From: Spirochaetia bacterium
GTDB lineage: Bacteria; Spirochaetota; Spirochaetia; SZUA-6; Bin103
Length of the DNA: 64,000 nt
Reading direction: 5' to 3'
NCBI GenBank assembly: GCA_965203905.1
Contig: CBDBDQ010000005.1
Location: 2,240,001-2,304,000, forward strand
Shown: positions 1-64,000 of the stretch, one piece after another
How the letters are laid out: each line of letters begins with the position of its first letter
Position numbering within the stretch: position 1 is the first letter of the stretch
Notes under the pieces: generated by a model
What the model was told of the DNA's origin: nothing
The model's input: the letters and a program-made list of their open reading frames with translations, nothing else
Database searches by the model: none
Position numbers and translations under genes: made by a program

Positions 1-248
1 GGCACCGGCTTGGCGTAGCCGAACCCCACCAGCACCACCATGGCGAGCCCCATCGGGTCGATGTGACGGATCGGATTGAGGGTCAGCCGGCCGGCAAGCT
101 GCGCGGTAGGGTCGCCGCTGAGCTTGGCCACCAAGGCATGCCCGTACTCGTGCACCGAAAGCGAGACCACGAGCGCCGCCACCAGCAGCACGAACAACAG
201 CACCTCGCCGCGGAACAGAAGCTGGATCACCGCCGCAATGATCGCCAT
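1..248 (-). CDS. Site-2 protease family (M50) membrane zinc metalloprotease, 5' part (runs off window start)
   Basis: Manual minus-strand translation: MAIIAAVIQLLF...SLSVHEYGHALVAKLSGDPTAQLAGRLTLNPIRHIDPMG...GFGYAKPVP. HExxH lies in a hydrophobic segment, followed by the GRLTLNP and GxAKPVP motifs. Not in the ORF track because it is truncated. Confidence 0.9.
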   Translation of the reverse strand, partial: MAIIAAVIQLLFRGEVLLFVLLVAALVVSLSVHEYGHALVAKLSGDPTAQLAGRLTLNPIRHIDPMGLAMVVLVGFGYAKPV

Positions 249-355
249 GGCAAAGAGGCGAGGCAAATCCCGCAACGAGGCGAGGCGTCCGGGGCGTCCG
301 GCGTGCGGCGTCAGTTGCCACCGGTGTCGGTTCCCGCTGTAACGACGGAACAACC

Positions 356-652
356 ATGCGTCTTTCGATCAGCCCGCGAAACCACGAGCACATCAACCGC
401 AAGATTTCGTCCGGATGGTATGGTTCTGCCGATGACGTGCTGCACGCGGCCCTTGCTCTGCTGGACGAACGCGAAGCAGCGCTGGACCACGAGTTGCATG
501 CCCGCAGTTTGGTCCCGCTCATCGCAGCCTCGTCGTACCCGGAACCCGATACGTCATCATCTATCGGCCCGCCATGGTGTGGAAATCCTTCACGTGCGCC
601 ATACGCGCCATTTGACTGGATGCCGGGCGTATGCAACGATGGCTTCAGGTGA
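356..652 (+). pseudogene. Degenerate ParD-type (RHH) antitoxin fused to a ParE toxin C-terminal remnant
   Basis: N-terminus MRLSISPRNHEHINRKISSGWYGSADDVLHAALALLDERE fits the ParD-like SGRYxSASEV pattern. Bases 499-620 read PQFGPAHRSLVVPGTRYVIIYRP and then, after a frameshift, RHGVEILHVRH, like a ParE C-terminus. Confidence 0.65.
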
Positions 653-1218
653 GAACGGATGCGCATGATGCGAGACGGCGATAGCCATTTCGGCCACCGT
701 TTGAAGATAGCGCAACCAGTCTGCCCCCCCGGGCTTTCAAACCGAGAACAACTAACCGCTCCGGCTGATCTCCTCGCGCACCCAGGCGCGCTCGCGCAGC
801 GGCGCGGCACCTGTTCCGGCTCGGCGTATCGCCGCGCCAGCGTGGCGATACGCCGTCCCGGATCCCCGCCCGCTACTCACCCAGCCCGTTGCCGGCCACT
901 CACACTCGCGGTTTCGCGACCACCGCCCCGCGCGGGGGTGCGACGCAGGTCCCGACGTCCACCGAGCGGTCGGTGTCTGCATTGTGGCGCCCACTCCCGA
1001 GACAGGCAGCTTCCGTCAGGCATCTGGCCGAGAAACGGAGGTGCGAAATGATTCTCAAAGAACCGCACGGGCGCGCGGCGGGAACCCGATGAGTCACGCG
1101 CCGTGCGCCCTGAGAAATCTGACTCTGTCTGGACGCCCGCGTTGCGGGCGAGAGAGCAGCCAGGAAGCGGCAATTCGCATCGCAATTCTCTCAAACAATG
1201 CCACCAAGGAGCTTACGT

Positions 1219-3003
1219 ATGAAACTTGTACCAATCCCAAGGACCTTCGCGGTCGCGCTGGTCCTGATCCTGAGCGCAACCGGGCTCTGGGCGAGCCCGG
1301 CCGGCGAAGAGGAGCCGGCAGCCGCCATGGAGAAGGAGATGGTGATGGACCCGTCCACCGGCGAGATGGTGACGGCACCACGGTATGGCGGGACATTGAC
1401 CTTCGCCCAGACAGGGCCATCGGCGAGTGCTGACATCGTGGTCCCAGGCGGATGGGCAGAAGCCCTGGTCGACCCTGTCCTCGAGAAGCTCAGTATCGCA
1501 GACTGGGCAACTCCCAGGGACGAATTCGACTTCGTGTTTCTGTTCCCACCAGACCACACGAACGGGGCGCTGGCGGAAAGCTGGTCGCAGCCTGACCCAC
1601 TGACGTATGTCGTCAACGTCCGACAGGGCGTTCGGTGGCACCACAAGGCGCCCATGAACGGGCGCGCGTTCACGGCCCAGGACGTCGAGTACAATTATCA
1701 CCGTCTGTTGGGACTCGGCAGCGGATTCAGCGAGCGAACGGCTACGCCCTGGGAGCTGCTCGCAAGCGCAAACATCGAATCGGTAACGGCAACCGATGAA
1801 TCCACGGTAGTTGTCAAGCTGGAACGACCAACCCTCACTAGTTTGGCGGCTATCTTGAACAGTTTCAGCGGCTGGATGTATCCCCCGGAGGTTATCAGGG
1901 AACACGGCGATGCTGACGATTGGGAGAATCTGGTCGGAACCGGACCTTACCTGCTGACTGACGTCGTCGAAAGCAGCTCTGTCACCTGGGACAGGAATCC
2001 TGACTACTGGGGCACCGACGAAAAATACCCGCAGAACCGATTGCCTTATATCGACCAGTTAAGGGTTCTGATCATGACGGAACCGGCAACACGGTTGGCG
2101 GGACTGCGCACGGGTCGGCTGGATTACCTGGGTCGGGCAGGCGCAGCTCAGTTGAGGACGGTAGAACAGATAGAGGGCCTCCAACGGACCAATCCCGAAC
2201 TGGTGATATGGCCCTATATCGGACGGTCTGACAATGGTGTCGGCATGAACATCCAAGTGGAGCCGTTCGACGACATCCGCGTGCGCAAGGCGATGCAGAT
2301 GGCCATCAACCTCGACGAGATCAACAGTGCCTACTATAAGGGGTTTGCCGATATCATACCTCAGGGACAGCTAAGCCGGACCATTTCGCAGGCGGTCACC
2401 CAGTTTGAAGATTGGCCCGAACAGGTCAAGGAAGCCTTTGCGTACGACCCGGACGGCGCAAAGGCGCTTCTGGCAGAGGCGGGGTATGCTGATGGCTTTG
2501 AGACGTCGATGGTGCATCTCGAGCGCTATGATGTGAACTATATACAATTGCTCGCTTCCTACTGGAAAGAGATTGGTGTCGAGGTGGAGATCGATGTCCA
2601 GTCGCCCGCTTCTCACGCCGCCAAAAGAGCTGCGCGAGAGTTTGTCATGACCAATGCGGAAGCGGCTGGAAAAGCGTTTGTACTCTCGGGGTTTACGACT
2701 CGCTATGGAAGCGGGGTTGGACACAACTCTTCTAATGTTGAAGATCCGTGGTATGACGCCAAGATCAAGGAGGCCTCAGAGGCTTCCACCATGGCGGAAC
2801 TCAACAGCTTGGTTAAAGAGCTTGATCAGTATGCGATAGAGCAGTTCTGGACGATATTCGGTCCCGTGGCCCCGCAGTTTATGGCAGTTCAGCCGTGGGT
2901 CATAGGTTTCAACGGCGAGCCGAGCTTGGGAGACGGTCGATATAACAGCATCTTTGCGCGCCTCTGGATTGACCAGGATCTGAAACGAGAAATGGGTTTC
3001 TAG
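1219..3003 (+). CDS. ABC transporter substrate-binding protein, family 5 (peptide/nickel)
   Basis: AAGGAG RBS at 1206-1211; signal peptide; motifs GALAESW, GVRWH, FTAQDV, VGTGPY, DIRVRKAM. Confidence 0.95.
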   Translation: MKLVPIPRTFAVALVLILSATGLWASPAGEEEPAAAMEKEMVMDPSTGEMVTAPRYGGTLTFAQTGPSASADIVVPGGWAEALVDPVLEKLSIADWATPRDEFDFVFLFPPDHTNGALAESWSQPDPLTYVVNVRQGVRWHHKAPMNGRAFTAQDVEYNYHRLLGLGSGFSERTATPWELLASANIESVTATDESTVVVKLERPTLTSLAAILNSFSGWMYPPEVIREHGDADDWENLVGTGPYLLTDVVESSSVTWDRNPDYWGTDEKYPQNRLPYIDQLRVLIMTEPATRLAGLRTGRLDYLGRAGAAQLRTVEQIEGLQRTNPELVIWPYIGRSDNGVGMNIQVEPFDDIRVRKAMQMAINLDEINSAYYKGFADIIPQGQLSRTISQAVTQFEDWPEQVKEAFAYDPDGAKALLAEAGYADGFETSMVHLERYDVNYIQLLASYWKEIGVEVEIDVQSPASHAAKRAAREFVMTNAEAAGKAFVLSGFTTRYGSGVGHNSSNVEDPWYDAKIKEASEASTMAELNSLVKELDQYAIEQFWTIFGPVAPQFMAVQPWVIGFNGEPSLGDGRYNSIFARLWIDQDLKREMGF

Positions 3004-3078
3004 GGGGTACCCCCCTACCGAGCTCAGTCAAGTTGAGCCGGGAGGTGCGGTTCGCTTGCGAGCGCATTTCCCGGCTCC
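3002..3078 (+). other. Intercistronic GC-rich hairpins between SBP and permease (mRNA stabiliser or attenuator)
   Basis: AGGGGG-TAC-CCCCCT and GAGCCGGGAGGTGCG...CGCATTTCCCGGCTC stems. An analogous GGGCGCCGGGAG...TTCCCGGCGCCC stem sits at the same position in the paralogous operon (~47559-47590). Confidence 0.5.
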
Positions 3079-3103
3079 CTTACTTATTGCACAAGGTGTC
3101 TGC

Positions 3104-4066
3104 GTGAGAGCCTATATCATAAGGCGGTTGTTGCTGATTTTGCCTACGCTGTTCATCTTGAGCATTCTCGTTTTTCTCTCGGTCCGTTTCATCCCGGGCG
3201 ACGTCATCGACGCACTGCAAGCGAGGGTCGGAAACACAGTGGCCGGTGGGTCTGTCGACCGAGCAGCACTTGAGCGCCAACTGGGACTGGACGTGCCCGT
3301 CTACGTGCAGTATGGACGCTGGTTGAGGGGCATTCTCCTGCACGGCAGCCTTGGCGAATCACTGATGGGCCGCGGGGAGGTGCAGGAGCACATCATAAGA
3401 AGACTACCGGTAACCATCGAGCTTGGCCTTCTGGCTATCACAATCGGCATGGTGATCGCCCTGCCGGTTGGTATCTACTCGGCGATTCGCCAGGATACCG
3501 CCGCCGACTTCCTGGGACGATCTTGCGCCATCATCGGGCTGGCCATGCCGAACTTCTGGCTGGGCATCATGGTCATGATCTACCCGGCCGTCTGGTGGAG
3601 GTGGGCGCCACCGCTGGAGTTGGTTCCTTTCGCAAGAAACCCGTTGGGGAATCTGGCGGTATTCATCATTCCCAGCCTGATCCTGGGAACGGCCACGGCG
3701 GCGGCCACCATGCGGATGACGCGCACCACGATGCTGGAGGTGCTCCGGCAGGACTATATCCGCACCGCCTGGTCCAAGGGACTGAAGGAGCGGGTCGTGG
3801 TGATCCGGCACGCCGTCAAGAATGCTCTTATCCCGGTGGTGACCCTGATCGGCCTGCAGTTGCCGATTCTGGTGGGGGGCGCCGTGATCATGGAGAACAT
3901 CTTCAACCTGCCGGGGCTCGGTCGTCTCATGCTGATCGCCCTCGAGGAGAGGGATTACCCGATGGTCTCCGGCATCAACCTGTTCTTCGCCACCGGGGTG
4001 GTGGTGATCAATCTGTTCGTCGACCTGGTCTACGCCGTCCTGGACCCCAGGGTCAGCTATGACTGA
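3104..4066 (+). CDS. ABC transporter permease (DppB/OppB-like)
   Basis: GTG start VRAYIIRRLL; PGDVID; EAA loop QDYIRTAWSKGL; RHAVKNALIP; DPRV end. Confidence 0.95.
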   Translation: MRAYIIRRLLLILPTLFILSILVFLSVRFIPGDVIDALQARVGNTVAGGSVDRAALERQLGLDVPVYVQYGRWLRGILLHGSLGESLMGRGEVQEHIIRRLPVTIELGLLAITIGMVIALPVGIYSAIRQDTAADFLGRSCAIIGLAMPNFWLGIMVMIYPAVWWRWAPPLELVPFARNPLGNLAVFIIPSLILGTATAAATMRMTRTTMLEVLRQDYIRTAWSKGLKERVVVIRHAVKNALIPVVTLIGLQLPILVGGAVIMENIFNLPGLGRLMLIALEERDYPMVSGINLFFATGVVVINLFVDLVYAVLDPRVSYD

Positions 4067-4960
4067 GCCAAAGAGACCTGTCGGGCTGGCCGATTTCCTT
4101 GTCAGGCTGCTCAAGGAGAAGCCAATGAGCATTATCGCCGGGGTCGTCATCCTGCTGTTGCTCCTGGTAGCGATCTTGGCCGACGTGCTGGCGCCTTACC
4201 CGCATGATGAAGTCAACATCGTCGATCGGATGCAGGCCCCGTCCAACCGGTACTTGTTGGGGACCGACCAACTGGGGCGCGACCTGCTGAGCCGCCTTCT
4301 TTTGGCGCCCGGATTTCGCTGACCGTCGGTCTGGCGGCGACCACCGTCAACGTCGTGGTGGCGGTGCTGATCGGCGGCATCTCGGGGTTCTTCGGCGGTC
4401 GACTCGACCTGGCGATGCAGCGCTTCGTCGACGCCTGGATGGCGTTCCCGGGGCTGCTGCTGTTGCTCACCATCATGTCGCTGGTGGGGCGGGGGCTGCC
4501 GCAGATCATCGTGGTGCTGGGGGTGACGGGCGGCATCGGCGGTTCGCGAGTGGTCCGAGGCGCGGTGATCGGGGTCAAGGAGAATGCCTACTTTCAGGCG
4601 GCCGAGGCGATCGGCGGCACCCGGTGGAGAACCCTCATCCATCACGTCCTGCCCAACATCGCCGCTCCGGTGATCGTCATTTTCACGATCAACGTCGGGG
4701 GCGTGATCATCAGCGAGGCTGCGCTGAGCTTTCTGGGGTTCGGACTGCCGATCTCGGTGCCGAGCTGGGGCGGGATGCTGAGCCGGGAAGGGCGCGAGTT
4801 CATGGAGGTGGCGCCGCGGCTGGCGCTGTGGCCGGGGCTGTGCCTGACCGTTGTCGTGTACTGCCTGAACATGTTCGGCGACGCGGTGCGGGACCTGCTC
4901 GACCCGCGGCTGCGCGGCGGTGGCGGCCGTCTCGGCGCCGATCGCGGTGCGTCCGCGTAG
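4059..4960 (+). CDS. ABC transporter permease (DppC/OppC-like), split by a single-base deletion near 4300
   Basis: ORFs 4059-4322 (LGTDQLGRDLLSRL) and 4355-4960 (HVLPN, FGDAVRDLLDPR) join into RLLFGARIS if one T is restored in the T run at ~4299-4303. The paralog at 48552 is intact. Confidence 0.85.
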
Positions 4961-4986
4961 AAGAGCTCAGCTTGATCGTGGTGTGA

Positions 4987-5027
4987 TTGCATGCATGTGC
5001 ATGCATGTCGTAATGTAGTTTGCATGC
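4987..5027 (+). promoter_or_regulatory. vapBC promoter/operator
   Basis: TTGCAT(4987-4992)-18 bp-TAATGT(5011-5016); tandem TGCATGCATG at 4988-4997 and 4998-5007; third TGCATGC overlaps the ATG at 5024. Confidence 0.6.
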
Positions 5028-5260
5028 GTACCACCATCGAACTACCGGACGACCTTCGCCAGCGAGTCGTGTCGGAGGCAGCCGCGCGTAATCTCAGAGG
5101 CTACTCACCGATCATCGTGGACGCGTTGCGCGCCTACTTCGACGGCCGAGCGGATGATCGGCACAACGTGGTAGCCCGCGTTCGCGGCTCACTCGGTGCG
5201 CAAGCGGCACAGGTGGAACACCGCCGCCTGGCCGAGGTAAGGGCCAACTGGCGCACATGA
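5024..5260 (+). CDS. vapB: VapB-type RHH antitoxin
   Basis: MRTTIELPDDL RHH start; stop overlaps the PIN gene start (ATGA). Confidence 0.85.
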   Translation: MRTTIELPDDLRQRVVSEAAARNLRGYSPIIVDALRAYFDGRADDRHNVVARVRGSLGAQAAQVEHRRLAEVRANWRT

Positions 5261-5631
5261 TCGTCCTCGATACCAGCGTAATCATCGATCTGTTCATCGA
5301 CGGCGACGCTGCTGATGCAACCGATGCGATTGTCAAACGCGGCGAAGGTGCGTTGTCCGCCATCACGGTGTTCGAACTGCTCTCCGGCGTGCACGACCCC
5401 GCCCATCTGCGTGAACGGCGCGAGCTGATCGACACCTGCCGCGTGCTGGAGGTGTCCCGTGAGGTCTCGTTCCGTGCGGCGGAGCTCTATACCGACCTGC
5501 GTGATGCCGGGCAACTGATTCCAAACGAGGATCTGCTGATCGCCGCCACGGCACTCGTGCGCCGGTGTGCGCTCCACACCCTCAATCGCAGGCACTATCA
5601 GAGAATCTCATCACTACGGCTCCATGAATGA
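5257..5631 (+). CDS. vapC: VapC PIN-domain ribonuclease toxin
   Basis: MIVLDTSVIID, SAITVFEL, DLLIAATA, TLNRRHY PIN motifs. Confidence 0.92.
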   Translation: MIVLDTSVIIDLFIDGDAADATDAIVKRGEGALSAITVFELLSGVHDPAHLRERRELIDTCRVLEVSREVSFRAAELYTDLRDAGQLIPNEDLLIAATALVRRCALHTLNRRHYQRISSLRLHE

Positions 5632-5787
5632 AGCAAGCGTGTTCGCATCCCACCGGTTGGTTGACCGGGGCAGGATGCACCGCTGAGGTACCCGGTTGTT
5701 GGGCCTGAAGAGCGCTGAAGGGAGATCTGAAGGAGAGCGCCGCTTGGGGTTGAGCAATACCGGGGCGGCGTGCCACGGTCATGCGCC

Positions 5788-6705
5788 ATGAAGGCACGAA
5801 CCATCGAGTACCAGCCGGGTGGCGGCGTGCGCCTGGTGGAAGTGGCGGTAGCCGATCCCGGACCGGGGGAGGTCCAGGTGCGCGCCGCCGCCTGCGGCAT
5901 CTGCGCGTGGGACCTGTTCACCTACCGCCACGGCAGCGACGCCCCCAGCGCGGCGCCGCCAGGCCATGAAGGCGTGGGCCGGGTGCTCAAGGTGGGAGCC
6001 GGCGTCAGCGGTCTGGCGGAAGGCGACGCGGTGGTGGCGCGGGGCTTCGCCACCGTGCACAACGTCCCCGCCGAGCGCGCGCTCCCCATCCCGGACACCG
6101 ACATTCCGCTACAGCGCTGGATCGTCGAGCCGGTGAGCTGCGTGGTCACGGGCCTCGACCACACCCGTGCCCGGGCCGGCGACCGGGTGGCGGTGATCGG
6201 CTGCGGATTCATGGGACTGATGCTGCTGCAAGGGCTGGTGCGCTCCTGCGTCAGCCACCTGGCGGCCATCGACGTGAACCGTGACCGGCTGGCCATGGCG
6301 TGCGGCTTTGGCGTCGACGCCGCCTACCATCCCGACGACACGGCGCTGCGCGAGGAGCAGCCGTTCGACTGCGTGGTCGATGCGTCGGGAGCGCAGGCGG
6401 GCCTCGATCTGGCCACGGCTCTGCTGGCCCGCGGAGGCGTGCTCAACCTGTTCGGCTGGAACCACGGGCGCCCCACGTTCGCCGGCGACCGCTGGCACCT
6501 GGGCGGCTTCACGGTGGTCAACTCCGCCCCCGGCTCCAGGCTCCGCGACACCTTCCCCCCGGCCATCCGCCTTCTCGCGAAGCGGATCATCGACCTGGAG
6601 CCGCTCATCACCCACACCGTCCCGCTCGACGGCTATCCCGACCTGCTGGCCCAGGTGGCTGCCGGCGACCCCGGCTACATCAAGGGTGTCGTCACCCTCG
6701 ACTGA
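5788..6705 (+). CDS. Zinc-binding alcohol dehydrogenase (MDR superfamily)
   Basis: CGICAWD, PGHEGVG, VIGCGFMG Rossmann motif. Confidence 0.9.
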   Translation: MKARTIEYQPGGGVRLVEVAVADPGPGEVQVRAAACGICAWDLFTYRHGSDAPSAAPPGHEGVGRVLKVGAGVSGLAEGDAVVARGFATVHNVPAERALPIPDTDIPLQRWIVEPVSCVVTGLDHTRARAGDRVAVIGCGFMGLMLLQGLVRSCVSHLAAIDVNRDRLAMACGFGVDAAYHPDDTALREEQPFDCVVDASGAQAGLDLATALLARGGVLNLFGWNHGRPTFAGDRWHLGGFTVVNSAPGSRLRDTFPPAIRLLAKRIIDLEPLITHTVPLDGYPDLLAQVAAGDPGYIKGVVTLD

Positions 6706-6706
6706 G

Positions 6707-7456
6707 ATGGAACGGGTTCTCGTTACCGGGCTGAGCGGTCTCATCGGCGGTCTGCTGCGGCCCGCCCTCGCCGCCCGCTACCGGCTGCGCGCGCTGAACC
6801 GGTCGCCGGTGCCCGGCGTGGAGACCGTGCAGGCCGACATCAACGACGGTGCGGCCATCGCGCCGGCGTTCGCCGATGTCGCGGTCGTAGTGCATCTGGC
6901 CGCGGCGCTGGGCGCCGACGTGAAACAGCTCCTTACCACCAACGTCAACGGCACCTACCAGGTGTTCGAGGCAGCCCGCGCCGCCGGCGTGCGGCGCGTC
7001 GTCTACGCCAGCTCCGGCGCCACGGTGGGCGGCTATGAGGCGGACGAGCCGTTTCGCGCCATGGTGGAGGGGCGCTGGGGGGACGTTCCCGAGCCGCCGC
7101 CGGTGGTGACCCACGCCGACCCGGTGCGGCCCAGCGGCGTCTACGGCGTCACCAAGGTGTTCGGGGAGGCGCTGGCGCGCCATTATGCCGACGCCTACGG
7201 CATCTCCATGCTGTGCCTGCGCATCGGTGCCGTACTTCCGGCCGACCGGCCGCAGGACTCGCGCCACGCCGCCGTGTTCCTGAGCCAGCGCGATGCGGTG
7301 CAGGCTATCGTACGCTGCCTCGAGGCACCTCCCGAGGTGCGCTTCGCCGTGATGTTCGCCGTCTCCGACAACCGCGGTCGTTACCGCGACGTGGAGTACA
7401 CCCGGCGCACCATCGGCTTCGAGCCGCAGGACGCCAGCCCCGACTCGGCGCCGTAA
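6707..7456 (+). CDS. NAD-dependent epimerase/dehydratase (uronate dehydrogenase-like extended SDR)
   Basis: VTGLSGLIG, HLAA, YASS, YGVTK (YxxxK), CLRIG. Confidence 0.9.
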   Translation: MERVLVTGLSGLIGGLLRPALAARYRLRALNRSPVPGVETVQADINDGAAIAPAFADVAVVVHLAAALGADVKQLLTTNVNGTYQVFEAARAAGVRRVVYASSGATVGGYEADEPFRAMVEGRWGDVPEPPPVVTHADPVRPSGVYGVTKVFGEALARHYADAYGISMLCLRIGAVLPADRPQDSRHAAVFLSQRDAVQAIVRCLEAPPEVRFAVMFAVSDNRGRYRDVEYTRRTIGFEPQDASPDSAP

Positions 7457-7529
7457 CCGTTGCGCAGGTGCCGAGCAAGGAAGACCTGCGGGAGGCCGCC
7501 GGTGTCATCGCCGATCGGGATCGGCTTCA

Positions 7530-9713
7530 TCAGGCCCCCGATTCGGTGGCTGTGCGCGCGCCGATGAGGTATCGATAGAGCCTGAGTGTGAGCTGTTCTT
7601 CCTGTTGCTCCAGCCGGCGGCGCGCACCCGGCGTCAACAGCATCGTGCGGCACGGTTCGTCGGCGATCACCGAGGCCGCCTTCTCGTGCAGCGCCCCCGG
7701 CGGCCAGATCGCATCGCCGGGAGCATACTGGTTCAGGCGCGCTTCCGCGGCATCGTAGCCGGAAGCCCGGCCCGTAACCAGCAGTTGCAGACCGTCGGGC
7801 GGCGCTCCTGGTCCTTTGAGGGCGGCACCGGCGGCGTACTGGCGCGGACTCGTCCACGACTGCAGTTTCTCCATCAGGCTTTCGAATTCGATCTGTCGCT
7901 CCAGGTAGCGTTCGAGGTCGCCGGCGGCGTACTCCAGCAGGGCGGCGCGGCGCTCGTCCGCCTGGTCCGCGTTCGCCTTCCACGCCGCGAGCAGGATCTC
8001 CTCGCTGCGTTCGAGGGCCCGGTCCACGTTCGGCTCCAGCAGCAGATCGTCGTACGCGGAGGGAGCCAGGTTGTGCTGCAGCCCGGTCCGCAGTTCGCCG
8101 GACGCCGCGCTCAGCACCACGCGCACTCCGGCCGCGCCCGCCGTCTGCAGGAACCGGCACAGCACGTTCACCGCCGAGAAGTCGAAGCCGGACACGGCGG
8201 CGAAGTCCAGCAGCAGGCAGTCGGGCCGCGACTCGCCCCGCAACTCCTGCCGCAGGTGCTCGGCCAGCGGGCAGACGCTGCCGAAGAACAGGTACCCGCG
8301 CAGCCGGTAGCCGTGCACCCGCTCCCCATTCTCCAGCAGGATGGCGCGGTCGGGCACCGGTCGGGCCTTGTTGCTGTGCCGCTCACGCGCGGTGAAGCGC
8401 GCCTCGACCGGGTCCACGCGGCCAAGCCGCACGGCGAAGAACACCAGGGTCGCGAGCATCCCGGCGCCCACGCCCTCCAGCAGTCCCAACCAGGTGATGG
8501 TCACGAAGATCAACACGATGATGCCGTACTCCGACCAGGGGAGCCGCCGGCGGCTCTTGACCAGCCCCTCGTCCAGCATGCCGAGTCCGGCAAAGACCAG
8601 CATTCCCCCTACCAGGGACGCCGGGACCAGCTCCAGCATGCCGTCGCCCAGGAACAGCGCGCCGCCGATCACCAGGGCGGCGACCACCCCGGTAAGGCGC
8701 GTGTCGGCTCCGAACAGCTTGCTGCGCAGAGACGCCGGCACCACGATGGTAGCCACCGTACCGCCGCCGACGCCGGCAAGCATGCTGGCGACACCGGTCA
8801 CCCGGAACTCCCGATCCCAGTCCAGCTCCTGATTCGCGGCCAGCTCCAGGCCGGCTACGTTCAGAACGACGCAGATGAAGGCGACCAGAATCAACGTGAT
8901 CATGTGGGGGCCCTGCCCGGCCAGTGCCCGCCACGCGACGTGCACCAGGTCGGCGGGCAAGAGCGCCGGCCACAGGCCGCCGTCGGCGGTGCTGCTGAGC
9001 AGCAGGCCCGCCGCCCGTGCGGCTTCGCCCGAAATGCCGAGCAGGGAGAGTGCGAGGTGGTAGGCGCCGACGGCGAGCGCGACGCTCAGCGGCAGGATCA
9101 GGGGGTGGCGCCAGCGCTTCATCGCCAGGTACAGGGCGATCCCGAATCCCGCGCCGGGGCTCCACTTCCACAGCATCGAGGGCTCCACCAGCGCGGGAAG
9201 CGCGCGCCAGTCCGGGTCCGCCCCCATCAGCGACAGGGCCGCCAGGCACACGGCGCCGCCGATTCCGGCCACGAACCCGCCGGCCACCGGGTAGGGGATG
9301 AAGCGCACCACGTTGGCGCGCCGGAAGCGTCCGATCAGCAGACAGCACACGCCCGTGGCCACGGCGCTCAGCATCAGCGCCACCACCGTGGTGACGAACA
9401 GCGGGTGGCCCTCCGCGTCCATCGAGAAGCCGATGGTGGCCATCACGATCACCAGCGCCGGCGACAGTCCCGCGATCGCGCCCCGGTAGCCGCCCCCGAG
9501 GGCGACTACCAGGCACGCCGCGAAGTTGCCGAACAGCACCAGCCCCACGCCCTGGGAGGAGTAGGAGGCCAGCGGCCCCGAGAAGATGAAGCTGCCGAAG
9601 GCGACCTGAGCGACGAGCAGTCCGAGCCCCGAAGTGAAGCCGGCCGCCAGCGCCGGGACGGCCTTCCCCGAACGCAGGTCGGCGTGCAGCCCGGACGCAA
9701 ACTCTCGGAGCAC
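7530..9713 (-). CDS. SulP family anion transporter with STAS and cNMP-binding-like C-terminal domains
   Basis: RFIPYPVAGGFVAGIG; many TM segments; RLRGYLFFGS and LLDFAAVSGFDFSA (STAS). Confidence 0.9.
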   Translation of the reverse strand: MLREFASGLHADLRSGKAVPALAAGFTSGLGLLVAQVAFGSFIFSGPLASYSSQGVGLVLFGNFAACLVVALGGGYRGAIAGLSPALVIVMATIGFSMDAEGHPLFVTTVVALMLSAVATGVCCLLIGRFRRANVVRFIPYPVAGGFVAGIGGAVCLAALSLMGADPDWRALPALVEPSMLWKWSPGAGFGIALYLAMKRWRHPLILPLSVALAVGAYHLALSLLGISGEAARAAGLLLSSTADGGLWPALLPADLVHVAWRALAGQGPHMITLILVAFICVVLNVAGLELAANQELDWDREFRVTGVASMLAGVGGGTVATIVVPASLRSKLFGADTRLTGVVAALVIGGALFLGDGMLELVPASLVGGMLVFAGLGMLDEGLVKSRRRLPWSEYGIIVLIFVTITWLGLLEGVGAGMLATLVFFAVRLGRVDPVEARFTARERHSNKARPVPDRAILLENGERVHGYRLRGYLFFGSVCPLAEHLRQELRGESRPDCLLLDFAAVSGFDFSAVNVLCRFLQTAGAAGVRVVLSAASGELRTGLQHNLAPSAYDDLLLEPNVDRALERSEEILLAAWKANADQADERRAALLEYAAGDLERYLERQIEFESLMEKLQSWTSPRQYAAGAALKGPGAPPDGLQLLVTGRASGYDAAEARLNQYAPGDAIWPPGALHEKAASVIADEPCRTMLLTPGARRRLEQQEEQLTLRLYRYLIGARTATESGA

Positions 9714-9745
9714 CGGTGTCTCCTGGCGGTCGCGGCGCGCCGCGC

Positions 9746-10618
9746 CTACCCGGGGTCGCTGCCGGTCACTTCGCGCACCAGGCGGGTGAGGTAGCCGTGG
9801 GAGTCGTGCACGTAGCGCGGCAGGTTTTCAGGATCCTCGACCTCGAGCTCGACCGCCAGCGGACCGTCGTAGTCGAGCCGGTGCAACTCCTCCAGGTAGC
9901 CGCGCAGCTCCACCTCGCCCGTGCCCAGGGGCACCGAGACGGGGCCGCGGTGGTCCTTGACGTGCAGGTTCCAGATGCTGGCGCCGAAGTCGCGCACGAA
10001 CGCGCGCCAGTCGACCTCCGAGCGGTAGAAGTGGCCGGTGTCGATGGTGATTCCCACCTTGGGATGGTCGATCTCGCTGAAGATGCGGTCGTAGTCGGCG
10101 CGGGTCGAGAAGTTGGAGCCGTGGTGCGGCTCCAGCGCCAGCCGGATCGGCATCTCTTCCACCAGCGGCAACAGCCGCTTGATGCCGGCAATGGATGCGT
10201 CCAGTCCCACCGACCGCGTCCGCTGCGCCCGCGCCGAGGCACCCGGGGCGGCGCGCAGGGCGGCCGCCTGGGCCGGGGACATGCCGCCGCTCATCACCAC
10301 CAGCGGGCAGTCGAGCCCGGCCGCCAGCTCGAACAGGGTGGCCATCTGCTCCGCCGCCGCCTCCGCCGCGCCGACGGACTCGGCGGGGAAAGCTGGCGCG
10401 TAGACCTCCGTGCAGCGCTCCAGGCCGACTGCCTGCGCCGCCGCCTTGATCCGGGCCGCGTCCAGCCAGCGCGCCTCGCCCAGCGCCCGCTGCGCCACCG
10501 AGGCGGCGCCCCAGGCGCGAAAGCCCGCCGGCGGCGCGTAGCGGAAACAGGCCGCGGTCTCGTCGCCGTCGATGCCGCGCGTCGCACAGGTGGTGCAGGA
10601 CAGGATGAAGCGGCTCAC
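9746..10618 (-). CDS. Sugar phosphate isomerase/epimerase (xylose isomerase-like TIM barrel)
   Basis: [25 protein letters not shown]; GTG start overlaps the upstream stop. Confidence 0.88.
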
Positions 10619-11754
10619 AGGTCGATCCAGCGCCGTTCGGCGGCCGCCTGCAGCACCGCGTCGCACACCACCTGGGTGGCCTGCGCGTCGGCGAAGTCGG
10701 GGCAGGTCTTCTCCCCCGTGGCGAGCCCGCCCAGGAAGTCGGCCAGCGTATTGATGAAGGTGTGCTCGTAGCCGATCACGCACCCCGGCACCCACCAGTG
10801 CTCCATGTAGGGATGGTCCGAATCCCACACCTGGATGGTGCGCCAGCCGCGCAGGTGGCCCTCGTCGGCGTGGGTGAAGTAGCCCAGCTCGTGGGCGTTC
10901 TCCAGGTTGAACGCCAGCGATCCCTGCTCGCCGTTGATCTCGAAGTAGTTCTCGTTCTTGCGCCCGCGCGCGTAGCGGGTGGACTCGAAGGTGGCCATGG
11001 CGCCGTCCGCGAAGCGCGCCAGGAAGGCACACGCGTCGTCGATCTCAACCGGCTTGCGGGTGCCCGGCTCGTCCTGCAGCTCGCGCTCCTTGACGAAGGT
11101 CTCGGTAGTGGCGGCGACGCTGGCGATCGGCCCCGTCAGCCACATCGCGGTGTCGATGGAGTGGGCCAGCAGGTCGCCGGTCACGCCGCTGCCGGACACG
11201 CTCTTGTCCAGCCGCCACAAGGTGTTGCCGCCCTGCGGCACGTCCGCGCTGATGGTCCAGTCCTGCAGGTAGCGCGCGCGGTAGTGGAACACGCGCCCGA
11301 TGCGCCCCTCGTCCACGATCTGCTTGGCCAGGGCGATGGCCGGCACCCGGCGGTAGTTGAACCACACCATGTTCGGCTTGCCGGTGGCGGCCACGGCGTC
11401 GACCAGCTGGGCACCCTGCGCGGCATCCATCGCCAGCGGCTTCTCGCAGGCGATCATCTTGCCCGCGGCCGCGGCGGCCTGTCCCATCTCCAGGTGCACG
11501 TTGTTGGGGGCGCATATGTCGACCAGGTCGATGTCGGGGCGCTCCACCACCCGGCGCCAGTCGGTGTCGGTCTCCTGCCAGCCCCAGTTGGCGGCGAACG
11601 CGTCGAGCTGGTCGCGCTGGCGGGCGCTGGCCACCTTCATCACCGGCTCGTACTCCAGGTCGAAGAAGTTGCCCACCTTGCGGTAGGCGTTGGAGTGGGC
11701 GCGGCCCATGAAGCCGTAGCCGATGATGGCGACGTTCAGATTCTGCTTGGCCAT
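10615..11754 (-). CDS. Gfo/Idh/MocA family oxidoreductase
   Basis: [32 protein letters not shown]. Confidence 0.93.
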
Positions 11755-11764
11755 GGTTCCTCCT

Positions 11765-12685
11765 CTACAGCGAGCGCGCCAGGTCGCGCAGGAACGGCAC
11801 CGCTACCTTGGCGCCCTCGGGCCCGGCGGGGTTGAAGCAGAAGTCGACGCACCACCACTCCATCGCCTCGAGTTCCGATCCCAGCGCCTCCAGGGTGGCC
11901 GGGAAGTCGACGTAGCCCTTGCCGAACTCGATGTGGGTGCTGGTGTCGTCGTCGTGCAGCTCGCCGTCGCTGTCGATCAGGTGCAGGTGTCCCATGCGCT
12001 CGCGGATCAGCGCCGCGTACTCGGCGGTGCCGCCGGGCAGTATCTCGGGCGAACCAGTGTGGCGTCCGCCGGCCACCGCTCCCATGTAGGCGTGGCTGGT
12101 ATCGAACAGCAGGCGGAAGTTGGGGTGGTCCACCGCTTCGTGCAGGCGCACCACCTCGCTCGGCTTGTTGAGCCAGAAGCCGGGCTCGAACTCCCACATC
12201 AGGGTCACCCCATGGTCGGCCGCGGCCGCCGCCAGCGCCTGCAGGCAGCTCACGGCGTTGGCAAAGCGCGCCTCGTAGGTGGCCGTGTCCAGTGGTTCCG
12301 GCGGGCTTGCCGTATCCATGCGCAGAGCGCCGATGCCGGCGTTGCTGCAGAACCGCAGGTAGGGGCGCAGGGTGGCGACGAACTGTTGCGGGCTCACCAG
12401 CGCCGGCGGCGCGGCCTTCAGGTCGGGCAGGTGGCCGTTCACGGCGTAGCCGGAAACGCCCAGGCCCTTGTCGCTCAGATGCGCCATCAGCTCGCGGCAC
12501 CTGGCCGCGGTGTCGTACTGGTCGGGATGGGGGTGGGGCGGGACGGCGTTGATCTCCACGCCGTCGTAGCCGTGCGCGGCGGTGAAGTCGACGAAGCGTT
12601 CCCAGGACCAGGGGTCGGACTCGAACGGGCCGAAGGAGAAGGCCCAGCTCCCCAACGAGATCTTGGGGGATCTGTTCAGTGGCAT
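11765..12685 (-). CDS. Sugar phosphate isomerase/epimerase (TIM barrel)
   Basis: [35 protein letters not shown]. Confidence 0.88.
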
Positions 12686-12782
12686 GGCCCGATTGTGCCG
12701 TGAGACGGCGGCCCTGAGCAACGCCGGCCGGCGCCGGGGGCACGTTGACAGGCGCGCAGCGCTCCGGCCACGTTGCCGCATC

Positions 12783-13928
12783 ATGCGGCCGCAGCCGAAG
12801 CGCTTGCTGGAAGAGACCTGGGACGACGGGCTGCGCTACACCGAGGAGAGGGGTGAGCCGAAGCTCTCGTTTCCACGGCGCCGTTGCGCACTGTGGAGCG
12901 CGGAGCACGGCGCACCGGTGAGCAGGCTGGGGCTGGTGACGCTGGAGCTGCGCTTCGGGGCGACGGCCCTGCCGGTGGAAGGCTACGAAGGGGTCAGTAC
13001 TCCGCCTGAGCATCGCCGGCGCGGATACATGGCGCGCCTGCTGCGCCGTTCGTTGGCCAGCGCGCGGCGGCGTGTCAGCGTCGTCTGCCTGTTCGGCATC
13101 GACGACCTCTATCCCCGGTACGGCTTCGTGACCTGCGTGGCCGACTCCGAGCTACGGGTCTACCTCGACAGCGCGTGCCGTCTCGGTGGCGCCGGCATTG
13201 ACGCCGTCCGCGTCGGCGGCTGCGCCGATCTTCCGGCCATGCGCGCGCTCTACAACCGGGTCCACGCCACTCGCCCGTGGACCGTCGCGCGCGGCCCGAA
13301 CTGGGATCGCGTGCCGCAGGCGGGCGAGTGGCAGCCTGGCTCGGAAACTCACCTGATGGAACGCGACGGCATACTGCAGGGATACGTGGTGCTGCGATCG
13401 CACCTGTTCGGTTGGCGTTCGCGGCGCTTCGAACTGCGTGAAATCGTGGCCCGCGACACCGCCATCGCCGCCAATCTCCTCGCCTACGCCCTGCACCGTG
13501 CCCGCCAGCTCAACTACGACCGGATAGCGGTTCACGAGCCGCCCGACTCGGCGGTGGCACGGGTAGCGCGCAGCGTCGGGTGCGAGCAGGTGAGCCGGTA
13601 TTGCGCCGCTGGCGGCGGCATGGGCAAGATCGTCGACCGGGAACGGTTCGTGGACGCCATCGCGGCGGAGCTGGCACGCCGGGCGCACGCGGCGGGAGTC
13701 GCCGAATCGGTGGCTGCACCGGCCCTGGCGGCGCTGCGTGACGGGACCCTGGTGCCGGACGACGGCGATCTGCTGCGGCTGGCGGTGGGCTACCAGCGCC
13801 TCGACGAGGTCGCGGTCGAGCGTCAGGGCGGCGCCGACCCGGAGCGGGCGGTGGCCGCGGCCTGGTTTCCCGGCGGCGGCGGTGCCGTGCTGCCGGTGCC
13901 GTTCGCCCACCACCTGGACCACTATTGA
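12783..13928 (+). CDS. GNAT N-acetyltransferase, Eis-like tandem GNAT
   Basis: GVSTPPEHRRRGYMARLL acetyl-CoA motif; LFGIDDLYPRYGF. Confidence 0.82.
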   Translation: MRPQPKRLLEETWDDGLRYTEERGEPKLSFPRRRCALWSAEHGAPVSRLGLVTLELRFGATALPVEGYEGVSTPPEHRRRGYMARLLRRSLASARRRVSVVCLFGIDDLYPRYGFVTCVADSELRVYLDSACRLGGAGIDAVRVGGCADLPAMRALYNRVHATRPWTVARGPNWDRVPQAGEWQPGSETHLMERDGILQGYVVLRSHLFGWRSRRFELREIVARDTAIAANLLAYALHRARQLNYDRIAVHEPPDSAVARVARSVGCEQVSRYCAAGGGMGKIVDRERFVDAIAAELARRAHAAGVAESVAAPALAALRDGTLVPDDGDLLRLAVGYQRLDEVAVERQGGADPERAVAAAWFPGGGGAVLPVPFAHHLDHY

Positions 13929-13950
13929 TGCCCGTGCCGCCACCCGCCGC

Positions 13951-14865
13951 ATGATCGGCAGCATATTCTGGGGAGTCGCCCTGGCGGTCGTCGTGGGCAC
14001 CGTCATGGGGCTGATGGGCGCGGGCGGCTCCATCCTCACGGTACCGATCCTGGTCTACGTGGTGGGCGTCGACGCGGTCACCGCCACCGCCTACTCACTG
14101 TTCGTGGTCGGGGTCACCAGCGTGGTCGGCGCCGCCAGCTACTGGCGGCGCGGGTCGGTGCACGTGCGCGCCGCGGTGGCCTTCTCCATTCCCTCGCTGC
14201 TGGTGGTGTTCGCGACCCGGCTCTGGCTGGTGCCGGCCATTCCGCGGCAGCTCGGCACGGTGGCCGGGATCGAGGTGAGCAAGGACCTGTTCATCCTGGT
14301 GCTGTTCGCCCTGATCATGGGCCTGAGCGCGCTGTCGATGATCGTGCGGCCGCGCTACGCCGTGCACGTGATCGGCGCCGGCGCCGGCGGCAGCGACGGC
14401 GCCGCACCTGAAGCGCCGCGGCCACCCGGCGCGGGTCCGGTTGCGGCGCCACGTGGCGCAGGACGCCCCGCCTCGGCGCAACCTCCGGTCAAGGTGAGCG
14501 TACCGCTGATAGCGCTGGAAGGGGCGGTCATCGGCGTACTCACCGGCGTGGTGGGCGCCGGCGGCGGCTTTGCAATCGTGCCGGCGCTGGCGGTGTTCGC
14601 ACGCTTGCCGATGCGCGTGGCGGTGGGCACCTCGCTGACCATCATCGCCGCCAAGTCGCTGTTCGGCTTCTTGGGCGACGTCGCCGTGGAGAGCAGCTTC
14701 GACTGGGGGCTGCTGCTGGCCTTCACCGCCCTGGCGGTGGCCGGAATCCTGCTCGGCAGCCGGCTGGGCCGCCTGGTGCCGGGAGCCAGGCTGCGGCCCG
14801 CGTTCGGCTGGTTCGTGCTGCTGGCCGCGGCAGGCATCCTGGTGCGCGAGCTGGTGCTGTCATAG
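13951..14865 (+). CDS. Sulfite exporter TauE/SafE (TSUP) family membrane protein
   Basis: Duplicated GLMGAGGSILTVP / GVVGAGGGFAIVP motifs; AVGTSL. Confidence 0.92.
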   Translation: MIGSIFWGVALAVVVGTVMGLMGAGGSILTVPILVYVVGVDAVTATAYSLFVVGVTSVVGAASYWRRGSVHVRAAVAFSIPSLLVVFATRLWLVPAIPRQLGTVAGIEVSKDLFILVLFALIMGLSALSMIVRPRYAVHVIGAGAGGSDGAAPEAPRPPGAGPVAAPRGAGRPASAQPPVKVSVPLIALEGAVIGVLTGVVGAGGGFAIVPALAVFARLPMRVAVGTSLTIIAAKSLFGFLGDVAVESSFDWGLLLAFTALAVAGILLGSRLGRLVPGARLRPAFGWFVLLAAAGILVRELVLS

Positions 14866-14905
14866 GTGCGGGCCGTGCCGGCACCGCCGCAGTATAGTGG
14901 CGCCC

Positions 14906-15970
14906 ATGGACACCATCATCAAGTCGGAAACGGAGCTGCAGCGCCTGGTCGCGGAGGTGGCGGCGGCCGTCGGCACGGACGCGGCCGACGCCGAGACCCT
15001 GGCGAACCACCTGGTGGGAGCCGAACTGTGCGGCGTGCAGACCCACGGCATCTTTCACGTTCCCCATTACCTGGAGGAGATCTCCAGTCACGAGCTGCTG
15101 CCCGCGGCCAGGCCGCACGTGGTGCAGAGCGGCGCGGCCAAGGTACTGGTATCGGGCGAGCTCGGGTTCGGCCAGGTCGCGGCCGAGTACCTGGTCCGCG
15201 CCACCATTCCCCTGGCCCGTGAGGCGGGGGTGGCGGTGGGTGCGCTGGTGCGCTGCAACCACATCGGGCGCCTCGGCCACTACGCCGAGCTGGCCGCGGC
15301 CGAGGGGCTGATATCTCTCATCTGCGCCGGCGGGTTCGCGGTGACCGGAGCGCGTGCCGCACCCTTCGGCGGGCGCCAGCGCCTGCTCGACACCAACCCG
15401 TTCTGCATGGGCTTCCCGGCGCGCGGCGAAGCGCCGGTCGTGGTTGATTTCGCCACCACCGCCCTGTCGGGGGTGAAGGTCGCCAATGCCCTGCAGCGCG
15501 GCGAGCAGTTGCCCGCCTACAGCATCGTCGATCGTGCGGGACAACACACCACCGATCCGGAAGACTTCGCCGCCGGCGGGGCGTACCTGCCGTTCGGCGG
15601 CGCCGGCGGCGGCCACAAGGGCTACGCCATCATGCTGGCGGTGGAAATGCTCGGGCGGCTGTTCAGCGGCGCCGATGCGCACGCGGTGGCCGGCGAAGGG
15701 GTGCCGCTGATGCGCCACCAGGGCGTGACCATGCTGTTGCTGCGCGGCGACCTGTTCCAGCCCCTGCAACGGTTGCTGGAGGGCAACGACGCGCTCCTGG
15801 AGACCCTCCGTACCAGTGAGCCGGCGGCCGGCTCCGAGGAGGTGCTGTACCCCGGGCTGGCGGAGATGCGCACCCGCGCGCAACGCCGCCGCGACGGCAT
15901 ACCGCTGGCCGTGGACATCTGGCAGCGGTTCGCCGCCGCTGCCGCACAGGTGGGGGTCGACTGCGGCTGA
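14906..15970 (+). CDS. Ldh_2 family oxidoreductase (AllD/ComC/YiaK-like)
   Basis: GVQTHG, NHIGRLGHYAE, TNPF, DFATT, GHKGYAI. Confidence 0.92.
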   Translation: MDTIIKSETELQRLVAEVAAAVGTDAADAETLANHLVGAELCGVQTHGIFHVPHYLEEISSHELLPAARPHVVQSGAAKVLVSGELGFGQVAAEYLVRATIPLAREAGVAVGALVRCNHIGRLGHYAELAAAEGLISLICAGGFAVTGARAAPFGGRQRLLDTNPFCMGFPARGEAPVVVDFATTALSGVKVANALQRGEQLPAYSIVDRAGQHTTDPEDFAAGGAYLPFGGAGGGHKGYAIMLAVEMLGRLFSGADAHAVAGEGVPLMRHQGVTMLLLRGDLFQPLQRLLEGNDALLETLRTSEPAAGSEEVLYPGLAEMRTRAQRRRDGIPLAVDIWQRFAAAAAQVGVDCG

Positions 15971-15986
15971 CTTGGGCGCGGGCGGG

Positions 15987-17021
15987 CTACTCCACCGCCT
16001 TGAGGCTGAGCTCCTTGGCGAAGTGGCAGGCGGAGAAGTGGCCCGGTTCCACTTCCTGCCATTCCGGCTCGACGGTCTTGCACTCGTCCTTGGCGTAGAC
16101 GCAACGCGGATGGAAGTAGCAGCCGGAGGGCGGGTTGGCGGGGTTGGCCACCTCGCCGGGGAGGATGATGCGGTCCATCTTGGTCTCCGGATCGGGCTGC
16201 GGCACCGCCGACAGCAGCGCCTCGGTGTAGGGGTGCTTGGGGTTGCCGAACAACTGCTCGGTGGAGGCCAGCTCCACCATCTTGCCGACGTACATCACGC
16301 CGACGCGGTCGGAGATGTGCTCGATGACGCTCAGGTCGTGGGCGATGAACAGGTAGGTGAGGTTGAACTCCGCCTGCAGATCCTGCAGCAGGTTCAGAAT
16401 CTGCGCCTGGATCGACACGTCGAGCGCCGACACCGCCTCGTCGCAGACGATGAACTCCGGCCGCGGCGCCAGGGCGCGGGCGATGCCGATGCGTTGGCGC
16501 TGGCCCCCGCTGAAAGCGTGCGGATAGCGCTTGAGGTGCTTGACCTCGAGTCCCACCACCCGCATCAGCTCCTTGACCCGGTCCTCCAGCTCCTGCCCCT
16601 TGGCGAGGCTGTTGGACACCAGCGGCTCGGCCACGATGTCGAGCACCGTCATGCGCGGGTCCAGCGAGGAGTAGGGATCCTGGAAGATCATCTGCATGTG
16701 GCGGCGGATCGCGCGCAGCCGCTTCTTGTCGAGCTGGGTGATGTCGAGCCGCTCGTCGGAGGCGCTGAACTGGAAGTTGACGCTGCCGTCGGTGGGCTCG
16801 ATGGCGCGCAGGATGCAGCGGCCCAGCGTGGTCTTGCCGCAGCCCGACTCGCCCACCAGGCCCAGGGTCTCGCCCTCGTTGATGTAGAGGTTGATGCGGT
16901 CGACGGCCTTGACGTGGCCGGTGACCCGGCGCAGAAAGCCCTTCTCGATGGGGAAGTACTTGCGTAGTTGATCTACTTCCAGCAGCCGGCGGCTGCCGTT
17001 GCCGTTGTTGGCGTCACTCAT
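15987..17021 (-). CDS. Oligopeptide/dipeptide ABC ATP-binding protein (OppF-like)
   Basis: [34 protein letters not shown]. Confidence 0.96.
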
Positions 17022-18067
17022 GCTCTCGCTCCTGCCAGTTGTGCCGTAGCCGCTTCCGCGTCCGGCTCACGCTCTTCGCTGTGGAGGTAACAGCGTACCC
17101 GGTGATCCGCTCCGTATTCCACCAGCGCCGGAATGTCGTCGTTGCACTTGCCGTCCATGGCATCCGGACAGCGACTGAAGAACCCGCACTCGCGCGGCGG
17201 ATCCAGCGGGATGGGGACGGTGCCCTGAATCGCGTCCAGCCGCTTTTTCGCCTCCTTGCCCATGCGCGGGATCGACTTCAGCAGCAGGCGGGTGTAGGGG
17301 TGCAGCGGATTGCGGAAGATCTCCCTGGTCTCGGCGTGCTCGACGACGCGCCCCAGGTACATTACCGCCACCTCGTCGGCGATTTCGGCGATCACGCCCA
17401 GGTCGTGGGTGATGTAGAGGATCGCCATGCCGAACTGCTCCTGGAGGTGCGCCATGAGGTCCAGGATCTGCGCCTGCACCGTGACGTCCAGGGCGGTGGT
17501 GGGCTCATCGGCGATCAGCAGCGCGGGGTTGCAGGAAAGCGCCATGGCGATCATGGCGCGCTGGCGCAGGCCGCCGGAGAGCTGGTGCGGATACTCGTCG
17601 ATGCGCTGGCTGGGGTTGGGGATTCCGACCCGGTCCAGCATGTCGACGGCCAGCTCGTGGGCCTCGCTCTTGTTGTCGGTCTTGTGCAGCAGGATCGCCT
17701 CTTCGATCTGGTTGCCGATGGTGTGAACCGGCGACAGGCTGGTCATCGGCTCCTGGAAGATCATCGAGATCTCCTTGCCGCGGATCGAGCGCACCGACTG
17801 GCCGAACGGGTCGAGCTCGGTGAGATCGACCGCCTCGTGGCCTTCGCGGTTGAGCGTGATCGAACCCGACTTGATCTCGCCGGGTGGCGGCACGATGCGC
17901 AGAATCGACTGCGCCGTCACGCTCTTGCCGCAGCCGCTCTCGCCGATGATGCCGAGGGTCTTCTTCGGTGCCACCGAGAAGCTCACGCCATCGACCGCCT
18001 TGAGGGTACCCTCTTCGAGCTTGAAGTAGGTGCGCAGGTCCTTGACTTCGAGAACAGGAGTCTCCAC
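17018..18067 (-). CDS. Oligopeptide/dipeptide ABC ATP-binding protein (OppD-like)
   Basis: [32 protein letters not shown]. Confidence 0.96.
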
Positions 18068-18290
18068 AGCAGTTTCCTTCTCAGGCAGATTGCCCTGACC
18101 GCAAGCCGCAGCGGCAGCAGCCTAGCAAGCCGGCCAATTGTAATGGACCGCCCGGAGAAGTCAACCCGCCGCCGCCAATCGTCGCGATCGTCGTGCACTG
18201 GACAGAGTGCCGGCCGCGGGATAGGATCGGAACTCACTCTGCCCGCTGTGGGCAAGCTCACGAACAGCGTATCAAGGAGGATTGACTGAC

Positions 18291-20282
18291 GTGACGAAAT
18301 ATCTGCATTTGCCGGTAGTGCTGGCACTGCTGGTGGCGGCTACCACCGCCTGGGGTGCCGGCGAAGGCGAGACCGGCGCGGCCGCTACGACCGAGCAGTC
18401 GGCCATGGCCGACATGGAGCTGATGCCCGACCCCACGGGGCGGCAGAAGTACGCGGTGCCGAAGACCTTTACCGAGTCGCCGTTGCTCGCCGCGCGCGTG
18501 GCAGCGGGCGAGTTGCCGCCGCTCGAGGAGCGCATTCCGCCCGAGCCGTTCGTGGTCGGCCCCGGGGTGTTGAACTCCGAGCCGTGGCTGGACTGGGAAG
18601 TGGGCCAGCACGGCGGCACCATCCGCGTACCGAACCTGAACAACAGCGGCGTGCACGAGATCTACCTGGCACTCGGCATGTCGATCCTGCGCGCTCCCGA
18701 TCAGAGCACCAAGGATCCGCTGCCGGCGATCGTCAGCGAGTACGACATCAGCGAAGACTACCGGAAGTTCTGCTTCACCATTCGCGAGGGGTTGCGCTGG
18801 TCTGACGGCCACCTGGTGACCACCGAAGACGTACGCATGACCTTCGAGCTTTACGCCGACGAGCGCATCTACCCGACCTTCTACTTCCGCGCCGCCGCTC
18901 CCGACGGCACGCCGCCGGTGGTCACCATCATCGACGACCTGTCGTTCTGCGTGGAGTTCAACCAGCCGTACGGCTTCTTCCTGGCGAACCTGTCGTCGTG
19001 GATCCCCGACTACACGCTGCTGTTCCGGCCGGCGCACTTCATCAAGCAGTTCCACGCCGACTACACCCCGATGGAGGAGATCCAGCCGATCCTGGACGAG
19101 CTGGAGCTGGAGACCTGGGAGCAGCTCGTGCAGCAGAAGGACATGCCGCACTGGGAGCTGCACCGCGCGCACGGGCTGGACGTGCCGTCGCTGGCCCCCT
19201 GGGTCGGCATCGAGGCCACCAGCACCGGCTACAAGCTGGAGCGCAACCCCTACTACTGGAAGGTCGACGTGGCCGGCAACCAGCTCCCCTACGTGGACTA
19301 CATCGTCGCCGAGAACTCCGCCGACCTGGAGGCGATCAAGCTGAACACCGCCGCCGGCGAGTACGACGTGGTGACCAGCTACGCCCAGCTCAAGGAGCTG
19401 CCGATCTACCTGGAGAACGCCGACAAGGGCATCGCCACGGTGCTGCACGGCTCGATCAACAATCCGCCGGTGCTGTTCCTCAACCAGGACTTCGAGTACG
19501 ACAAGCCGGACTCCGTATGGCAGGTGCTGGTGAACGACAACCGCTTCGGCAAGGCGCTGGCGCTGGCCGTCGACAAGGACGACGTCAACGAGAACGTCTA
19601 CTTCGGCCAGTACAAGCTGGACACCATCACCGACCGCGAGTACGACCCCGCACAGGCCAACGAGCTGCTCGACGCGGTCGGCATGGACCAGCGCGACGCG
19701 GACGGCTTCCGCCTGGGCACCGACGGCAACCCGTTCACCCTCGACATCATCACCGCCAATATCTCCCCTGACTTCCTGCTGGTGGGCGAATTGATGAAGG
19801 GGTACTTCGAAGAGGTGGGCGTGCGCACCGCGTTCACCGTGCTGGGTAGAGAGATCTGGAGTCAGCGCCAAGCCAACAACGAGCACATGACCACCATCCT
19901 CTGGGCCGACCGTCCGATCTGGGCACCAGGCATCTCCGAGGACTTCGGGCCCTACGCCAAGGGTCGCTGGGCGCGTCAGTCCTACCTCTACTACAACACC
20001 GGCGGGGAGACCGGCCGCAAGCCGCCTCCGTACATGGAGGAGTACTTCGAGCTGGTGGAGGCGTGGAAGGTGTACCCACCGCAGTCGCCGCAGGGCGAGG
20101 CGGCGTTCGCCGATCTGATGGACTGGTTCAGTCGCAACTATACCGCCATCTGGCCCACCGGCAGCATGACGGTACCCACGGTGTACAACGCCGACCTGGG
20201 CAACGTGATCAAGGAGGGCTACCCGTTCGACCGGGCGCTGGACTACGGCATGGAGCAACTTTTCTACCGCACGTTGAATTAG
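18291..20282 (+). CDS. ABC transporter substrate-binding protein, family 5 (oligosaccharide/peptide subtype)
   Basis: AAGGAGG RBS at 18274-18280; signal peptide; GELPPLEERIP, GLRWSDG, ERNPYYWKVD..GNQLPYVD. Confidence 0.93.
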   Translation: MTKYLHLPVVLALLVAATTAWGAGEGETGAAATTEQSAMADMELMPDPTGRQKYAVPKTFTESPLLAARVAAGELPPLEERIPPEPFVVGPGVLNSEPWLDWEVGQHGGTIRVPNLNNSGVHEIYLALGMSILRAPDQSTKDPLPAIVSEYDISEDYRKFCFTIREGLRWSDGHLVTTEDVRMTFELYADERIYPTFYFRAAAPDGTPPVVTIIDDLSFCVEFNQPYGFFLANLSSWIPDYTLLFRPAHFIKQFHADYTPMEEIQPILDELELETWEQLVQQKDMPHWELHRAHGLDVPSLAPWVGIEATSTGYKLERNPYYWKVDVAGNQLPYVDYIVAENSADLEAIKLNTAAGEYDVVTSYAQLKELPIYLENADKGIATVLHGSINNPPVLFLNQDFEYDKPDSVWQVLVNDNRFGKALALAVDKDDVNENVYFGQYKLDTITDREYDPAQANELLDAVGMDQRDADGFRLGTDGNPFTLDIITANISPDFLLVGELMKGYFEEVGVRTAFTVLGREIWSQRQANNEHMTTILWADRPIWAPGISEDFGPYAKGRWARQSYLYYNTGGETGRKPPPYMEEYFELVEAWKVYPPQSPQGEAAFADLMDWFSRNYTAIWPTGSMTVPTVYNADLGNVIKEGYPFDRALDYGMEQLFYRTLN

Positions 20283-20363
20283 GCCGTTCGCCTCCCCTGA
20301 CGGTACCGACACGAACCAATGGGCGGGGAGTCTTTCCCCGCCCGTTCCTCTGAGTGACCGCGC

Positions 20364-21362
20364 GTGCTCGCCTTCATCCGTCAACGTTGCTTCATCGCCA
20401 TCCCGTTGCTGGCGATGATCTCTATCGTCTCTTTCGGCGTGATCCTGCTGCCCCCGGGCAGCTACGTGGAGACTTATCTCCAACGTCTGGAGGAACAGGG
20501 CTTCCTGCGCGACGAAAGCGTTGTCGAACAGCTCTACCGGCAGTACGGGCTGGACCGCGGCCCCGTGGAGCAGTATGCGCTCTGGATGCGCAACTTCCTG
20601 TTGAAGGGGGAAATGGGGCGCTCCTTCACCTACGAGATGCCGGTTACGGATATCATTCTGGAGCGCCTGCCGCTGTCGCTCGCCTTCACCTTCGCGGCGT
20701 TCGCGGTGACCTGGATCATCGCCGTTCCGATCGGCATCTACTCCGCGGTGCGGCAGTACTCGCTCACCGACTACCTGGCGACCACCGTGAGCTTCATCGG
20801 CCTGGCGGTGCCCAATTTCCTGTTGGCGCTGGGGCTGGCTTACCTGGTATTCGTGTACTCCGGGCATGCCATCACCAGCCTGTACTCGCTGGAGTTCCGC
20901 AACGCCCCGTGGTCTCTGGCCAAGGTGGCCGACGTAGCCAAGAACGCCTGGCTGGGGGTGGTGGTGATCGCGGTGGGCGGCACCGCTCCCCTGGTGCGGA
21001 TCCTGCGCGGCACCCTGCTCGACGAGTTGAAGAAACTGTACGTCACCACGGCGCGCGCCAAGGGACTGCGCGAGACCCGCGTCATCTTCAAGTACCCGGT
21101 GCGCATCGCCTTCAACCCGCTGATCAGCACCATCGGCTGGACCTTGCCCGCCCTGGTCAGCGGCGAGGTGATCGTGTCGCGGGTGCTGGGGCTGGAGACG
21201 CTGGGACCGGTGCTGCTGGAAGGGGCGCTGTCGGAGGACATGTACCTGGTGGGCAGCATCGTGATGATCCTGAGCGCGCTGGTCATTATTGGCACCCTGG
21301 TGTCCGACATTCTGCTGGCGGTGATCGATCCCCGCATCCGCTTCGGACGGGGCGCCGGATAG
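20364..21362 (+). CDS. ABC transporter permease (OppB-like)
   Basis: LPPGSYV, YGLD, YVTTARAKGL, DPRIR. Confidence 0.95.
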   Translation: MLAFIRQRCFIAIPLLAMISIVSFGVILLPPGSYVETYLQRLEEQGFLRDESVVEQLYRQYGLDRGPVEQYALWMRNFLLKGEMGRSFTYEMPVTDIILERLPLSLAFTFAAFAVTWIIAVPIGIYSAVRQYSLTDYLATTVSFIGLAVPNFLLALGLAYLVFVYSGHAITSLYSLEFRNAPWSLAKVADVAKNAWLGVVVIAVGGTAPLVRILRGTLLDELKKLYVTTARAKGLRETRVIFKYPVRIAFNPLISTIGWTLPALVSGEVIVSRVLGLETLGPVLLEGALSEDMYLVGSIVMILSALVIIGTLVSDILLAVIDPRIRFGRGAG

Positions 21363-21381
21363 TGGCTCGACCAGCGACAGC

Positions 21382-22554
21382 GTGACTCGGACCCGCCCGC
21401 CGGCGGCGGAGCCGGCCGCAACCTCACCCGCGGCGACGGCCGTCAGCGAGGTGACCGGGGCCGAGGAGCGCGCCTTCGTCGCCTCGCAGGCGCAACTGGT
21501 GTGGCGCAGGTTCCGGCGCCACAAGCTGGCGTTGATGGCGATCGTGGTGCTCGGCGCGCTCTACTTCGCGTCGATATTCGCCGAGTTCGTCACCCCCTAT
21601 CCGGCGCTGCATCGTTTCAAGGAGTACGGCGAAGCACCGCCGACCCGTATCCATTTCGTCAGCCCCACCCGCGGCCTGAGCCGGCCGTTCGTGTTCGCCA
21701 CGGCGCGCGAACTGGACAAGGCCACCTTCAAGTACCAGTACATTCCCCAGCGCGACCAGGAGCACGTGATTCGCTTCTTCGTGCGGGCCGAGGAGCCGTT
21801 CCACCTGCTCGGATTCATCTCCTGGCAGGTCAAGCTGTTCGGGGTCGAGGACCCGTCGGTGCCGCTGTTCCTGTTTGGCTCCGACCGGCTCGGGCGCGAC
21901 GTGTTCTCGCGCATTTTCTACGCCGGACGCATCTCGCTGTTCATCGGCTTCGGCGGGGTGTTTGTCGCGTTCGTCCTCGGGGTGATCCTGGGCGGCATCT
22001 CGGGCTATTACGGAGGCGTCGCGGACGAGGTGATCCAGCGCCTCATCGAGATGCTGCTGAGCATTCCAACCATCCCGCTGTGGATCGCGCTGTCGGCCGC
22101 CCTGCCCCACGACTGGGGCATCCTCAAGATCTACTTCGCCATCACGCTGATCCTGGCGCTGCAGAGCTGGACCGGCCTCGCGCGGGTGGTGCGCGGCAAG
22201 CTGATCAGCCTGCGCGAGGAGGACTTCGTGATGGCGGCCCAGGTTGCGGCCGCCAAGAACGGCGCCATCATCAGGCGCCACCTGATTCCCGGATTCACCA
22301 GCTACCTGATCACCCATCTCACCCTGGCAATCCCCGGCATGATCATCGGCGAGACCGCGCTCAGCTTCCTCGGGCTGGGCATCCGCCCGCCGGCGGTGAG
22401 CTGGGGCACGCTGCTGCAGGACGCGCAGTCGATCTCGGCGCTCGGCCTGACGCCGTGGCTGATGATCCCCGGCGCATTCGTGCTGCTGGCGGTGCTGATG
22501 TTCAACTTCATCGGCGACGGCCTCCGCGACGCCGCCGACCCCTACGCCACCTGA
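21382..22554 (+). CDS. ABC transporter permease (OppC-like)
   Basis: WRRFRRHKLA, GSDRLGRDVFSR, GDGLRDAADPY. Confidence 0.95.
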   Translation: MTRTRPPAAEPAATSPAATAVSEVTGAEERAFVASQAQLVWRRFRRHKLALMAIVVLGALYFASIFAEFVTPYPALHRFKEYGEAPPTRIHFVSPTRGLSRPFVFATARELDKATFKYQYIPQRDQEHVIRFFVRAEEPFHLLGFISWQVKLFGVEDPSVPLFLFGSDRLGRDVFSRIFYAGRISLFIGFGGVFVAFVLGVILGGISGYYGGVADEVIQRLIEMLLSIPTIPLWIALSAALPHDWGILKIYFAITLILALQSWTGLARVVRGKLISLREEDFVMAAQVAAAKNGAIIRRHLIPGFTSYLITHLTLAIPGMIIGETALSFLGLGIRPPAVSWGTLLQDAQSISALGLTPWLMIPGAFVLLAVLMFNFIGDGLRDAADPYAT

Positions 22555-22581
22555 TCGCCGCCACCGGGACGCGGCCGCCGG

Positions 22582-23457
22582 TCAGGCCAGGCGCGCGTCC
22601 GGTACCCGGGTCTGAGGCAGCGGCTCCGCGGCACCGGAGTAGTCCGGGAGCAGCGGCTCCACCAGCGCCCACTGCGCATCGCTCCAGCTCTCCGGCCTGG
22701 TTGCCGCCGAGTCCCAGGGGGCGGCGCCAGTCTGATTCCGGGCGTAGGCGGCCTGCATGCCCGCCGGCAGCAAGTCGTACGTCGGGCAGAACCACAGCAC
22801 GATCACGGTTCGCCGCTGCCGCGAACGGTTCGGGTGGGCCGAGTGCAGCAGGCGCGAATCGCCGATCACCAGGTCGCCCGCCAGCACCGGCACGTCCGCC
22901 TCGTCGGGATCGGGCGCCAGCGCGGGATGTCCCGGCTGCGCCTCGGCTCGTTGCAGCACCTCCCGGTCGCGCGGGGGCAGCGCGTGCAGCCGGTGGCGCC
23001 GGCGGTGCGATCCCGGGATCACCCGCAGGCAGCCGTTGGCGCGGTTGGTGTCGACCAGGTAGTACATCAGGAAGAACTGGTGCGGCACGTCGGTATAGCT
23101 GATCGGCTGGTCCCAGAAAATGCCGTCCTGGTGCCAGTACAGGGCGGGGCCGGTCTCGGGCCACTTGCTGATGCAGAAGCCGGTGTAGTACCGGGGCCGC
23201 GGGTAGCCCAGCGCCGCCAGCGCGTCCAGGCCGGCCGGCAGGCCGATGAGCGGCGCCAGCTCGGGGAGCTTCCAGAGCTCGACGCTGGTGTGCTGGATCC
23301 GCTCCCCAGGGTCGGTTCCGGCTTCCGCCGCCTCCATCACCCGGTCGGCAACCTGCCGCGCCTCGGCGATCAGTGCAGCCGGTGCCACGCCCGGGATGCG
23401 GCAGAAGCCGTCCGCGATCAACTGCCGGCGATACTCGCGCGCTGCGCCCGTGGTCAT
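22582..23457 (-). CDS. Phytanoyl-CoA dioxygenase (PhyH) family Fe(II)/2OG oxygenase
   Basis: WHQD (HxD), NGCLRVIPGSH, LLHSAHPN. Confidence 0.9.
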   Translation of the reverse strand: MTTGAAREYRRQLIADGFCRIPGVAPAALIAEARQVADRVMEAAEAGTDPGERIQHTSVELWKLPELAPLIGLPAGLDALAALGYPRPRYYTGFCISKWPETGPALYWHQDGIFWDQPISYTDVPHQFFLMYYLVDTNRANGCLRVIPGSHRRRHRLHALPPRDREVLQRAEAQPGHPALAPDPDEADVPVLAGDLVIGDSRLLHSAHPNRSRQRRTVIVLWFCPTYDLLPAGMQAAYARNQTGAAPWDSAATRPESWSDAQWALVEPLLPDYSGAAEPLPQTRVPDARLA

Positions 23458-24488
23458 GGCTGGACAATCGCCAGCTCGGTCAGGCACACGCGCCGTCCCT
23501 GCTGCACGCTGCGCACCGCGGCGTAGGTCATGGCCATGGTCTTGAGGTTGTCGCGGCTGCTGCACTCCGGCTCACGTCCGCTCTCGAGGGCGCCCAGGAA
23601 CTCTTCCAGGGCCGCTACCTTCGGGACCTCGGGAGCCGCGGGCGGACATGCGAGCTGGGTACGCTGCGGGCGCGGCGTGCGGTGCTCGTGGGTCAGGAAC
23701 ACGCGCTCATCCTCCCAGGTGACGCTCCCGCGCGGGCCCTCGATGCGCCAGTTGCCCGACCAGGACGTGCGGGCGCCGTTGCTGCAACCCATGGCGCGAT
23801 GGACCGCCATCAGCCCGCCGGGGAACTCGAACACCGCGACGTGACTGGCGTCGCCCGCGTGCCAACCCCACGCCGGGTTCCAGGAGATCACCCGCACCGC
23901 CTCGGGCTCGGCGCCCAGCACGTAGCGCATGGTGTCGAAGTGATGGCAGCCCATGTCCAGCAGGAACATGTGCGGCTGGGTCACGTAGTGGCTGCCCGGC
24001 GTGTCGGCCCAGGGTGCGAAGAGGGAAATGTCGAGCTGCCCCGGCTCGCCGATGACGCCGTCGGCCAGCATGCGGCGCGTCAGCCGCGGCTGGGGTGCGA
24101 ACCGCTGCTGCTGGGTGATCATGTGGATGCATCCGGCACGCTCCGCCGCCGCCGCCATCTCGGCCGCCGCGCGGTAGCTGTCGCTCATCGGCTTTTCCCC
24201 CAGTACCGGGAGGCCGGCCATGAAGCTGGTCAGAGCGACACGCCGGTGCGACTCGGGGGAGGTCACATCCAGCACGAAATCGGGAGCCGTCGCGTCGATG
24301 GCCTGCTCCAGCGAAGCGTGGACCGTGGCGGCCGGGATCTCCCATTCCGCGGCCGCGCGCCGCCGCGACTGTTCGCTGCGGCCCACGTAGGCGACGATCT
24401 CCAGCGCGGGATGCCGGCGGCAGATCCCGGCCCAGATCTCGCCGTGGCCGCCCAGCCCCACCAGCACGCCTCTCCGTTGCGCCGTCAA
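23454..24488 (-). CDS. Gfo/Idh/MocA family oxidoreductase
   Basis: VGLGGHG, GEKPM, DMGCHHFD. Confidence 0.9.
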   Translation of the reverse strand: MTAQRRGVLVGLGGHGEIWAGICRRHPALEIVAYVGRSEQSRRRAAAEWEIPAATVHASLEQAIDATAPDFVLDVTSPESHRRVALTSFMAGLPVLGEKPMSDSYRAAAEMAAAAERAGCIHMITQQQRFAPQPRLTRRMLADGVIGEPGQLDISLFAPWADTPGSHYVTQPHMFLLDMGCHHFDTMRYVLGAEPEAVRVISWNPAWGWHAGDASHVAVFEFPGGLMAVHRAMGCSNGARTSWSGNWRIEGPRGSVTWEDERVFLTHEHRTPRPQRTQLACPPAAPEVPKVAALEEFLGALESGREPECSSRDNLKTMAMTYAAVRSVQQGRRVCLTELAIVQP

Positions 24489-24498
24489 TGCAGCACCC

Positions 24499-26106
24499 CT
24501 ACTCGCGGTAGAAACGCTCCAGGTCGCGCTGGATCCGTTCCCAGTCGGCGACCCCGGTGCGTTCGGAAAACCTGCCGTAGTCCTCGATCAGCCGGTCCCG
24601 AAGCTGGGGGTGTGCCGCCGCCACGTCGTGCAGCTCCACGCGATCGGCCTCCAGGTCGTACAGCTCCCACGGACCCGTGCGGCGCCCCCTTCCCACCGGG
24701 CCGGCGGTGAACCCCCTCGGTGCGCTGTAATAGGAGACCAGCTTCCACCTGCCGTGGCGCACGGCGCGGTTGCCCTCGTGCTCCAGGAACAGGGTCTCCG
24801 GGTTTTCCCGTTCGACACCCTTCATGTTGGGCACCAGCGAGCGGCTGTCGGTGGACAGGACGGGGTAGCCGCGCGCGTGCGACGGGTAGCGCGCGCCGGC
24901 CAGGTCGAGCACGGTAGCCATGATGTCCTTGACGTGGGCGTAGTAGCCGCGCTCGATACGGCCCTCCCGTATCAGCTTCGGGTAGTGGACGATGAACGGC
25001 GTGGCCGAGCCGCCCTCGTGCAGCCAGTGCTTGAACAGGCGGAACGGCGTGTTGGAGGCGTTGGCCCACGGCAGGAAGCAGGCCGTGTCGGATTCGCGGG
25101 GTCCGGCGGGCACGTCCGGCACCGGATCGTGGGATTCGGCACAGGCGCCGTTGTCGGACAGGAACATGATGACGGTGTTGTCCGGATCGCGCCGCTCGCG
25201 GATGGTGGCCAACAGCGCGCCGATGCCCTGGTCGACGCGGTCGATCATCGCAGCGTACACCGCCATCCGCAGGTCCCACTCCTCCTCGCTGAAGGTCCGG
25301 CCCTGCAGGTCGGGCCAACGGCCGATCTGCTCCCACGGCGGGCACTCGGGGTCCCGCGGCGACAGCTCCAGGTCCTGCGGAAACAGCCCCATCTCCTTCT
25401 GGCGCCGCAGGCGCCGCTCGCGGATCACGTCCCAGCCCACCTGGTACGAACCCCGGTACCTGGCGATGTCGGCGGGCCAGGCGTGCAGCGGCCAGTGCGG
25501 TGCGGTGTAGGCCAGGTACAGGAAGTAGGGACGCTCGGGGTCGGCCTCGGCCACGAACTCGGCGGCGTGGCGGGAGAAGTAGTCGGTGGTGTAGTAGTCC
25601 CCGGGCAACTCGGTTACCGGGGTCTCGCCGTCCAGGAGCTGCGCCATGGGCTCGGGCGCCCAGTAGTTGCAGGCGCCGCTGAGGATTCCGTAATAACGGT
25701 CGAAGCCACGGTCGGTGGGCCAGTTGGGGCGAAACGAGCCGACGTGCCACTTCCCGGACATGAAGGTCTGGTAGCCGTCGGCCTTGAGCGCCTCGGCCAG
25801 CGTGACGGTGTTGTTGCTCAGGTAGCCCTGGTAGGCGCCGCGGGCGATTGCGCGGTTGAAGTCGAGGTTGCGGTGGCCCTGGGAGGTCATGTGGCCGATG
25901 CCGGCACGGTGCGGATAGAGCCCGGTCAGCAGCGCCGCCCGGGTCGGGCAGCAGCGGGCGCAGTTGTAGAACTGGGTGTAGCGGATGCCCGCGGCCGCCA
26001 GGGAGTCGAGGTGCGGAGTGTCGATCTCGCCGCCGTAGCAGCCCAGGTCGGAATAGCCCATGTCATCCACCAGGATGACGATCACGTCGGGTCTGGAATC
26101 ACTCAT
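24499..26106 (-). CDS. Arylsulfatase (Cys-type formylglycine-dependent), no signal peptide
   Basis: DDMGYSDLG, CCPTRAALLTG (CxPxR), GKWH, APHWP, SDNG. Confidence 0.95.
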   Translation of the reverse strand: MSDSRPDVIVILVDDMGYSDLGCYGGEIDTPHLDSLAAAGIRYTQFYNCARCCPTRAALLTGLYPHRAGIGHMTSQGHRNLDFNRAIARGAYQGYLSNNTVTLAEALKADGYQTFMSGKWHVGSFRPNWPTDRGFDRYYGILSGACNYWAPEPMAQLLDGETPVTELPGDYYTTDYFSRHAAEFVAEADPERPYFLYLAYTAPHWPLHAWPADIARYRGSYQVGWDVIRERRLRRQKEMGLFPQDLELSPRDPECPPWEQIGRWPDLQGRTFSEEEWDLRMAVYAAMIDRVDQGIGALLATIRERRDPDNTVIMFLSDNGACAESHDPVPDVPAGPRESDTACFLPWANASNTPFRLFKHWLHEGGSATPFIVHYPKLIREGRIERGYYAHVKDIMATVLDLAGARYPSHARGYPVLSTDSRSLVPNMKGVERENPETLFLEHEGNRAVRHGRWKLVSYYSAPRGFTAGPVGRGRRTGPWELYDLEADRVELHDVAAAHPQLRDRLIEDYGRFSERTGVADWERIQRDLERFYRE

Positions 26107-26251
26107 ACGGAGCCTGTGAGCGTGGCAGCGTACACCGATTGCCGGCAGCCGTGCAGCCACCGGAGCCCGCCCCGCCCCCGCCCGCCGCCGCCACGCTACC
26201 GCCGGCGGGAAGTAGCCGCGGCGCGGCGGGCGCAGTATGATGGGCGGATAG

Positions 26252-26653
26252 ATGCTGCTGGTCCTGGTATCCTTCATTGCGTTCATCGCCCTGTTCGTGC
26301 TCGGCCTGCGCTGGGGCGTGGTGATCATCGGCAAGGTCCTGGGGCGCGTGGTGTACGACCGCCACCGCAACGCCGAGTACATCATCAACACCGGCCAGGT
26401 GCCGGACCAGTGGACCGAGCCCTACTTCAAGAAGATCGACGAGGTGCGCAAGCTGAAGCAGGTCGACGAGACCGAGCGCGAGCGCAAGATCTCGGTCCTG
26501 GAGCGCCGCGCCAAGCGCAACTCGATCAAGCGGATCGACGACCTGTTGCGTTATTTTTCGCGGGCGCCGGTATTTGCCGACGACCATTCGCGCCGGGTGC
26601 TGATGGAGCAGTTGGAATCGGCCAAGGCACAGTGGCTCAAGTACGTGCAGTAG
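26252..26653 (+). CDS. Hypothetical protein with N-terminal membrane anchor
   Basis: 133-aa ORF with host-like codon usage, hydrophobic N-terminus and charged helical remainder. Confidence 0.75.
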   Translation: MLLVLVSFIAFIALFVLGLRWGVVIIGKVLGRVVYDRHRNAEYIINTGQVPDQWTEPYFKKIDEVRKLKQVDETERERKISVLERRAKRNSIKRIDDLLRYFSRAPVFADDHSRRVLMEQLESAKAQWLKYVQ

Positions 26654-26733
26654 GCAGCGCACTACCGGGCGCAGCGCCCGTCATCTGACGAATAATTCGC
26701 CGCGCGACCGATGCGGGCGGTACATTGCGGGCG

Positions 26734-27450
26734 ATGGCGATCGTGCAGCTCACCGACGTGACCAAGGACTACCCGCTCGGCAACGTCACGGTGCGGGCGG
26801 TGCGCGGCGTCTCGTTGTCGATCGAACGCGGCGGGTTCATCTCCATCGCCGGGCCGTCCGGTTCCGGCAAGACCACGATCCTCAACCTGATCGGCTGTAT
26901 CGACACGCCGACCGCCGGCACGGTGACGGTCAACGGCCAGGCCACCGTCGACCTCAAGGACCGCGCTCTGACCAACCTGCGTCATGCCCACATCGGCTTC
27001 ATCTTCCAGTCGTTCAACCTGGTGCCGGTGCTCAACGTCTACGAGAACGTCGAGTTCCCGCTGCTGCTGGGCAAGACCGACCTGGACAAGGGCGAAAAGC
27101 GGCGCCGCGTGGAGGAACTGGTAGAGCAGGTCGGGCTGTCCGAGCAGATCGGCCAACGCCCCAACGAGCTGTCCGGCGGCCAGCGGCAGCGCGTGGCCAT
27201 CGCCCGCGCCCTGGTGACCCACCCGGCCATCGTGCTGGCCGACGAGCCCACCGCCAACCTCGACTCCAAGACCGGTGAGCAGATCATCGAGCTGATGAAG
27301 CGGATCAACTCGGAACGGGACTCCACCTTCATCTTCTCCACCCACGACCCGGACATCGTCGCCATCGCCGACCACGTGGTCCACCTGCACGACGGGCTGG
27401 TCGCGTCCGAGCAGCGCCGCGCTTCACAGCCGGCTGTCCCCGACGGCTAG
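26734..27450 (+). CDS. ABC ATP-binding protein, LolD/MacB-like
   Basis: GPSGSGKT, GFIFQSFNL, LSGGQRQRVAIARAL, ADEPTANLD. Confidence 0.95.
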   Translation: MAIVQLTDVTKDYPLGNVTVRAVRGVSLSIERGGFISIAGPSGSGKTTILNLIGCIDTPTAGTVTVNGQATVDLKDRALTNLRHAHIGFIFQSFNLVPVLNVYENVEFPLLLGKTDLDKGEKRRRVEELVEQVGLSEQIGQRPNELSGGQRQRVAIARALVTHPAIVLADEPTANLDSKTGEQIIELMKRINSERDSTFIFSTHDPDIVAIADHVVHLHDGLVASEQRRASQPAVPDG

Positions 27451-27459
27451 GTTTCCCCG

Positions 27460-28983
27460 GTGCCGGTCATCCTGCGTATCGCGCTGCGCAACCTGCGTGA
27501 GCATCGCGCCAAGACCCTGATCATCGGCATCATCATCGCGGTCGGGATCGCGGTGCTGGTGGCCGGCAACTCGCTGGCCGAGACCGCCACCCGCGGCTTG
27601 CGCCGCTCCTTCATCGACAACTACACCGGCCACGTGATGATCCGCGGGCAGACCGCCCAGGATCTTTCCCTGTTCGGGTTCGGTGCCGGGTCCGGCAATG
27701 AAGAGATCCCGCGCATCGGCAGTTACCCGGAGGTGTTCGCCCACGTGAGCGCGCTGCCGGAGGTCGCCGCCGTGAGTCCGCAGCTCACCACCTTCGCCAT
27801 TGCCCACGCCGACGAGGAGCAGAACGAGGAGTTCTTCCTCACGCTGTTCGGGGTCGACGCCGCCAGCTACGGCGCGATGTTCCCCGACAGCGCCGCGATC
27901 GTCGCCGGCCGGCCGCTGGCGCCGGGGCAAGCGGGAATCATGTTGTCGGCCAGCCAGGCAGAAGAGATGGAGGAGCAGCTCGGGGTCGAGTTGCAGCCGG
28001 GCGATCCGCTGTTGCTCACCGCCATCGGCGGCAGCGGACTGCGCATCCGGGAGCTGACCATCAGCGCCATCTTCCGCTTCCAGCAGGAGATGCAGGGGCT
28101 CAATCAGGTCGCGATCGTGGACGCCCAGTCGCTGCGCGCGCTGGCCGGGCTGGTGGTCAGCACCGGCCAGATCGAGCTGTCCGCGCAGGAGACCGAGATC
28201 CTGGATGCCGGCGACCTGGAGGCGCTGTTCGCGGACGGCGAGGAGATGGTGGTGGAGACTCAAGGCGCGGTGGACAGTGCGGCGGCCGGCGCAACGACCG
28301 CGGCTCCCGCGGCGGTGCTCAGCGAAGAGCGCGTGCTGGCGGTCCTCGGCGACCGCGAACGTGCGCCGCCGGTGGTGGACGCCGGCGCCTGGCACTTCCT
28401 GCTGCTCAAGCTGGCGCCGGGGGCGGGTTCGGAGCAGGCCCGGACGCAACGGCTGATCGACGGGCTGAACGGCTATTTCGAAGCCCGCGACATCGCCGCG
28501 CAGGCGGTGGACTGGCGCGCCGCGGCCGGCTGGTTCAGCCGCCTGGCGACGGTGATGCAGATGGTCTTCAATGGCACCGTGGTGGTGATCGCCGCGGTCG
28601 CGGTGATCATCATCATGAACACGCTGGTGATCTCCGTGATCGAACGCACCTCCGAGATTGGCACCATGCGCGCCCTCGGCGCCCACAAGCGGTTCGTGCG
28701 GCGCATGTTCGTGGTCGAGACGCTGAGCATCTCCTGGCTGTTCGGGATTGCCGGCATCGTGCTGGGAGCGGCGCTCGTGGCGATCCTGGGGTGGACCGGC
28801 ATCCGCGCCGGCAGCGAATTTCTGAAGATCCTGTTCGGCGGCGAGGTGCTGGAGCCGGCGCTGTCGCCGTTCTCGGTGGTGCTCTCGCTGGTGATCATGA
28901 CGGCGATCGGCCTGCTGGCCAGCATCTACCCGGTGATGGTGGCGCTGCGCGTGCAGCCGGTGCGCGCGATGCAGCCGGAGTAG
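27460..28983 (+). CDS. FtsX-like (LolE/MacB) ABC permease with acidic periplasmic insertion
   Basis: RIALRNL start; IMNTLVISVIERTSEIGTMRALG. Confidence 0.92.
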   Translation: MPVILRIALRNLREHRAKTLIIGIIIAVGIAVLVAGNSLAETATRGLRRSFIDNYTGHVMIRGQTAQDLSLFGFGAGSGNEEIPRIGSYPEVFAHVSALPEVAAVSPQLTTFAIAHADEEQNEEFFLTLFGVDAASYGAMFPDSAAIVAGRPLAPGQAGIMLSASQAEEMEEQLGVELQPGDPLLLTAIGGSGLRIRELTISAIFRFQQEMQGLNQVAIVDAQSLRALAGLVVSTGQIELSAQETEILDAGDLEALFADGEEMVVETQGAVDSAAAGATTAAPAAVLSEERVLAVLGDRERAPPVVDAGAWHFLLLKLAPGAGSEQARTQRLIDGLNGYFEARDIAAQAVDWRAAAGWFSRLATVMQMVFNGTVVVIAAVAVIIIMNTLVISVIERTSEIGTMRALGAHKRFVRRMFVVETLSISWLFGIAGIVLGAALVAILGWTGIRAGSEFLKILFGGEVLEPALSPFSVVLSLVIMTAIGLLASIYPVMVALRVQPVRAMQPE

Positions 28984-28995
28984 GGGAACGGCATC

Positions 28996-30300
28996 GTGAC
29001 CGTGCTGCGCATCGCCGCGCGCAACCTGAACCGGCAGAAGAAACGCAGCTTCCTGCTCGCCGGCGCCATCGCCCTCGGGGTGCTGGTGATCACCCTGGTG
29101 AACGGCTTCGCCGGCGGTTTCGTGGCCAACATCCGCGGCAACATATCGCACCTGTTCGCCGGCCACCTGTTCATTCAGGGTTACGAGAAGAGCGCCAGCG
29201 GCCGGCTGGTGGAGCTGGTGCGCGACGACCGCGCGTTGCAGCGCATCCTCGCCGCGGCCGAGCTGCCGGCGCTGTCGGTCACCCGCCGTTCCGAGCTGGA
29301 CGCGGCGCTGATCTTCGCCGGGGAGAGCGTGCGCCAGCAGGTGGTGGGGGTGGACTGGGAGGCGGCCGAATTCCTGCGCCGGCGGCTGGTGCTGCGCGCC
29401 GGCTCGGTGGAGCAGTTGCTGGCCCACCGCAACGCGGTGGTGCTCAACGAAAACGTGGCGGCGCAACTGGACGTGGCGGTGGGCGACACCCTGCTGGTGC
29501 AGTCACAGACCGCCACCGGACAGCAGAACGTGGGCGAGTTCCTGCTGGCGGCCACGACGGTCGATGCCGGCGTATTCAGCGGCATTTCCGCCTACGCGCA
29601 CCGCTCCTACATCAACGAGCTGCTCGACATCGCCCCGGACGCCTACCTGACGCTGGGCATTCTGCTGGACGACATGGATGCGATCGACGCCGAGGCGGAG
29701 CGCCTGTACGCAGCGCTGGCGGCGGAGCTGGACCTGGTGCCGCGCTTCTCCGGCCAGGAAGGGTACCGTGAGGTGCGCCGGGAGCTGCTGCAGGCGGAGT
29801 GGCAGGGCACCCGCTACCAGTTCTCCACCATCAACGACTTCGTCACCGGCATCGAAGACGTGGCGCGGACGGTGGTGATCACCGGCCTGGTGGTGGCGCT
29901 GATCCTGTTCCTTATCGTCGCCGTGGGCATCACCAACACCTTCCGCATGGTGGCCTACGAACGCACCCGCGAGATCGGCACCATGCGCGCGCTCGGTCTG
30001 CAGCGCGGCCAGACGCGGCGCCTGTTCCTGCTGGAGGCGGTGCTGCTGGCGCTGGTCGCCGCCGTGGCGGGACTGGCCCTGGCAGCGGTCGGCCGCACCA
30101 TCCTGCAGTCGATCGATTGGGGTCACGACTCGCTTTTCTTCATCTTCCTGGACGACGGCCACCTGTCGTTCCCGGTCGACCCGGTGTTCCTGGCCGGCTA
30201 CTTGGCGGCGGTGGTCGCCGTCACCCTGATCGCCGCCCTGTTCCCCGCCAACCGCGCCGCGCGCCAGGACCCGGCCAGCGCCCTGCGCAGCACCGCCTAG
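28996..30300 (+). CDS. FtsX-like (LolE/MacB) ABC permease
   Basis: RIAARNL start; NTFRMVAYERTREIGTMRALG; PANRAARQDPASALR. Confidence 0.92.
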   Translation: MTVLRIAARNLNRQKKRSFLLAGAIALGVLVITLVNGFAGGFVANIRGNISHLFAGHLFIQGYEKSASGRLVELVRDDRALQRILAAAELPALSVTRRSELDAALIFAGESVRQQVVGVDWEAAEFLRRRLVLRAGSVEQLLAHRNAVVLNENVAAQLDVAVGDTLLVQSQTATGQQNVGEFLLAATTVDAGVFSGISAYAHRSYINELLDIAPDAYLTLGILLDDMDAIDAEAERLYAALAAELDLVPRFSGQEGYREVRRELLQAEWQGTRYQFSTINDFVTGIEDVARTVVITGLVVALILFLIVAVGITNTFRMVAYERTREIGTMRALGLQRGQTRRLFLLEAVLLALVAAVAGLALAAVGRTILQSIDWGHDSLFFIFLDDGHLSFPVDPVFLAGYLAAVVAVTLIAALFPANRAARQDPASALRSTA

Positions 30301-30459
30301 CGAACCTCGGATTGCGCTCCGCGACGGGGGTAGTGCTGGCCGCTCATGGTTGCCGCCCGGTACATTGGCGGAGGCCGGGATTCACCTGACGTGGCCGGCC
30401 CGGGTCCGCGGCGGCCACGCACCTGCGTCGCTGCCAGCCCACGTCCGAGGAGGATATTC

Positions 30460-31245
30460 ATGTTCCTGTCGGCACGGCACCTGAAAAGCATCCGTCCCCT
30501 GCCCGCGCTGGTGGCCGCACTGCTGCTGCTGGTGCCGGTGTTGGGGTCCGCGGCGGACGAGACCGATTACCTGGCGATACTGCGCGCCATCGATCGCTCG
30601 CGCAGCTTCGACACGACCGACTTCTCCGCGGTCTTCACGGTGGTGTCGGAGAAGCCGGACGAGGAAAACAGCGTGTTCAAGGCGCAGATGTTTCGCCGCG
30701 ACGCCGAGGACAAGTTCGTGATGGTGTTCCTGGAGCCGGACGTGCAGCGCGGCCAGGGCTATCTGCAGGTGGACGACAACCTGTGGTTCTACGATCCCGA
30801 CAGCCGCAAGTTCTCGCACTCGTCGATGCGCGAGAGCCTGCAGGATTCCGAGGCCAACAACAGCGACCTCAACGAGTCCTCCCTGGCGGACGACTACACC
30901 GTGGAGACGGCCTCCGAGGGGAGCCTCGGGCGCTACGACGTGTACATCCTGGAGCTGAGCGCCCGTCACGACGAGGTCGCCTTCCCGCAACTCAAGCTGT
31001 GGGTGCGGCGCGACAACGACCTGGTGCTCAAGGCCCAGAACTTCAGCCTGTCGGGGCGGCTGATGCGCAGCGACTACTTCCCCAAGTACGTGCGCGTGGA
31101 GGATCGCCTGCTGCCGTCGCAGATGCTGTTCGTGGATGAGCTGAAGGAGGGCGAGCGCACCCAGGTGACGATGGCCAACACCTCCCTGGCGCGGGTCCCG
31201 GACTCGGTGTTCAGCAAGAGCTACCTGGAACGGGTCAACCGTTGA
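30460..31245 (+). CDS. Outer-membrane lipoprotein-sorting (LolA-like) periplasmic protein
   Basis: GAGGAGG RBS; signal peptide; GQGYLQVDDNLWFYDP, FSLSGRLMR, VFSKSYLER; operon context. Confidence 0.82.
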   Translation: MFLSARHLKSIRPLPALVAALLLLVPVLGSAADETDYLAILRAIDRSRSFDTTDFSAVFTVVSEKPDEENSVFKAQMFRRDAEDKFVMVFLEPDVQRGQGYLQVDDNLWFYDPDSRKFSHSSMRESLQDSEANNSDLNESSLADDYTVETASEGSLGRYDVYILELSARHDEVAFPQLKLWVRRDNDLVLKAQNFSLSGRLMRSDYFPKYVRVEDRLLPSQMLFVDELKEGERTQVTMANTSLARVPDSVFSKSYLERVNR

Positions 31246-32702
31246 CGCGGTGCTGCCGCCGCCTGGCGGCAACGGTGCTGGTGCTGGTCGCGGCGGCCGC
31301 GTGGGCGCAGAGTGGCACGGACGGCGCCGCCGCCCAGGGTGAGGGCGAGGATCTCGATGCCCTGTTCGATGCCGAGATGATCGAGGACGAGTCGGTCAAC
31401 GGCGACGGCGAAGCCGCGGCGTCCGGTGCCGGAAGCGGCGACCTGGATGCGCTGTTCGACGCCGAGGTGGTGGAGAACGCCGTAACCGCCAGTGACGCGG
31501 GTGCGGGCCGGGCGCCCGAGGAAGCGTTGCTGACGCGTGCCGGCGTCGACTGGGGCGGTTCGTTCCGCTACGCGCCGGAGGTCGAGCTCGGCTTTGCCGA
31601 TTACGACGCGCTGGCGGCGGCACTGCGCGGCGAGGGAGCGGCCGAGCGCACGCTGCGCCACGACCTGGGCGCGGAGTTGTACTTCGACGCGCGCCCGAGC
31701 AGCGACTTCCGCGCCTTCGGCAAGGCCAGGGTGGACTACAGGTTGCCCGCGACCGGCGCTGGCGGCGAGTTCACGTTCACCCTATTCGAGTTGTTCGCCG
31801 ACTTCCACTGGGACGACCGGGTGTTCTTCCGCGCCGGCAAGCAGCGCGCCGACTGGGGTGTGGGCCGGTTCTTCAGTCCCGCCGACCTGATGAGCCTGGT
31901 GACCATCGATCCGCTGGATCCGGAGGCGCAGCGCGAGGGTCCGGTAGCGCTGAAGGTGCATGCCCCGCTCGGGGTGCACAACGCCTACCTGTACGTCGTC
32001 ACCGGCGACTTTCGCGATCCCCTGGACATCGCCGTCGGGGCCCGTGCCGAACTGCTGATCGGCGGCGTCGAGCTGGGCGCCGGCGGCCTGGTCCAGGCCA
32101 ACCTGGTGCCCAAGGCGATCGCCACCGCCACCGGTTCGCTGGGAGACTTCGATCTGTTCGCGGAACTGGTAATTCAGCAAGGCACCGAGCGCAACCTGAT
32201 CGAGCTGGATGGCGCCGGCAGGCTCAAGGTAACCAGCCGCGACGCGCGCGCCGACGAGTGGTTCCCGGCGGCCACCATCGGCGCCCTGTACTTCGCCGCC
32301 GAGCCCGGCATCGTGCTCGCCGCGCAGTACTACTACAACCCCCTCGGTTACCCGGACAGCTCCGCCCTGGAACCGGCGCGCGCCGCCCTGCGGCCCGGCG
32401 CAGCCGGCCCGCCCAGTGGGCTGCGCCCGGAAGTGGTGGACCTGCTGTTCTTCGGGCGCCACTACGCCGGCGCCAGCGCGGCCTGGAACGGCATTGCCGA
32501 TAGCGACCTCAGCGCCTCCGTGTTCTGGCTGGCCAATCTGAGTGACGGCTCCGGGATCGTACGGCCCTCGCTGACCTGGCGAGTGCTGGAATACGCCCGG
32601 CTTTCGCTCGGCGCCAGCCTGGGCTACGGCACCGGAGCCACCGAGTACGGCGAACGCGTCGCCTTCACCCTGGGCGCCGCCCTTGGCGTCGGCAGCTTCT
32701 GA
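31242..32702 (+). CDS. Hypothetical outer-membrane beta-barrel protein
   Basis: Signal peptide; duplicated acidic DLDALFDAE; FFRAGKQRADWGVGRFFSPAD; amphipathic strands; C-terminal F. Confidence 0.72.
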   Translation: MTRCCRRLAATVLVLVAAAAWAQSGTDGAAAQGEGEDLDALFDAEMIEDESVNGDGEAAASGAGSGDLDALFDAEVVENAVTASDAGAGRAPEEALLTRAGVDWGGSFRYAPEVELGFADYDALAAALRGEGAAERTLRHDLGAELYFDARPSSDFRAFGKARVDYRLPATGAGGEFTFTLFELFADFHWDDRVFFRAGKQRADWGVGRFFSPADLMSLVTIDPLDPEAQREGPVALKVHAPLGVHNAYLYVVTGDFRDPLDIAVGARAELLIGGVELGAGGLVQANLVPKAIATATGSLGDFDLFAELVIQQGTERNLIELDGAGRLKVTSRDARADEWFPAATIGALYFAAEPGIVLAAQYYYNPLGYPDSSALEPARAALRPGAAGPPSGLRPEVVDLLFFGRHYAGASAAWNGIADSDLSASVFWLANLSDGSGIVRPSLTWRVLEYARLSLGASLGYGTGATEYGERVAFTLGAALGVGSF

Positions 32703-32822
32703 TCACGGCGACCGGTCTGTCCTTCAGTGCCAACTACCGGTTGCCGATGCGCGCCCCGGTGCCCCATCTTAACCGCACCAACAGAACTCGGACGAAGAGT
32801 TTGGTTACCTGAGAGGAGCATA

Positions 32823-33323
32823 GTGTTTCACACCAAGACGACGGTCGCGGCGCTGGCCGCGGTTCTGGTACTCGTGGCGGCGCAGGCGGCGTTCGCCGAC
32901 AGCGGATCGTTCCGCGAGGTCAGAAGCTTTCACCACGAGTACATCACCGTGGACCAAGGCGACGAGAAGTTCACTGGAGGCATTCTGCGGGGGACGGTAA
33001 CCATCGTCGACAGCAGCGGCGGGCCGTTCGTCGTCGGCGCCAACCGCCCTTGCGACTGCCTGGTGTATTCGCGGAGTTCGGACGGCGGGATCGAGCTGGA
33101 CGCACCATGTACCTCCACCGACGCGGATGGTGACATCGTGTATTCTCGCGCCGTCCGTCGCCAGGGCGACGTAGCGGTCGGCGGTGGCGGCGCGGGCACG
33201 TGGCAGTTGCTGGGCGGAACCGGCAAGTACGCGGGCATTTCCGGCACCTGTTCCTACACCACCGAGTACCTGGAGGGTGCGCGGGTGGCCGTCGTCAGCG
33301 AGTGTACCTGGAGCAGATCGTAG
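32823..33323 (+). CDS. Hypothetical exported small beta-rich protein
   Basis: GAGGAG RBS; AFA signal peptide; GTWQLLGGTGKYAGISG motif of the kind seen in allene-oxide-cyclase/dirigent-like barrels; five Cys. Confidence 0.72.
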   Translation: MFHTKTTVAALAAVLVLVAAQAAFADSGSFREVRSFHHEYITVDQGDEKFTGGILRGTVTIVDSSGGPFVVGANRPCDCLVYSRSSDGGIELDAPCTSTDADGDIVYSRAVRRQGDVAVGGGGAGTWQLLGGTGKYAGISGTCSYTTEYLEGARVAVVSECTWSRS

Positions 33324-33338
33324 CGGCGAACCGCCGCG

Positions 33339-33377
33339 CGTAACGCTCGGTTAAGAAATCCTAACCGGGCGGTAATC
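33339..33377. promoter_or_regulatory. Candidate OmpR/PhoB-type response-regulator tandem boxes
   Basis: TAA cores at 33341, 33352, 33362 and 33373 (11/10/11-bp spacing) in GC-rich DNA just upstream of the PDZ gene. Confidence 0.4.
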
Positions 33378-33411
33378 GGCACGCAAAGCCCGCATGGGAC
33401 TCTCATGCTTC

Positions 33412-34215
33412 ATGAAGACCATGGTGCGAGCGGGCATTGCGGGTCTGCTGCTGGCGGTGGGGTTGCCGCTGGCGGCCGAAGAGCATGACGCGGGGATACT
33501 GGTAACCGCGGTAGATCCGGACGGGCCGGCGGCCGCCGCCGGCATCGAGCGCGGCGACCTGATCCTGAGCATCGACGGCCGGTCGGTTGCCAGCGAGCGC
33601 GATCTCGCGGCGGCGTTGGCGGCCACCGAGGAGTCGCAGGTCAACCTTGCCGTCAAGCACGGCGACGAGGTGCGGGATCAGATGGTCTCCATCGACCGCG
33701 TCTGGGGACGCCCGCGGCTCGGGGTGAGGGTCCTGGCCGCGCCGGGCCATGGTGAAACTGAACGCCGGGACCGGATACCCGAGGTGCGCAGGTTCCGCTT
33801 CGACCGGCTGCCGGGTATGCCCGGAGCGCTGGTGACGGAGGTCGTCGAGGATGGTCCGGCCGCTGCCGCCGGTCTGCAGCCCGGAGACTGGATCACCGCG
33901 ATCGGCGACGAAGCCCTCGGAGACTCCAACGAGCAGCTCGCAGAGATCATCGAGAGTTACCAACCCGGCGCCAGTGTCGACGTGGAATTCCAGCGTGACG
34001 GCGAAGCGATGACCGCCACCGTCACCCTCGGCGCGAACCCGGACACCGGCAGCGCGCTGCTCGGCGTACGCTACCGCGTCCTGCCGTTCTTCGGCCGCGG
34101 CGACCTGGAGGACCTGCGCAACCTGTTCGACATGCTGCAGGAGCGTCTCCAGCGCCTCCGGCCCGCGCAGCCGGAGCCCGAGTTGGAGGTGCCGGACTCC
34201 AACCAGGCCCTGTAG
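33412..34215 (+). CDS. Exported tandem-PDZ protein without protease domain
   Basis: Signal peptide; two copies of VTxVxxDGPAAAAG(I/L)xxGDxIxxI; no trypsin catalytic domain. Confidence 0.85.
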   Translation: MKTMVRAGIAGLLLAVGLPLAAEEHDAGILVTAVDPDGPAAAAGIERGDLILSIDGRSVASERDLAAALAATEESQVNLAVKHGDEVRDQMVSIDRVWGRPRLGVRVLAAPGHGETERRDRIPEVRRFRFDRLPGMPGALVTEVVEDGPAAAAGLQPGDWITAIGDEALGDSNEQLAEIIESYQPGASVDVEFQRDGEAMTATVTLGANPDTGSALLGVRYRVLPFFGRGDLEDLRNLFDMLQERLQRLRPAQPEPELEVPDSNQAL

Positions 34216-34221
34216 CGATTC

Positions 34222-34620
34222 CTACCGCGGCAGCGCGGCGCGGATGCGCGCGGCCTCGGCCGCCAGCGCCTCGTCACCGGGGAAGGGACTGACGCTCGCG
34301 AAGTCCATGTCGTGCATCCCGTCGATCGGGCTCACGTGGATGTGCACGTGCGCCACCTCCAGCCCGGCGATCAGCAATCCTACCTTGGTGGGCCGGTACG
34401 CCGCCTGCTGCGCGCGGGCAATGGTGCGCGCCACCCGCATCAGCGTCGCCAGCATCTCCTCGTCCAGGTCGATCCAGTGGTCCACCTCGGCCCGCGGTAC
34501 CACCAGCGTGTGACCGGGACGTAGCGGTTCCCGCGACAGGAAGGCGACACACTCATCCTCCCGCCACACGAAATGGGCCGGCAGTTCGCCGGCGATGATG
34601 CGGGTAAAGACGCTTGCCAT
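34222..34620 (-). CDS. HIT family nucleotide hydrolase
   Basis: MASVFTRIIAGELP, GHTLVVP, HVHIH triad. Confidence 0.95.
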   Translation of the reverse strand: MASVFTRIIAGELPAHFVWREDECVAFLSREPLRPGHTLVVPRAEVDHWIDLDEEMLATLMRVARTIARAQQAAYRPTKVGLLIAGLEVAHVHIHVSPIDGMHDMDFASVSPFPGDEALAAEAARIRAALPR

Positions 34621-34642
34621 GACGCCGGCAGTGTAAACCGCG

Positions 34643-35461
34643 TCAGCGGAACAGGTCTTTGTCGAGGGGGCGGGGGATCATGGCGGCGCTGTGCGATTCG
34701 GCCGGCTGCGCCGGGCCGCCGTCCGGCGGCGGCAGGCCCTGCACCAGCGCGGCCGGAATGCGCTCGGTCGATTCGCCCATCACCAGCACGGCGGCGCCGG
34801 CGATGGCGTCGGCGCGGTTGATCACGGTTGCCTGCAACTCGCGGCCGTACAGGTCGCGGCTGCCGCGGCGGTCGTCGAGCACGGTGAGGCCGGCGGCGCC
34901 GATCGCGATGCCCACCGTGCCGAGCCGCCAGGGCCGGTTGCTGCTGTCGCTGATCACCACGCCGATCCGCTTGCCGGCGCGGGCCGAGACGGCGTGGTGC
35001 AGCCGCGCGGCGGTGGCGTCCGGCGCCGTAGGCAGCAGCAGGGCGGTGGCGCATCCACCGTGATCGACGTTGGACTGGTCGATGCCGGCATTGGCGCACA
35101 CCAGGCCCAGCCGATTGCGGGTGATCAGCACACCGGGGGCCTTGCGCACCACCTCGGTGGACTGCTCCAGGATGAGCTGGACCAGCCGCGGATCCTTGCC
35201 GGTCTCGGCGCCGAGCCGGGCCGCGCGCGCCGATGGCTCGACGCGATCGAGAGGGACCAGGCGCCCCTCCGCCTTGGAGACGATCTTCTGCGTCACCACC
35301 AGCACGTCGCCGTCGGCCGGGGCCACGTCCGCCGTGGCCAGCGCCGCTACCAGAATCTCCGTGAGGTCATCGCCCGCCGCCACCAGCGGGATACCGCTCA
35401 GCCCGATGACGGTGAGGCGCCCCACCGGCGCGTGACCGGCCGGCGCCGCGCTCGCTCCCAT
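34643..35461 (-). CDS. cofE: Coenzyme F420-0:L-glutamate ligase
   Basis: GDVLVVTQKIVSKAEGR, CANAGIDQSNV, ISDSSNRPWRLG, DLYGRELQAT, DLFR end. Confidence 0.95.
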   Translation of the reverse strand: MGASAAPAGHAPVGRLTVIGLSGIPLVAAGDDLTEILVAALATADVAPADGDVLVVTQKIVSKAEGRLVPLDRVEPSARAARLGAETGKDPRLVQLILEQSTEVVRKAPGVLITRNRLGLVCANAGIDQSNVDHGGCATALLLPTAPDATAARLHHAVSARAGKRIGVVISDSSNRPWRLGTVGIAIGAAGLTVLDDRRGSRDLYGRELQATVINRADAIAGAAVLVMGESTERIPAALVQGLPPPDGGPAQPAESHSAAMIPRPLDKDLFR

Positions 35462-35467
35462 CGGGCG

Positions 35468-36169
35468 CTAGCCCTGGCCGACCAGCTTGATGCCGGCGTG
35501 GCTGAGGGTGTGACGCCGGTTGATCTGAATCAGCACGCTGGTGAGCGCCTCGGCCGCGGCTGCGTTCTCGATCGGGCCGGCGTGCCAGCCGGTCATGCCG
35601 GCGGCCCGCACCAACTCGATCACCCGGTCGCGCGCCGCCTTCTTGTTGCCGGATACCAGCACGTCGCACTCGATGGCGCCCTCCTGTTGCAGCAGGTCGG
35701 CGGCAACGTTCTGGAATGCCGACACCACCATTACCTCGTCGCCGAGGAACTGCTGGGCGCGCTTGCCGGCCGATCCCTCGGCGGGAAGCTGCACGGTGCC
35801 CACTCTGGGAGGCACCAGCGGAACCGTGACGTCGACCACGACCTTGCCGGTGAGGCTCGCTCGCACGCTGGCCAGGGTGGCGATCTGATGCGCCGCGGGC
35901 ACGGTCAGCACGACAATGTCGGCGGCCTGCGCGGCCGCCGCGTTGGTCGCCGCACGGGCGCTGGTCTCGGGATGGCGCCGGCGCAGATCGGTGAGCGCGG
36001 CCTCGGCCTTCGCCAACTCCCGCGAGCCGATCAGCACCGGGTAGCCGGCCCGCGACCAGCGCTGCGCCAGGCCGGTGCCCAGGTCGCCGGTGCCGCCGAG
36101 GATGGCGATGGTATGCCTGGGCCGAGAGTCCTTGGCGGCGGCCGCCGCCTGCGCTTCGCTGCGCATCAT
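35468..36169 (-). CDS. npdG: NADPH-dependent F420 reductase (Fno)
   Basis: ILGGTGDLGTGLA, IGSR, DVTVPLVPP, SAFQNVAA, EALTSVLIQINRRH..HAGIKLVG. Confidence 0.93.
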   Translation of the reverse strand: MMRSEAQAAAAAKDSRPRHTIAILGGTGDLGTGLAQRWSRAGYPVLIGSRELAKAEAALTDLRRRHPETSARAATNAAAAQAADIVVLTVPAAHQIATLASVRASLTGKVVVDVTVPLVPPRVGTVQLPAEGSAGKRAQQFLGDEVMVVSAFQNVAADLLQQEGAIECDVLVSGNKKAARDRVIELVRAAGMTGWHAGPIENAAAAEALTSVLIQINRRHTLSHAGIKLVGQG

Positions 36170-36639
36170 CCTGCTGCCAGCTCCGATCCCGCCACCAGGC
36201 GAACGCCGGCGCCCGGCACCGCGTGGTCGCACGTCGGACAGAAGTAGCCCACCCGGACCGGCGTCCCGCAGGCGTGGTGCACCAGCGCCCCGCGGTCCGA
36301 CAGATGCCGGCGCCCCCACACCGCGAGCGCGCCCGCCACCACGCCCAGCTCGTGCCCGCGCCGGGTCAGGGTGTACTCGGCGCGCGGTGGATGCTGGCTG
36401 TAGAACCGGCGCTCCACGATGCCATGCCGAACCAGCCGCTTGAGCCGCTGCGACAGGACGTTCGGGGCGATCCCGCATACCCTCCGCCGCAGCTCGGCGA
36501 AGCGCTGAAAGCCGCGCAGCAGCTCCAGCAGGATCAGCACCGTCCAGCGGTCGCCGACGATCTCCAGCGCCTGCGCCACCGGGGCCAGGCGTTCGTCGCC
36601 GGCCTGCAGGACGGGGTGGGGATTCCGGTGAGTTGACAT
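36166..36639 (-). CDS. HxlR-family winged-helix transcriptional regulator
   Basis: ALEIVGDRWTVLIL, GIAPNVLSQRLK, YSQHPPRAEYTLT; C-terminal HHACG..CPTC; stop overlaps npdG start. Confidence 0.92.
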   Translation of the reverse strand: MSTHRNPHPVLQAGDERLAPVAQALEIVGDRWTVLILLELLRGFQRFAELRRRVCGIAPNVLSQRLKRLVRHGIVERRFYSQHPPRAEYTLTRRGHELGVVAGALAVWGRRHLSDRGALVHHACGTPVRVGYFCPTCDHAVPGAGVRLVAGSELAAG

Positions 36640-36665
36640 TTGATACCTGGTTGCATCGTAATACC
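36631..36665. promoter_or_regulatory. Two tandem 17-bp operator-like boxes RGTTG-N7-ATACC in the divergent promoter region
   Basis: AGTTG-ACATTTG-ATACC (36631-36647) and GGTTG-CATCGTA-ATACC (36649-36665), overlapping TTGACA and the regulator start codon. Confidence 0.65.
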
Positions 36666-36703
36666 TGCGTCGCCGCACCGTCCAGGGCGGACACGGCCGC
36701 TCC

Positions 36704-37513
36704 ATGCACGCGTCAGTCTCGATCACCCGCGTCAGCAAGGTGTTTCCCGCACCGCCCACCGTCACGCCCGCCGGTGGGAGCCCGGCTCCCGGCCACACCG
36801 GGCTGGAGGTGCTGCGCGGGATCACCGCCGAGGTCCGTCCGGGGGAGTTCCTGTCGGTCCTGGGGCCGAGCGGGTGCGGCAAGACCACGCTGCTGAGGAT
36901 CGTCGGCGGGCTCGCCGAACCGACCGCCGGCACGGTCCGCATCGGCGGCCGGAGCAGCGCCGAGGCGCAGCGGCACAAGCTGCTCGGTTACGTGTTCCAG
37001 GAGCCCTCGCTGCTGCCCTGGCGTAGCGTGCTGGACAATGTGCGCCTGCCGCTGCTGGTCAATCGCGCGGTGCGGCGGCCCGATGCGCCCGCGCCCGCGG
37101 AGCTGCTCCACCTGGTGCGGCTGGCGGAGTTCGCCGACTACTACCCCGGCCAGCTGTCCCGCGGCATGCAGCAGCGGGTCGCCCTGGCGCGCGCGCTGGC
37201 GCTCGACCCGGAGCTACTGCTGATGGATGAGCCGTTCGCGTCGCTCGACGAGATCACCCGCGAGCAGATGCGCTTCGAGCTGCTGCGCATTTGGGATGCG
37301 GCACGCAAGACCGTGTTGTTCGTAACCCACAGCATCGCCGACGCGGTGCTGCTGTCCGACCGGGTGGCGGTGCTCTCGGCGCGTCCCGGCCGGCTGCGCG
37401 CCATGCTGCCGATCGAGCTGGAACGGCCGCGGGTGGCGGGCGTCGAGCGTTCGCCGGAGTTCACCGGCGCCTACCGCCGGGTGCACGACCTGGTGATGGC
37501 GGAGGCGGCCTGA
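36704..37513 (+). CDS. NitT/TauT-family ABC ATP-binding protein
   Basis: GPSGCGKT, VFQEPSLLPW, LLMDEPFASLD, FVTHS; signature variant LSRGM. Confidence 0.93.
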   Translation: MHASVSITRVSKVFPAPPTVTPAGGSPAPGHTGLEVLRGITAEVRPGEFLSVLGPSGCGKTTLLRIVGGLAEPTAGTVRIGGRSSAEAQRHKLLGYVFQEPSLLPWRSVLDNVRLPLLVNRAVRRPDAPAPAELLHLVRLAEFADYYPGQLSRGMQQRVALARALALDPELLLMDEPFASLDEITREQMRFELLRIWDAARKTVLFVTHSIADAVLLSDRVAVLSARPGRLRAMLPIELERPRVAGVERSPEFTGAYRRVHDLVMAEAA

Positions 37514-38301
37514 TGCGCACGGCGGCAACGCGGCCGTCGGCGCAGCCCGCGGCGGCGCTGCTGCCGACCGTGCTCAGCCTGGCGCTGGTTGCCGCGGTGT
37601 GGGAGGCGTGGATCGCGCTGGCCGGTACCCCGGTCTACCTGCTGCCCGCGCCCTCGGCCGTGGCGCTTCGCGTGGGCGCCGAGCCCGGCTACTTCCTAGG
37701 GCAGGGTGCGATCACGCTGGCGGAGGCGCTCGGCGGATTCCTGCTCGGGACCGGCGTGGCGCTGGCCGCCGCCACGCTGATGGCGCACTCGCTGGCCCTG
37801 GAACGTGCCCTGCTGCCGCTGGCGGTGCTGGTCAAGGTGACGCCGATCGTGGCCGTGGCGCCGCTGTTCGTGATCTGGTTCGGGTTCGGGGTGGTGCCCA
37901 AGGTGCTGATCGCGGCGCTGATCACCTTTTTTCCCGCGCTGGTGAATGGCGTGACCGGCCTGCGCGCGGTCAACCCGGGGGCGCTGGACTTTCTGCGCTC
38001 GGTGTCCGCTTCGCGGCGCGAGGTGTTCCTGACCCTGCGCGTGCCGAGCGCCATGCCCTACCTGTTCGCGGCGTTCCGGGTGTCGATCCCGCTGTCGGTG
38101 ATCGGCGCCGTGGTGGGGGAGTGGTTCAGCGCCGACCGCGGCCTGGGGGCGGTGATCATCGTCGCCCATGCAAATCTCGACACCCCGACCCTGTTCGGGG
38201 CGATCTTTACCCTGGCGGTCATGGGCATCGGCCTGAGCCTGGCCGTCTCGGCACTGGAACGGAGGATACTGTTTTGGCACGAATCGACCCTCATCGTGTG
38301 A
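37513..38301 (+). CDS. NitT/TauT-family ABC permease
   Basis: LPAPSAV, PIVAVAPLFVIWFGFG, LRVPSAMPYLF, IGAVVGEW. Confidence 0.93.
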   Translation: MRTAATRPSAQPAAALLPTVLSLALVAAVWEAWIALAGTPVYLLPAPSAVALRVGAEPGYFLGQGAITLAEALGGFLLGTGVALAAATLMAHSLALERALLPLAVLVKVTPIVAVAPLFVIWFGFGVVPKVLIAALITFFPALVNGVTGLRAVNPGALDFLRSVSASRREVFLTLRVPSAMPYLFAAFRVSIPLSVIGAVVGEWFSADRGLGAVIIVAHANLDTPTLFGAIFTLAVMGIGLSLAVSALERRILFWHESTLIV

Positions 38302-39332
38302 CCCGGCCGGGGCGGCACGCCGGACGGCTGTGGCCGGCGCTGCTGTTGTTGGTGGCGGCCGCCCACGCCGTGCATGCGGCCGGCGAAGTGGAGATAGCGC
38401 CGTTGCCGCGCAGCATGACCTTCATGGCGGGCTTCAAGCCGCAGGCGAACCTGCCGTTCGTGGCGGCCTACGTAGCGCAGGAGCGGGGCTACTTTGCCGA
38501 ACAGGGGCTGGACGTCACCATCCACCACTCTACCGGCCAGCATCTCCAGCTCCTCCTGTCCGGCGACGTCGACGTCACCACCGCCGCCGCCGGCGCGGTG
38601 CTGAAGCGGCGCGCCGATCCCGGCGTCCCGATCCGGGCCATCGCCCTGTTCGGGCAGCGCGGCCAGCAGACCTTCATCGCGCTCGCCGGTGCGGGCATCG
38701 ACAGTCCGCGCGACTGGGAGGGCAGGACGGTAGGCTACCGCATCAGCCTGCCGCCCGAGTACCTGGCCATCGTGGATGCCGCGGGCGTGGATCGCGAGCG
38801 GGTGCAGGAGGTGCGGGTGGGCTTCGACCCGCGCATCCTGGTGCAGGGCAAGGTGGACGTGCTGGCGGTGTTCAAGTCGAACGAGCCCGACACCATTCGC
38901 AAGCTCGGCTTCGACGTGGTGCAGTTCGATCCCGCCGCCTATGGCGTGCCGGCGCTGGGGCTGACCTACATCACGCGCGAGGAGCTGATCGCCGAGCAGC
39001 CCGAGCTGATCGCGCGCTTCCTGAAGGCCGCGCTGAAGGGGCTGGAGTACTCGTTCGCCCACCCCGAGGAGACGCTCGACATCGTGCTGCGCTACGCCGA
39101 CAAGGAGGATCGCGACCACATGCGGTTCATGCTGCAGGCGGAGCAGGCCGACGCCGTGTCGGCGGTTACCCGCAAGCACGGGCCGGGGTGGATGACGCGG
39201 CAGCAGTGGCAGGAGTTCCACGACCTCCTGGTACGCTATCAGGCGCTGGCCCGGGAGCTGGACGTGACGCAGGCGTTCACCACGCAGTTCCTGGAGGCGG
39301 CGTACCAGGACGGCCGCCTGGTGTGGCCGTGA
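38298..39332 (+). CDS. NMT1/THI5-like ABC substrate-binding protein
   Basis: Signal peptide; GFKPQANLPFVAAYVAQERGYFAEQGLDV; RFLKAALKGLEY..HPEE. Confidence 0.88.
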   Translation: MTRPGRHAGRLWPALLLLVAAAHAVHAAGEVEIAPLPRSMTFMAGFKPQANLPFVAAYVAQERGYFAEQGLDVTIHHSTGQHLQLLLSGDVDVTTAAAGAVLKRRADPGVPIRAIALFGQRGQQTFIALAGAGIDSPRDWEGRTVGYRISLPPEYLAIVDAAGVDRERVQEVRVGFDPRILVQGKVDVLAVFKSNEPDTIRKLGFDVVQFDPAAYGVPALGLTYITREELIAEQPELIARFLKAALKGLEYSFAHPEETLDIVLRYADKEDRDHMRFMLQAEQADAVSAVTRKHGPGWMTRQQWQEFHDLLVRYQALARELDVTQAFTTQFLEAAYQDGRLVWP

Positions 39333-39380
39333 CGAGGATGCCGAGCTCGCCGTAAGCTGGGCGACGGCGAGGATGGGAGC

Positions 39381-40264
39381 ATGAAACTGGGAGTCGTCTT
39401 TCCGCAGATCGAGATCGGCGCCGATCCCGGTGCCGTGCGCGCGTATGGTCAGGCGGTGGAGCAGATCGGCTACCACCACATCCTGGCCTACGAGCACGTG
39501 GTAGGCGCCAACACCGCCAGCCGGCCCGGCTGGCGCGGGCCGTACGACATCGACTCGGTGTTCCACGAACCGTTCGTGCTGTTCGGCTACCTGACCGGGC
39601 TGACCGACCGCATCGAGTTCGCCACCGGCGTCGTGATCCTGCCGCAGCGCCAGACCGTGCTGTGGCCAAGCAGGCCGCAGCGCTCGACGTGCTGTGCGGC
39701 GGCCGGCTGCGGCTCGGCATCGGCATCGGCTGGAACGCCGTCGAGTACGAGGCACTCGGCACCGACTTCCACAACCGCGGGCGCCGTTGCGAGGAGCAGG
39801 TGGCGCTGCTGCGCGCGTTGTGGACCGAGCACGCGGTGACCTTCGACGGCACCTGGCACCGGGTCACCGACGCCGGCATCAAGCCGCTGCCGGTGCAGCG
39901 TCCCATTCCGCTCTGGTTCGGCGGCGGCGAGGAGCGCGTGCTGCGCCGCATCGCCCGCCTGGCGGACGGCTGGATGCCGCAGTTCGAGCCGGACGCCGCC
40001 GGCCGCGCACTGCTGGCCCGCATGCAGGGTTACGCGCGCGAGTGTGGCCGCGACCCCGCCGCGATCGGCCTCAACGGCCGCATGGTCGCAGATCCCGGTG
40101 CCGCCGCCGAACGCGGCTGGATCGACCGCGTGCAGGCGTGGCGGCAGATCGGCGGCACGCACCTGAGCATCGACACGATGCGGCTCGGGCTGCCGGATGT
40201 CGAGTCCCACATCAGCCTGCTGGAACGATTCCACGCCACCGCCGCCACGGTTGCCGAATCCTGA
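39381..40264 (+). CDS. LLM-class F420-dependent oxidoreductase (Rv2161c-like), split by a single-base deletion at ~39662
   Basis: MKLGVVFPQIEIG, EHVVG, FHEPFVLFGYL, ILPQRQT then AKQAAALDVLCGGRLRLGIGIGWN; restoring one G gives QTVLVAKQ. Confidence 0.85.
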
Positions 40265-40287
40265 GATCCTATGAAGGATCGTCTCAG

Positions 40288-40632
40288 TTATGAATCAGGC
40301 GGGCAGGCTTCCGCATCGTCCAGGTCCGAGAAGTTAGTGATCGTGACTGCACCCTGCGGAAACTCGGCGACGATGTTCAGCTTTCCACCCATCGCCTCAA
40401 TGTAGGCACGCAGGTTCGAGACATACATGTCCGCGCGCCGCTCCAGCTTGGCGATCGCTGGCTGGTTCACGTGCAACGTCTTGCCGACCGCCTTCTGGGT
40501 CATCGCTCGTGCCCTGCGCAACTCGTGAAGGGCCATTGCCGCACGTAGTTCCGCTTTCCTGCCATCGACGCGCGCGCGGCGCTCTGGCGTGAAGTCTTTC
40601 GTCAGGTCATTGAAAGCGTGTCGTCCACTCAT
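40288..40632 (-). CDS. higA: XRE-family HTH antitoxin (HigA-like)
   Basis: LHELRRARAMTQ, VNQPAIAKLERRADMYVSNLRAYIEAMGG. Confidence 0.88.
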   Translation of the reverse strand: MSGRHAFNDLTKDFTPERRARVDGRKAELRAAMALHELRRARAMTQKAVGKTLHVNQPAIAKLERRADMYVSNLRAYIEAMGGKLNIVAEFPQGAVTITNFSDLDDAEACPPDS

Positions 40633-40991
40633 TTGATCAACCCTTCTTGTCTCAATTCTTCCAGGTGCTCGTCGTAGAGTTTGTTCGCGAGAGGCACATA
40701 CTGCTTGTAAAACCGGTCGTTTCCTGTCTTGTCACCACCGATCAGCAAGACTGCTGATCGTCTTGGATCGAAGGCGTAGAAAACGCGGATGGGCCTACCA
40801 CCGCTTTGGATACGAAGCTCGCGGATATGGCTGTGGCGAGAACCCTCGACGCCAGAGGAATAGGGAAACGGCAATCCGGGCCCGTGCTCCATCAACAACT
40901 CGACCACCGCAGTTACGTCGTCCTGCTGACCCTCCGCGAGCCCGGCCCACCACGCGCCGAACTCGTTAGTGTATTCGACCTCCCAACTCAT
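40629..40991 (-). CDS. higB: RelE/HigB-like (Gp49/DUF891-type) toxin
   Basis: GPGLPFPYSSGVEGSRHSHIRELR, RVFYAFDPRRSAVLLIGGDK; toxin upstream of the HTH antitoxin. Confidence 0.88.
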   Translation of the reverse strand: MSWEVEYTNEFGAWWAGLAEGQQDDVTAVVELLMEHGPGLPFPYSSGVEGSRHSHIRELRIQSGGRPIRVFYAFDPRRSAVLLIGGDKTGNDRFYKQYVPLANKLYDEHLEELRQEGLIK

Positions 40992-40996
40992 CTGGT

Positions 40997-41025
40997 CGTG
41001 TATTCCATAAATGGAATGTTGTCAA
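40997..41025 (-). promoter_or_regulatory. higBA promoter with palindromic operator
   Basis: Minus strand TTGACA-17 bp-TACACG, ATG about 5 nt later (leaderless); ATTCCAT-AA-ATGGAAT palindrome at 41002-41017 in the spacer. Confidence 0.7.
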
Positions 41026-41040
41026 GTTCGCTCCTTGGGT

Positions 41041-41590
41041 GCGTGCGTCTCGGCTTCGGCGCGAACCAAAACCGAGAGCCGCAGACGCTCCGCATCGGGC
41101 TTCGCACGGCAACGTCCCAACGGCCGTCGCTGAGTCGCGCTCCGTCCTGCGCTACGCCCCGGCCGCCGCCGTCCGATTCGCCCGCTGCCTGTGCGCCGTG
41201 GCCTGCAGCGGCCGGTGCCGTCGCTTACTCCGCTACGCTCCGTCGCTTCCTCAAGCGGCCCCGCGATCGGCCTCCGGCGTACGCCCTACTGGTGTCTGTG
41301 TCGTGCATTGCCAGCCGCGAACGGTCGCCACAGGCGGGGCGCTACGGGGCGGCAACTCGAGCCAATCCACCGGCTGAACACCCGCGCGGTAGCTCACCCC
41401 GATCTCGACGTCAGGCCGACTCGGGACTCAGCCTCGAGATCGGTCCTCGGCGGCGACTCCGGGGGCGTTCCAAGGGACTCAAGGGTCGTACGGACGAGCG
41501 GGAGGGGCATCCACGCCGCAAAAGCATATACTTTTTTTCGAAGATTATACATGTAGGTCCCGAATCAGGGGTAACATGCATACTTTTTTA
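41041..41590. other. Structured non-coding region (REP/MITE-like or ncRNA) with an AT-rich promoter-like end
   Basis: Nested hairpins, e.g. CCGATCTCGA/TCGAGATCGG; minus-strand TATAAT at 41544-41549 flanked by two GCAT(AT)ACTTTTTT repeats; no credible CDS. Confidence 0.4.
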
Positions 41591-41660
41591 CACTGGGCGA
41601 AGCGAACTTGCATCGACGCACTGCCGGCCGGCGCCGTGGGCAGGCAGCGCGTTTACCCGG

Positions 41661-42605
41661 TCAGTCGAAGGCGGCGACGATCTCCTGTTCCATGCGCTGG
41701 ATCTCCTCGACACTGCCGGTCGTTATGTTGCCGAACATGATCTCGTCGACCCCTTCGTCGATCAACGCGCCGATCCGGTCCACCACCTGCTGGCGGCTGC
41801 CGACCATGGTACCCTCGCCGGTGCGCTTCATCAGGGTCGCGCCCGCCTTTTGCGCCGCGGCGTCGTCGCCGACCACGATCGGCATCAGAATCGTGCGCCG
41901 GATCTCGGCCGGGTCGCGTCCGGCGCGTTCGCAATGGCGCTCCAGCACCTCCACCTTGTGGCGGAATATCTCCAGCGACACGCCCTGCCCGGCCCAGCCG
42001 TCCAGGTTCATCACGTCGCCGTACTTGGCCAGGGTGCGCAGCGTGCGCCGCTCGCCGGTGCCGCCCACCAGAATCGGGATGTGCGGCTGCTGGTAGCAGC
42101 CCGGAGAGAGCTGCAACCGGTCGGCCCAGTAGTAGCGGCCGCGGAAGTCGATCGCGCCCTCCGTGGTGAACAGCGTGCGAATCAGCTTGCACGCCTCCTC
42201 GAAACGGTCCGAGCGTTCGCGCATGGTGGGGAACTTCCAGCCGAAGCCGTAGTGCTCGCGCTCGCACCAGGCGGCCCCCAGCGAGAGCGTAAACCGCCCC
42301 TTGGATGCCTGGTCGAGCGAGGTTGCCATCTTGGCGAGCAGCGCCGGGTTGCGGTAGGTGTTGCCCAGCACCAGGTGTCCGAGGCGCAACCGGCTGGTCA
42401 TGCCGGCGGCGACCGCGATCAGCGTATAGCCTTCGAACGCCGGCAGATGCTCGCTCTCCCGCTGGCCCTTGGGCCCGCCCCACGGCGGGAAGAAGTGGTC
42501 GGCGAACCAGAGGCTGTGCCACGCCCCCGCTTCCATGGTCGTGATCGACCGTGCGATCGCGTCCCAGGTGACGCCGTAACAGTTGACCTGAATTCCAAAC
42601 TTCAC
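41661..42605 (-). CDS. LLM-class oxidoreductase, probably F420-dependent (Rv1855c-like)
   Basis: WFADHF, LGHLVLGNTYRNPALLAKMATSLD, LGAAW.EREH, PILVGGTGERRTL. Confidence 0.88.
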   Translation of the reverse strand: MKFGIQVNCYGVTWDAIARSITTMEAGAWHSLWFADHFFPPWGGPKGQRESEHLPAFEGYTLIAVAAGMTSRLRLGHLVLGNTYRNPALLAKMATSLDQASKGRFTLSLGAAWCEREHYGFGWKFPTMRERSDRFEEACKLIRTLFTTEGAIDFRGRYYWADRLQLSPGCYQQPHIPILVGGTGERRTLRTLAKYGDVMNLDGWAGQGVSLEIFRHKVEVLERHCERAGRDPAEIRRTILMPIVVGDDAAAQKAGATLMKRTGEGTMVGSRQQVVDRIGALIDEGVDEIMFGNITTGSVEEIQRMEQEIVAAFD

Positions 42606-42747
42606 GTGGTTCTCCTCGTCTGCTTGTGCCCCGAAACCGCCGCCTGTCGGCGTCGCTCTTGGGCAGCTCGTCGCACTGTTTCACGCACCGGGACGGACGG
42701 TCAAGCTTGCGCGTCGCTCGTTTCATCAGCCGCTATACTGCCTCGTC

Positions 42748-43503
42748 GTGCGAGTGCTCAGTGGCAACATCGCCCATCCGGGGTTCGACAGCGATCCGCG
42801 CCTGGCGTGGCCGCCACGGCGGGAGGCGGTGCGGGCGGTGCTGGAACGCTGCGATCCCGACCTGCTGTGCCTGCAGGAGGTGAGCCGCGAACAGTGCGAC
42901 GACCTGTGCCGCTGGCTCCCCGGCTTCGGCCACCACGGCCAGGTGCCGCGCATCGACCTGCGCGACCCGCTCAACTCCATCTTCTTCCGGCACGCCCGGT
43001 TCGCCCTGATCGCCGCCGGCGGCTACTGGCTCTCCGAGCAACCGCAGGTGATCGGCTCGCGCTCGTGGGACAGCATCTATCCGCGCACCGCCGCCTGGGT
43101 GCGCCTGGCCGAGCGCTCCAGCGGACGCGAACTGCGGGTCACGGTGACCCACCTGGACAACGTCGGCGCGCTGGCCCGTGAGCGCCAGGCCCGCTTGCTG
43201 GTCGACGAGATGCTGGCGTTGCCCGGCGACTATCCCCAGGTGCTGGCCGGCGACCTCAACTGCGACGCCGCCAGCCCGGCGGTGGCGTGCATCCGGGCGC
43301 ACTTCGCCGACACCTGGGAGGCGGTGCACGGGGCCGTCGATCCCGGGCCGACCCGCCGCGGTTTCGACGGCGATGAACGGATCGACTGGATCTTCAGCCG
43401 CGGCCTGCGGGTGACCGCGGCGCGGATGGTGCGCGACACTCCCGGCGGCGTGGCGCCGAGCGACCACTGCTTCCTCACCGCCGACCTGCAACTGGAGGAA
43501 TGA
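42748..43503 (+). CDS. Endonuclease/exonuclease/phosphatase family protein
   Basis: SGNI, LCLQEV, THLD, AGDLN, IDWIF, SDH. Confidence 0.9.
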   Translation: MRVLSGNIAHPGFDSDPRLAWPPRREAVRAVLERCDPDLLCLQEVSREQCDDLCRWLPGFGHHGQVPRIDLRDPLNSIFFRHARFALIAAGGYWLSEQPQVIGSRSWDSIYPRTAAWVRLAERSSGRELRVTVTHLDNVGALARERQARLLVDEMLALPGDYPQVLAGDLNCDAASPAVACIRAHFADTWEAVHGAVDPGPTRRGFDGDERIDWIFSRGLRVTAARMVRDTPGGVAPSDHCFLTADLQLEE

Positions 43504-44522
43504 CGATGCCGCAGACGCGCCCGCCGCGGAAGTTGATTCAGGTCGGGCTGGGAGGATTCGGCCGGCGCTGGCTGGAGGTGGTGCTGGCCGATCCGCGCTG
43601 GGAGTACGCCGCGCTGGCGACGCGGACGCCGGCGGTGCGGGAGGCGGCGGCGCGGCGGGCGGGGCTGCCTTCGGAACGAACCGCCGGTTCCCTGGCGGCT
43701 GCCCTGGAGAGCGCGCCCGAGGCGGACGCGGTGCTGGTGACCACGCCCTACTTCCGCCACGCGGACGACGTGGTGACCGCCCTCGGCCACGGCAAGCACG
43801 TGCTGGTGGAGAAGCCGCTTACCGACAACCATGGCGACGCCGAGCGGATCCGGGCCGCCGGCCGCGCCGCCGGCACCACGGTGATGGTGGGCGAGGACTA
43901 CCGCTTCCGCGCCGGCCCTCGTGCCGTACACGCCATCCTGGAGGCGGGCGAGATCGGCGTGCCGGAGATGATCGACCTGCAGTACTTCGTGTCGCATCGC
44001 TTCCCCGCGGGCGACTGGCGCAACGACCTGCGCTACCCGGTACTGATCGAGAACAACACCCATCAGCTCGATCTGCTGCGTTATCTCACCGGGCGCGAGG
44101 CGTTGGCGGTCACCGCGAGCGCCTTTGCCAGTGCCGGCGACACGCCGTGGCCCTTCCCGTCGACGGCGGCACTGATCGAAATGGACGGCGGCCTGCACGT
44201 GACCTTCTCTGCGAGCTGGGCCTATCCCGCGCTGCGCACGCAGTGGGAAGGAACCTGGTTCATGCGCGGCCCGCACGGCGGTCTGCACTGGGACGAGAGC
44301 GGCATCACCGTGCTGCGCGGCGAGCGCCGGCGCGCTATCCCCGCCCCCGACCCGGCGCCGCGCCTCGACCGGGTGCTGGAGGAGTTCACCGCCGCGCTGG
44401 ACGAGGCGCGCGCCCCGAGCGTATCGCTGGAGGACAACCTGCGTACCCTCGCCATCGTCCTGGCCATGATCCGCTCCAGCGAAGAACGCCGCCGCGTGCC
44501 GCTGCCACGGTCAGCACATTGA
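43500..44522 (+). CDS. Gfo/Idh/MocA family oxidoreductase
   Basis: VGLGGFG, HVLVEKP, THQLDLLRY. Confidence 0.9.
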   Translation: MTMPQTRPPRKLIQVGLGGFGRRWLEVVLADPRWEYAALATRTPAVREAAARRAGLPSERTAGSLAAALESAPEADAVLVTTPYFRHADDVVTALGHGKHVLVEKPLTDNHGDAERIRAAGRAAGTTVMVGEDYRFRAGPRAVHAILEAGEIGVPEMIDLQYFVSHRFPAGDWRNDLRYPVLIENNTHQLDLLRYLTGREALAVTASAFASAGDTPWPFPSTAALIEMDGGLHVTFSASWAYPALRTQWEGTWFMRGPHGGLHWDESGITVLRGERRRAIPAPDPAPRLDRVLEEFTAALDEARAPSVSLEDNLRTLAIVLAMIRSSEERRRVPLPRSAH

Positions 44523-44540
44523 CTCCGCGACTCGGGGCGC

Positions 44541-45146
44541 TATCAGGGAGCGCAACGGTGGGAGCACGAGCGGGAGTTTGCGGACCTGGTAACGGACGCG
44601 TCGCGGGAGTGGCGCTGGGTGCCGAGGTTCGAGAACCTGCTGATCGACCAGACGGAGTTGGGCGCGGAATCGGTGACGGGCGCGGTAGCGGCGCGGGTGC
44701 TGCAGATCGCGATGATGGCGACGTTTCGGAAAGCGCCGGAGGAGTTGCTGGAATCGGTGACGCGGTTGATCGGGGAGTTGTACCGCGCCAGGGGGTTCGA
44801 GGAAGTGGCGAAGCACGTGGAGTACGTGCTGGCGACGCAGCCGGAAGCACAGCGCAAGGTGTTTTCGGAGGCACTGCGGAGGAACGTGCCGGGTCGCGGA
44901 GGAGAGGTGATGAATTACGTGGAAGAAATGATCGAGCGAGGCCGCCGGGAGGGTCGTCAACAAGGCCGCCGGGAGGGCCGCCGGGAGGGCGAATTGAAGG
45001 GGCAGGTGCGCGCCATCGAGGGGTTCGTGGCACGAGATATACCGTGGCCCACCATCGAAGCGGCCACGGGAATCGACGAGGCCACATTCCGGCGCCTCAG
45101 GCAGCGTGTCGAGGCCGAGGACAACGGGACAGAGTCCACCGTCTGA
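44541..45146 (+). pseudogene. 5'-truncated Rpn/YhgA-like (transposase_31) nuclease; C-terminal half only
   Basis: In-frame YQGAQRW...WVPRFENLLIDQ resembles the Rpn mid-region (YHG..W..P.F...LID); tail MNYVEEMIERGRREGRQQGRREGRREG..IEAATGI; PD-(D/E)XK N-terminus absent. Confidence 0.75.
44910..45146 (+). CDS. Candidate RpnS-like small protein (78 aa) from an internal start
   Basis: GGAGGAGAGG (44898-44907) directly before the in-frame ATG at 44910. Confidence 0.45.
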   Translation: MNYVEEMIERGRREGRQQGRREGRREGELKGQVRAIEGFVARDIPWPTIEAATGIDEATFRRLRQRVEAEDNGTESTV

Positions 45147-45278
45147 AGCCGCTGCAGCCGCCTCGACCGCAGCCTGCGCCGCAACCACACTGAGGGAATG
45201 CACCCGAACCTGACCTGCCCGTTGACATGATCCCCGTTCTGTGCTCTGGTGATGCAGAGAGCACGGTGAACTTCGTGT

Positions 45279-45310
45279 GTCCACTCGTCCACTCGTCCAC
45301 TCGTCCACTC
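45279..45310. repeat. Tandem octamer (GTCCACTC)x4
   Basis: Four perfect copies; a further partial TCCACTCGTCCA near 45465. Confidence 0.9.
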
Positions 45311-45713
45311 GACGATAGCTCTTGCATAGAACCAGGAACACTGACCGACCCGACGCTCCGCGTGGCTGCGGGCGCAGCTACAACGACCGCAGGGGCACAC
45401 GCCGTTGCGCGCCTCACCCCGTCCTTCGCCGGGATCGGCAGACCTACGGTCCGACCGGCGTCAATCCACTCGTCCAATCCAATCGCCGGTGTCCGCCGCC
45501 GGTCTTTCCCGTCAATCACACATTCGCGGCGTTGCCGACCACCGCCCCCCGCGGCGTTCCGGGATTGCGCGCGCGTACGCGTTCAGGAGGTGCCGTTTGT
45601 AGGATGCGAAGCGGTCGTCCTCGCTTTTTGGTCGCCGGCAAGAGAGCAGGCATACCTCGAGAGTAGGCGAGGGGCCGGCACTGGACTCGATACTCTCGAA
45701 TATCAGGAGTGAA

Positions 45714-47498
45714 ATGATGCATTACGTAATGCGAACGTGCCTGGCCGTACTGTTCGGTCTCGCACTGACCGCAACCGGCCTCTGGGCGGCTGGCGCAGAA
45801 GAGGCGCCGGCAGCGGCGGCCGCGAAAAAGTATGTGACCGACCCCACCACCGGCAAGGTGGTGTCGGCACCGGAGTATGGCGGGACATTCACCTGGGGCG
45901 ATGCCCTCGGGGCTCCGCACTGTGATCCCCACATTCATGGCTGGGGGCCACGGGCCATCGACGGCGTTGCAGAGAGGCTAGGCATCAGGGACTGGGCAGC
46001 AGATAGGAACGAAATCAGCTTTACAGACTCCTATACTCCTCTCCGTTTCATGAGAGGGGCGCTGGCGGAAAGCTGGGAGATGGCCGACCCACTGACGTAT
46101 GTCTACCACATCCGCGAGGGCGTTCGCTGGCACGACAAGGCGCCGATGAATGGTCGGGAGTTCACTGCCCAGGATGTCGTATACAACCTTCACCGTTATA
46201 CGGGTTCGGGGAGCGGCTTCACCGAACCCGGGGCTGCTGGCGCACTCGCTGCGATACCGTTCGAATCGATAACGGCCAGCGACGATTCGACGGTAGTCTT
46301 CAAGCTGACGGAGCCAAAGGTAGACTTGCGGGAAGTTCTCGCCATCAACTGGCATGCCGCTATGTTACCCCCAGAGGTAATCGAGCAGCACGGCGACCTC
46401 ACGGACTGCGATAACATGGTTGGTACCGGGCCCTATATGCTGACTGAATGGGTCGAGAACAGCTCCATGACCTATTCCAAGATTCCTGACTACTGGGGCT
46501 TTGACGAAAAATACCCGGAGAACCGCTTGCCCTACATCGACCAGATAAACCGGCTAATCATGCCGGAAAAGGAAACACAGCTGGCGGCGCTACGCTCGGG
46601 TAGGCTCGATTACATCGGTCAGTCCGGCGGGGGTCAGTTGCAGCCGGCCCAGGTAGAGACCCTGCAGCGTACCAACCCCGAAATCGTGGTATATCCGTGG
46701 GCCTTTCGGTCGGAGACCTCTGTTGCATTCAACCTGCGCCACCCGTCGCCCTTTCAAGACATCAGGGTTCGCAAGGCGATGCAGATGGCCATTGACCTCG
46801 AGACCATCAACAATACGTACTTTCGTGGCTTTGCTATGACGAAACCACAAGGGATCATAGGAGACGGTCTGAAGGGGTTCTACATCCCATTCGAAGAGTG
46901 GCCCGAAGAGACCAAGAAAGTCTTTGCCTATGACCCGGAAGGGGCCGAAGCGTTGCTCGACGAGGCTGGGTATCCGCGCGGTGCGGATGGCATTCGATTC
47001 AAGACCGTCGTCAACCCCGTGCCCTCATGGGATGTGGGCTATCAAGAAATAGCCGCTGAATACTGGGCTGCGATTGGCGTTGATGTAGAGGTCAGGATAA
47101 CAACCGAGATCCCTCGACTGATGGCGCTGGTAACCGAAGGTACTTATGAAGGAATGGCCTATATGGATATCGGCAACGACGGCTCGGTTCAATGGCTAAT
47201 GAGCGTGCTTGAAATCGGAGCGCAATGGGGCCGTACCGGACACCAGGACCCGGTGATGGACGCCATGGCGAAAGCCGCCATGGCCGCTATCACGCTCGAG
47301 GAGCAGCAACGGCTGGTGGCGGAGGCAGATATGTACTCGATCCAGCAGCATTGGTTCATATGGGGTCCTAAAGTTCCCCAGTTTGAGGCGGTGCAGCCGT
47401 GGGTGATAGGTTTTAACGGTGAAATCTGGTATACCACACATGCGCCTTTCGAGCGCTTGTGGATCGATAGTGCGCTGAAGAGCGAAATGGGATTCTGA
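45714..47498 (+). CDS. ABC transporter substrate-binding protein, family 5; paralog of 1219-3003
   Basis: AGGAG RBS; TDPTTGKVVSAPEYGGT, GALAESW, GTGPY, DIRVRKAMQMAI, QPWVIGFNGE, EMGF end. Confidence 0.95.
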   Translation: MMHYVMRTCLAVLFGLALTATGLWAAGAEEAPAAAAAKKYVTDPTTGKVVSAPEYGGTFTWGDALGAPHCDPHIHGWGPRAIDGVAERLGIRDWAADRNEISFTDSYTPLRFMRGALAESWEMADPLTYVYHIREGVRWHDKAPMNGREFTAQDVVYNLHRYTGSGSGFTEPGAAGALAAIPFESITASDDSTVVFKLTEPKVDLREVLAINWHAAMLPPEVIEQHGDLTDCDNMVGTGPYMLTEWVENSSMTYSKIPDYWGFDEKYPENRLPYIDQINRLIMPEKETQLAALRSGRLDYIGQSGGGQLQPAQVETLQRTNPEIVVYPWAFRSETSVAFNLRHPSPFQDIRVRKAMQMAIDLETINNTYFRGFAMTKPQGIIGDGLKGFYIPFEEWPEETKKVFAYDPEGAEALLDEAGYPRGADGIRFKTVVNPVPSWDVGYQEIAAEYWAAIGVDVEVRITTEIPRLMALVTEGTYEGMAYMDIGNDGSVQWLMSVLEIGAQWGRTGHQDPVMDAMAKAAMAAITLEEQQRLVAEADMYSIQQHWFIWGPKVPQFEAVQPWVIGFNGEIWYTTHAPFERLWIDSALKSEMGF

Positions 47499-47605
47499 AT
47501 CAGTCGCCCCTTGGGCGATTGAAATGGCGGCAGCGCTGCGCGCGGCTGCTCTGAGCTAGGGCGCCGGGAGCCTCGCGCTTCCCGGCGCCCATTTACCACC
47601 AAGAT

Positions 47606-48559
47606 ATGAGAGCCTATATCATTAGGCGCGTATTGCTGGTCATCCCCACCCTGTTCATATTGACCATCGTCGTCTTTCTCTCGGTCCGCTTCCTCCCGGG
47701 CGATGTCATAGACGCCATGGCGGGCGACTTGCAGCACTACATCGGCTTCGACCGTGCTGCTCTCGAGCGTAGGCTGGGATTGGATGTGCCGATGCCCGTG
47801 CAGTATGGCCGCTGGATAGGAGGTGTGTTCCTGCACGGCACCCTCGGCGAGTCGCTGTGGAGCGATAGCCCGGTAGAGAAGTTGCTGAGAGGCGGACTGC
47901 CGGTAACGCTGGAGCTTGGCTTTCTGGCGATCGTCATCGGGCTCGCGATCGCGCTGCCGGTCGGCATCTTCTCGGCTATTCGGCAGGGTACCTTCACCGA
48001 CTACGCCGGGCGCTCGGTCGCCATCATCGGCTTGGCGACGCCCAACTTCTGGATTGCGGTCATGGTGTTGCTCTATCCGGCAATCTGGTGGGGCTGGACG
48101 CCTCCGATGCAGTGGGTTCCGTTTACCGAAGACCCGCTGGGAAATCTCGGCGTGCTGATCATTCCCAGTCTGATTCTGGGGACCTACCTGTCGGCCAGCA
48201 CCATGCGGATGATCCGCACCACCATGCTGGAGGTGTTGCGGCAGGATTATGTTCGCACCGCCTGGTCGAAAGGGTTGCGGGAGCGGATCGTCGTGCTGCG
48301 CCATGCGGTCAAGAATGCGCTCATCCCGGTGGTTTCGCTGATCGGCTTGCAGTTGCCGATCCTGGTCGGCGGGTCGGTGATCATCGAGAACATATTCAAC
48401 CTGCCGGGCGTAGGCCGGCTTATGGTAGATGCGCTGGGACGCAGAGACTACCCGGTGGTCTCGGGCGTGAATCTGATGTTCGCCACCGGGGTCATGGCGA
48501 TCAATCTGGCTACCGACCTGATGTATCCCTATCTGGACCCCCGACTCCGTTATGAATGA
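47606..48559 (+). CDS. ABC transporter permease (DppB-like); paralog of 3104-4066
   Basis: MRAYIIRR, QDYVRTAWSKGL. Confidence 0.95.
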   Translation: MRAYIIRRVLLVIPTLFILTIVVFLSVRFLPGDVIDAMAGDLQHYIGFDRAALERRLGLDVPMPVQYGRWIGGVFLHGTLGESLWSDSPVEKLLRGGLPVTLELGFLAIVIGLAIALPVGIFSAIRQGTFTDYAGRSVAIIGLATPNFWIAVMVLLYPAIWWGWTPPMQWVPFTEDPLGNLGVLIIPSLILGTYLSASTMRMIRTTMLEVLRQDYVRTAWSKGLRERIVVLRHAVKNALIPVVSLIGLQLPILVGGSVIIENIFNLPGVGRLMVDALGRRDYPVVSGVNLMFATGVMAINLATDLMYPYLDPRLRYE

Positions 48560-49424
48560 ACGGAGAAGCAGTTTCTTCGTCCGGCTGTGGCGGGAACGGC
48601 CGGTGGGAGCTGTCGGCGGGATTGTCGTCGTGATATTGATTCTGGTGAGCATCTTTGCCGATGTTCTGGCGCCGTATCGCCCCCGGGAGATAAATCTGCC
48701 GGACATCCTGCAGGGCCCGTCAGCCGCTCATCTCCTGGGCGCCGACCACCTGGGGCGCGACGTGCTGAGCCGCCTCATTCACGGGGCGCGGATCTCGATA
48801 TTCGTCGGGTTCGCCGCGACCACCCTCAACGTTGTCGTGGCCGGGCTGATCGGCGGCACGTCGGGCTTCCTGGGCGGCAAGTTGGACTTGGTGGTGCAGC
48901 GTTTCGTCGATGCCTGGATGTCGTTCCCGGGACTGCTGCTGCTGTTGACGGTCATGTCGATAACGGGGCGGGGGATCGTGCAGCTCATCGTTGTGCTGGG
49001 CGTCGTAGGCGGCATCCCCGCCTCACGCGTGGTGCGCGGGGCTGTTATCGGGGTCAAGGAGAATGCCTACTTTCAGGCCGCGGAGGTGATCGGCTGCTCG
49101 ACGTGGAAGACGCTGGTCCGCCACGTGCTGCCCAACATTGCGGCTCCGATAATCGTCATCTTCAGCATCAACATCGGGGCGGTGATCATCACCGAGGCAT
49201 CTTTGAGCTTCCTCGGCTTCGGCCTGCCGCTACAGGTTCCGAGCTGGGGCGGCATGCTGAGCCGGGAAGGGCGGCAGTACATGGAGATGGCGCCGCGCCT
49301 GGCGCTCTGGCCCGGCCTGTGCCTGACCATCGTGGTCTACAGCCTGAACATGTTCGGCGACGCGGTGCGCGACCTGCTCGACCCGCGCCTGCGCGGCGGT
49401 CAGGGAGGTTACGGCGGCAGGTAA
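48552..49424 (+). CDS. ABC transporter permease (DppC-like); paralog of 4059-4960
   Basis: LGADHLGRDVLSR, HVLPN, FGDAVRDLLDPR. Confidence 0.95.
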   Translation: MNERRSSFFVRLWRERPVGAVGGIVVVILILVSIFADVLAPYRPREINLPDILQGPSAAHLLGADHLGRDVLSRLIHGARISIFVGFAATTLNVVVAGLIGGTSGFLGGKLDLVVQRFVDAWMSFPGLLLLLTVMSITGRGIVQLIVVLGVVGGIPASRVVRGAVIGVKENAYFQAAEVIGCSTWKTLVRHVLPNIAAPIIVIFSINIGAVIITEASLSFLGFGLPLQVPSWGGMLSREGRQYMEMAPRLALWPGLCLTIVVYSLNMFGDAVRDLLDPRLRGGQGGYGGR

Positions 49425-49508
49425 GCTGCGGGAGACCACCAACGGACGTCGCACGGGCGCCGCCGGTTCTGCGTTGCCGGCGCACGAGGTGTGCCGTTCG
49501 CTACGCCT

Positions 49509-51062
49509 TCAGCCGGCCGCCACCTCGAACGCCGTCACGTTGCGCGTCTCGCGGCTGAACTCCACCCCGATCAGGTGGATCGGTTCCTTCAGGTGACGGT
49601 ACTTGTCCGCGTACCCGCGCTCCCGCAACTGCGCCAGCGCCGACCCCGGCGGCGCCATCTCCGCCACCTTGAATTCGAACAGGTACACGTGCCCGCCGGT
49701 GCGCACCGCCATGTCCAGCCGCCCGTGGCTGCTCGATTCCTCCACCGCGATCTCGTACCCCAGCGCCGCGAAGTAGGAGTAGACCACGCTCGCGTAGAAG
49801 CCCTCGTATTGGGCGATGTGGTTGTTCGTGTACCAATGATACGGAATGCTCGCGAAGAAGGCGTGGAACAGTTCCTTCAGCCCCGCGCAATCATGTGCCT
49901 CCAGCAGCCGCGCGAGACGCATGCTGTTGGCCGTCTGGCGTTCCGTGTCCTGCACCAGTTGCCGCAGCAGCACCCGGTTCAGGCTCTGGCGGACCTCCCG
50001 GTTGGGGTAGCCCAGCCGATACAGCGCCATGCCGCCCAGTTCCTCTTCGGCCGTGATGGTCAGGTAGCCGGTCTGGAACAGCAGCGCTTCGGTGCCGATC
50101 TTGCCCACGTCGAACGCCGACAGCAGGTCCTCCGTGCCTAGCATCGAGTCCAGCGACACCGACGCGACCTGGCGCTCGAACAGCCTGTCCACCAGGAACG
50201 CCGGCGTCCCGGTCTCGAACCAGTGGGCCTTGAATTCGCGGCTGTCGAACAGCAGCAGCACGTCGTACGGGTTGTACACCTTCTCCGCGCCGCGCCAGCG
50301 GTAGCCGTTGTACCACTCGCGCACCCGCTCCCGGTCGAGTCCCGCCAGCTCCGGCGCGAACACCGCCTCCAGGTCGCCCTCCGTGTAGCCGCAGATCGAC
50401 GAATAAGCCGGATCCAGGGTGATGTCGGTGAGATTGTTCAGGTCTGAAAAGAGGCTGGCCGTGGTGAACTTGCTTACGCCGGTCACGAACGTGAACCGCA
50501 CGTGCGCGTCGCGCGCCTTGATCACCCCGTACAGGCCGCGCAGGTAGTCGCGGTTGGCACGGGCGATCTCCGGCGTCTGCAACGCGTCCAGGATCGGCTT
50601 GTCGTACTCGTCCACCAGCACCGCCACCCGCTGCCCGCTGCGCTCGTGCAGCGACCTGATCAGGTAGCCGAAACGTTCAGGCGGCGTGTCGTAGCGCGGA
50701 CTCACGCCGCTCGCTACTTCCATGCCGTCCAACTGCGCCGCCAGGTTGGTCTGGAGGTAGCCGGGATCCTTGAAGCTCCCGCCGGCGAAATCCAGGCGCA
50801 CCAGCGGGTGGGGCGCCGACCAGTTCCAGTTCCCGCGGTCGTGGATGTGCAGCCCCGTGAACAGTTCCTCGTTGCCCTCGAACAGCTCCTTCAGAGTGTC
50901 AAGGAACAGGCTCTTGCCGAACCGGCGCGGGCGTGACAGGAAGTAGTGGGAGCCCTCATCGAGCAACCGTTCGATGTAGGGCGTCTTGTCCACGTAATAA
51001 CAGTCCTCTTCGCGCAGCTTGCGGAAGGTCTGCATGCCGATGGGCAGTCTGCGCCGGGCCAC
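49509..51062 (-). CDS. AAA-ATPase-like protein with C-terminal PD-(D/E)XK nuclease
   Basis: LPIGMQTF, YYVDKT, LSRPRRFGKSL, LVDEYDKP, EESSSHGRLDM..LFEFK. Confidence 0.93.
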   Translation of the reverse strand: MARRRLPIGMQTFRKLREEDCYYVDKTPYIERLLDEGSHYFLSRPRRFGKSLFLDTLKELFEGNEELFTGLHIHDRGNWNWSAPHPLVRLDFAGGSFKDPGYLQTNLAAQLDGMEVASGVSPRYDTPPERFGYLIRSLHERSGQRVAVLVDEYDKPILDALQTPEIARANRDYLRGLYGVIKARDAHVRFTFVTGVSKFTTASLFSDLNNLTDITLDPAYSSICGYTEGDLEAVFAPELAGLDRERVREWYNGYRWRGAEKVYNPYDVLLLFDSREFKAHWFETGTPAFLVDRLFERQVASVSLDSMLGTEDLLSAFDVGKIGTEALLFQTGYLTITAEEELGGMALYRLGYPNREVRQSLNRVLLRQLVQDTERQTANSMRLARLLEAHDCAGLKELFHAFFASIPYHWYTNNHIAQYEGFYASVVYSYFAALGYEIAVEESSSHGRLDMAVRTGGHVYLFEFKVAEMAPPGSALAQLRERGYADKYRHLKEPIHLIGVEFSRETRNVTAFEVAAG

Positions 51063-51195
51063 GCCTCATCATACGCCGCCGCCCGGCCGGTTCCAAACCC
51101 GTCAAGGTGCGATCTGGTGCGATCAACGCGATCAGCCCGCGCCGCTGGACGGGGTTTGAGCGACACGGCGGCGTCCGGGTACCATCCGCCGCGTA

Positions 51196-51918
51196 ATGCA
51201 GCAACAAGCGTTGATCGTGTGGGGTGGCTGGCTGGGCCACGAGCCGGAGCAGACCGCGGAGATCTTTGGCGGGGTGCTGGAGGCGGAGGGATTCGCCGTC
51301 GAGGTGGCCACCACGCTGGACCGGTTCGTGGATGACGGGCGGCTCTCCGAGCTGGATCTGATCGTCCCGCTGTGGACCATGGGGACCATCGCCCGCGAGC
51401 AGGTGGAGCCGGTGGTGGAGGCGGTCGCCAACGGCGTCGGGCTGGCCGGTTGTCACGGCGGCATGTGCGACGCGTTCCGCGACTCGGTGCAGTGGCAGTT
51501 CATGACCGGCGGCAACTGGGTATCCCACCCCGGCGGCGACGGCGTGGAGTACACCGTGAACCTGCGCCACGGTTCCAGCGAGATCACCGCCGGCATGCGC
51601 GACTTCACGGTGCGCTCCGAGCAGTACTACCTGCACGTGGATCCCGCGGTTGAGGTGCTGGCCAGCACCCGCTTCCCGGTGGTGGACTGGTACCACAGCA
51701 GCAATGGGCCGGTGGACATGCCGGTGGTGTGGACCAAGCGCTGGGGCGCCGGGCGCGTGTTCTACAACTCCCTGGGCCACAAGGCCGAGGTGATCGCCCA
51801 GGAGGCGCCGCTGGAGCTGATGCGGCGCGGCTTCCGGTGGGCGGCCGCCGGCCGCCGTATCGCCCGCGAGCAGGGCCTTACGGCCGAGAGCTTCAGCAGC
51901 ACCGCCAAGATGTTCTGA
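51196..51918 (+). CDS. ThuA-like (trehalose utilisation, class I GATase-like) protein
   Basis: IVWGGWLGHEP, GLAGCHGGMCDAFR, SEQYY, GRVFYNSLGH. Confidence 0.9.
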   Translation: MQQQALIVWGGWLGHEPEQTAEIFGGVLEAEGFAVEVATTLDRFVDDGRLSELDLIVPLWTMGTIAREQVEPVVEAVANGVGLAGCHGGMCDAFRDSVQWQFMTGGNWVSHPGGDGVEYTVNLRHGSSEITAGMRDFTVRSEQYYLHVDPAVEVLASTRFPVVDWYHSSNGPVDMPVVWTKRWGAGRVFYNSLGHKAEVIAQEAPLELMRRGFRWAAAGRRIAREQGLTAESFSSTAKMF

Positions 51919-51942
51919 AGCGGCCGCGTCATGGTCAAGACG

Positions 51943-52782
51943 TCAAAACTTGACCGCACCGCTAATCAAACCCTTGACAAAGTGCTGCTGTAGCACAAAT
52001 GCCATCAGGATGATGGGCAGCGAATAGACTACCGCCATGGCCATGAGCGTGTCCCAGGGAGGGCTGCCGCCGGGTCCTTGACCATGCAGGCTGGCAATCA
52101 CCAGCGGCACCGTTTGCATCGAGCGGCTTCCCAGGAACGTGAGCGGTATCATCAGGCTCTCCCAGCTCAGCAGGAACACGAACAGGAACACGGTCACCAC
52201 GCCCGCTCTTGCCAGCGGCAGCACAATGCGCAGCAAGATGCCGAGCGTGCCGCAGCCGTCGATCATTGCGCTTTCGTCGAGCTCCCGTGGGCAGCTCTCC
52301 TTGATGAACCCGATCAGCAACCAGGTGCAGATCGGTATGGCGAAACCCATCTCGATGAATACCACGGCGTGATAGGTGTCGTAGGCTTGAAAGAAGCGCA
52401 CCACGCGCGCCAGCGGCGAGATGAGGACCACGGACGGGATCATCTGCAAGATGAGCAGGAACGCCAGGAACAGGGACTTTCCGGCAAACCGGTAGCGCAC
52501 CACCGCGTAGGCGGCCATGAAGCCGAGGGGGACCGCGGTGGCGCTGGTAGCAGTTGCCACCAACACCGAGTTGAAGAGGTTGCGCGGGAAGCTCCTCAGC
52601 GTGAAGACCTGCAGATAGTTGTCCAGTGTGTATTCGGAGGCGAACACGCGGGGAGTGCGAACGAAGATCTCGCTCATGGGCTTGAACGAGTTCAACACCA
52701 TCCAGAAGATCGGAAACAGCGCTACAACCAGGATCGCCAGAACCAACAGGTGCAGCAGCACTTCCCGCGCTGTTCTCGTCAT
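51943..52782 (-). CDS. Carbohydrate ABC permease (MalG-like)
   Basis: FPIFWMVLNSFK, ELDESAMIDG, QQHFVKGL. Confidence 0.93.
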   Translation of the reverse strand: MTRTAREVLLHLLVLAILVVALFPIFWMVLNSFKPMSEIFVRTPRVFASEYTLDNYLQVFTLRSFPRNLFNSVLVATATSATAVPLGFMAAYAVVRYRFAGKSLFLAFLLILQMIPSVVLISPLARVVRFFQAYDTYHAVVFIEMGFAIPICTWLLIGFIKESCPRELDESAMIDGCGTLGILLRIVLPLARAGVVTVFLFVFLLSWESLMIPLTFLGSRSMQTVPLVIASLHGQGPGGSPPWDTLMAMAVVYSLPIILMAFVLQQHFVKGLISGAVKF

Positions 52783-53678
52783 AGCTGCCCCTGACTGCGG
52801 AGGTTCCTGAGGTAGAAGCGAGCAAACACCAGCAGCAGCAGGAAGATGATGACACCGCTGGCACTGCCCAGTCCCGGCCGATTGTGGAAGAACGACATCG
52901 ACCACGCGTAAACACCCACCACCTCTGAGCTGTGGTACGGACCACCCTTGGTCATGATGTACACGACGGTAAAGGCCTTGAACGTCCAGAGTATGTTGAG
53001 GAGCACCAGGATCTGGAACGTCGTCCGAATGCCCGGCAGCGTTACGTAGCGCAGCTTGGCAAACAACCTCGCGCCCTCGAGCTCGGCGGCTTCATAGAAA
53101 TCCCGTGGAATGGACTGCAACGCCGCCAGATAGGCGAGGGTAAAGAACGGAAACGCCTTCCAGATCTGGACGAGGATTGCCGACAGCAACGAGTACCGGC
53201 GGTCGATGAGCCAGCCGAAGTTCACGAAGTACTCGATGCCGAGGACGTTGCCCAGCAGATGATTCAGAAACCCGTAGCGGTCACTGAAGATCAATCCCCA
53301 GACCGTGGCTGCCGTAACCATGGGGGTAATCCACGGGAGCAGGATCGCGGTTCTGATCAGCCGCCGGAATCTCAGGCGCTGATTGAGCAGCATTGCGCTG
53401 GTGAACGAGATGAGAGTCGTCACCGACACCACCATCACGCTCCAGATCGTCGAGTTCTTGATCGAGTTGAGAAAGAAGCGTTCGTGAACGATCAGCTCGA
53501 CATAGTTGGCGAGCCCGACGAACTCCGGCCGCAGCATCATGATGGTCTTGCGGAACAGACTGAAGCCCACTCCGTAGAAGAGCGGTACCAGCAGAACGGC
53601 CAGCACCGCCAGCATCGAAGGGAGAATCAGCAGATAGGGGACGCGGTTTCGTCTGAGGGTGGCGGTCACCATCCTCAT
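52779..53678 (-). CDS. Carbohydrate ABC permease (MalF-like)
   Basis: FVGLANY, ALQSIPRDFYEAAELEGA, MTKGGP. Confidence 0.93.
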   Translation of the reverse strand: MRMVTATLRRNRVPYLLILPSMLAVLAVLLVPLFYGVGFSLFRKTIMMLRPEFVGLANYVELIVHERFFLNSIKNSTIWSVMVVSVTTLISFTSAMLLNQRLRFRRLIRTAILLPWITPMVTAATVWGLIFSDRYGFLNHLLGNVLGIEYFVNFGWLIDRRYSLLSAILVQIWKAFPFFTLAYLAALQSIPRDFYEAAELEGARLFAKLRYVTLPGIRTTFQILVLLNILWTFKAFTVVYIMTKGGPYHSSEVVGVYAWSMSFFHNRPGLGSASGVIIFLLLLVFARFYLRNLRSQGQL

Positions 53679-53772
53679 GGCAGGGGCCGCCGGCGCGCCG
53701 CCACGGGTGTCGCGAGCACGTCGGCACAGCGACGGCTCGTGGCGGCGCGGGACTGTATCTTCGCCAGCGTTG

Positions 53773-55071
53773 TTACTTGTAGGCCTCTTGAATCACGGCC
53801 ATCTCGGCGAGCATGTCGTCGACCGCCTGCTCGACCGTCTTTTCGCCCAGCAGCGTGACCGCCACCGCATCGAAGATCTTCTCGCGCAATTGGCCCCAGC
53901 CCGGGTGAGGCTCCTGTTTGATCACGCCCTGCTGCGCCTGCTGCATCATGTATGAGGCCCACGGGTCGGCGTGGAGGCGCGGATCATCGATCAGATCCAA
54001 CCGGGCCGGAATGTAGCGCGACAGGGTGGTTCCTGGAATCGCGTTCTCCGGAATCTGCAGGTACTCGATGAACCGCCAGGCCGCCTCGGGATGTTTGCTC
54101 TTCGAGCTGATAGCGATGTGCCCGCCGCCTGCCATGGACATGCCGGTGGGTTTCAGCGGCAGGTTGATGAAGCCGATCTTGCCATCCAACGCGGGGTTCT
54201 GGCCGATGACGGTGCGCGCGTTGTACGGCGTCGTGGTCATCATCGCGATCTCCTCCTCGGCCATCAGCCGCAACAGGTCGGCGTACTGGTAGGCGGCGGA
54301 TGGTTCCGGTCCACCGGGGGAGAACTCGGCCAGCGCGTTCATGTGGGCGATGGCGTTGATTACCTCCTGGCGGTACTGGGGCAGGAAGAATCCGCCCTCC
54401 TTGGTGGTGAGGTTCTCGCCAGTCTGCTGATACATCCAGATGAGGAACTGGTGCGAGCTCAGCCGGCCACCGTGGCTGCCCCATCCGAACTGGTCGATCT
54501 CGCCGTCGTTGTCCGTGTCGCGGGTGAGGGTCTCCGCCATCTGCAACAGCTCGTCCCAGTCCTCCGGGGGCTTGTCCGGGTCCAGGCCGGCTGCTTCGAA
54601 CATCTCCCTGTTCACCATGATCGCCCACACGGTCATGATGCGCGGGACTCCCCAGCGTTCCCCATCGATGGTGATCTCGTTCACGTACGCCGGTGGCAGG
54701 GCGGACTTGTACGGCAGGCCCTCGAACTGGTCGGTGATGGCGAGGACCTCACCCATCACCTGATAGCTGGTCACACCGCCTTCCCAGATGTCCGGCGGCG
54801 AACCGATCTCGATGGCGCTGAGGTGCTTGGCTACGTATTCACCCCACGGGAAGCTCGTCACCTCCACGCGAATGCCGGTCTCGTCGTAGAACGAGTCCGC
54901 CAACTCCTGCAGCTTCTCCACGCCTTCAGTGGGATAGCCGCCGACCCAGTAGTTGAGCTCGATGTTCTCCTGGGCGGCTTCGCCGGCGGCTGCTGCGAAG
55001 GCAAGGGTTGGGATCAGCGCGAACAGGGCGACGGTCAGCGCCGCCAATGGGATTCTCTCTCTGTAAGTCAA
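53773..55071 (-). CDS. Carbohydrate ABC substrate-binding protein (family 1)
   Basis: GAGGAG RBS before the TTG at 55071; NREMFEAAGLDP..PEDWDEL, SKHPEAAWRFIEY. Confidence 0.9.
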   Translation of the reverse strand: MTYRERIPLAALTVALFALIPTLAFAAAAGEAAQENIELNYWVGGYPTEGVEKLQELADSFYDETGIRVEVTSFPWGEYVAKHLSAIEIGSPPDIWEGGVTSYQVMGEVLAITDQFEGLPYKSALPPAYVNEITIDGERWGVPRIMTVWAIMVNREMFEAAGLDPDKPPEDWDELLQMAETLTRDTDNDGEIDQFGWGSHGGRLSSHQFLIWMYQQTGENLTTKEGGFFLPQYRQEVINAIAHMNALAEFSPGGPEPSAAYQYADLLRLMAEEEIAMMTTTPYNARTVIGQNPALDGKIGFINLPLKPTGMSMAGGGHIAISSKSKHPEAAWRFIEYLQIPENAIPGTTLSRYIPARLDLIDDPRLHADPWASYMMQQAQQGVIKQEPHPGWGQLREKIFDAVAVTLLGEKTVEQAVDDMLAEMAVIQEAYK

Positions 55072-55150
55072 GTCTCTACTCCTCGCGTGGTGACACGCTG
55101 GCGTGAGCCGCACGTGGCGCGCGACACCGCTTCACTCTCCTCTCGTCCAG

Positions 55151-56023
55151 TTACGATTCCGCGAACAGTGCGCGGGGCACGTCTGCGGTCCATGAGATGA
55201 CCTCCTCGGTGGATGGGAACATGGCTTCGAACATCAGCTCGCCCGAATAGTCGACCTCAGCCAGGGCCGCGAACAGACTGCGCCAGCGCACGTGGCCGGT
55301 GAATGGCGCGTTATGGTCCCGCACGGCAACACGCTGGCCATCCACCACCACCTCTACCGCCTCGTCGCCGAAGTCATGCAGGTGGAGATGGCGCAAGTGG
55401 CTCGCGCACTGCGCGATGATGGGTCTGATCTGGTCCTCGTGGGTGAACAGGCTGACGCCGTCGCCGTCTGTTGCGTGGCCGATATCCAGCGCGAACCCGA
55501 AACGTGCAGACCCGATGCGGTCGCATAGCGGCAGGTAGTGGCTGGGGTGCTCGGACAGGTTCTCGTTGACGAGCGTGACCCCGCTGTCGCTGGTCTGCTC
55601 GAGCATCTCCACGATCGACCGCTCGGCGTGGTCGTTGGTCCCGAAGTGCCCGACGCATACGGCGGCGCCGAGTTCCGCCCCTTTGCGCACTGCATCCACC
55701 AGTGCCTCGACGGCGCCTTTCCGCACCGGCTCGTACTCGCTGTCGGTGGGCAGCACGGGGACGTGCATGGAGACGACGCGCACGCCATGACGGTCGCACG
55801 CACCACGTATCTCGTCGATCTGAGACTGGTCGTAGAAGTCGTAGAAGCTGCGCGGGCGAATGCCGCTGATCTCGATGCGCTTGATCCCCGATTCGGCGAT
55901 CTCGGCTATCTCCCGCGCACCCAGCCGCCGATCGCGAGAGAACGCACAGGTCGAAATGCCAAGCCGCGCCGAGATCTCTTCTGCGTTCCACACGATTCCG
56001 ATGTCGCGAGGTCGTTCACTCAT
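55151..56023 (-). CDS. Sugar phosphate isomerase/epimerase (TIM barrel)
   Basis: VNENL, LDIGH, HLHLHD, YSGELMFE. Confidence 0.85.
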   Translation of the reverse strand: MSERPRDIGIVWNAEEISARLGISTCAFSRDRRLGAREIAEIAESGIKRIEISGIRPRSFYDFYDQSQIDEIRGACDRHGVRVVSMHVPVLPTDSEYEPVRKGAVEALVDAVRKGAELGAAVCVGHFGTNDHAERSIVEMLEQTSDSGVTLVNENLSEHPSHYLPLCDRIGSARFGFALDIGHATDGDGVSLFTHEDQIRPIIAQCASHLRHLHLHDFGDEAVEVVVDGQRVAVRDHNAPFTGHVRWRSLFAALAEVDYSGELMFEAMFPSTEEVISWTADVPRALFAES

Positions 56024-56092
56024 CTCCACGTCAGGTGGCGGACCGTGCGTGTGCACAGCATCAAGGCAGGATGAGGATTGGGTGCGATATTG

Positions 56093-57112
56093 TCAAGTGT
56101 TCGAGTCCTCGACATCCTCGACGTCCTCGACCGGGCCGAGCAGGCGGGGCAGGAAGCCGGCCACCGTGAGCTGCCACAGGTGGTACATGATGAGGGGCAG
56201 CAGGGCCACGCCGAGCAGGTCCGGCATGGTGGCGAAGTAGGTGGTGAGCAGCGGCGCGCCCATGGCCAGGGTCTTCTGCGGCGCCACGAACAGGGCGGTG
56301 TAGGTGTTGGCCTTGTCGAGTTGCAGTGCGCGGGTGACCCCCCAGACCGCCCCCAGTAGCAGCAGGTGGGACAGCGCCAGGTAGCCGAACAGGGGCCACA
56401 GCCGCAGCAGCGAGGCGGCAAAGGTGGGGTCCAGCGCGGGCCGTGAAAACGAGAACCAGATGATCACCACGATGGAAGCGTTCATGAACACCGAGATTGC
56501 CTTGCGCAGGCGCTGCGCGAGTTCCCGCAGCCGCGCCCGCGCGAGCTGACCGAGCGCGAACGGCAGCAGCATCTTCAGCGCCAGCGCCGTGAGCACTCGC
56601 AGCAGCTCGTCGGCGGGCAGGGCGCGGCCGCTCTGCTGCAGCAGCAGCGACAGCAGCAGCGGCGACAGGAACACCCCCGCCACGTTGGCCAGGGAGGCAT
56701 TGAAAATGGTGGCGACCACGTTGCCGCGCGCCGCCTGGGTGAACACGATGCAGCTCGACACGGTGGTGGGCAGCACCGCCAGCGCATAGATCCCGGCCAG
56801 CAGGCGCGGATCCCCGCCGCGCCACAGCAGCGCCGCGCTGGCGGCGAAGTAGAGCGGCACCGCGACGAAGATGAACGCCTGCAGGAACAGGTGCAGGCGG
56901 ACATCGCGCAGGCCGGACGCGATCGCCTCGGTCGGCAGGCTCAGGCCGGACAGGAAGAACAGCACCACCACCAGCACGGTGGCGGTGGTTCCGTCCAGGC
57001 TCGCCGCGGTGCCGGCCCGCGGCGCCGCCAACCCCACCGCCACCGCGGCCAGCAGCCCGATGAGGAACCAGTTCTTGGCGAACCACGCGCCGACGCGCGC
57101 CGAGCCAGCCAT
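56093..57112 (-). CDS. Bile acid:sodium symporter-like (SBF_like) transporter
   Basis: FFLSGLSL, LPTTVSS...ARGN, QKTLAMG.P. Confidence 0.9.
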   Translation of the reverse strand: MAGSARVGAWFAKNWFLIGLLAAVAVGLAAPRAGTAASLDGTTATVLVVVLFFLSGLSLPTEAIASGLRDVRLHLFLQAFIFVAVPLYFAASAALLWRGGDPRLLAGIYALAVLPTTVSSCIVFTQAARGNVVATIFNASLANVAGVFLSPLLLSLLLQQSGRALPADELLRVLTALALKMLLPFALGQLARARLRELAQRLRKAISVFMNASIVVIIWFSFSRPALDPTFAASLLRLWPLFGYLALSHLLLLGAVWGVTRALQLDKANTYTALFVAPQKTLAMGAPLLTTYFATMPDLLGVALLPLIMYHLWQLTVAGFLPRLLGPVEDVEDVEDSNT

Positions 57113-57175
57113 CGCGGTGCATCATAGCGGCCGGACCTTTGCCACTCATAGCCCAACCCGGTAACGTCCAGGGCC

Positions 57176-58036
57176 ATGCAGATTGGCTTCAACATGCTGC
57201 TCTGGACACCGTTCGTGACCGAGGAGCACTTCCCGTTGTTCGCACCCCTCAAGGAGACCGGCTACGACGGCGTCGAGCTGGAGATCTTCGACGGCACCCC
57301 CGAGCACTACGCGCGGGTGGCGCGCGAGTTGGACAACCATGGCCTGCGGCGCACCGGGGTGACCATCATCCCGGACCAGGAGCGCAACATCCTCAGCGAC
57401 GACCCCGCCCGCCGCGCCGCCGGGGTGGATCATCTCAAGTGGGCGGTGGACTGCGCCGCGGCACTGGGGGCGGAGCTGCTGTGCGGTCCCTTTTATCAGC
57501 CGCTCGGCCAGTTCACCGGCACCGGACCGACCGCCGAGGAGCAGCGGCGCGCCGCGGACGCCCACCGGCAGGCCGCCGAGCACGCGGCCCAGGCGGGGAT
57601 TCCGCTGGCGGTGGAGGCTTTGAACCGCTTCGAGTGCTACTTCCTCAACACGCTGGCCGACACCGCGGCCCACGTGAAGCGCGTCGACCACCCCAACTTC
57701 CACCTGATATACGACACCTTCCACGCCAACCTGGAGGAGAAGGACCCGGTGGGGGTGATCGCGCCGCACCTGCCGCTGATCAAGCACGTCCACGTATCGG
57801 AGAACGACCGCGGCACGCCGGGGCGCGGCCACGTGCCATGGGACGCGACCTTTCGCGCCCTGCGCCAGGGCGGCTACGACGCCTGGCTCACCATCGAGGC
57901 GTTCGGCCGCACGCTGCCGGAGCTGGCCGCCACCACCTGTGTGTGGCGCGACTTCTCGGCCAGCAACGAAGAGGTATACCAGGTCGGCTTCCGGACCATC
58001 CGCGACGGGTGGCGGCGCGCGGGAGAGCCCTGCTGA
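57176..58036 (+). CDS. D-tagatose/D-psicose 3-epimerase family TIM-barrel enzyme
   Basis: GYDGVE, EALNRFECY, YDTFHANLEE, HVSENDRGTPG, TIEAF. Confidence 0.9.
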   Translation: MQIGFNMLLWTPFVTEEHFPLFAPLKETGYDGVELEIFDGTPEHYARVARELDNHGLRRTGVTIIPDQERNILSDDPARRAAGVDHLKWAVDCAAALGAELLCGPFYQPLGQFTGTGPTAEEQRRAADAHRQAAEHAAQAGIPLAVEALNRFECYFLNTLADTAAHVKRVDHPNFHLIYDTFHANLEEKDPVGVIAPHLPLIKHVHVSENDRGTPGRGHVPWDATFRALRQGGYDAWLTIEAFGRTLPELAATTCVWRDFSASNEEVYQVGFRTIRDGWRRAGEPC

Positions 58037-58043
58037 ACCTGGG

Positions 58044-59039
58044 CTAAAGGAGCGTCTTGCGGTACAGCGCGCGTGCCAGGCGGACGATTTCCTCAGCCGC
58101 CGGCAGCCCGTCGCGCAGATGGGCGGGGATCGCCTGCGCACCGTTGCAGGCACCGCTCAAGGCGCCGGCCACCGCGGCGAACGTATCCACGTCGCCGCCG
58201 CAGGTGAGCGCCCGCCGCAGCGTGGCCTCGAACTCGCCGGGGGTGCGCAGGAACGCCTCCAGGGCCACCGCGGCGGTGACCGGCGCCTCGCTGGGCAGCC
58301 CCTGCCCGGCGCTGAACGGCGTCTCCGGCAGCTCCAGGAGCGTCGCGTAGGCGGCGTCGGCGGGCAACTCCAGCAGCCGGCGCACCCCGCCGAGCAGCCG
58401 GCCGGTGGGAGCGTGCACCGCGCCTGCCGACCGTTCCGCCAGCGCCAGCAGCTCGTCCGCCGCCGGCGCACCGCCGGCCGCCAGGTGGCGCACCACGTGG
58501 GCGATGGCCACGGCCGGTCCCACGGCGCGCGGGTCCTTGTGGGTGAGGTGACTCACCGCGATGGCATCGGCGTCGAGCTGTGTCTTGCGGCGCCAGTGCC
58601 ACAGCCCCACCGGGGCGATCTTCATCACCGCACCGTTGGAGGGCAGATCGGTGGACGCCGCCTGCTGCCAGGGGACGCCGCGGGCCATGCGCTCCAGCGT
58701 CTCTCGGAACGCGCGCCCGTAGCCGTACAACTCGCCAGCGTGCCACATGCGCAGCAACCGGTGCGCCACGTCACCGGGATCGACCCGCCCGCGCGCCAGC
58801 AGCGACTCCACCAGCACCAGGGTCTGCTGGGTGTCGTCGGTGTACGCCCCGCCGGGACGCACCACCGCGCCGTCCGCGCGCCGGAGCTCCCGGTAGTGGC
58901 CCAGGAGTCGCTCCACCTCCAGGATGCGGCTACGTGGCCAGCCCTCGCAGAAGCTGCCCAGCGCATCCCCCACCGCGCCGCCGAGCAGCGCGCCCACGAA
59001 GCGATCCTCGCTCTCTACTTCACCACCGACAAAGCTCAT
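58044..59039 (-). CDS. ADP-ribosylglycohydrolase family protein
   Basis: [34 protein letters not shown]. Confidence 0.93.
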
Positions 59040-59545
59040 CGCGGCGCCTCCAGCACGAGCGGCGGGCCGTCCGCCCCGAACGACATTTCCACCAGGTTGT
59101 CGCCGGGACCCCCGCGGTCGACCACCACGAAATCGGTCTCGCGGGTCATGGCGATCACCGGATGGTGCCACACGCCGCGCGCGTAATTCACGCCCTGGCG
59201 GCCGTCGGTCACGAAGGCGCGCACCGCCGCCGGCCGTGGCGTGGCGCCGGCCGGCGCCACCACGATCAGAAACGGCGCGGCGTCCAACGGGATGAACGCC
59301 TGCGAGCCGAGCGGGTGCTGTTCCAGGAGGCGGATGGTGAGCGGCAGCGCCAGCGGCCGCGCCCGGAACAGGTTGATCAGCGGGAATCCGCCGCCGGCCG
59401 CCACATCCACGCGCGCCAGGTCGTGGAAGCGCACGGTGGTGCCGTCGTTGATCACCCGCCGCTCCGCGCCCTCCGTCTCGATCACCTCGCCGAACGGCGC
59501 AAAATCGCGTTGGATGAGCGGGACCGGTGCGAGGCGGTGAGTCAT
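59036..59545 (-). CDS. allA: Ureidoglycolate lyase
   Basis: [42 protein letters not shown]. Confidence 0.93.
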
Positions 59546-59610
59546 CGTGCGACTATCCCGAAACCATGTCCAGCAGACGAACCAGGTGCAACCGTCTTCA
59601 TGGTTGCGTA

Positions 59611-60672
59611 CTACTCCTGCACCGGCGTGCCGAACAGGCGCAGCCGGGCCACGCCACCGTCCGGGACGATGTTGAGGTGGACGTGCGACACCGGCTGCGG
59701 GGCGTCGGCGGGAATCACGAAGGTGTGCTCGCGGTCGGCCTGCAGCGGCTGCTCGGGAAGCAGTATCGGCCAGAACATCGACTGCGCGATCACCGACTCC
59801 TGCAGCTTGCCGAAGTGCTCGGCGAGCAGCGCGCCCTGCAGTGAGCAGCGGTCGGGGAAGTTGCCCTTGAAGTGGCTGGTGTCCACCACCACCCGGTCGA
59901 TGATGCCGGGACGCGCCAGCGCGATGATGCACCAGTCGTGGCCCGGTTCCCGGCGCCGGCGCGTCTCCCAGCCCTCGCCGGCGTCACGCGCCCGGTCGGG
60001 ACGCAGGATGTTGGCTGGGTGGCCGTAGTGGGAGTTGTTCCACGCCACCGCCACCGCGCCGTTGCGCGCGCAGCCCAGGTCCACGGCTCCGCGCTCGGCC
60101 AGCGCCCCCCAGTCGGGGTCCGGGCGTCCGAACACGCGCAGGCGCGCCACACCGCCGTCCGGGAGCAGATTGAGACGGACGTGACTGACCACTCCGGCGC
60201 CGGCAACCTCGAACAGGTGATGCGAGTCGGGGCCGATCGGCGCCGGCGGCACCAGCGTGACCCACTCGGTGGCCGCATCGGGATCGCCCTTGCAGTAGCA
60301 GCCCTCCACCGACGCGGCGGGCGGAAAGTTGCCGGTGAAGTGGCTGGTGTCGATGTCCACCGAGAACACCTCGCCCGGGGTCGCCAGCCGCACCACGCAG
60401 TAGTCGTGTCCGCCGCGGCGCCGGCGCCGCGACTCCCAGCCGTCCATCCACTTGCCGTGATCGTCGTACTTGTCCGGCAGGAACACCGCGTCGTGCGATT
60501 GCAGCATCCGCGTCATCGGTCCGAAGAACTCGTCGCTGCACGAGATCGCCCGCGCGCCGAGCCGGGCGTCGGCCAAGTTGGTCGTGTAGCCCTGCCCGGG
60601 CTGGGTCGTGGCGCTGGAATCGACGCGGGCATCCGGCGCGGCGCCGCCCGCTGCGGTGGATTCAGTTGCCAT
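59611..60672 (-). CDS. alc: Allantoicase
   Basis: Duplicated GWESRRRR / [26 protein letters not shown]. Confidence 0.96.
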
Positions 60673-61573
60673 GGGGATGATGTTGCCTCCAGTGGCGGGC
60701 GATGTCGATGCGCCGGCAGCACCACACCGCCTCGTGGGCGAGTACGTGGTCGAGGAACCGCGCCACGGCGGCGAAGCGTCCGGGGCGTCCGGCAAGGCGG
60801 CAGTGCAGCCCCACCGACATCATGCGCGGGGTATGCTCGCCCTCGGCGTACAGCACGTCGAACGCGTCGCGCAGGTAGGCGAAGAACTGGTCGCCGGAAT
60901 TGAAGCCTTGCGGCGTCGCGAAGCGCATGTCGTTGGCGTCCAGGGTGTAGGGCACCACCAGGTGGGAGCGCCCGGCAACCTCGGTCCAGAACGGCAGGTC
61001 GTCGTTGTAGTCGTCGGCGTCGTACAGGAAGCCTCCCTCCTCCACCACCAGGCGGCGGGTGTTGGGCCCGGTGCGTCCCGTGTACCAACCCAGTGGCCGC
61101 TCCCCGGTGAGCTCCTGGATGATCTCGACCGCCCGCCGCAGGTGCTCCCGCTCCACCGCCTCCGGCACCTCCTGGTAGTCGATCCAGCGGTAGCCGTGGC
61201 TGCAGATCTCGAAACCGTTGGCCAGGGCGGCGTCGGCCACCGCCGGGTTGCGCTGCAGGGCCATCGCCACCGCGAACACCGTGACCGGCACCTGCCGCTC
61301 GCGGAACAGCTCGAACAGCCGCCACACGCCGACCCGGCTGCCATACTCGTAGATCGACTCCATGCTCATGTGGCGCTGACCGGGGAACGGGCGCGCCCCG
61401 ACGATCTCCGAGAGGAACGCCTCCGAGGCCGCGTCGCCGTGCAGGATGCAGTTCTCACCGCCTTCCTCGTAGTTGATCACGAACTGTACGGCCACACGCG
61501 CGGCGCCGGGCCAGCGGGCGTGGGGCGGAGTGGGGCCGTAGCCCTGCAGATCCCTCGGGTAGGCGGCTTCCAC
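60662..61573 (-). CDS. puuE: Allantoinase PuuE (polysaccharide-deacetylase fold); start approximate
   Basis: YPRDLQGYG, NYEEGGENC.LHGD, ESIYEYGSRVG, SHGYRWIDY, MSVGLHCRL.GRPGR. Confidence 0.95.
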   Translation of the reverse strand: MEAAYPRDLQGYGPTPPHARWPGAARVAVQFVINYEEGGENCILHGDAASEAFLSEIVGARPFPGQRHMSMESIYEYGSRVGVWRLFELFRERQVPVTVFAVAMALQRNPAVADAALANGFEICSHGYRWIDYQEVPEAVEREHLRRAVEIIQELTGERPLGWYTGRTGPNTRRLVVEEGGFLYDADDYNDDLPFWTEVAGRSHLVVPYTLDANDMRFATPQGFNSGDQFFAYLRDAFDVLYAEGEHTPRMMSVGLHCRLAGRPGRFAAVARFLDHVLAHEAVWCCRRIDIARHWRQHHPHGN

Positions 61574-61670
61574 GTCGCGAGCCGCGCTAACGCCCCAAGA
61601 GCGCCACCGGGGCGGCGCTTTTGGCCCATCCCGTCCGATCACTGGGAGGCAGTCGCAATTCGACAGCCTC

Positions 61671-62582
61671 CTAATGGCGGCCGAACAGAGCGAAGGCGAA
61701 GTTGGCGGCGGGCGGCGGCATGTCGCTGCGTCCCTGCAGGTAGCGCTGTGCCTGTTCGTCGGGCGGGACGCTGTCCAGCTCCGAGAAACCGGCGCGCGCC
61801 AGCTCGGCGGTCAACTCCTCGGGGGCGAACGTGGACCGCATCGGCTCGCCGCGCTTGGCCACGAACTGATCCACCTTGTCGGCGAACAACAGGCTCTGCT
61901 CCGGAATGAGCCGGCGCGGGTACTTGTAGTCGAGGACGATCCTGCTGCCGGATGCGGTCACCGCGGATACCCGCTCGAGGGTTTCCCGGATCGCCTCCTT
62001 GGTCAGGTAGTAGATGGTCCCCAGCCACGAGAAGAACGCAGGGGCGCTGCGGTCGTAGCCGGCTTCCATCAGCTTCTCGTCGAGCCGGTCGCTCTCGAAG
62101 TCCACGGGTACCAGCACCAGGTTGGCGGGAACGCTGCCGTTGATGGCGAGAAGCCGTTCGCGTTTCATCGCCTGCGAGGCGGGGTGATCCACCTCGTAGA
62201 TGCGCAACTGGCCGGCGAGTTCCGCCTGGCGCAACGAGAAGGTGTCGAGTCCCGCTCCCAGGATCACGTATTGCGCGACCCCGCTGCCGACCGCCTCCTG
62301 CAGGCGGTCCTCGGCATAGCGGATGCGCAGGATGTTCTCGGTGTGTATCGGCCGGAACACGCGCAGCAGGCGGTGGACGATGAGCCGGTTCAGGAACCGG
62401 TTGGTTGCGACCAGGCGCCAGAACGGCGTGGTCATCTGCAGCGCGTAGTCGTCGGAAAAGATCGGTGGCCGGTCCCAGCGCAGATGACTGGCCCGAATCG
62501 CAGCTACCAGCACCGCCGTTCTGCTCGCCCGCAGATCGCGCCCGTCGCTCCGAGCTCCGCTCTGCTGCCCGTCGTCAGCCAC
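61671..62582 (-). CDS. SAM-dependent methyltransferase (LCM/YktD-like); start approximate
   Basis: QYVILGAGLDT, YEVDHPASQ, PVDFE, WLGTIYYLT. Confidence 0.9.
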   Translation of the reverse strand: MADDGQQSGARSDGRDLRASRTAVLVAAIRASHLRWDRPPIFSDDYALQMTTPFWRLVATNRFLNRLIVHRLLRVFRPIHTENILRIRYAEDRLQEAVGSGVAQYVILGAGLDTFSLRQAELAGQLRIYEVDHPASQAMKRERLLAINGSVPANLVLVPVDFESDRLDEKLMEAGYDRSAPAFFSWLGTIYYLTKEAIRETLERVSAVTASGSRIVLDYKYPRRLIPEQSLLFADKVDQFVAKRGEPMRSTFAPEELTAELARAGFSELDSVPPDEQAQRYLQGRSDMPPPAANFAFALFGRH

Positions 62583-62721
62583 CGCACGCGCACAGTATCG
62601 GGATCGGAATCGACACACAAGAGCAGCGAGTCGTCATCGCGGCCGACGCCACAATACCGGAATGCACCCATCATCGAGCGCGCGATTGCATCGGGCCGGT
62701 GGAATGCCGTACCGTGCCGGC

Positions 62722-63753
62722 ATGGCTTCGGTACGCCCGCTCGGTCCGCAGGTCGAGGCGCCGGCCCCGGCGCCGGGAACGCCTCAGCCGGTGGACCCGG
62801 CGCCCGGCATCCAGCCGCCCACGGCGGCGGACTTCCCCGGCTGCAAGCCGGTGCGCCTGCCGCGCGAGGAACTCGACGCCTGCGAGATCCGGCTGGAATA
62901 CTGGGACTCCGTCTCCGAGACCGCCTGGATCTGCGATCCGGTCAGCTCCTGGCACGAAGGCCCCGCGCATGGCTTGACCGCGTTGGCCGAGCGCATCGCC
63001 CAGGTGCGGGGTGGGGCGGTGGAGTGCTTCGGCAGCACCGACCTCACCGAGCGCGACGCGCACGGCGAGCCGCGCCTCATCATGCAGGCGGACCAGTCGG
63101 TGTACCTGCACCCGGCGCGCGCCCGGTTGCCGCGTCCGGTGCTGACGGTTGGCGAGCACGACTTCCCGGACGTGGTGCTGGAAGTGGACCACAGCACCGA
63201 CGCGCGCCGGCGCAAGCTGGGGCAGTACGAGGCGTGGGGGTTCCCGGAAGTGTGGATCGAGGTGCCCGATGTGGGTGCGCCGAGCCGGCCGCGGAGCCGG
63301 CGCTCGGGGCTGACCATCCACCTGCTGGAGGATGGGGCGTATCGGGAGTCGGCGCAGAGCCGGGCGTTTCCCGGCTGGACGGCGGCGGAGATCCACGCGG
63401 CGCTGAACGAGGACACGCTTTCAGTGCCGACCAGCGCGGTACTGGAGCGGGTGGGAGCGGCGCTCGGGGAGCGGAAGGGCACCGGCCCGGACGACGACCC
63501 CCTGCTGGGCGCGCAGCGCCGCCGCAGCCGCGCGGAAGGTCATGCCGAAGGCCATGCGGAAGGCCGCGCCGAAGGCCATGCGGAAGAACGCATCCAGTTT
63601 GCACGAGCGCTGTTGGCGGCGCGCGGCATCGTGCTCGCGCCCGGATTCCCCGGCGTGCCCGGCTTCGCCGAACTGCCCCGCCACGCCATCGTCGCGGCCG
63701 CCACCGCCTGCGTCAGCGAGGCCGACTTCCGGAAGCGTCTGCACAGCCGGTAG
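62722..63753 (+). CDS. Uma2-family (PD-(D/E)XK) endonuclease with Rpn-like C-terminal repeat tail
   Basis: HE, FGSTDL, QADQSVY, PDVVLEVD, KLGQYEAWGFPEVW, SRAFPG; tail RAEGHAEGHAEGRAEGHAEE. Confidence 0.85.
   Translation: MASVRPLGPQVEAPAPAPGTPQPVDPAPGIQPPTAADFPGCKPVRLPREELDACEIRLEYWDSVSETAWICDPVSSWHEGPAHGLTALAERIAQVRGGAVECFGSTDLTERDAHGEPRLIMQADQSVYLHPARARLPRPVLTVGEHDFPDVVLEVDHSTDARRRKLGQYEAWGFPEVWIEVPDVGAPSRPRSRRSGLTIHLLEDGAYRESAQSRAFPGWTAAEIHAALNEDTLSVPTSAVLERVGAALGERKGTGPDDDPLLGAQRRRSRAEGHAEGHAEGRAEGHAEERIQFARALLAARGIVLAPGFPGVPGFAELPRHAIVAAATACVSEADFRKRLHSR
63529..63588 (+). repeat. Five imperfect 12-bp coding repeats encoding (R/H)AE(G/E)
   Basis: cgcgcggaaggt catgccgaaggc catgcggaaggc cgcgccgaaggc catgcggaagaa. 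Confidence 0.85.
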
Positions 63754-63845
63754 CCGGCCAGGAGCCGCCTGCCGCCCTACCCGCCGCGCGCCATCATCGA
63801 GGCCGGATCCCCATCACCGGCTGGTTCGTGGTATTCTGATGCACC

Positions 63846-64000
63846 GTGTTGTCTCCCCGCCAGCCGCGTCGGGGTCATGGGTACCCCGAACTGAAGCCAC
63901 TTCTGGACCTGTATCTGGGCAGGGTGCGCGACCGACTCGGGGAGAGCTTGTCGGCGGTAGCCCTCTATGGCTCGGTTGCCCGCGGACAGGCGCAGGCGGC
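63846..64000 (+). CDS. Minimal nucleotidyltransferase (MNT) domain protein, 5' part (runs off window end)
   Basis: Manual translation: ..PELKPLLDLYLGRVRDRLGESLSAVALYGSVARGQA; the YGSxARG motif of MNTs; start uncertain. Confidence 0.8.
   Translation, partial: MLSPRQPRRGHGYPELKPLLDLYLGRVRDRLGESLSAVALYGSVARGQAQA

Follow-up and report, generated by a model that had tools for sequence, protein, structure and literature searches.

A candidate deazaflavin salvage-and-use cassette in a spirochaete genome with no detectable cofG, cofH, cofC or cofD

The locus described here places genes for the ligase and reductase of cofactor F420 beside those of an ABC transporter, which raises the question of where the deazaflavin substrate of these enzymes comes from. 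It lies within a 64,000-nucleotide stretch of spirochaete DNA (the whole stretch analysed, termed the window) and consists of a left arm (hxlR-npdG-cofE-HIT) and a right arm (ABC ATPase, permease, binding protein (SBP) and LLM oxidoreductase) that diverge from a common spacer (Table 1). The first-pass annotation had described two tight operons and a 64-bp spacer; this layout was confirmed, the spacer being exactly 64 bp and 4-nt overlaps being present between hxlR and npdG, ATPase and permease, and permease and SBP. Its eight gene assignments were all upheld by profile matches.

Table 1. Features of the divergent locus and its surroundings (coordinates are those of the window)
Feature	Position	Strand	Evidence or remark
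HIT-family protein, last left-arm gene	34222..34620	-	PF01230, E 2e-19
cofE, F420-0:gamma-glutamyl ligase	34643..35461	-	TIGR01916, 257.3 bits (cut-off 180.65); PF01996, E 1e-73
npdG/fno, NADPH-dependent F420 reductase	35468..36169	-	TIGR01915, 182.7 bits (cut-off 149.8)
hxlR, HxlR-type transcription regulator, first left-arm gene	36166..36639	-	PF01638, E 2e-26
Divergent spacer, presumed promoter/operator region	36640..36703	.	between hxlR ATG (36639) and ATPase ATG (36704)
ABC transporter ATPase	36704..37513	+	PF00005, E 6.5e-31
ABC permease (BPD_transp_1)	37510..38301	+	PF00528, E 4.9e-23
NMT1/THI5-fold ThiY-like SBP, candidate deazaflavin-binding component	38298..39332	+	PF09084, E 1e-42
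LLM oxidoreductase, F420-type	39381..40264	+	TIGR03619 family; frame broken by 1-bp deletion
Second LLM, TIGR03560-like	41661..42605	-	207.4 bits (under cut-off of 231.4)

Relative to four relatives with an intact frame, a single G is missing from the adjacent LLM gene after position 39661, a deletion that the earlier annotation had missed; positions 2–76 of the TIGR03619 profile fall in one frame and positions 77–246 in another, the second part alone scoring 175 bits (cut-off 166.9). Contigs of runs X3 and X19 carry the extra G, which the X1 depth lacks, and the frame is intact in five of the six other cassettes of the genus and truncated in that of genome G005. The second LLM gene is peripheral and not syntenic in relatives, where it does not adjoin the cassette; it is one of five paralogs, the other four of which (45–61% identity) lie elsewhere on contig C5. 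In the left arm, cofE is the sole copy in the genome above the TIGR01916 cut-off (dN/dS 0.30), npdG is the only gene of its kind (dN/dS 0.21), and the HIT protein, whose translation shows an HxHxH motif, is retained in six of seven genus cassettes, elsewhere in the gene order (dN/dS 0.25), and was not seen in Chloroflexota transporter loci. The best NCBIfam matches of the ATPase are nitrate-, taurine- and sulfonate-type ATPases, every one of them under its cut-off. An alignment of the seven genus copies revealed a conserved block in the spacer; an Rfam search of positions 30000–45000 gave no match at E ≤ 1 except for a chance miRNA match away from the spacer.

The genome (8.0 Mb, 98.71% complete) yielded no matches to cofG, cofH, cofC or cofD, tblastn searches of it with Chloroflexota CofC and CofD returned nothing, and cofD was found in none of 41 genomes of the order. 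The earlier statement that the window contains no FO synthase, cofC or cofD thus holds and extends to the whole genome, a result that favours a salvage reading. A canonical F420 cluster comprises cofG/cofH or fbiC, cofC/fbiD, cofD/fbiA and cofE/fbiB; the present locus resembles it in its bona fide cofE, which forms a pair with npdG as it does in many Chloroflexota, but none of the four preceding steps was detected in the genome, and the importer would replace FO synthesis as the feed. With no CofC or CofD detected in this genome, FO alone would be useless to it; the imported species would therefore be F420-0 or F420-n and must already carry the phospholactyl group, since CofE would otherwise have no substrate. 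Chlamydia offers a precedent for a CofE-family ligase unaccompanied by other cof genes: there, a homolog of a divergent subfamily clusters with folate genes and acts as FolC (PMC1971073). The cofE described here differs from that homolog in scoring above the F420 equivalog cut-off and in standing with npdG and an F420-type LLM; a weaker CofE-like paralog elsewhere in the genome (111 bits) may be of the chlamydial FolC-like kind.

The reading that we favour, with a probability of roughly 0.6, is that the transporter is a deazaflavin importer in a salvage-and-use cassette of a lineage that does not make F420, the substrate being a candidate proposed from sequence comparisons. The first-pass annotation had offered a salvage interpretation, and both the whole-genome search and the analysis of gene linkage lend it support. 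The importer (ATPase, permease and ThiY-like SBP), controlled by the divergent HxlR regulator, would take up deazaflavin released by community members; CofE would then lengthen the gamma-glutamyl tail on imported F420-0 or short-tailed F420, and NpdG (Fno) would reduce the cofactor using NADPH. The F420H2 would serve the adjacent TIGR03619 LLM, which is broken in this strain and intact in relatives, and also unlinked F420H2-dependent enzymes, namely one FDOR-A (PF04075, 148 bits, encoded 2.86 Mb from the cassette) and perhaps the LLM paralogs. Import is the direction expected of an ABC system that works with an SBP, as is well established. In Paraburkholderia rhizoxinica, likened here by description only, an ABC transporter beside the 3PG-F420 cluster is suggested in a review (PMC8498797) to carry the cofactor out of the producing cell. 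Unlike that suggested exporter, the present transporter has an SBP, so that it should import, and it belongs to a non-producer.

The PDB sequences closest to the SBP are ThiY (3IX1, E 7e-29) and 4NMY, to which it is only 23–29% identical and which are its best matches in sequence and Foldseek comparison (E 7e-29 and 8e-28), and its AF2 model (pLDDT 91) matched ThiY, thiamin-bound 4NMY, Thi5, TauA, SsuA and PQQ-binding PqqT in Foldseek. The fold offers precedents for the capture of cofactors, namely thiamin (4NMY), FAMP (3IX1) and PQQ (PqqT, 9B1U); PqqT shares the broad fold and captures a large heterocyclic redox cofactor, but matches only distantly (14% identity, TM of roughly 0.6). Small pyrimidines or thiamin are the ligands of the SBP's closest solved relatives, and F420-n is far larger and anionic, which counts against its being the ligand; import of F420-0 or F420-n sits less easily with a ThiY-like pocket.

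The best matches in both sequence and structure, ThiY (29% identity) and thiamin-bound 4NMY, are those expected if the SBP were a ThiY-type receptor salvaging HMP/FAMP or thiamin, the proximity of F420 genes having no functional meaning. ThiXYZ is likewise a three-component type-I ABC importer that salvages a cofactor part made by others, and thiC was not found in any of the seven genus genomes searched or in 18 of the 21 Chloroflexota genomes bearing an SBP ortholog; an HMP or thiamin importer would be equally useful to a genus without thiC, which counts against the deazaflavin reading. We nevertheless regard thiamine salvage as quite improbable. A search for TPP riboswitches upstream of the transporter was negative both in the window and at 24 related loci, the sole TPP element (in L104) being 8.7 kb away and facing elsewhere; no adjoining thi genes were found here, no thiamine family appeared among the 25 commonest families per listing of 193 immediate-neighbour ORFs, and the clade is instead embedded in F420 operons. 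Absence of thiC is no commoner among Chloroflexota with the ortholog (thiC in 3/21 versus 61/330 without it, p = 0.78), and G042 and G141 possess thiC, yet in both the transporter is still linked to npdG-cofE. Presence of the ortholog within the genus follows that of cofE rather than thiC, and the complete genomes G009 and G010, which have no ortholog, keep another NMT1 ABC system resembling ThiY. Riboflavin is a further conceivable ligand: it resembles FO, and RibXY captures it from the environment through RibY, a receptor of the same broad NMT1/THI5 fold. Riboflavin synthase is, however, present in all seven genus genomes searched, and no FMN riboswitch was found in positions 30000–45000 or in related loci; a RibY-like importer is, together with the alternative of decaying foreign DNA weighed below, very unlikely.

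The transporter clade is recurrently embedded in F420 operons of Chloroflexota that lack FO synthase. Orthologs of the SBP (at least 259 bits) are separated from paralogs (at most 155 bits), and in 72 of 77 Chloroflexota loci the ATPase and the permease each adjoin the ortholog. Among 94 unique Chloroflexota loci outside the genus, with cofC, cofD, cofE and npdG counted as F420 genes, 15 have an F420 gene no more than 3 kb from a transporter gene, often within the same operon, and none has one solely at 3–10 kb; paralogous NMT1 proteins were never near cofE or cofD in about 24 paralog-bearing genomes with listed coordinates. The remaining 79 loci lack an F420 biosynthesis gene in that 3-kb range and have housekeeping neighbours, which counts against the proposed function. 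The F420-linked loci, in which gene family identities were checked, occupy at least six separate places on the SBP tree and vary widely in gene order: ATP-perm-SBP-cofD-cofC (L038), ATP-perm-x-cofD-cofC-LLM-SBP (L051), SBP-ATP-perm-cofD-cofC (L105), SBP-npdG-ATP-perm-cofE (L106), SBP-cofC (L083, L084 and L104) and cofE<npdG< >ATP-perm-SBP (L095, L120, L104 and, with cofD too, L057).

These arrangements also bear on the possibility that the transporter brings in a small organic compound (sulfonate-like or heterocyclic) to be transformed by F420-dependent enzymes such as the adjacent LLM, the F420 genes being its cofactor supply. Such a system would parallel ssuABC-ssuD, and the right arm does have an ssu/tau-like layout; an LLM gene separates cofC from SBP in L051 and L096, adjoins SBP in L045 and diverges from the operon in L106, an alpha/beta hydrolase follows SBP in several loci, and HxlR-family regulators are generally tied to aldehyde or electrophile sensing. 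This explanation appears unlikely, as most F420-linked loci have no LLM and place biosynthesis genes directly with the transporter (cofD-cofC in L038 and L105, cofC in L083, L084 and L104, npdG and cofE within the operon in L106), the SsuA, TauA and SaoX models score far under their cut-offs (58 bits against 163.5 for SsuA_fam), and the source of F420 in a genome without cofG, cofH, cofC and cofD is left unexplained.

Among 351 Chloroflexota genomes sampled evenly, cofE is present in all 21 genomes with the ortholog and in 216 of the 330 without it (Fisher p = 3.8e-4), although genomes from one genus or clade are related by descent, so that the counts and p-values given here overstate independence. 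cofG was found in one of the 21 carriers and not in the other 20, an absence that is not significantly enriched (1/21 versus 43/216, p = 0.14), and genomes without cofD number 3 of 21 versus 4 of 216 (p = 0.017). The ortholog is carried by just 20 of 193 (~10%) cofE-positive, cofG-negative Chloroflexota in the sample and hence cannot be a general route. In 8 of 20 ortholog genomes examined, F420 genes adjoin the transporter, and in another 8 it stands beside an IclR regulator that carries a further domain, giving 16 of 20 with one or the other. This fused domain has NCBIfam matches solely to F420-class PPOX families, and its nearest solved folds include the F420 reductase MSMEG_3380 (28% identity). 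For most Chloroflexota carriers, in which cofC and cofD are present and cofG was not found, FO would be the simplest substrate. It is difficult to name one substrate that would suit the whole clade, carriers with cofD and those without it alike, which counts against the deazaflavin reading.

Within the order (41 genomes searched), true cofE was confined to the genus, where seven of the 11 genomes have it against none of the 30 elsewhere, and the SBP ortholog is present in exactly those seven. The cassette is conserved under purifying selection, with dN/dS of 0.11–0.30 for all its genes over the seven genomes (0.15 for the permease). The absence of the cassette from 4 of 11 genus genomes, the frameshifted LLM here, and the truncated LLM and missing HIT gene of G005 would suit decaying foreign DNA without present function, and the two damaged LLM genes count against the salvage-and-use reading as well; these dN/dS values in seven species argue against decay, and co-variation with the unlinked FDOR-A, which occurs in six of the seven cassette-bearing genomes versus none of 34 others of the order and lies at least 60 kb from the cassette wherever one contig holds both, argues for use. 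Contigs 93–97% alike across all cassette genes in a sponge metatranscriptome run give a weak hint of expression, as such libraries may contain DNA.

The hxlR-transporter block is of Chloroflexota type: of 77 Chloroflexota loci, 13 have an HxlR homolog (59–71% identity) next to this transporter, and the SBP of the genus branches within those of Chloroflexota. The genus CofE is 47–49% identical to transporter-adjoining Chloroflexota CofE, but its nearest named relatives outside the genus (62–63%) are labelled Gammaproteobacteria/Pseudomonadales, so that the two were evidently paired independently here. The cassette is probably a horizontally assembled mosaic, a view that forms part of the same favoured reading as deazaflavin salvage. 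Literature searches found no importer for a deazaflavin (FO/F420); if the proposed function is true, the transporter may be the first known importer for cofactor F420.

Profile searches, in which cofE and npdG were judged against NCBI curated equivalog cut-offs, bore out the coordinates and gene calls of the first-pass annotation for the cassette; the split frame of the LLM oxidoreductase had been overlooked. CofE, a full-length match above its equivalog cut-off, is a predicted GTP-dependent F420-0:gamma-glutamyl ligase. The spacer between the divergent arms is exactly 64 bp, and three gene pairs (hxlR/npdG, ATPase/permease and permease/SBP) overlap by 4 nt, so that each arm looks like a single transcription unit. 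The ATPase, permease and substrate-binding protein (SBP) genes form one overlapping string, which is the layout of an SBP-dependent type-I ABC importer, and a hydrophobic N-terminal helix predicted at residues 11–28 of the SBP model is consistent with export. In the spacer, a block of about 35 bp adjoining the hxlR start codon and a CCGTCCAG box are near-invariant in seven species (window 36640–36703 and loci L016–L021 of relatives), and the window copy of this block contains ATACCTG twice, 12 bp apart; the conserved block is likely to be an operator or promoter.

Genes of the cassette, with their window positions and the profile matches that support each assignment
Gene	Position	Strand	Profile match
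HIT gene	34222-34620	-	
cofE	34643-35461	-	TIGR01916, 257.3 bits vs 180.65, profile 2-244 of 244; PF01996
npdG (NADPH-dependent F420 reductase, NpdG/Fno)	35468-36169	-	TIGR01915, 182.7 bits vs cut-off 149.8
hxlR	36166-36639	-	PF01638, 92 bits vs gathering threshold 20.8
ABC ATPase	36704-37513	+	PF00005
Permease (BPD_transp_1)	37510-38301	+	PF00528
NMT1/THI5-like SBP	38298-39332	+	PF09084, 147 bits vs gathering threshold 20.5
LLM oxidoreductase	39381-40264	+	TIGR03619 (Rv2161c family), split frame

The LLM gene matches positions 2–76 and 77–246 of TIGR03619 in different frames (175 bits versus 166.9 for the second half) because of a 1-bp deletion, one G being absent after 39661 relative to four relatives. 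The frame is unbroken in five of the six other cassettes of the genus and truncated in that of genome G005. Other public runs, one of them a metatranscriptome, have contigs with the extra G, and it is absent from the public run that covers 97% of the stretch; on the evidence of these alleles, the break seems to be a strain-level variant and not a property of the system. The cassette interval or close relatives of it occur in public runs labelled sponge metagenome from several studies, and contigs of one sponge metatranscriptome are 93–97% alike across every cassette gene, in a comparison based on contigs, the uncovered parts of which are uninformative. Directly after the LLM gene lies a HigB/HigA-like toxin–antitoxin pair (40288–40991, minus strand; Gp49/DUF891 toxin, PF05973; HTH_37 antitoxin, PF13744), and G005 (L020) has a pair 37–38% identical to it at a distance of about 4 kb from the cassette. 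The GC content falls to 0.64 at 40–42 kb of the window.

The host genome (8.0 Mb in five contigs, 98.71% complete, 7.9% contamination, with the window on a 7.8-Mb contig) contains one true cofE and one npdG. A check for cofG, cofH, cofC and cofD across the whole genome found none: models for FO synthase (TIGR03550 and TIGR03551) and for CofC and CofD (TIGR03552 and TIGR01819) gave no matches at E-values up to 0.001, with the controls detected in each case, and tblastn of the genome with Chloroflexota CofC and CofD returned nothing. cofD was found in none of the 41 genomes of the order, and true cofE occurs in 7 of the 11 genus genomes and in 0 of the 30 order genomes outside the genus. Judged from its gene content, the host cannot make F420. 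The host genome also holds no above-cut-off member of TIGR03618 (F420-class PPOX). A second, divergent CofE-like gene (G000:C5:2056655–2057269 in the host; L002 1490–2244) falls short of the cut-off at 111 bits and immediately follows an Hsp70-like gene; it occurs throughout the genus, even in G009 and G010, which lack true cofE. By analogy with chlamydiae, its product might be a glutamate ligase of the FolC-like or another type; the chlamydial CofE homolog, described as acting as FolC, offers a precedent for another function within the family (PMC1971073).

All six other cofE-bearing genomes of the genus carry the same cassette genes together, at 74–96% amino-acid identity, with the HIT gene at a different position or, in G005, missing. 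Median pairwise dN/dS (Nei-Gojobori) is 0.11–0.30 for every cassette gene, which contradicts a reading of the cassette as decaying DNA. The SBP ortholog is present in exactly the seven cofE genomes, and the single-contig genomes G009 and G010 contain neither gene. An F420H2-dependent FDOR-A gene (PF04075, 140–148 bits) was identified in six of the seven cassette genomes and in none of the 34 other relatives, a co-occurrence among kin that represents few independent events; no match was obtained in any of 14 control genomes. This gene lies 2.86 Mb from the cassette in the host and 60–80 kb away in three relatives. Within these kin genomes, F420-dependent enzymes thus travel with the cassette in a lineage that lacks F420 biosynthesis.

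Close homologs of the SBP (50–68% identity) are abundant and almost all belong to Chloroflexota (Dehalococcoidia, SAR202 and Ardenticatenaceae), and the relatives from the genus bear titles of Spirochaetia or Spirochaetaceae MAGs. Marine MAGs account for many of the Chloroflexota genomes that carry the transporter. In a quick maximum-likelihood tree (IQ-TREE), whose rooting depends on very long paralog branches alone and is therefore unsure, the seven genus SBPs form one clade (support 100) nested in Chloroflexota sequences, next to hxlR-carrying loci; 13 of the 77 Chloroflexota loci have an hxlR homolog (59–71% identity) beside the transporter. The genus CofE shares just 47–49% identity with transporter-adjacent Chloroflexota CofE, and its nearest named relatives outside the genus (62–63% identity) are labelled Gammaproteobacteria/Pseudomonadales. 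Because SBP and CofE have different affinities, the cassette is a mosaic, and the F420 genes were joined to the transporter here independently of the joinings in Chloroflexota.

Linkage of the SBP clade to F420 genes was also checked across genomes, and it was found outside the genus. Among 94 unique non-genus loci, including those of 19 further ortholog-bearing genomes from an even sample of the phylum, 15 have cofC, cofD, cofE or npdG no more than 3 kb from a gene of the transporter, and no locus carries these genes at 3–10 kb only. When the window proteins alone served as probes, cofE and npdG were seen adjoining the transporter in about 2–3 of 77 loci, a low count, since neither cofC nor cofD occurs in the window to serve as a probe; the loci were re-scanned once cofD had been recognized in L057 and cofC in a neighbor cluster. 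The arrangements vary between loci and often interleave the two sets of genes: ATPase-permease-SBP-cofD-cofC (L038), ATPase-permease-x-cofD-cofC-LLM-SBP (L051), cofD-cofC-LLM-SBP (L096), SBP-ATPase-permease-cofD-cofC (L105), npdG-SBP (L108), SBP-cofC with 6–21 bp between them (L083, L084 and L104), and SBP-npdG-ATPase-permease-cofE on one strand, where the F420 genes are separated from the adjoining transporter genes by 68–271 bp (L106). In L095, L104 and L120, cofE and npdG diverge from ATPase-permease-SBP as in the window, and L057 has the same layout with cofD in addition. Curated models confirmed the family identities of the linked F420 genes, the cofC fragment of L105 scoring below the cut-off, and the SBP tree puts the F420-linked loci in at least six separate positions. 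An importer of an LLM substrate would be compatible with the right arm of the window and with a few of these loci; it does not account for the many loci in which the transporter directly adjoins cofC or cofD.

Several genes at these loci appear to be broken: the SBP of L105 is split over two frames (8598–9522, genome G334), cofE of L104 gives two overlapping matches (2996–3732, G319), and a cofC-like stretch with a stop codon in L103 (7792–8406, G222) is possibly a broken gene. Clustering of flank ORFs from the best 80 loci yielded only lineage-specific housekeeping genes (PlsY, DUF255, ParA/Mrp, PFK, epimerase, BNR and MFS). An alpha/beta-hydrolase gene lies directly after the SBP gene in L047, L050, L054, L059, L071, L094 and L099, and another adjoins the SBP gene at L106 9833–10678.

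In 12 of the 94 loci (L083, L089, L098, L100, L109, L110, L113–L116, L118 and L119), the transporter adjoins a gene for a protein of 360–420 aa (e.g. L119:5715–6836) in which an IclR-type regulator is fused to a C-terminal split-barrel domain; NCBIfam was used to check ten of these, and clustering and alignment served to assign the other two (L089 and L098). F420-class PPOX models were the only NCBIfam matches of the C-terminal domain in all ten tested, at 48–58 bits for TIGR03618 (cut-off 79). In a structural model of one of these proteins (pLDDT 83), the N-terminal two-thirds match IclR structures, and the last domain matches, among others, the F420 reductase MSMEG_3380 (28% identity). The IclR-FDOR fusion is a putative deazaflavin-sensing transcription factor.

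The phyletic pattern was examined in 351 evenly sampled Chloroflexota genomes of 90% or higher completeness, in which SBP orthologs (at least 259 bits) separate from paralogs (at most 155 bits); the tallies include the unpublished genomes G071, G203, G206, G299, G308 and G355. The ortholog was identified in 21 genomes. All 21 have cofE, compared with 216 of the 330 genomes without the ortholog (237 of 351 overall; Fisher p = 3.8e-4), a co-occurrence among kin genomes for which this and the other p-values from the sample overstate independence. cofD is present in 18 of the 21 (232 of 351 overall), and cofD-less genomes make up 3 of the 21 carriers versus 4 of the 216 other cofE-positive genomes (7 of 237 overall; p = 0.017). 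cofG occurs in 44 of the 351 genomes, in 1 of the 21 carriers and in 43 of the 216 cofE-positive genomes without the ortholog, and its absence shows no significant association with the ortholog (p = 0.14). With FO synthase judged by cofG alone and not by cofH, 193 of the 237 cofE-positive genomes show none, which suggests that apparent FO auxotrophy is the rule in the cofE-positive sample, or that these genomes use an FO synthase of a novel type; just 20 of the 193 carry the ortholog. Among the 20 ortholog-bearing genomes examined (G071 being left out), F420 genes adjoin the transporter in 8 and the IclR-PPOX-like fusion directly adjoins it in another 8. Paralogous NMT1 matches were never near cofE or cofD in the roughly 24 genomes with coordinates.

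By homology, the strongest rival reading is that the transporter is a ThiY-type thiamine salvage system. The closest solved relatives of the SBP are ThiY (3IX1; E = 7e-29, 29% identity), which binds the thiamine pyrimidine FAMP and shares the fold of the SBP, and the thiamin-bound 4NMY. The AF2 model (pLDDT 91) has the two-lobe periplasmic-binding fold, and its Foldseek matches are led by ThiY, 4NMY and Thi5, with TauA, SsuA and the PQQ-binding PqqT farther away. A sulfonate-type identity is disfavored by scores far below the cut-offs for the SsuA (TIGR01728, 58.3 bits versus 163.5), TauA (TIGR01729, 23.7 versus 304) and SaoX models. These homology and structure matches make the SBP a predicted ThiY-like receptor, although the model does not reveal its ligand; the fold has repeatedly been recruited for capturing heterocyclic cofactors. 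thiC was not found in any of the seven genus genomes searched, which favors the thiamine reading, and the genus seems to rely on thiamine, or the pyrimidine part of it, from outside. A second ThiY-like NMT1 ABC system is present genus-wide, however (G000:C5:203893–204876; L121 7879–8907), and is a candidate uptake route for these compounds, whereas within the genus the SBP ortholog tracks cofE. In Rfam scans of the window and of 24 related loci, nothing matched upstream of the transporter, a TPP riboswitch included; the only TPP element (L104 18540–18652, minus strand, in G319; 58.9 bits versus a gathering score of 54.3) is 8.7 kb away on the opposite strand and faces another gene. No thiamine family occurs among the listed families of 193 immediate-neighbor ORFs, thiC is present in 3 of 21 genomes with the ortholog versus 61 of 330 without (p = 0.78), and genomes G042 and G141 possess thiC yet keep the transporter joined to npdG-cofE. 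A RibY-type riboflavin importer would be unnecessary and is unsupported, since riboflavin synthase (ribE) is encoded in all seven genus genomes and the Rfam scans of the window and related loci detected no FMN riboswitch.

We therefore favor, at a probability of roughly 60%, the reading of the locus as a deazaflavin salvage-and-use cassette built on a new specificity within ThiY-like ABC importers. Import of FO, F420-0 or F420 had been proposed in the first-pass annotation, and the whole-genome and linkage checks lend that interpretation support that is genomic and not biochemical in kind. For most Chloroflexota carriers, in which cofC, cofD and cofE are present and cofG was not found, FO would be the obvious missing input. 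cofD is absent from the host genome and from G042, G141 and G223, so that imported FO could not become a CofE substrate in those genomes; either F420-0 or F420-n is transported as well in cofD-less carriers, or there is another route. That cofD-less genomes are over-represented among the carriers hints at F420-0/F420-n transport. A stand-in for CofC or CofD was sought around the cofD-less clusters, where L106 gave an alpha/beta hydrolase and DUF6282 and no candidate emerged; the ORFs between the HIT gene and hxlR in L016 had no family match. Fno can reduce FO itself.

A broader and more doubtful proposal, to which we give less credence than to its opposite, is that the ThiY-like ABC system described here, along with its orthologs in Chloroflexota, represents the first importers of deazaflavins, with several corollaries: that F420 and its FO headgroup would act as shared vitamins in sponge and marine communities, that most F420-using Chloroflexota would be FO auxotrophs, that the Spirochaetia-labelled genus would be a complete F420 auxotroph importing ready-made F420, whose glutamate tail CofE would lengthen (a change that cells also make to folates, and that serves to keep the cofactor in the cell and to tune it) and which NpdG would recharge, and that deazaflavins would be sensed by the HxlR and IclR-FDOR regulators. 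No described FO or F420 importer was found in the literature, including that on SAR202, as judged from titles and abstracts. In a 2021 review of F420, FO is described as lost from cells by diffusion, the terms uptake, scaveng- and salvage do not occur, and the sole transporter mentioned is a putative exporter adjoining the 3PG-F420 cluster of P. rhizoxinica (PMC8498797); a 2022 paper assumes that diffusion or carriers of riboflavin bring FO into yeast (PMC8859854).

Every organism that uses F420 is taken to synthesize its own supply. A dedicated importer, if confirmed, would explain F420 use by genomes that have only the late steps or only CofE, would alter the inference of F420 capability from genomes, as in the cofE-positive Chloroflexota without cofG, and would offer a tool to load non-producing hosts with F420 for biocatalysis. 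It would also name a testable protein for F420/FO cross-feeding, and the cassette is of high interest because such cross-feeding would thereby become directly testable.
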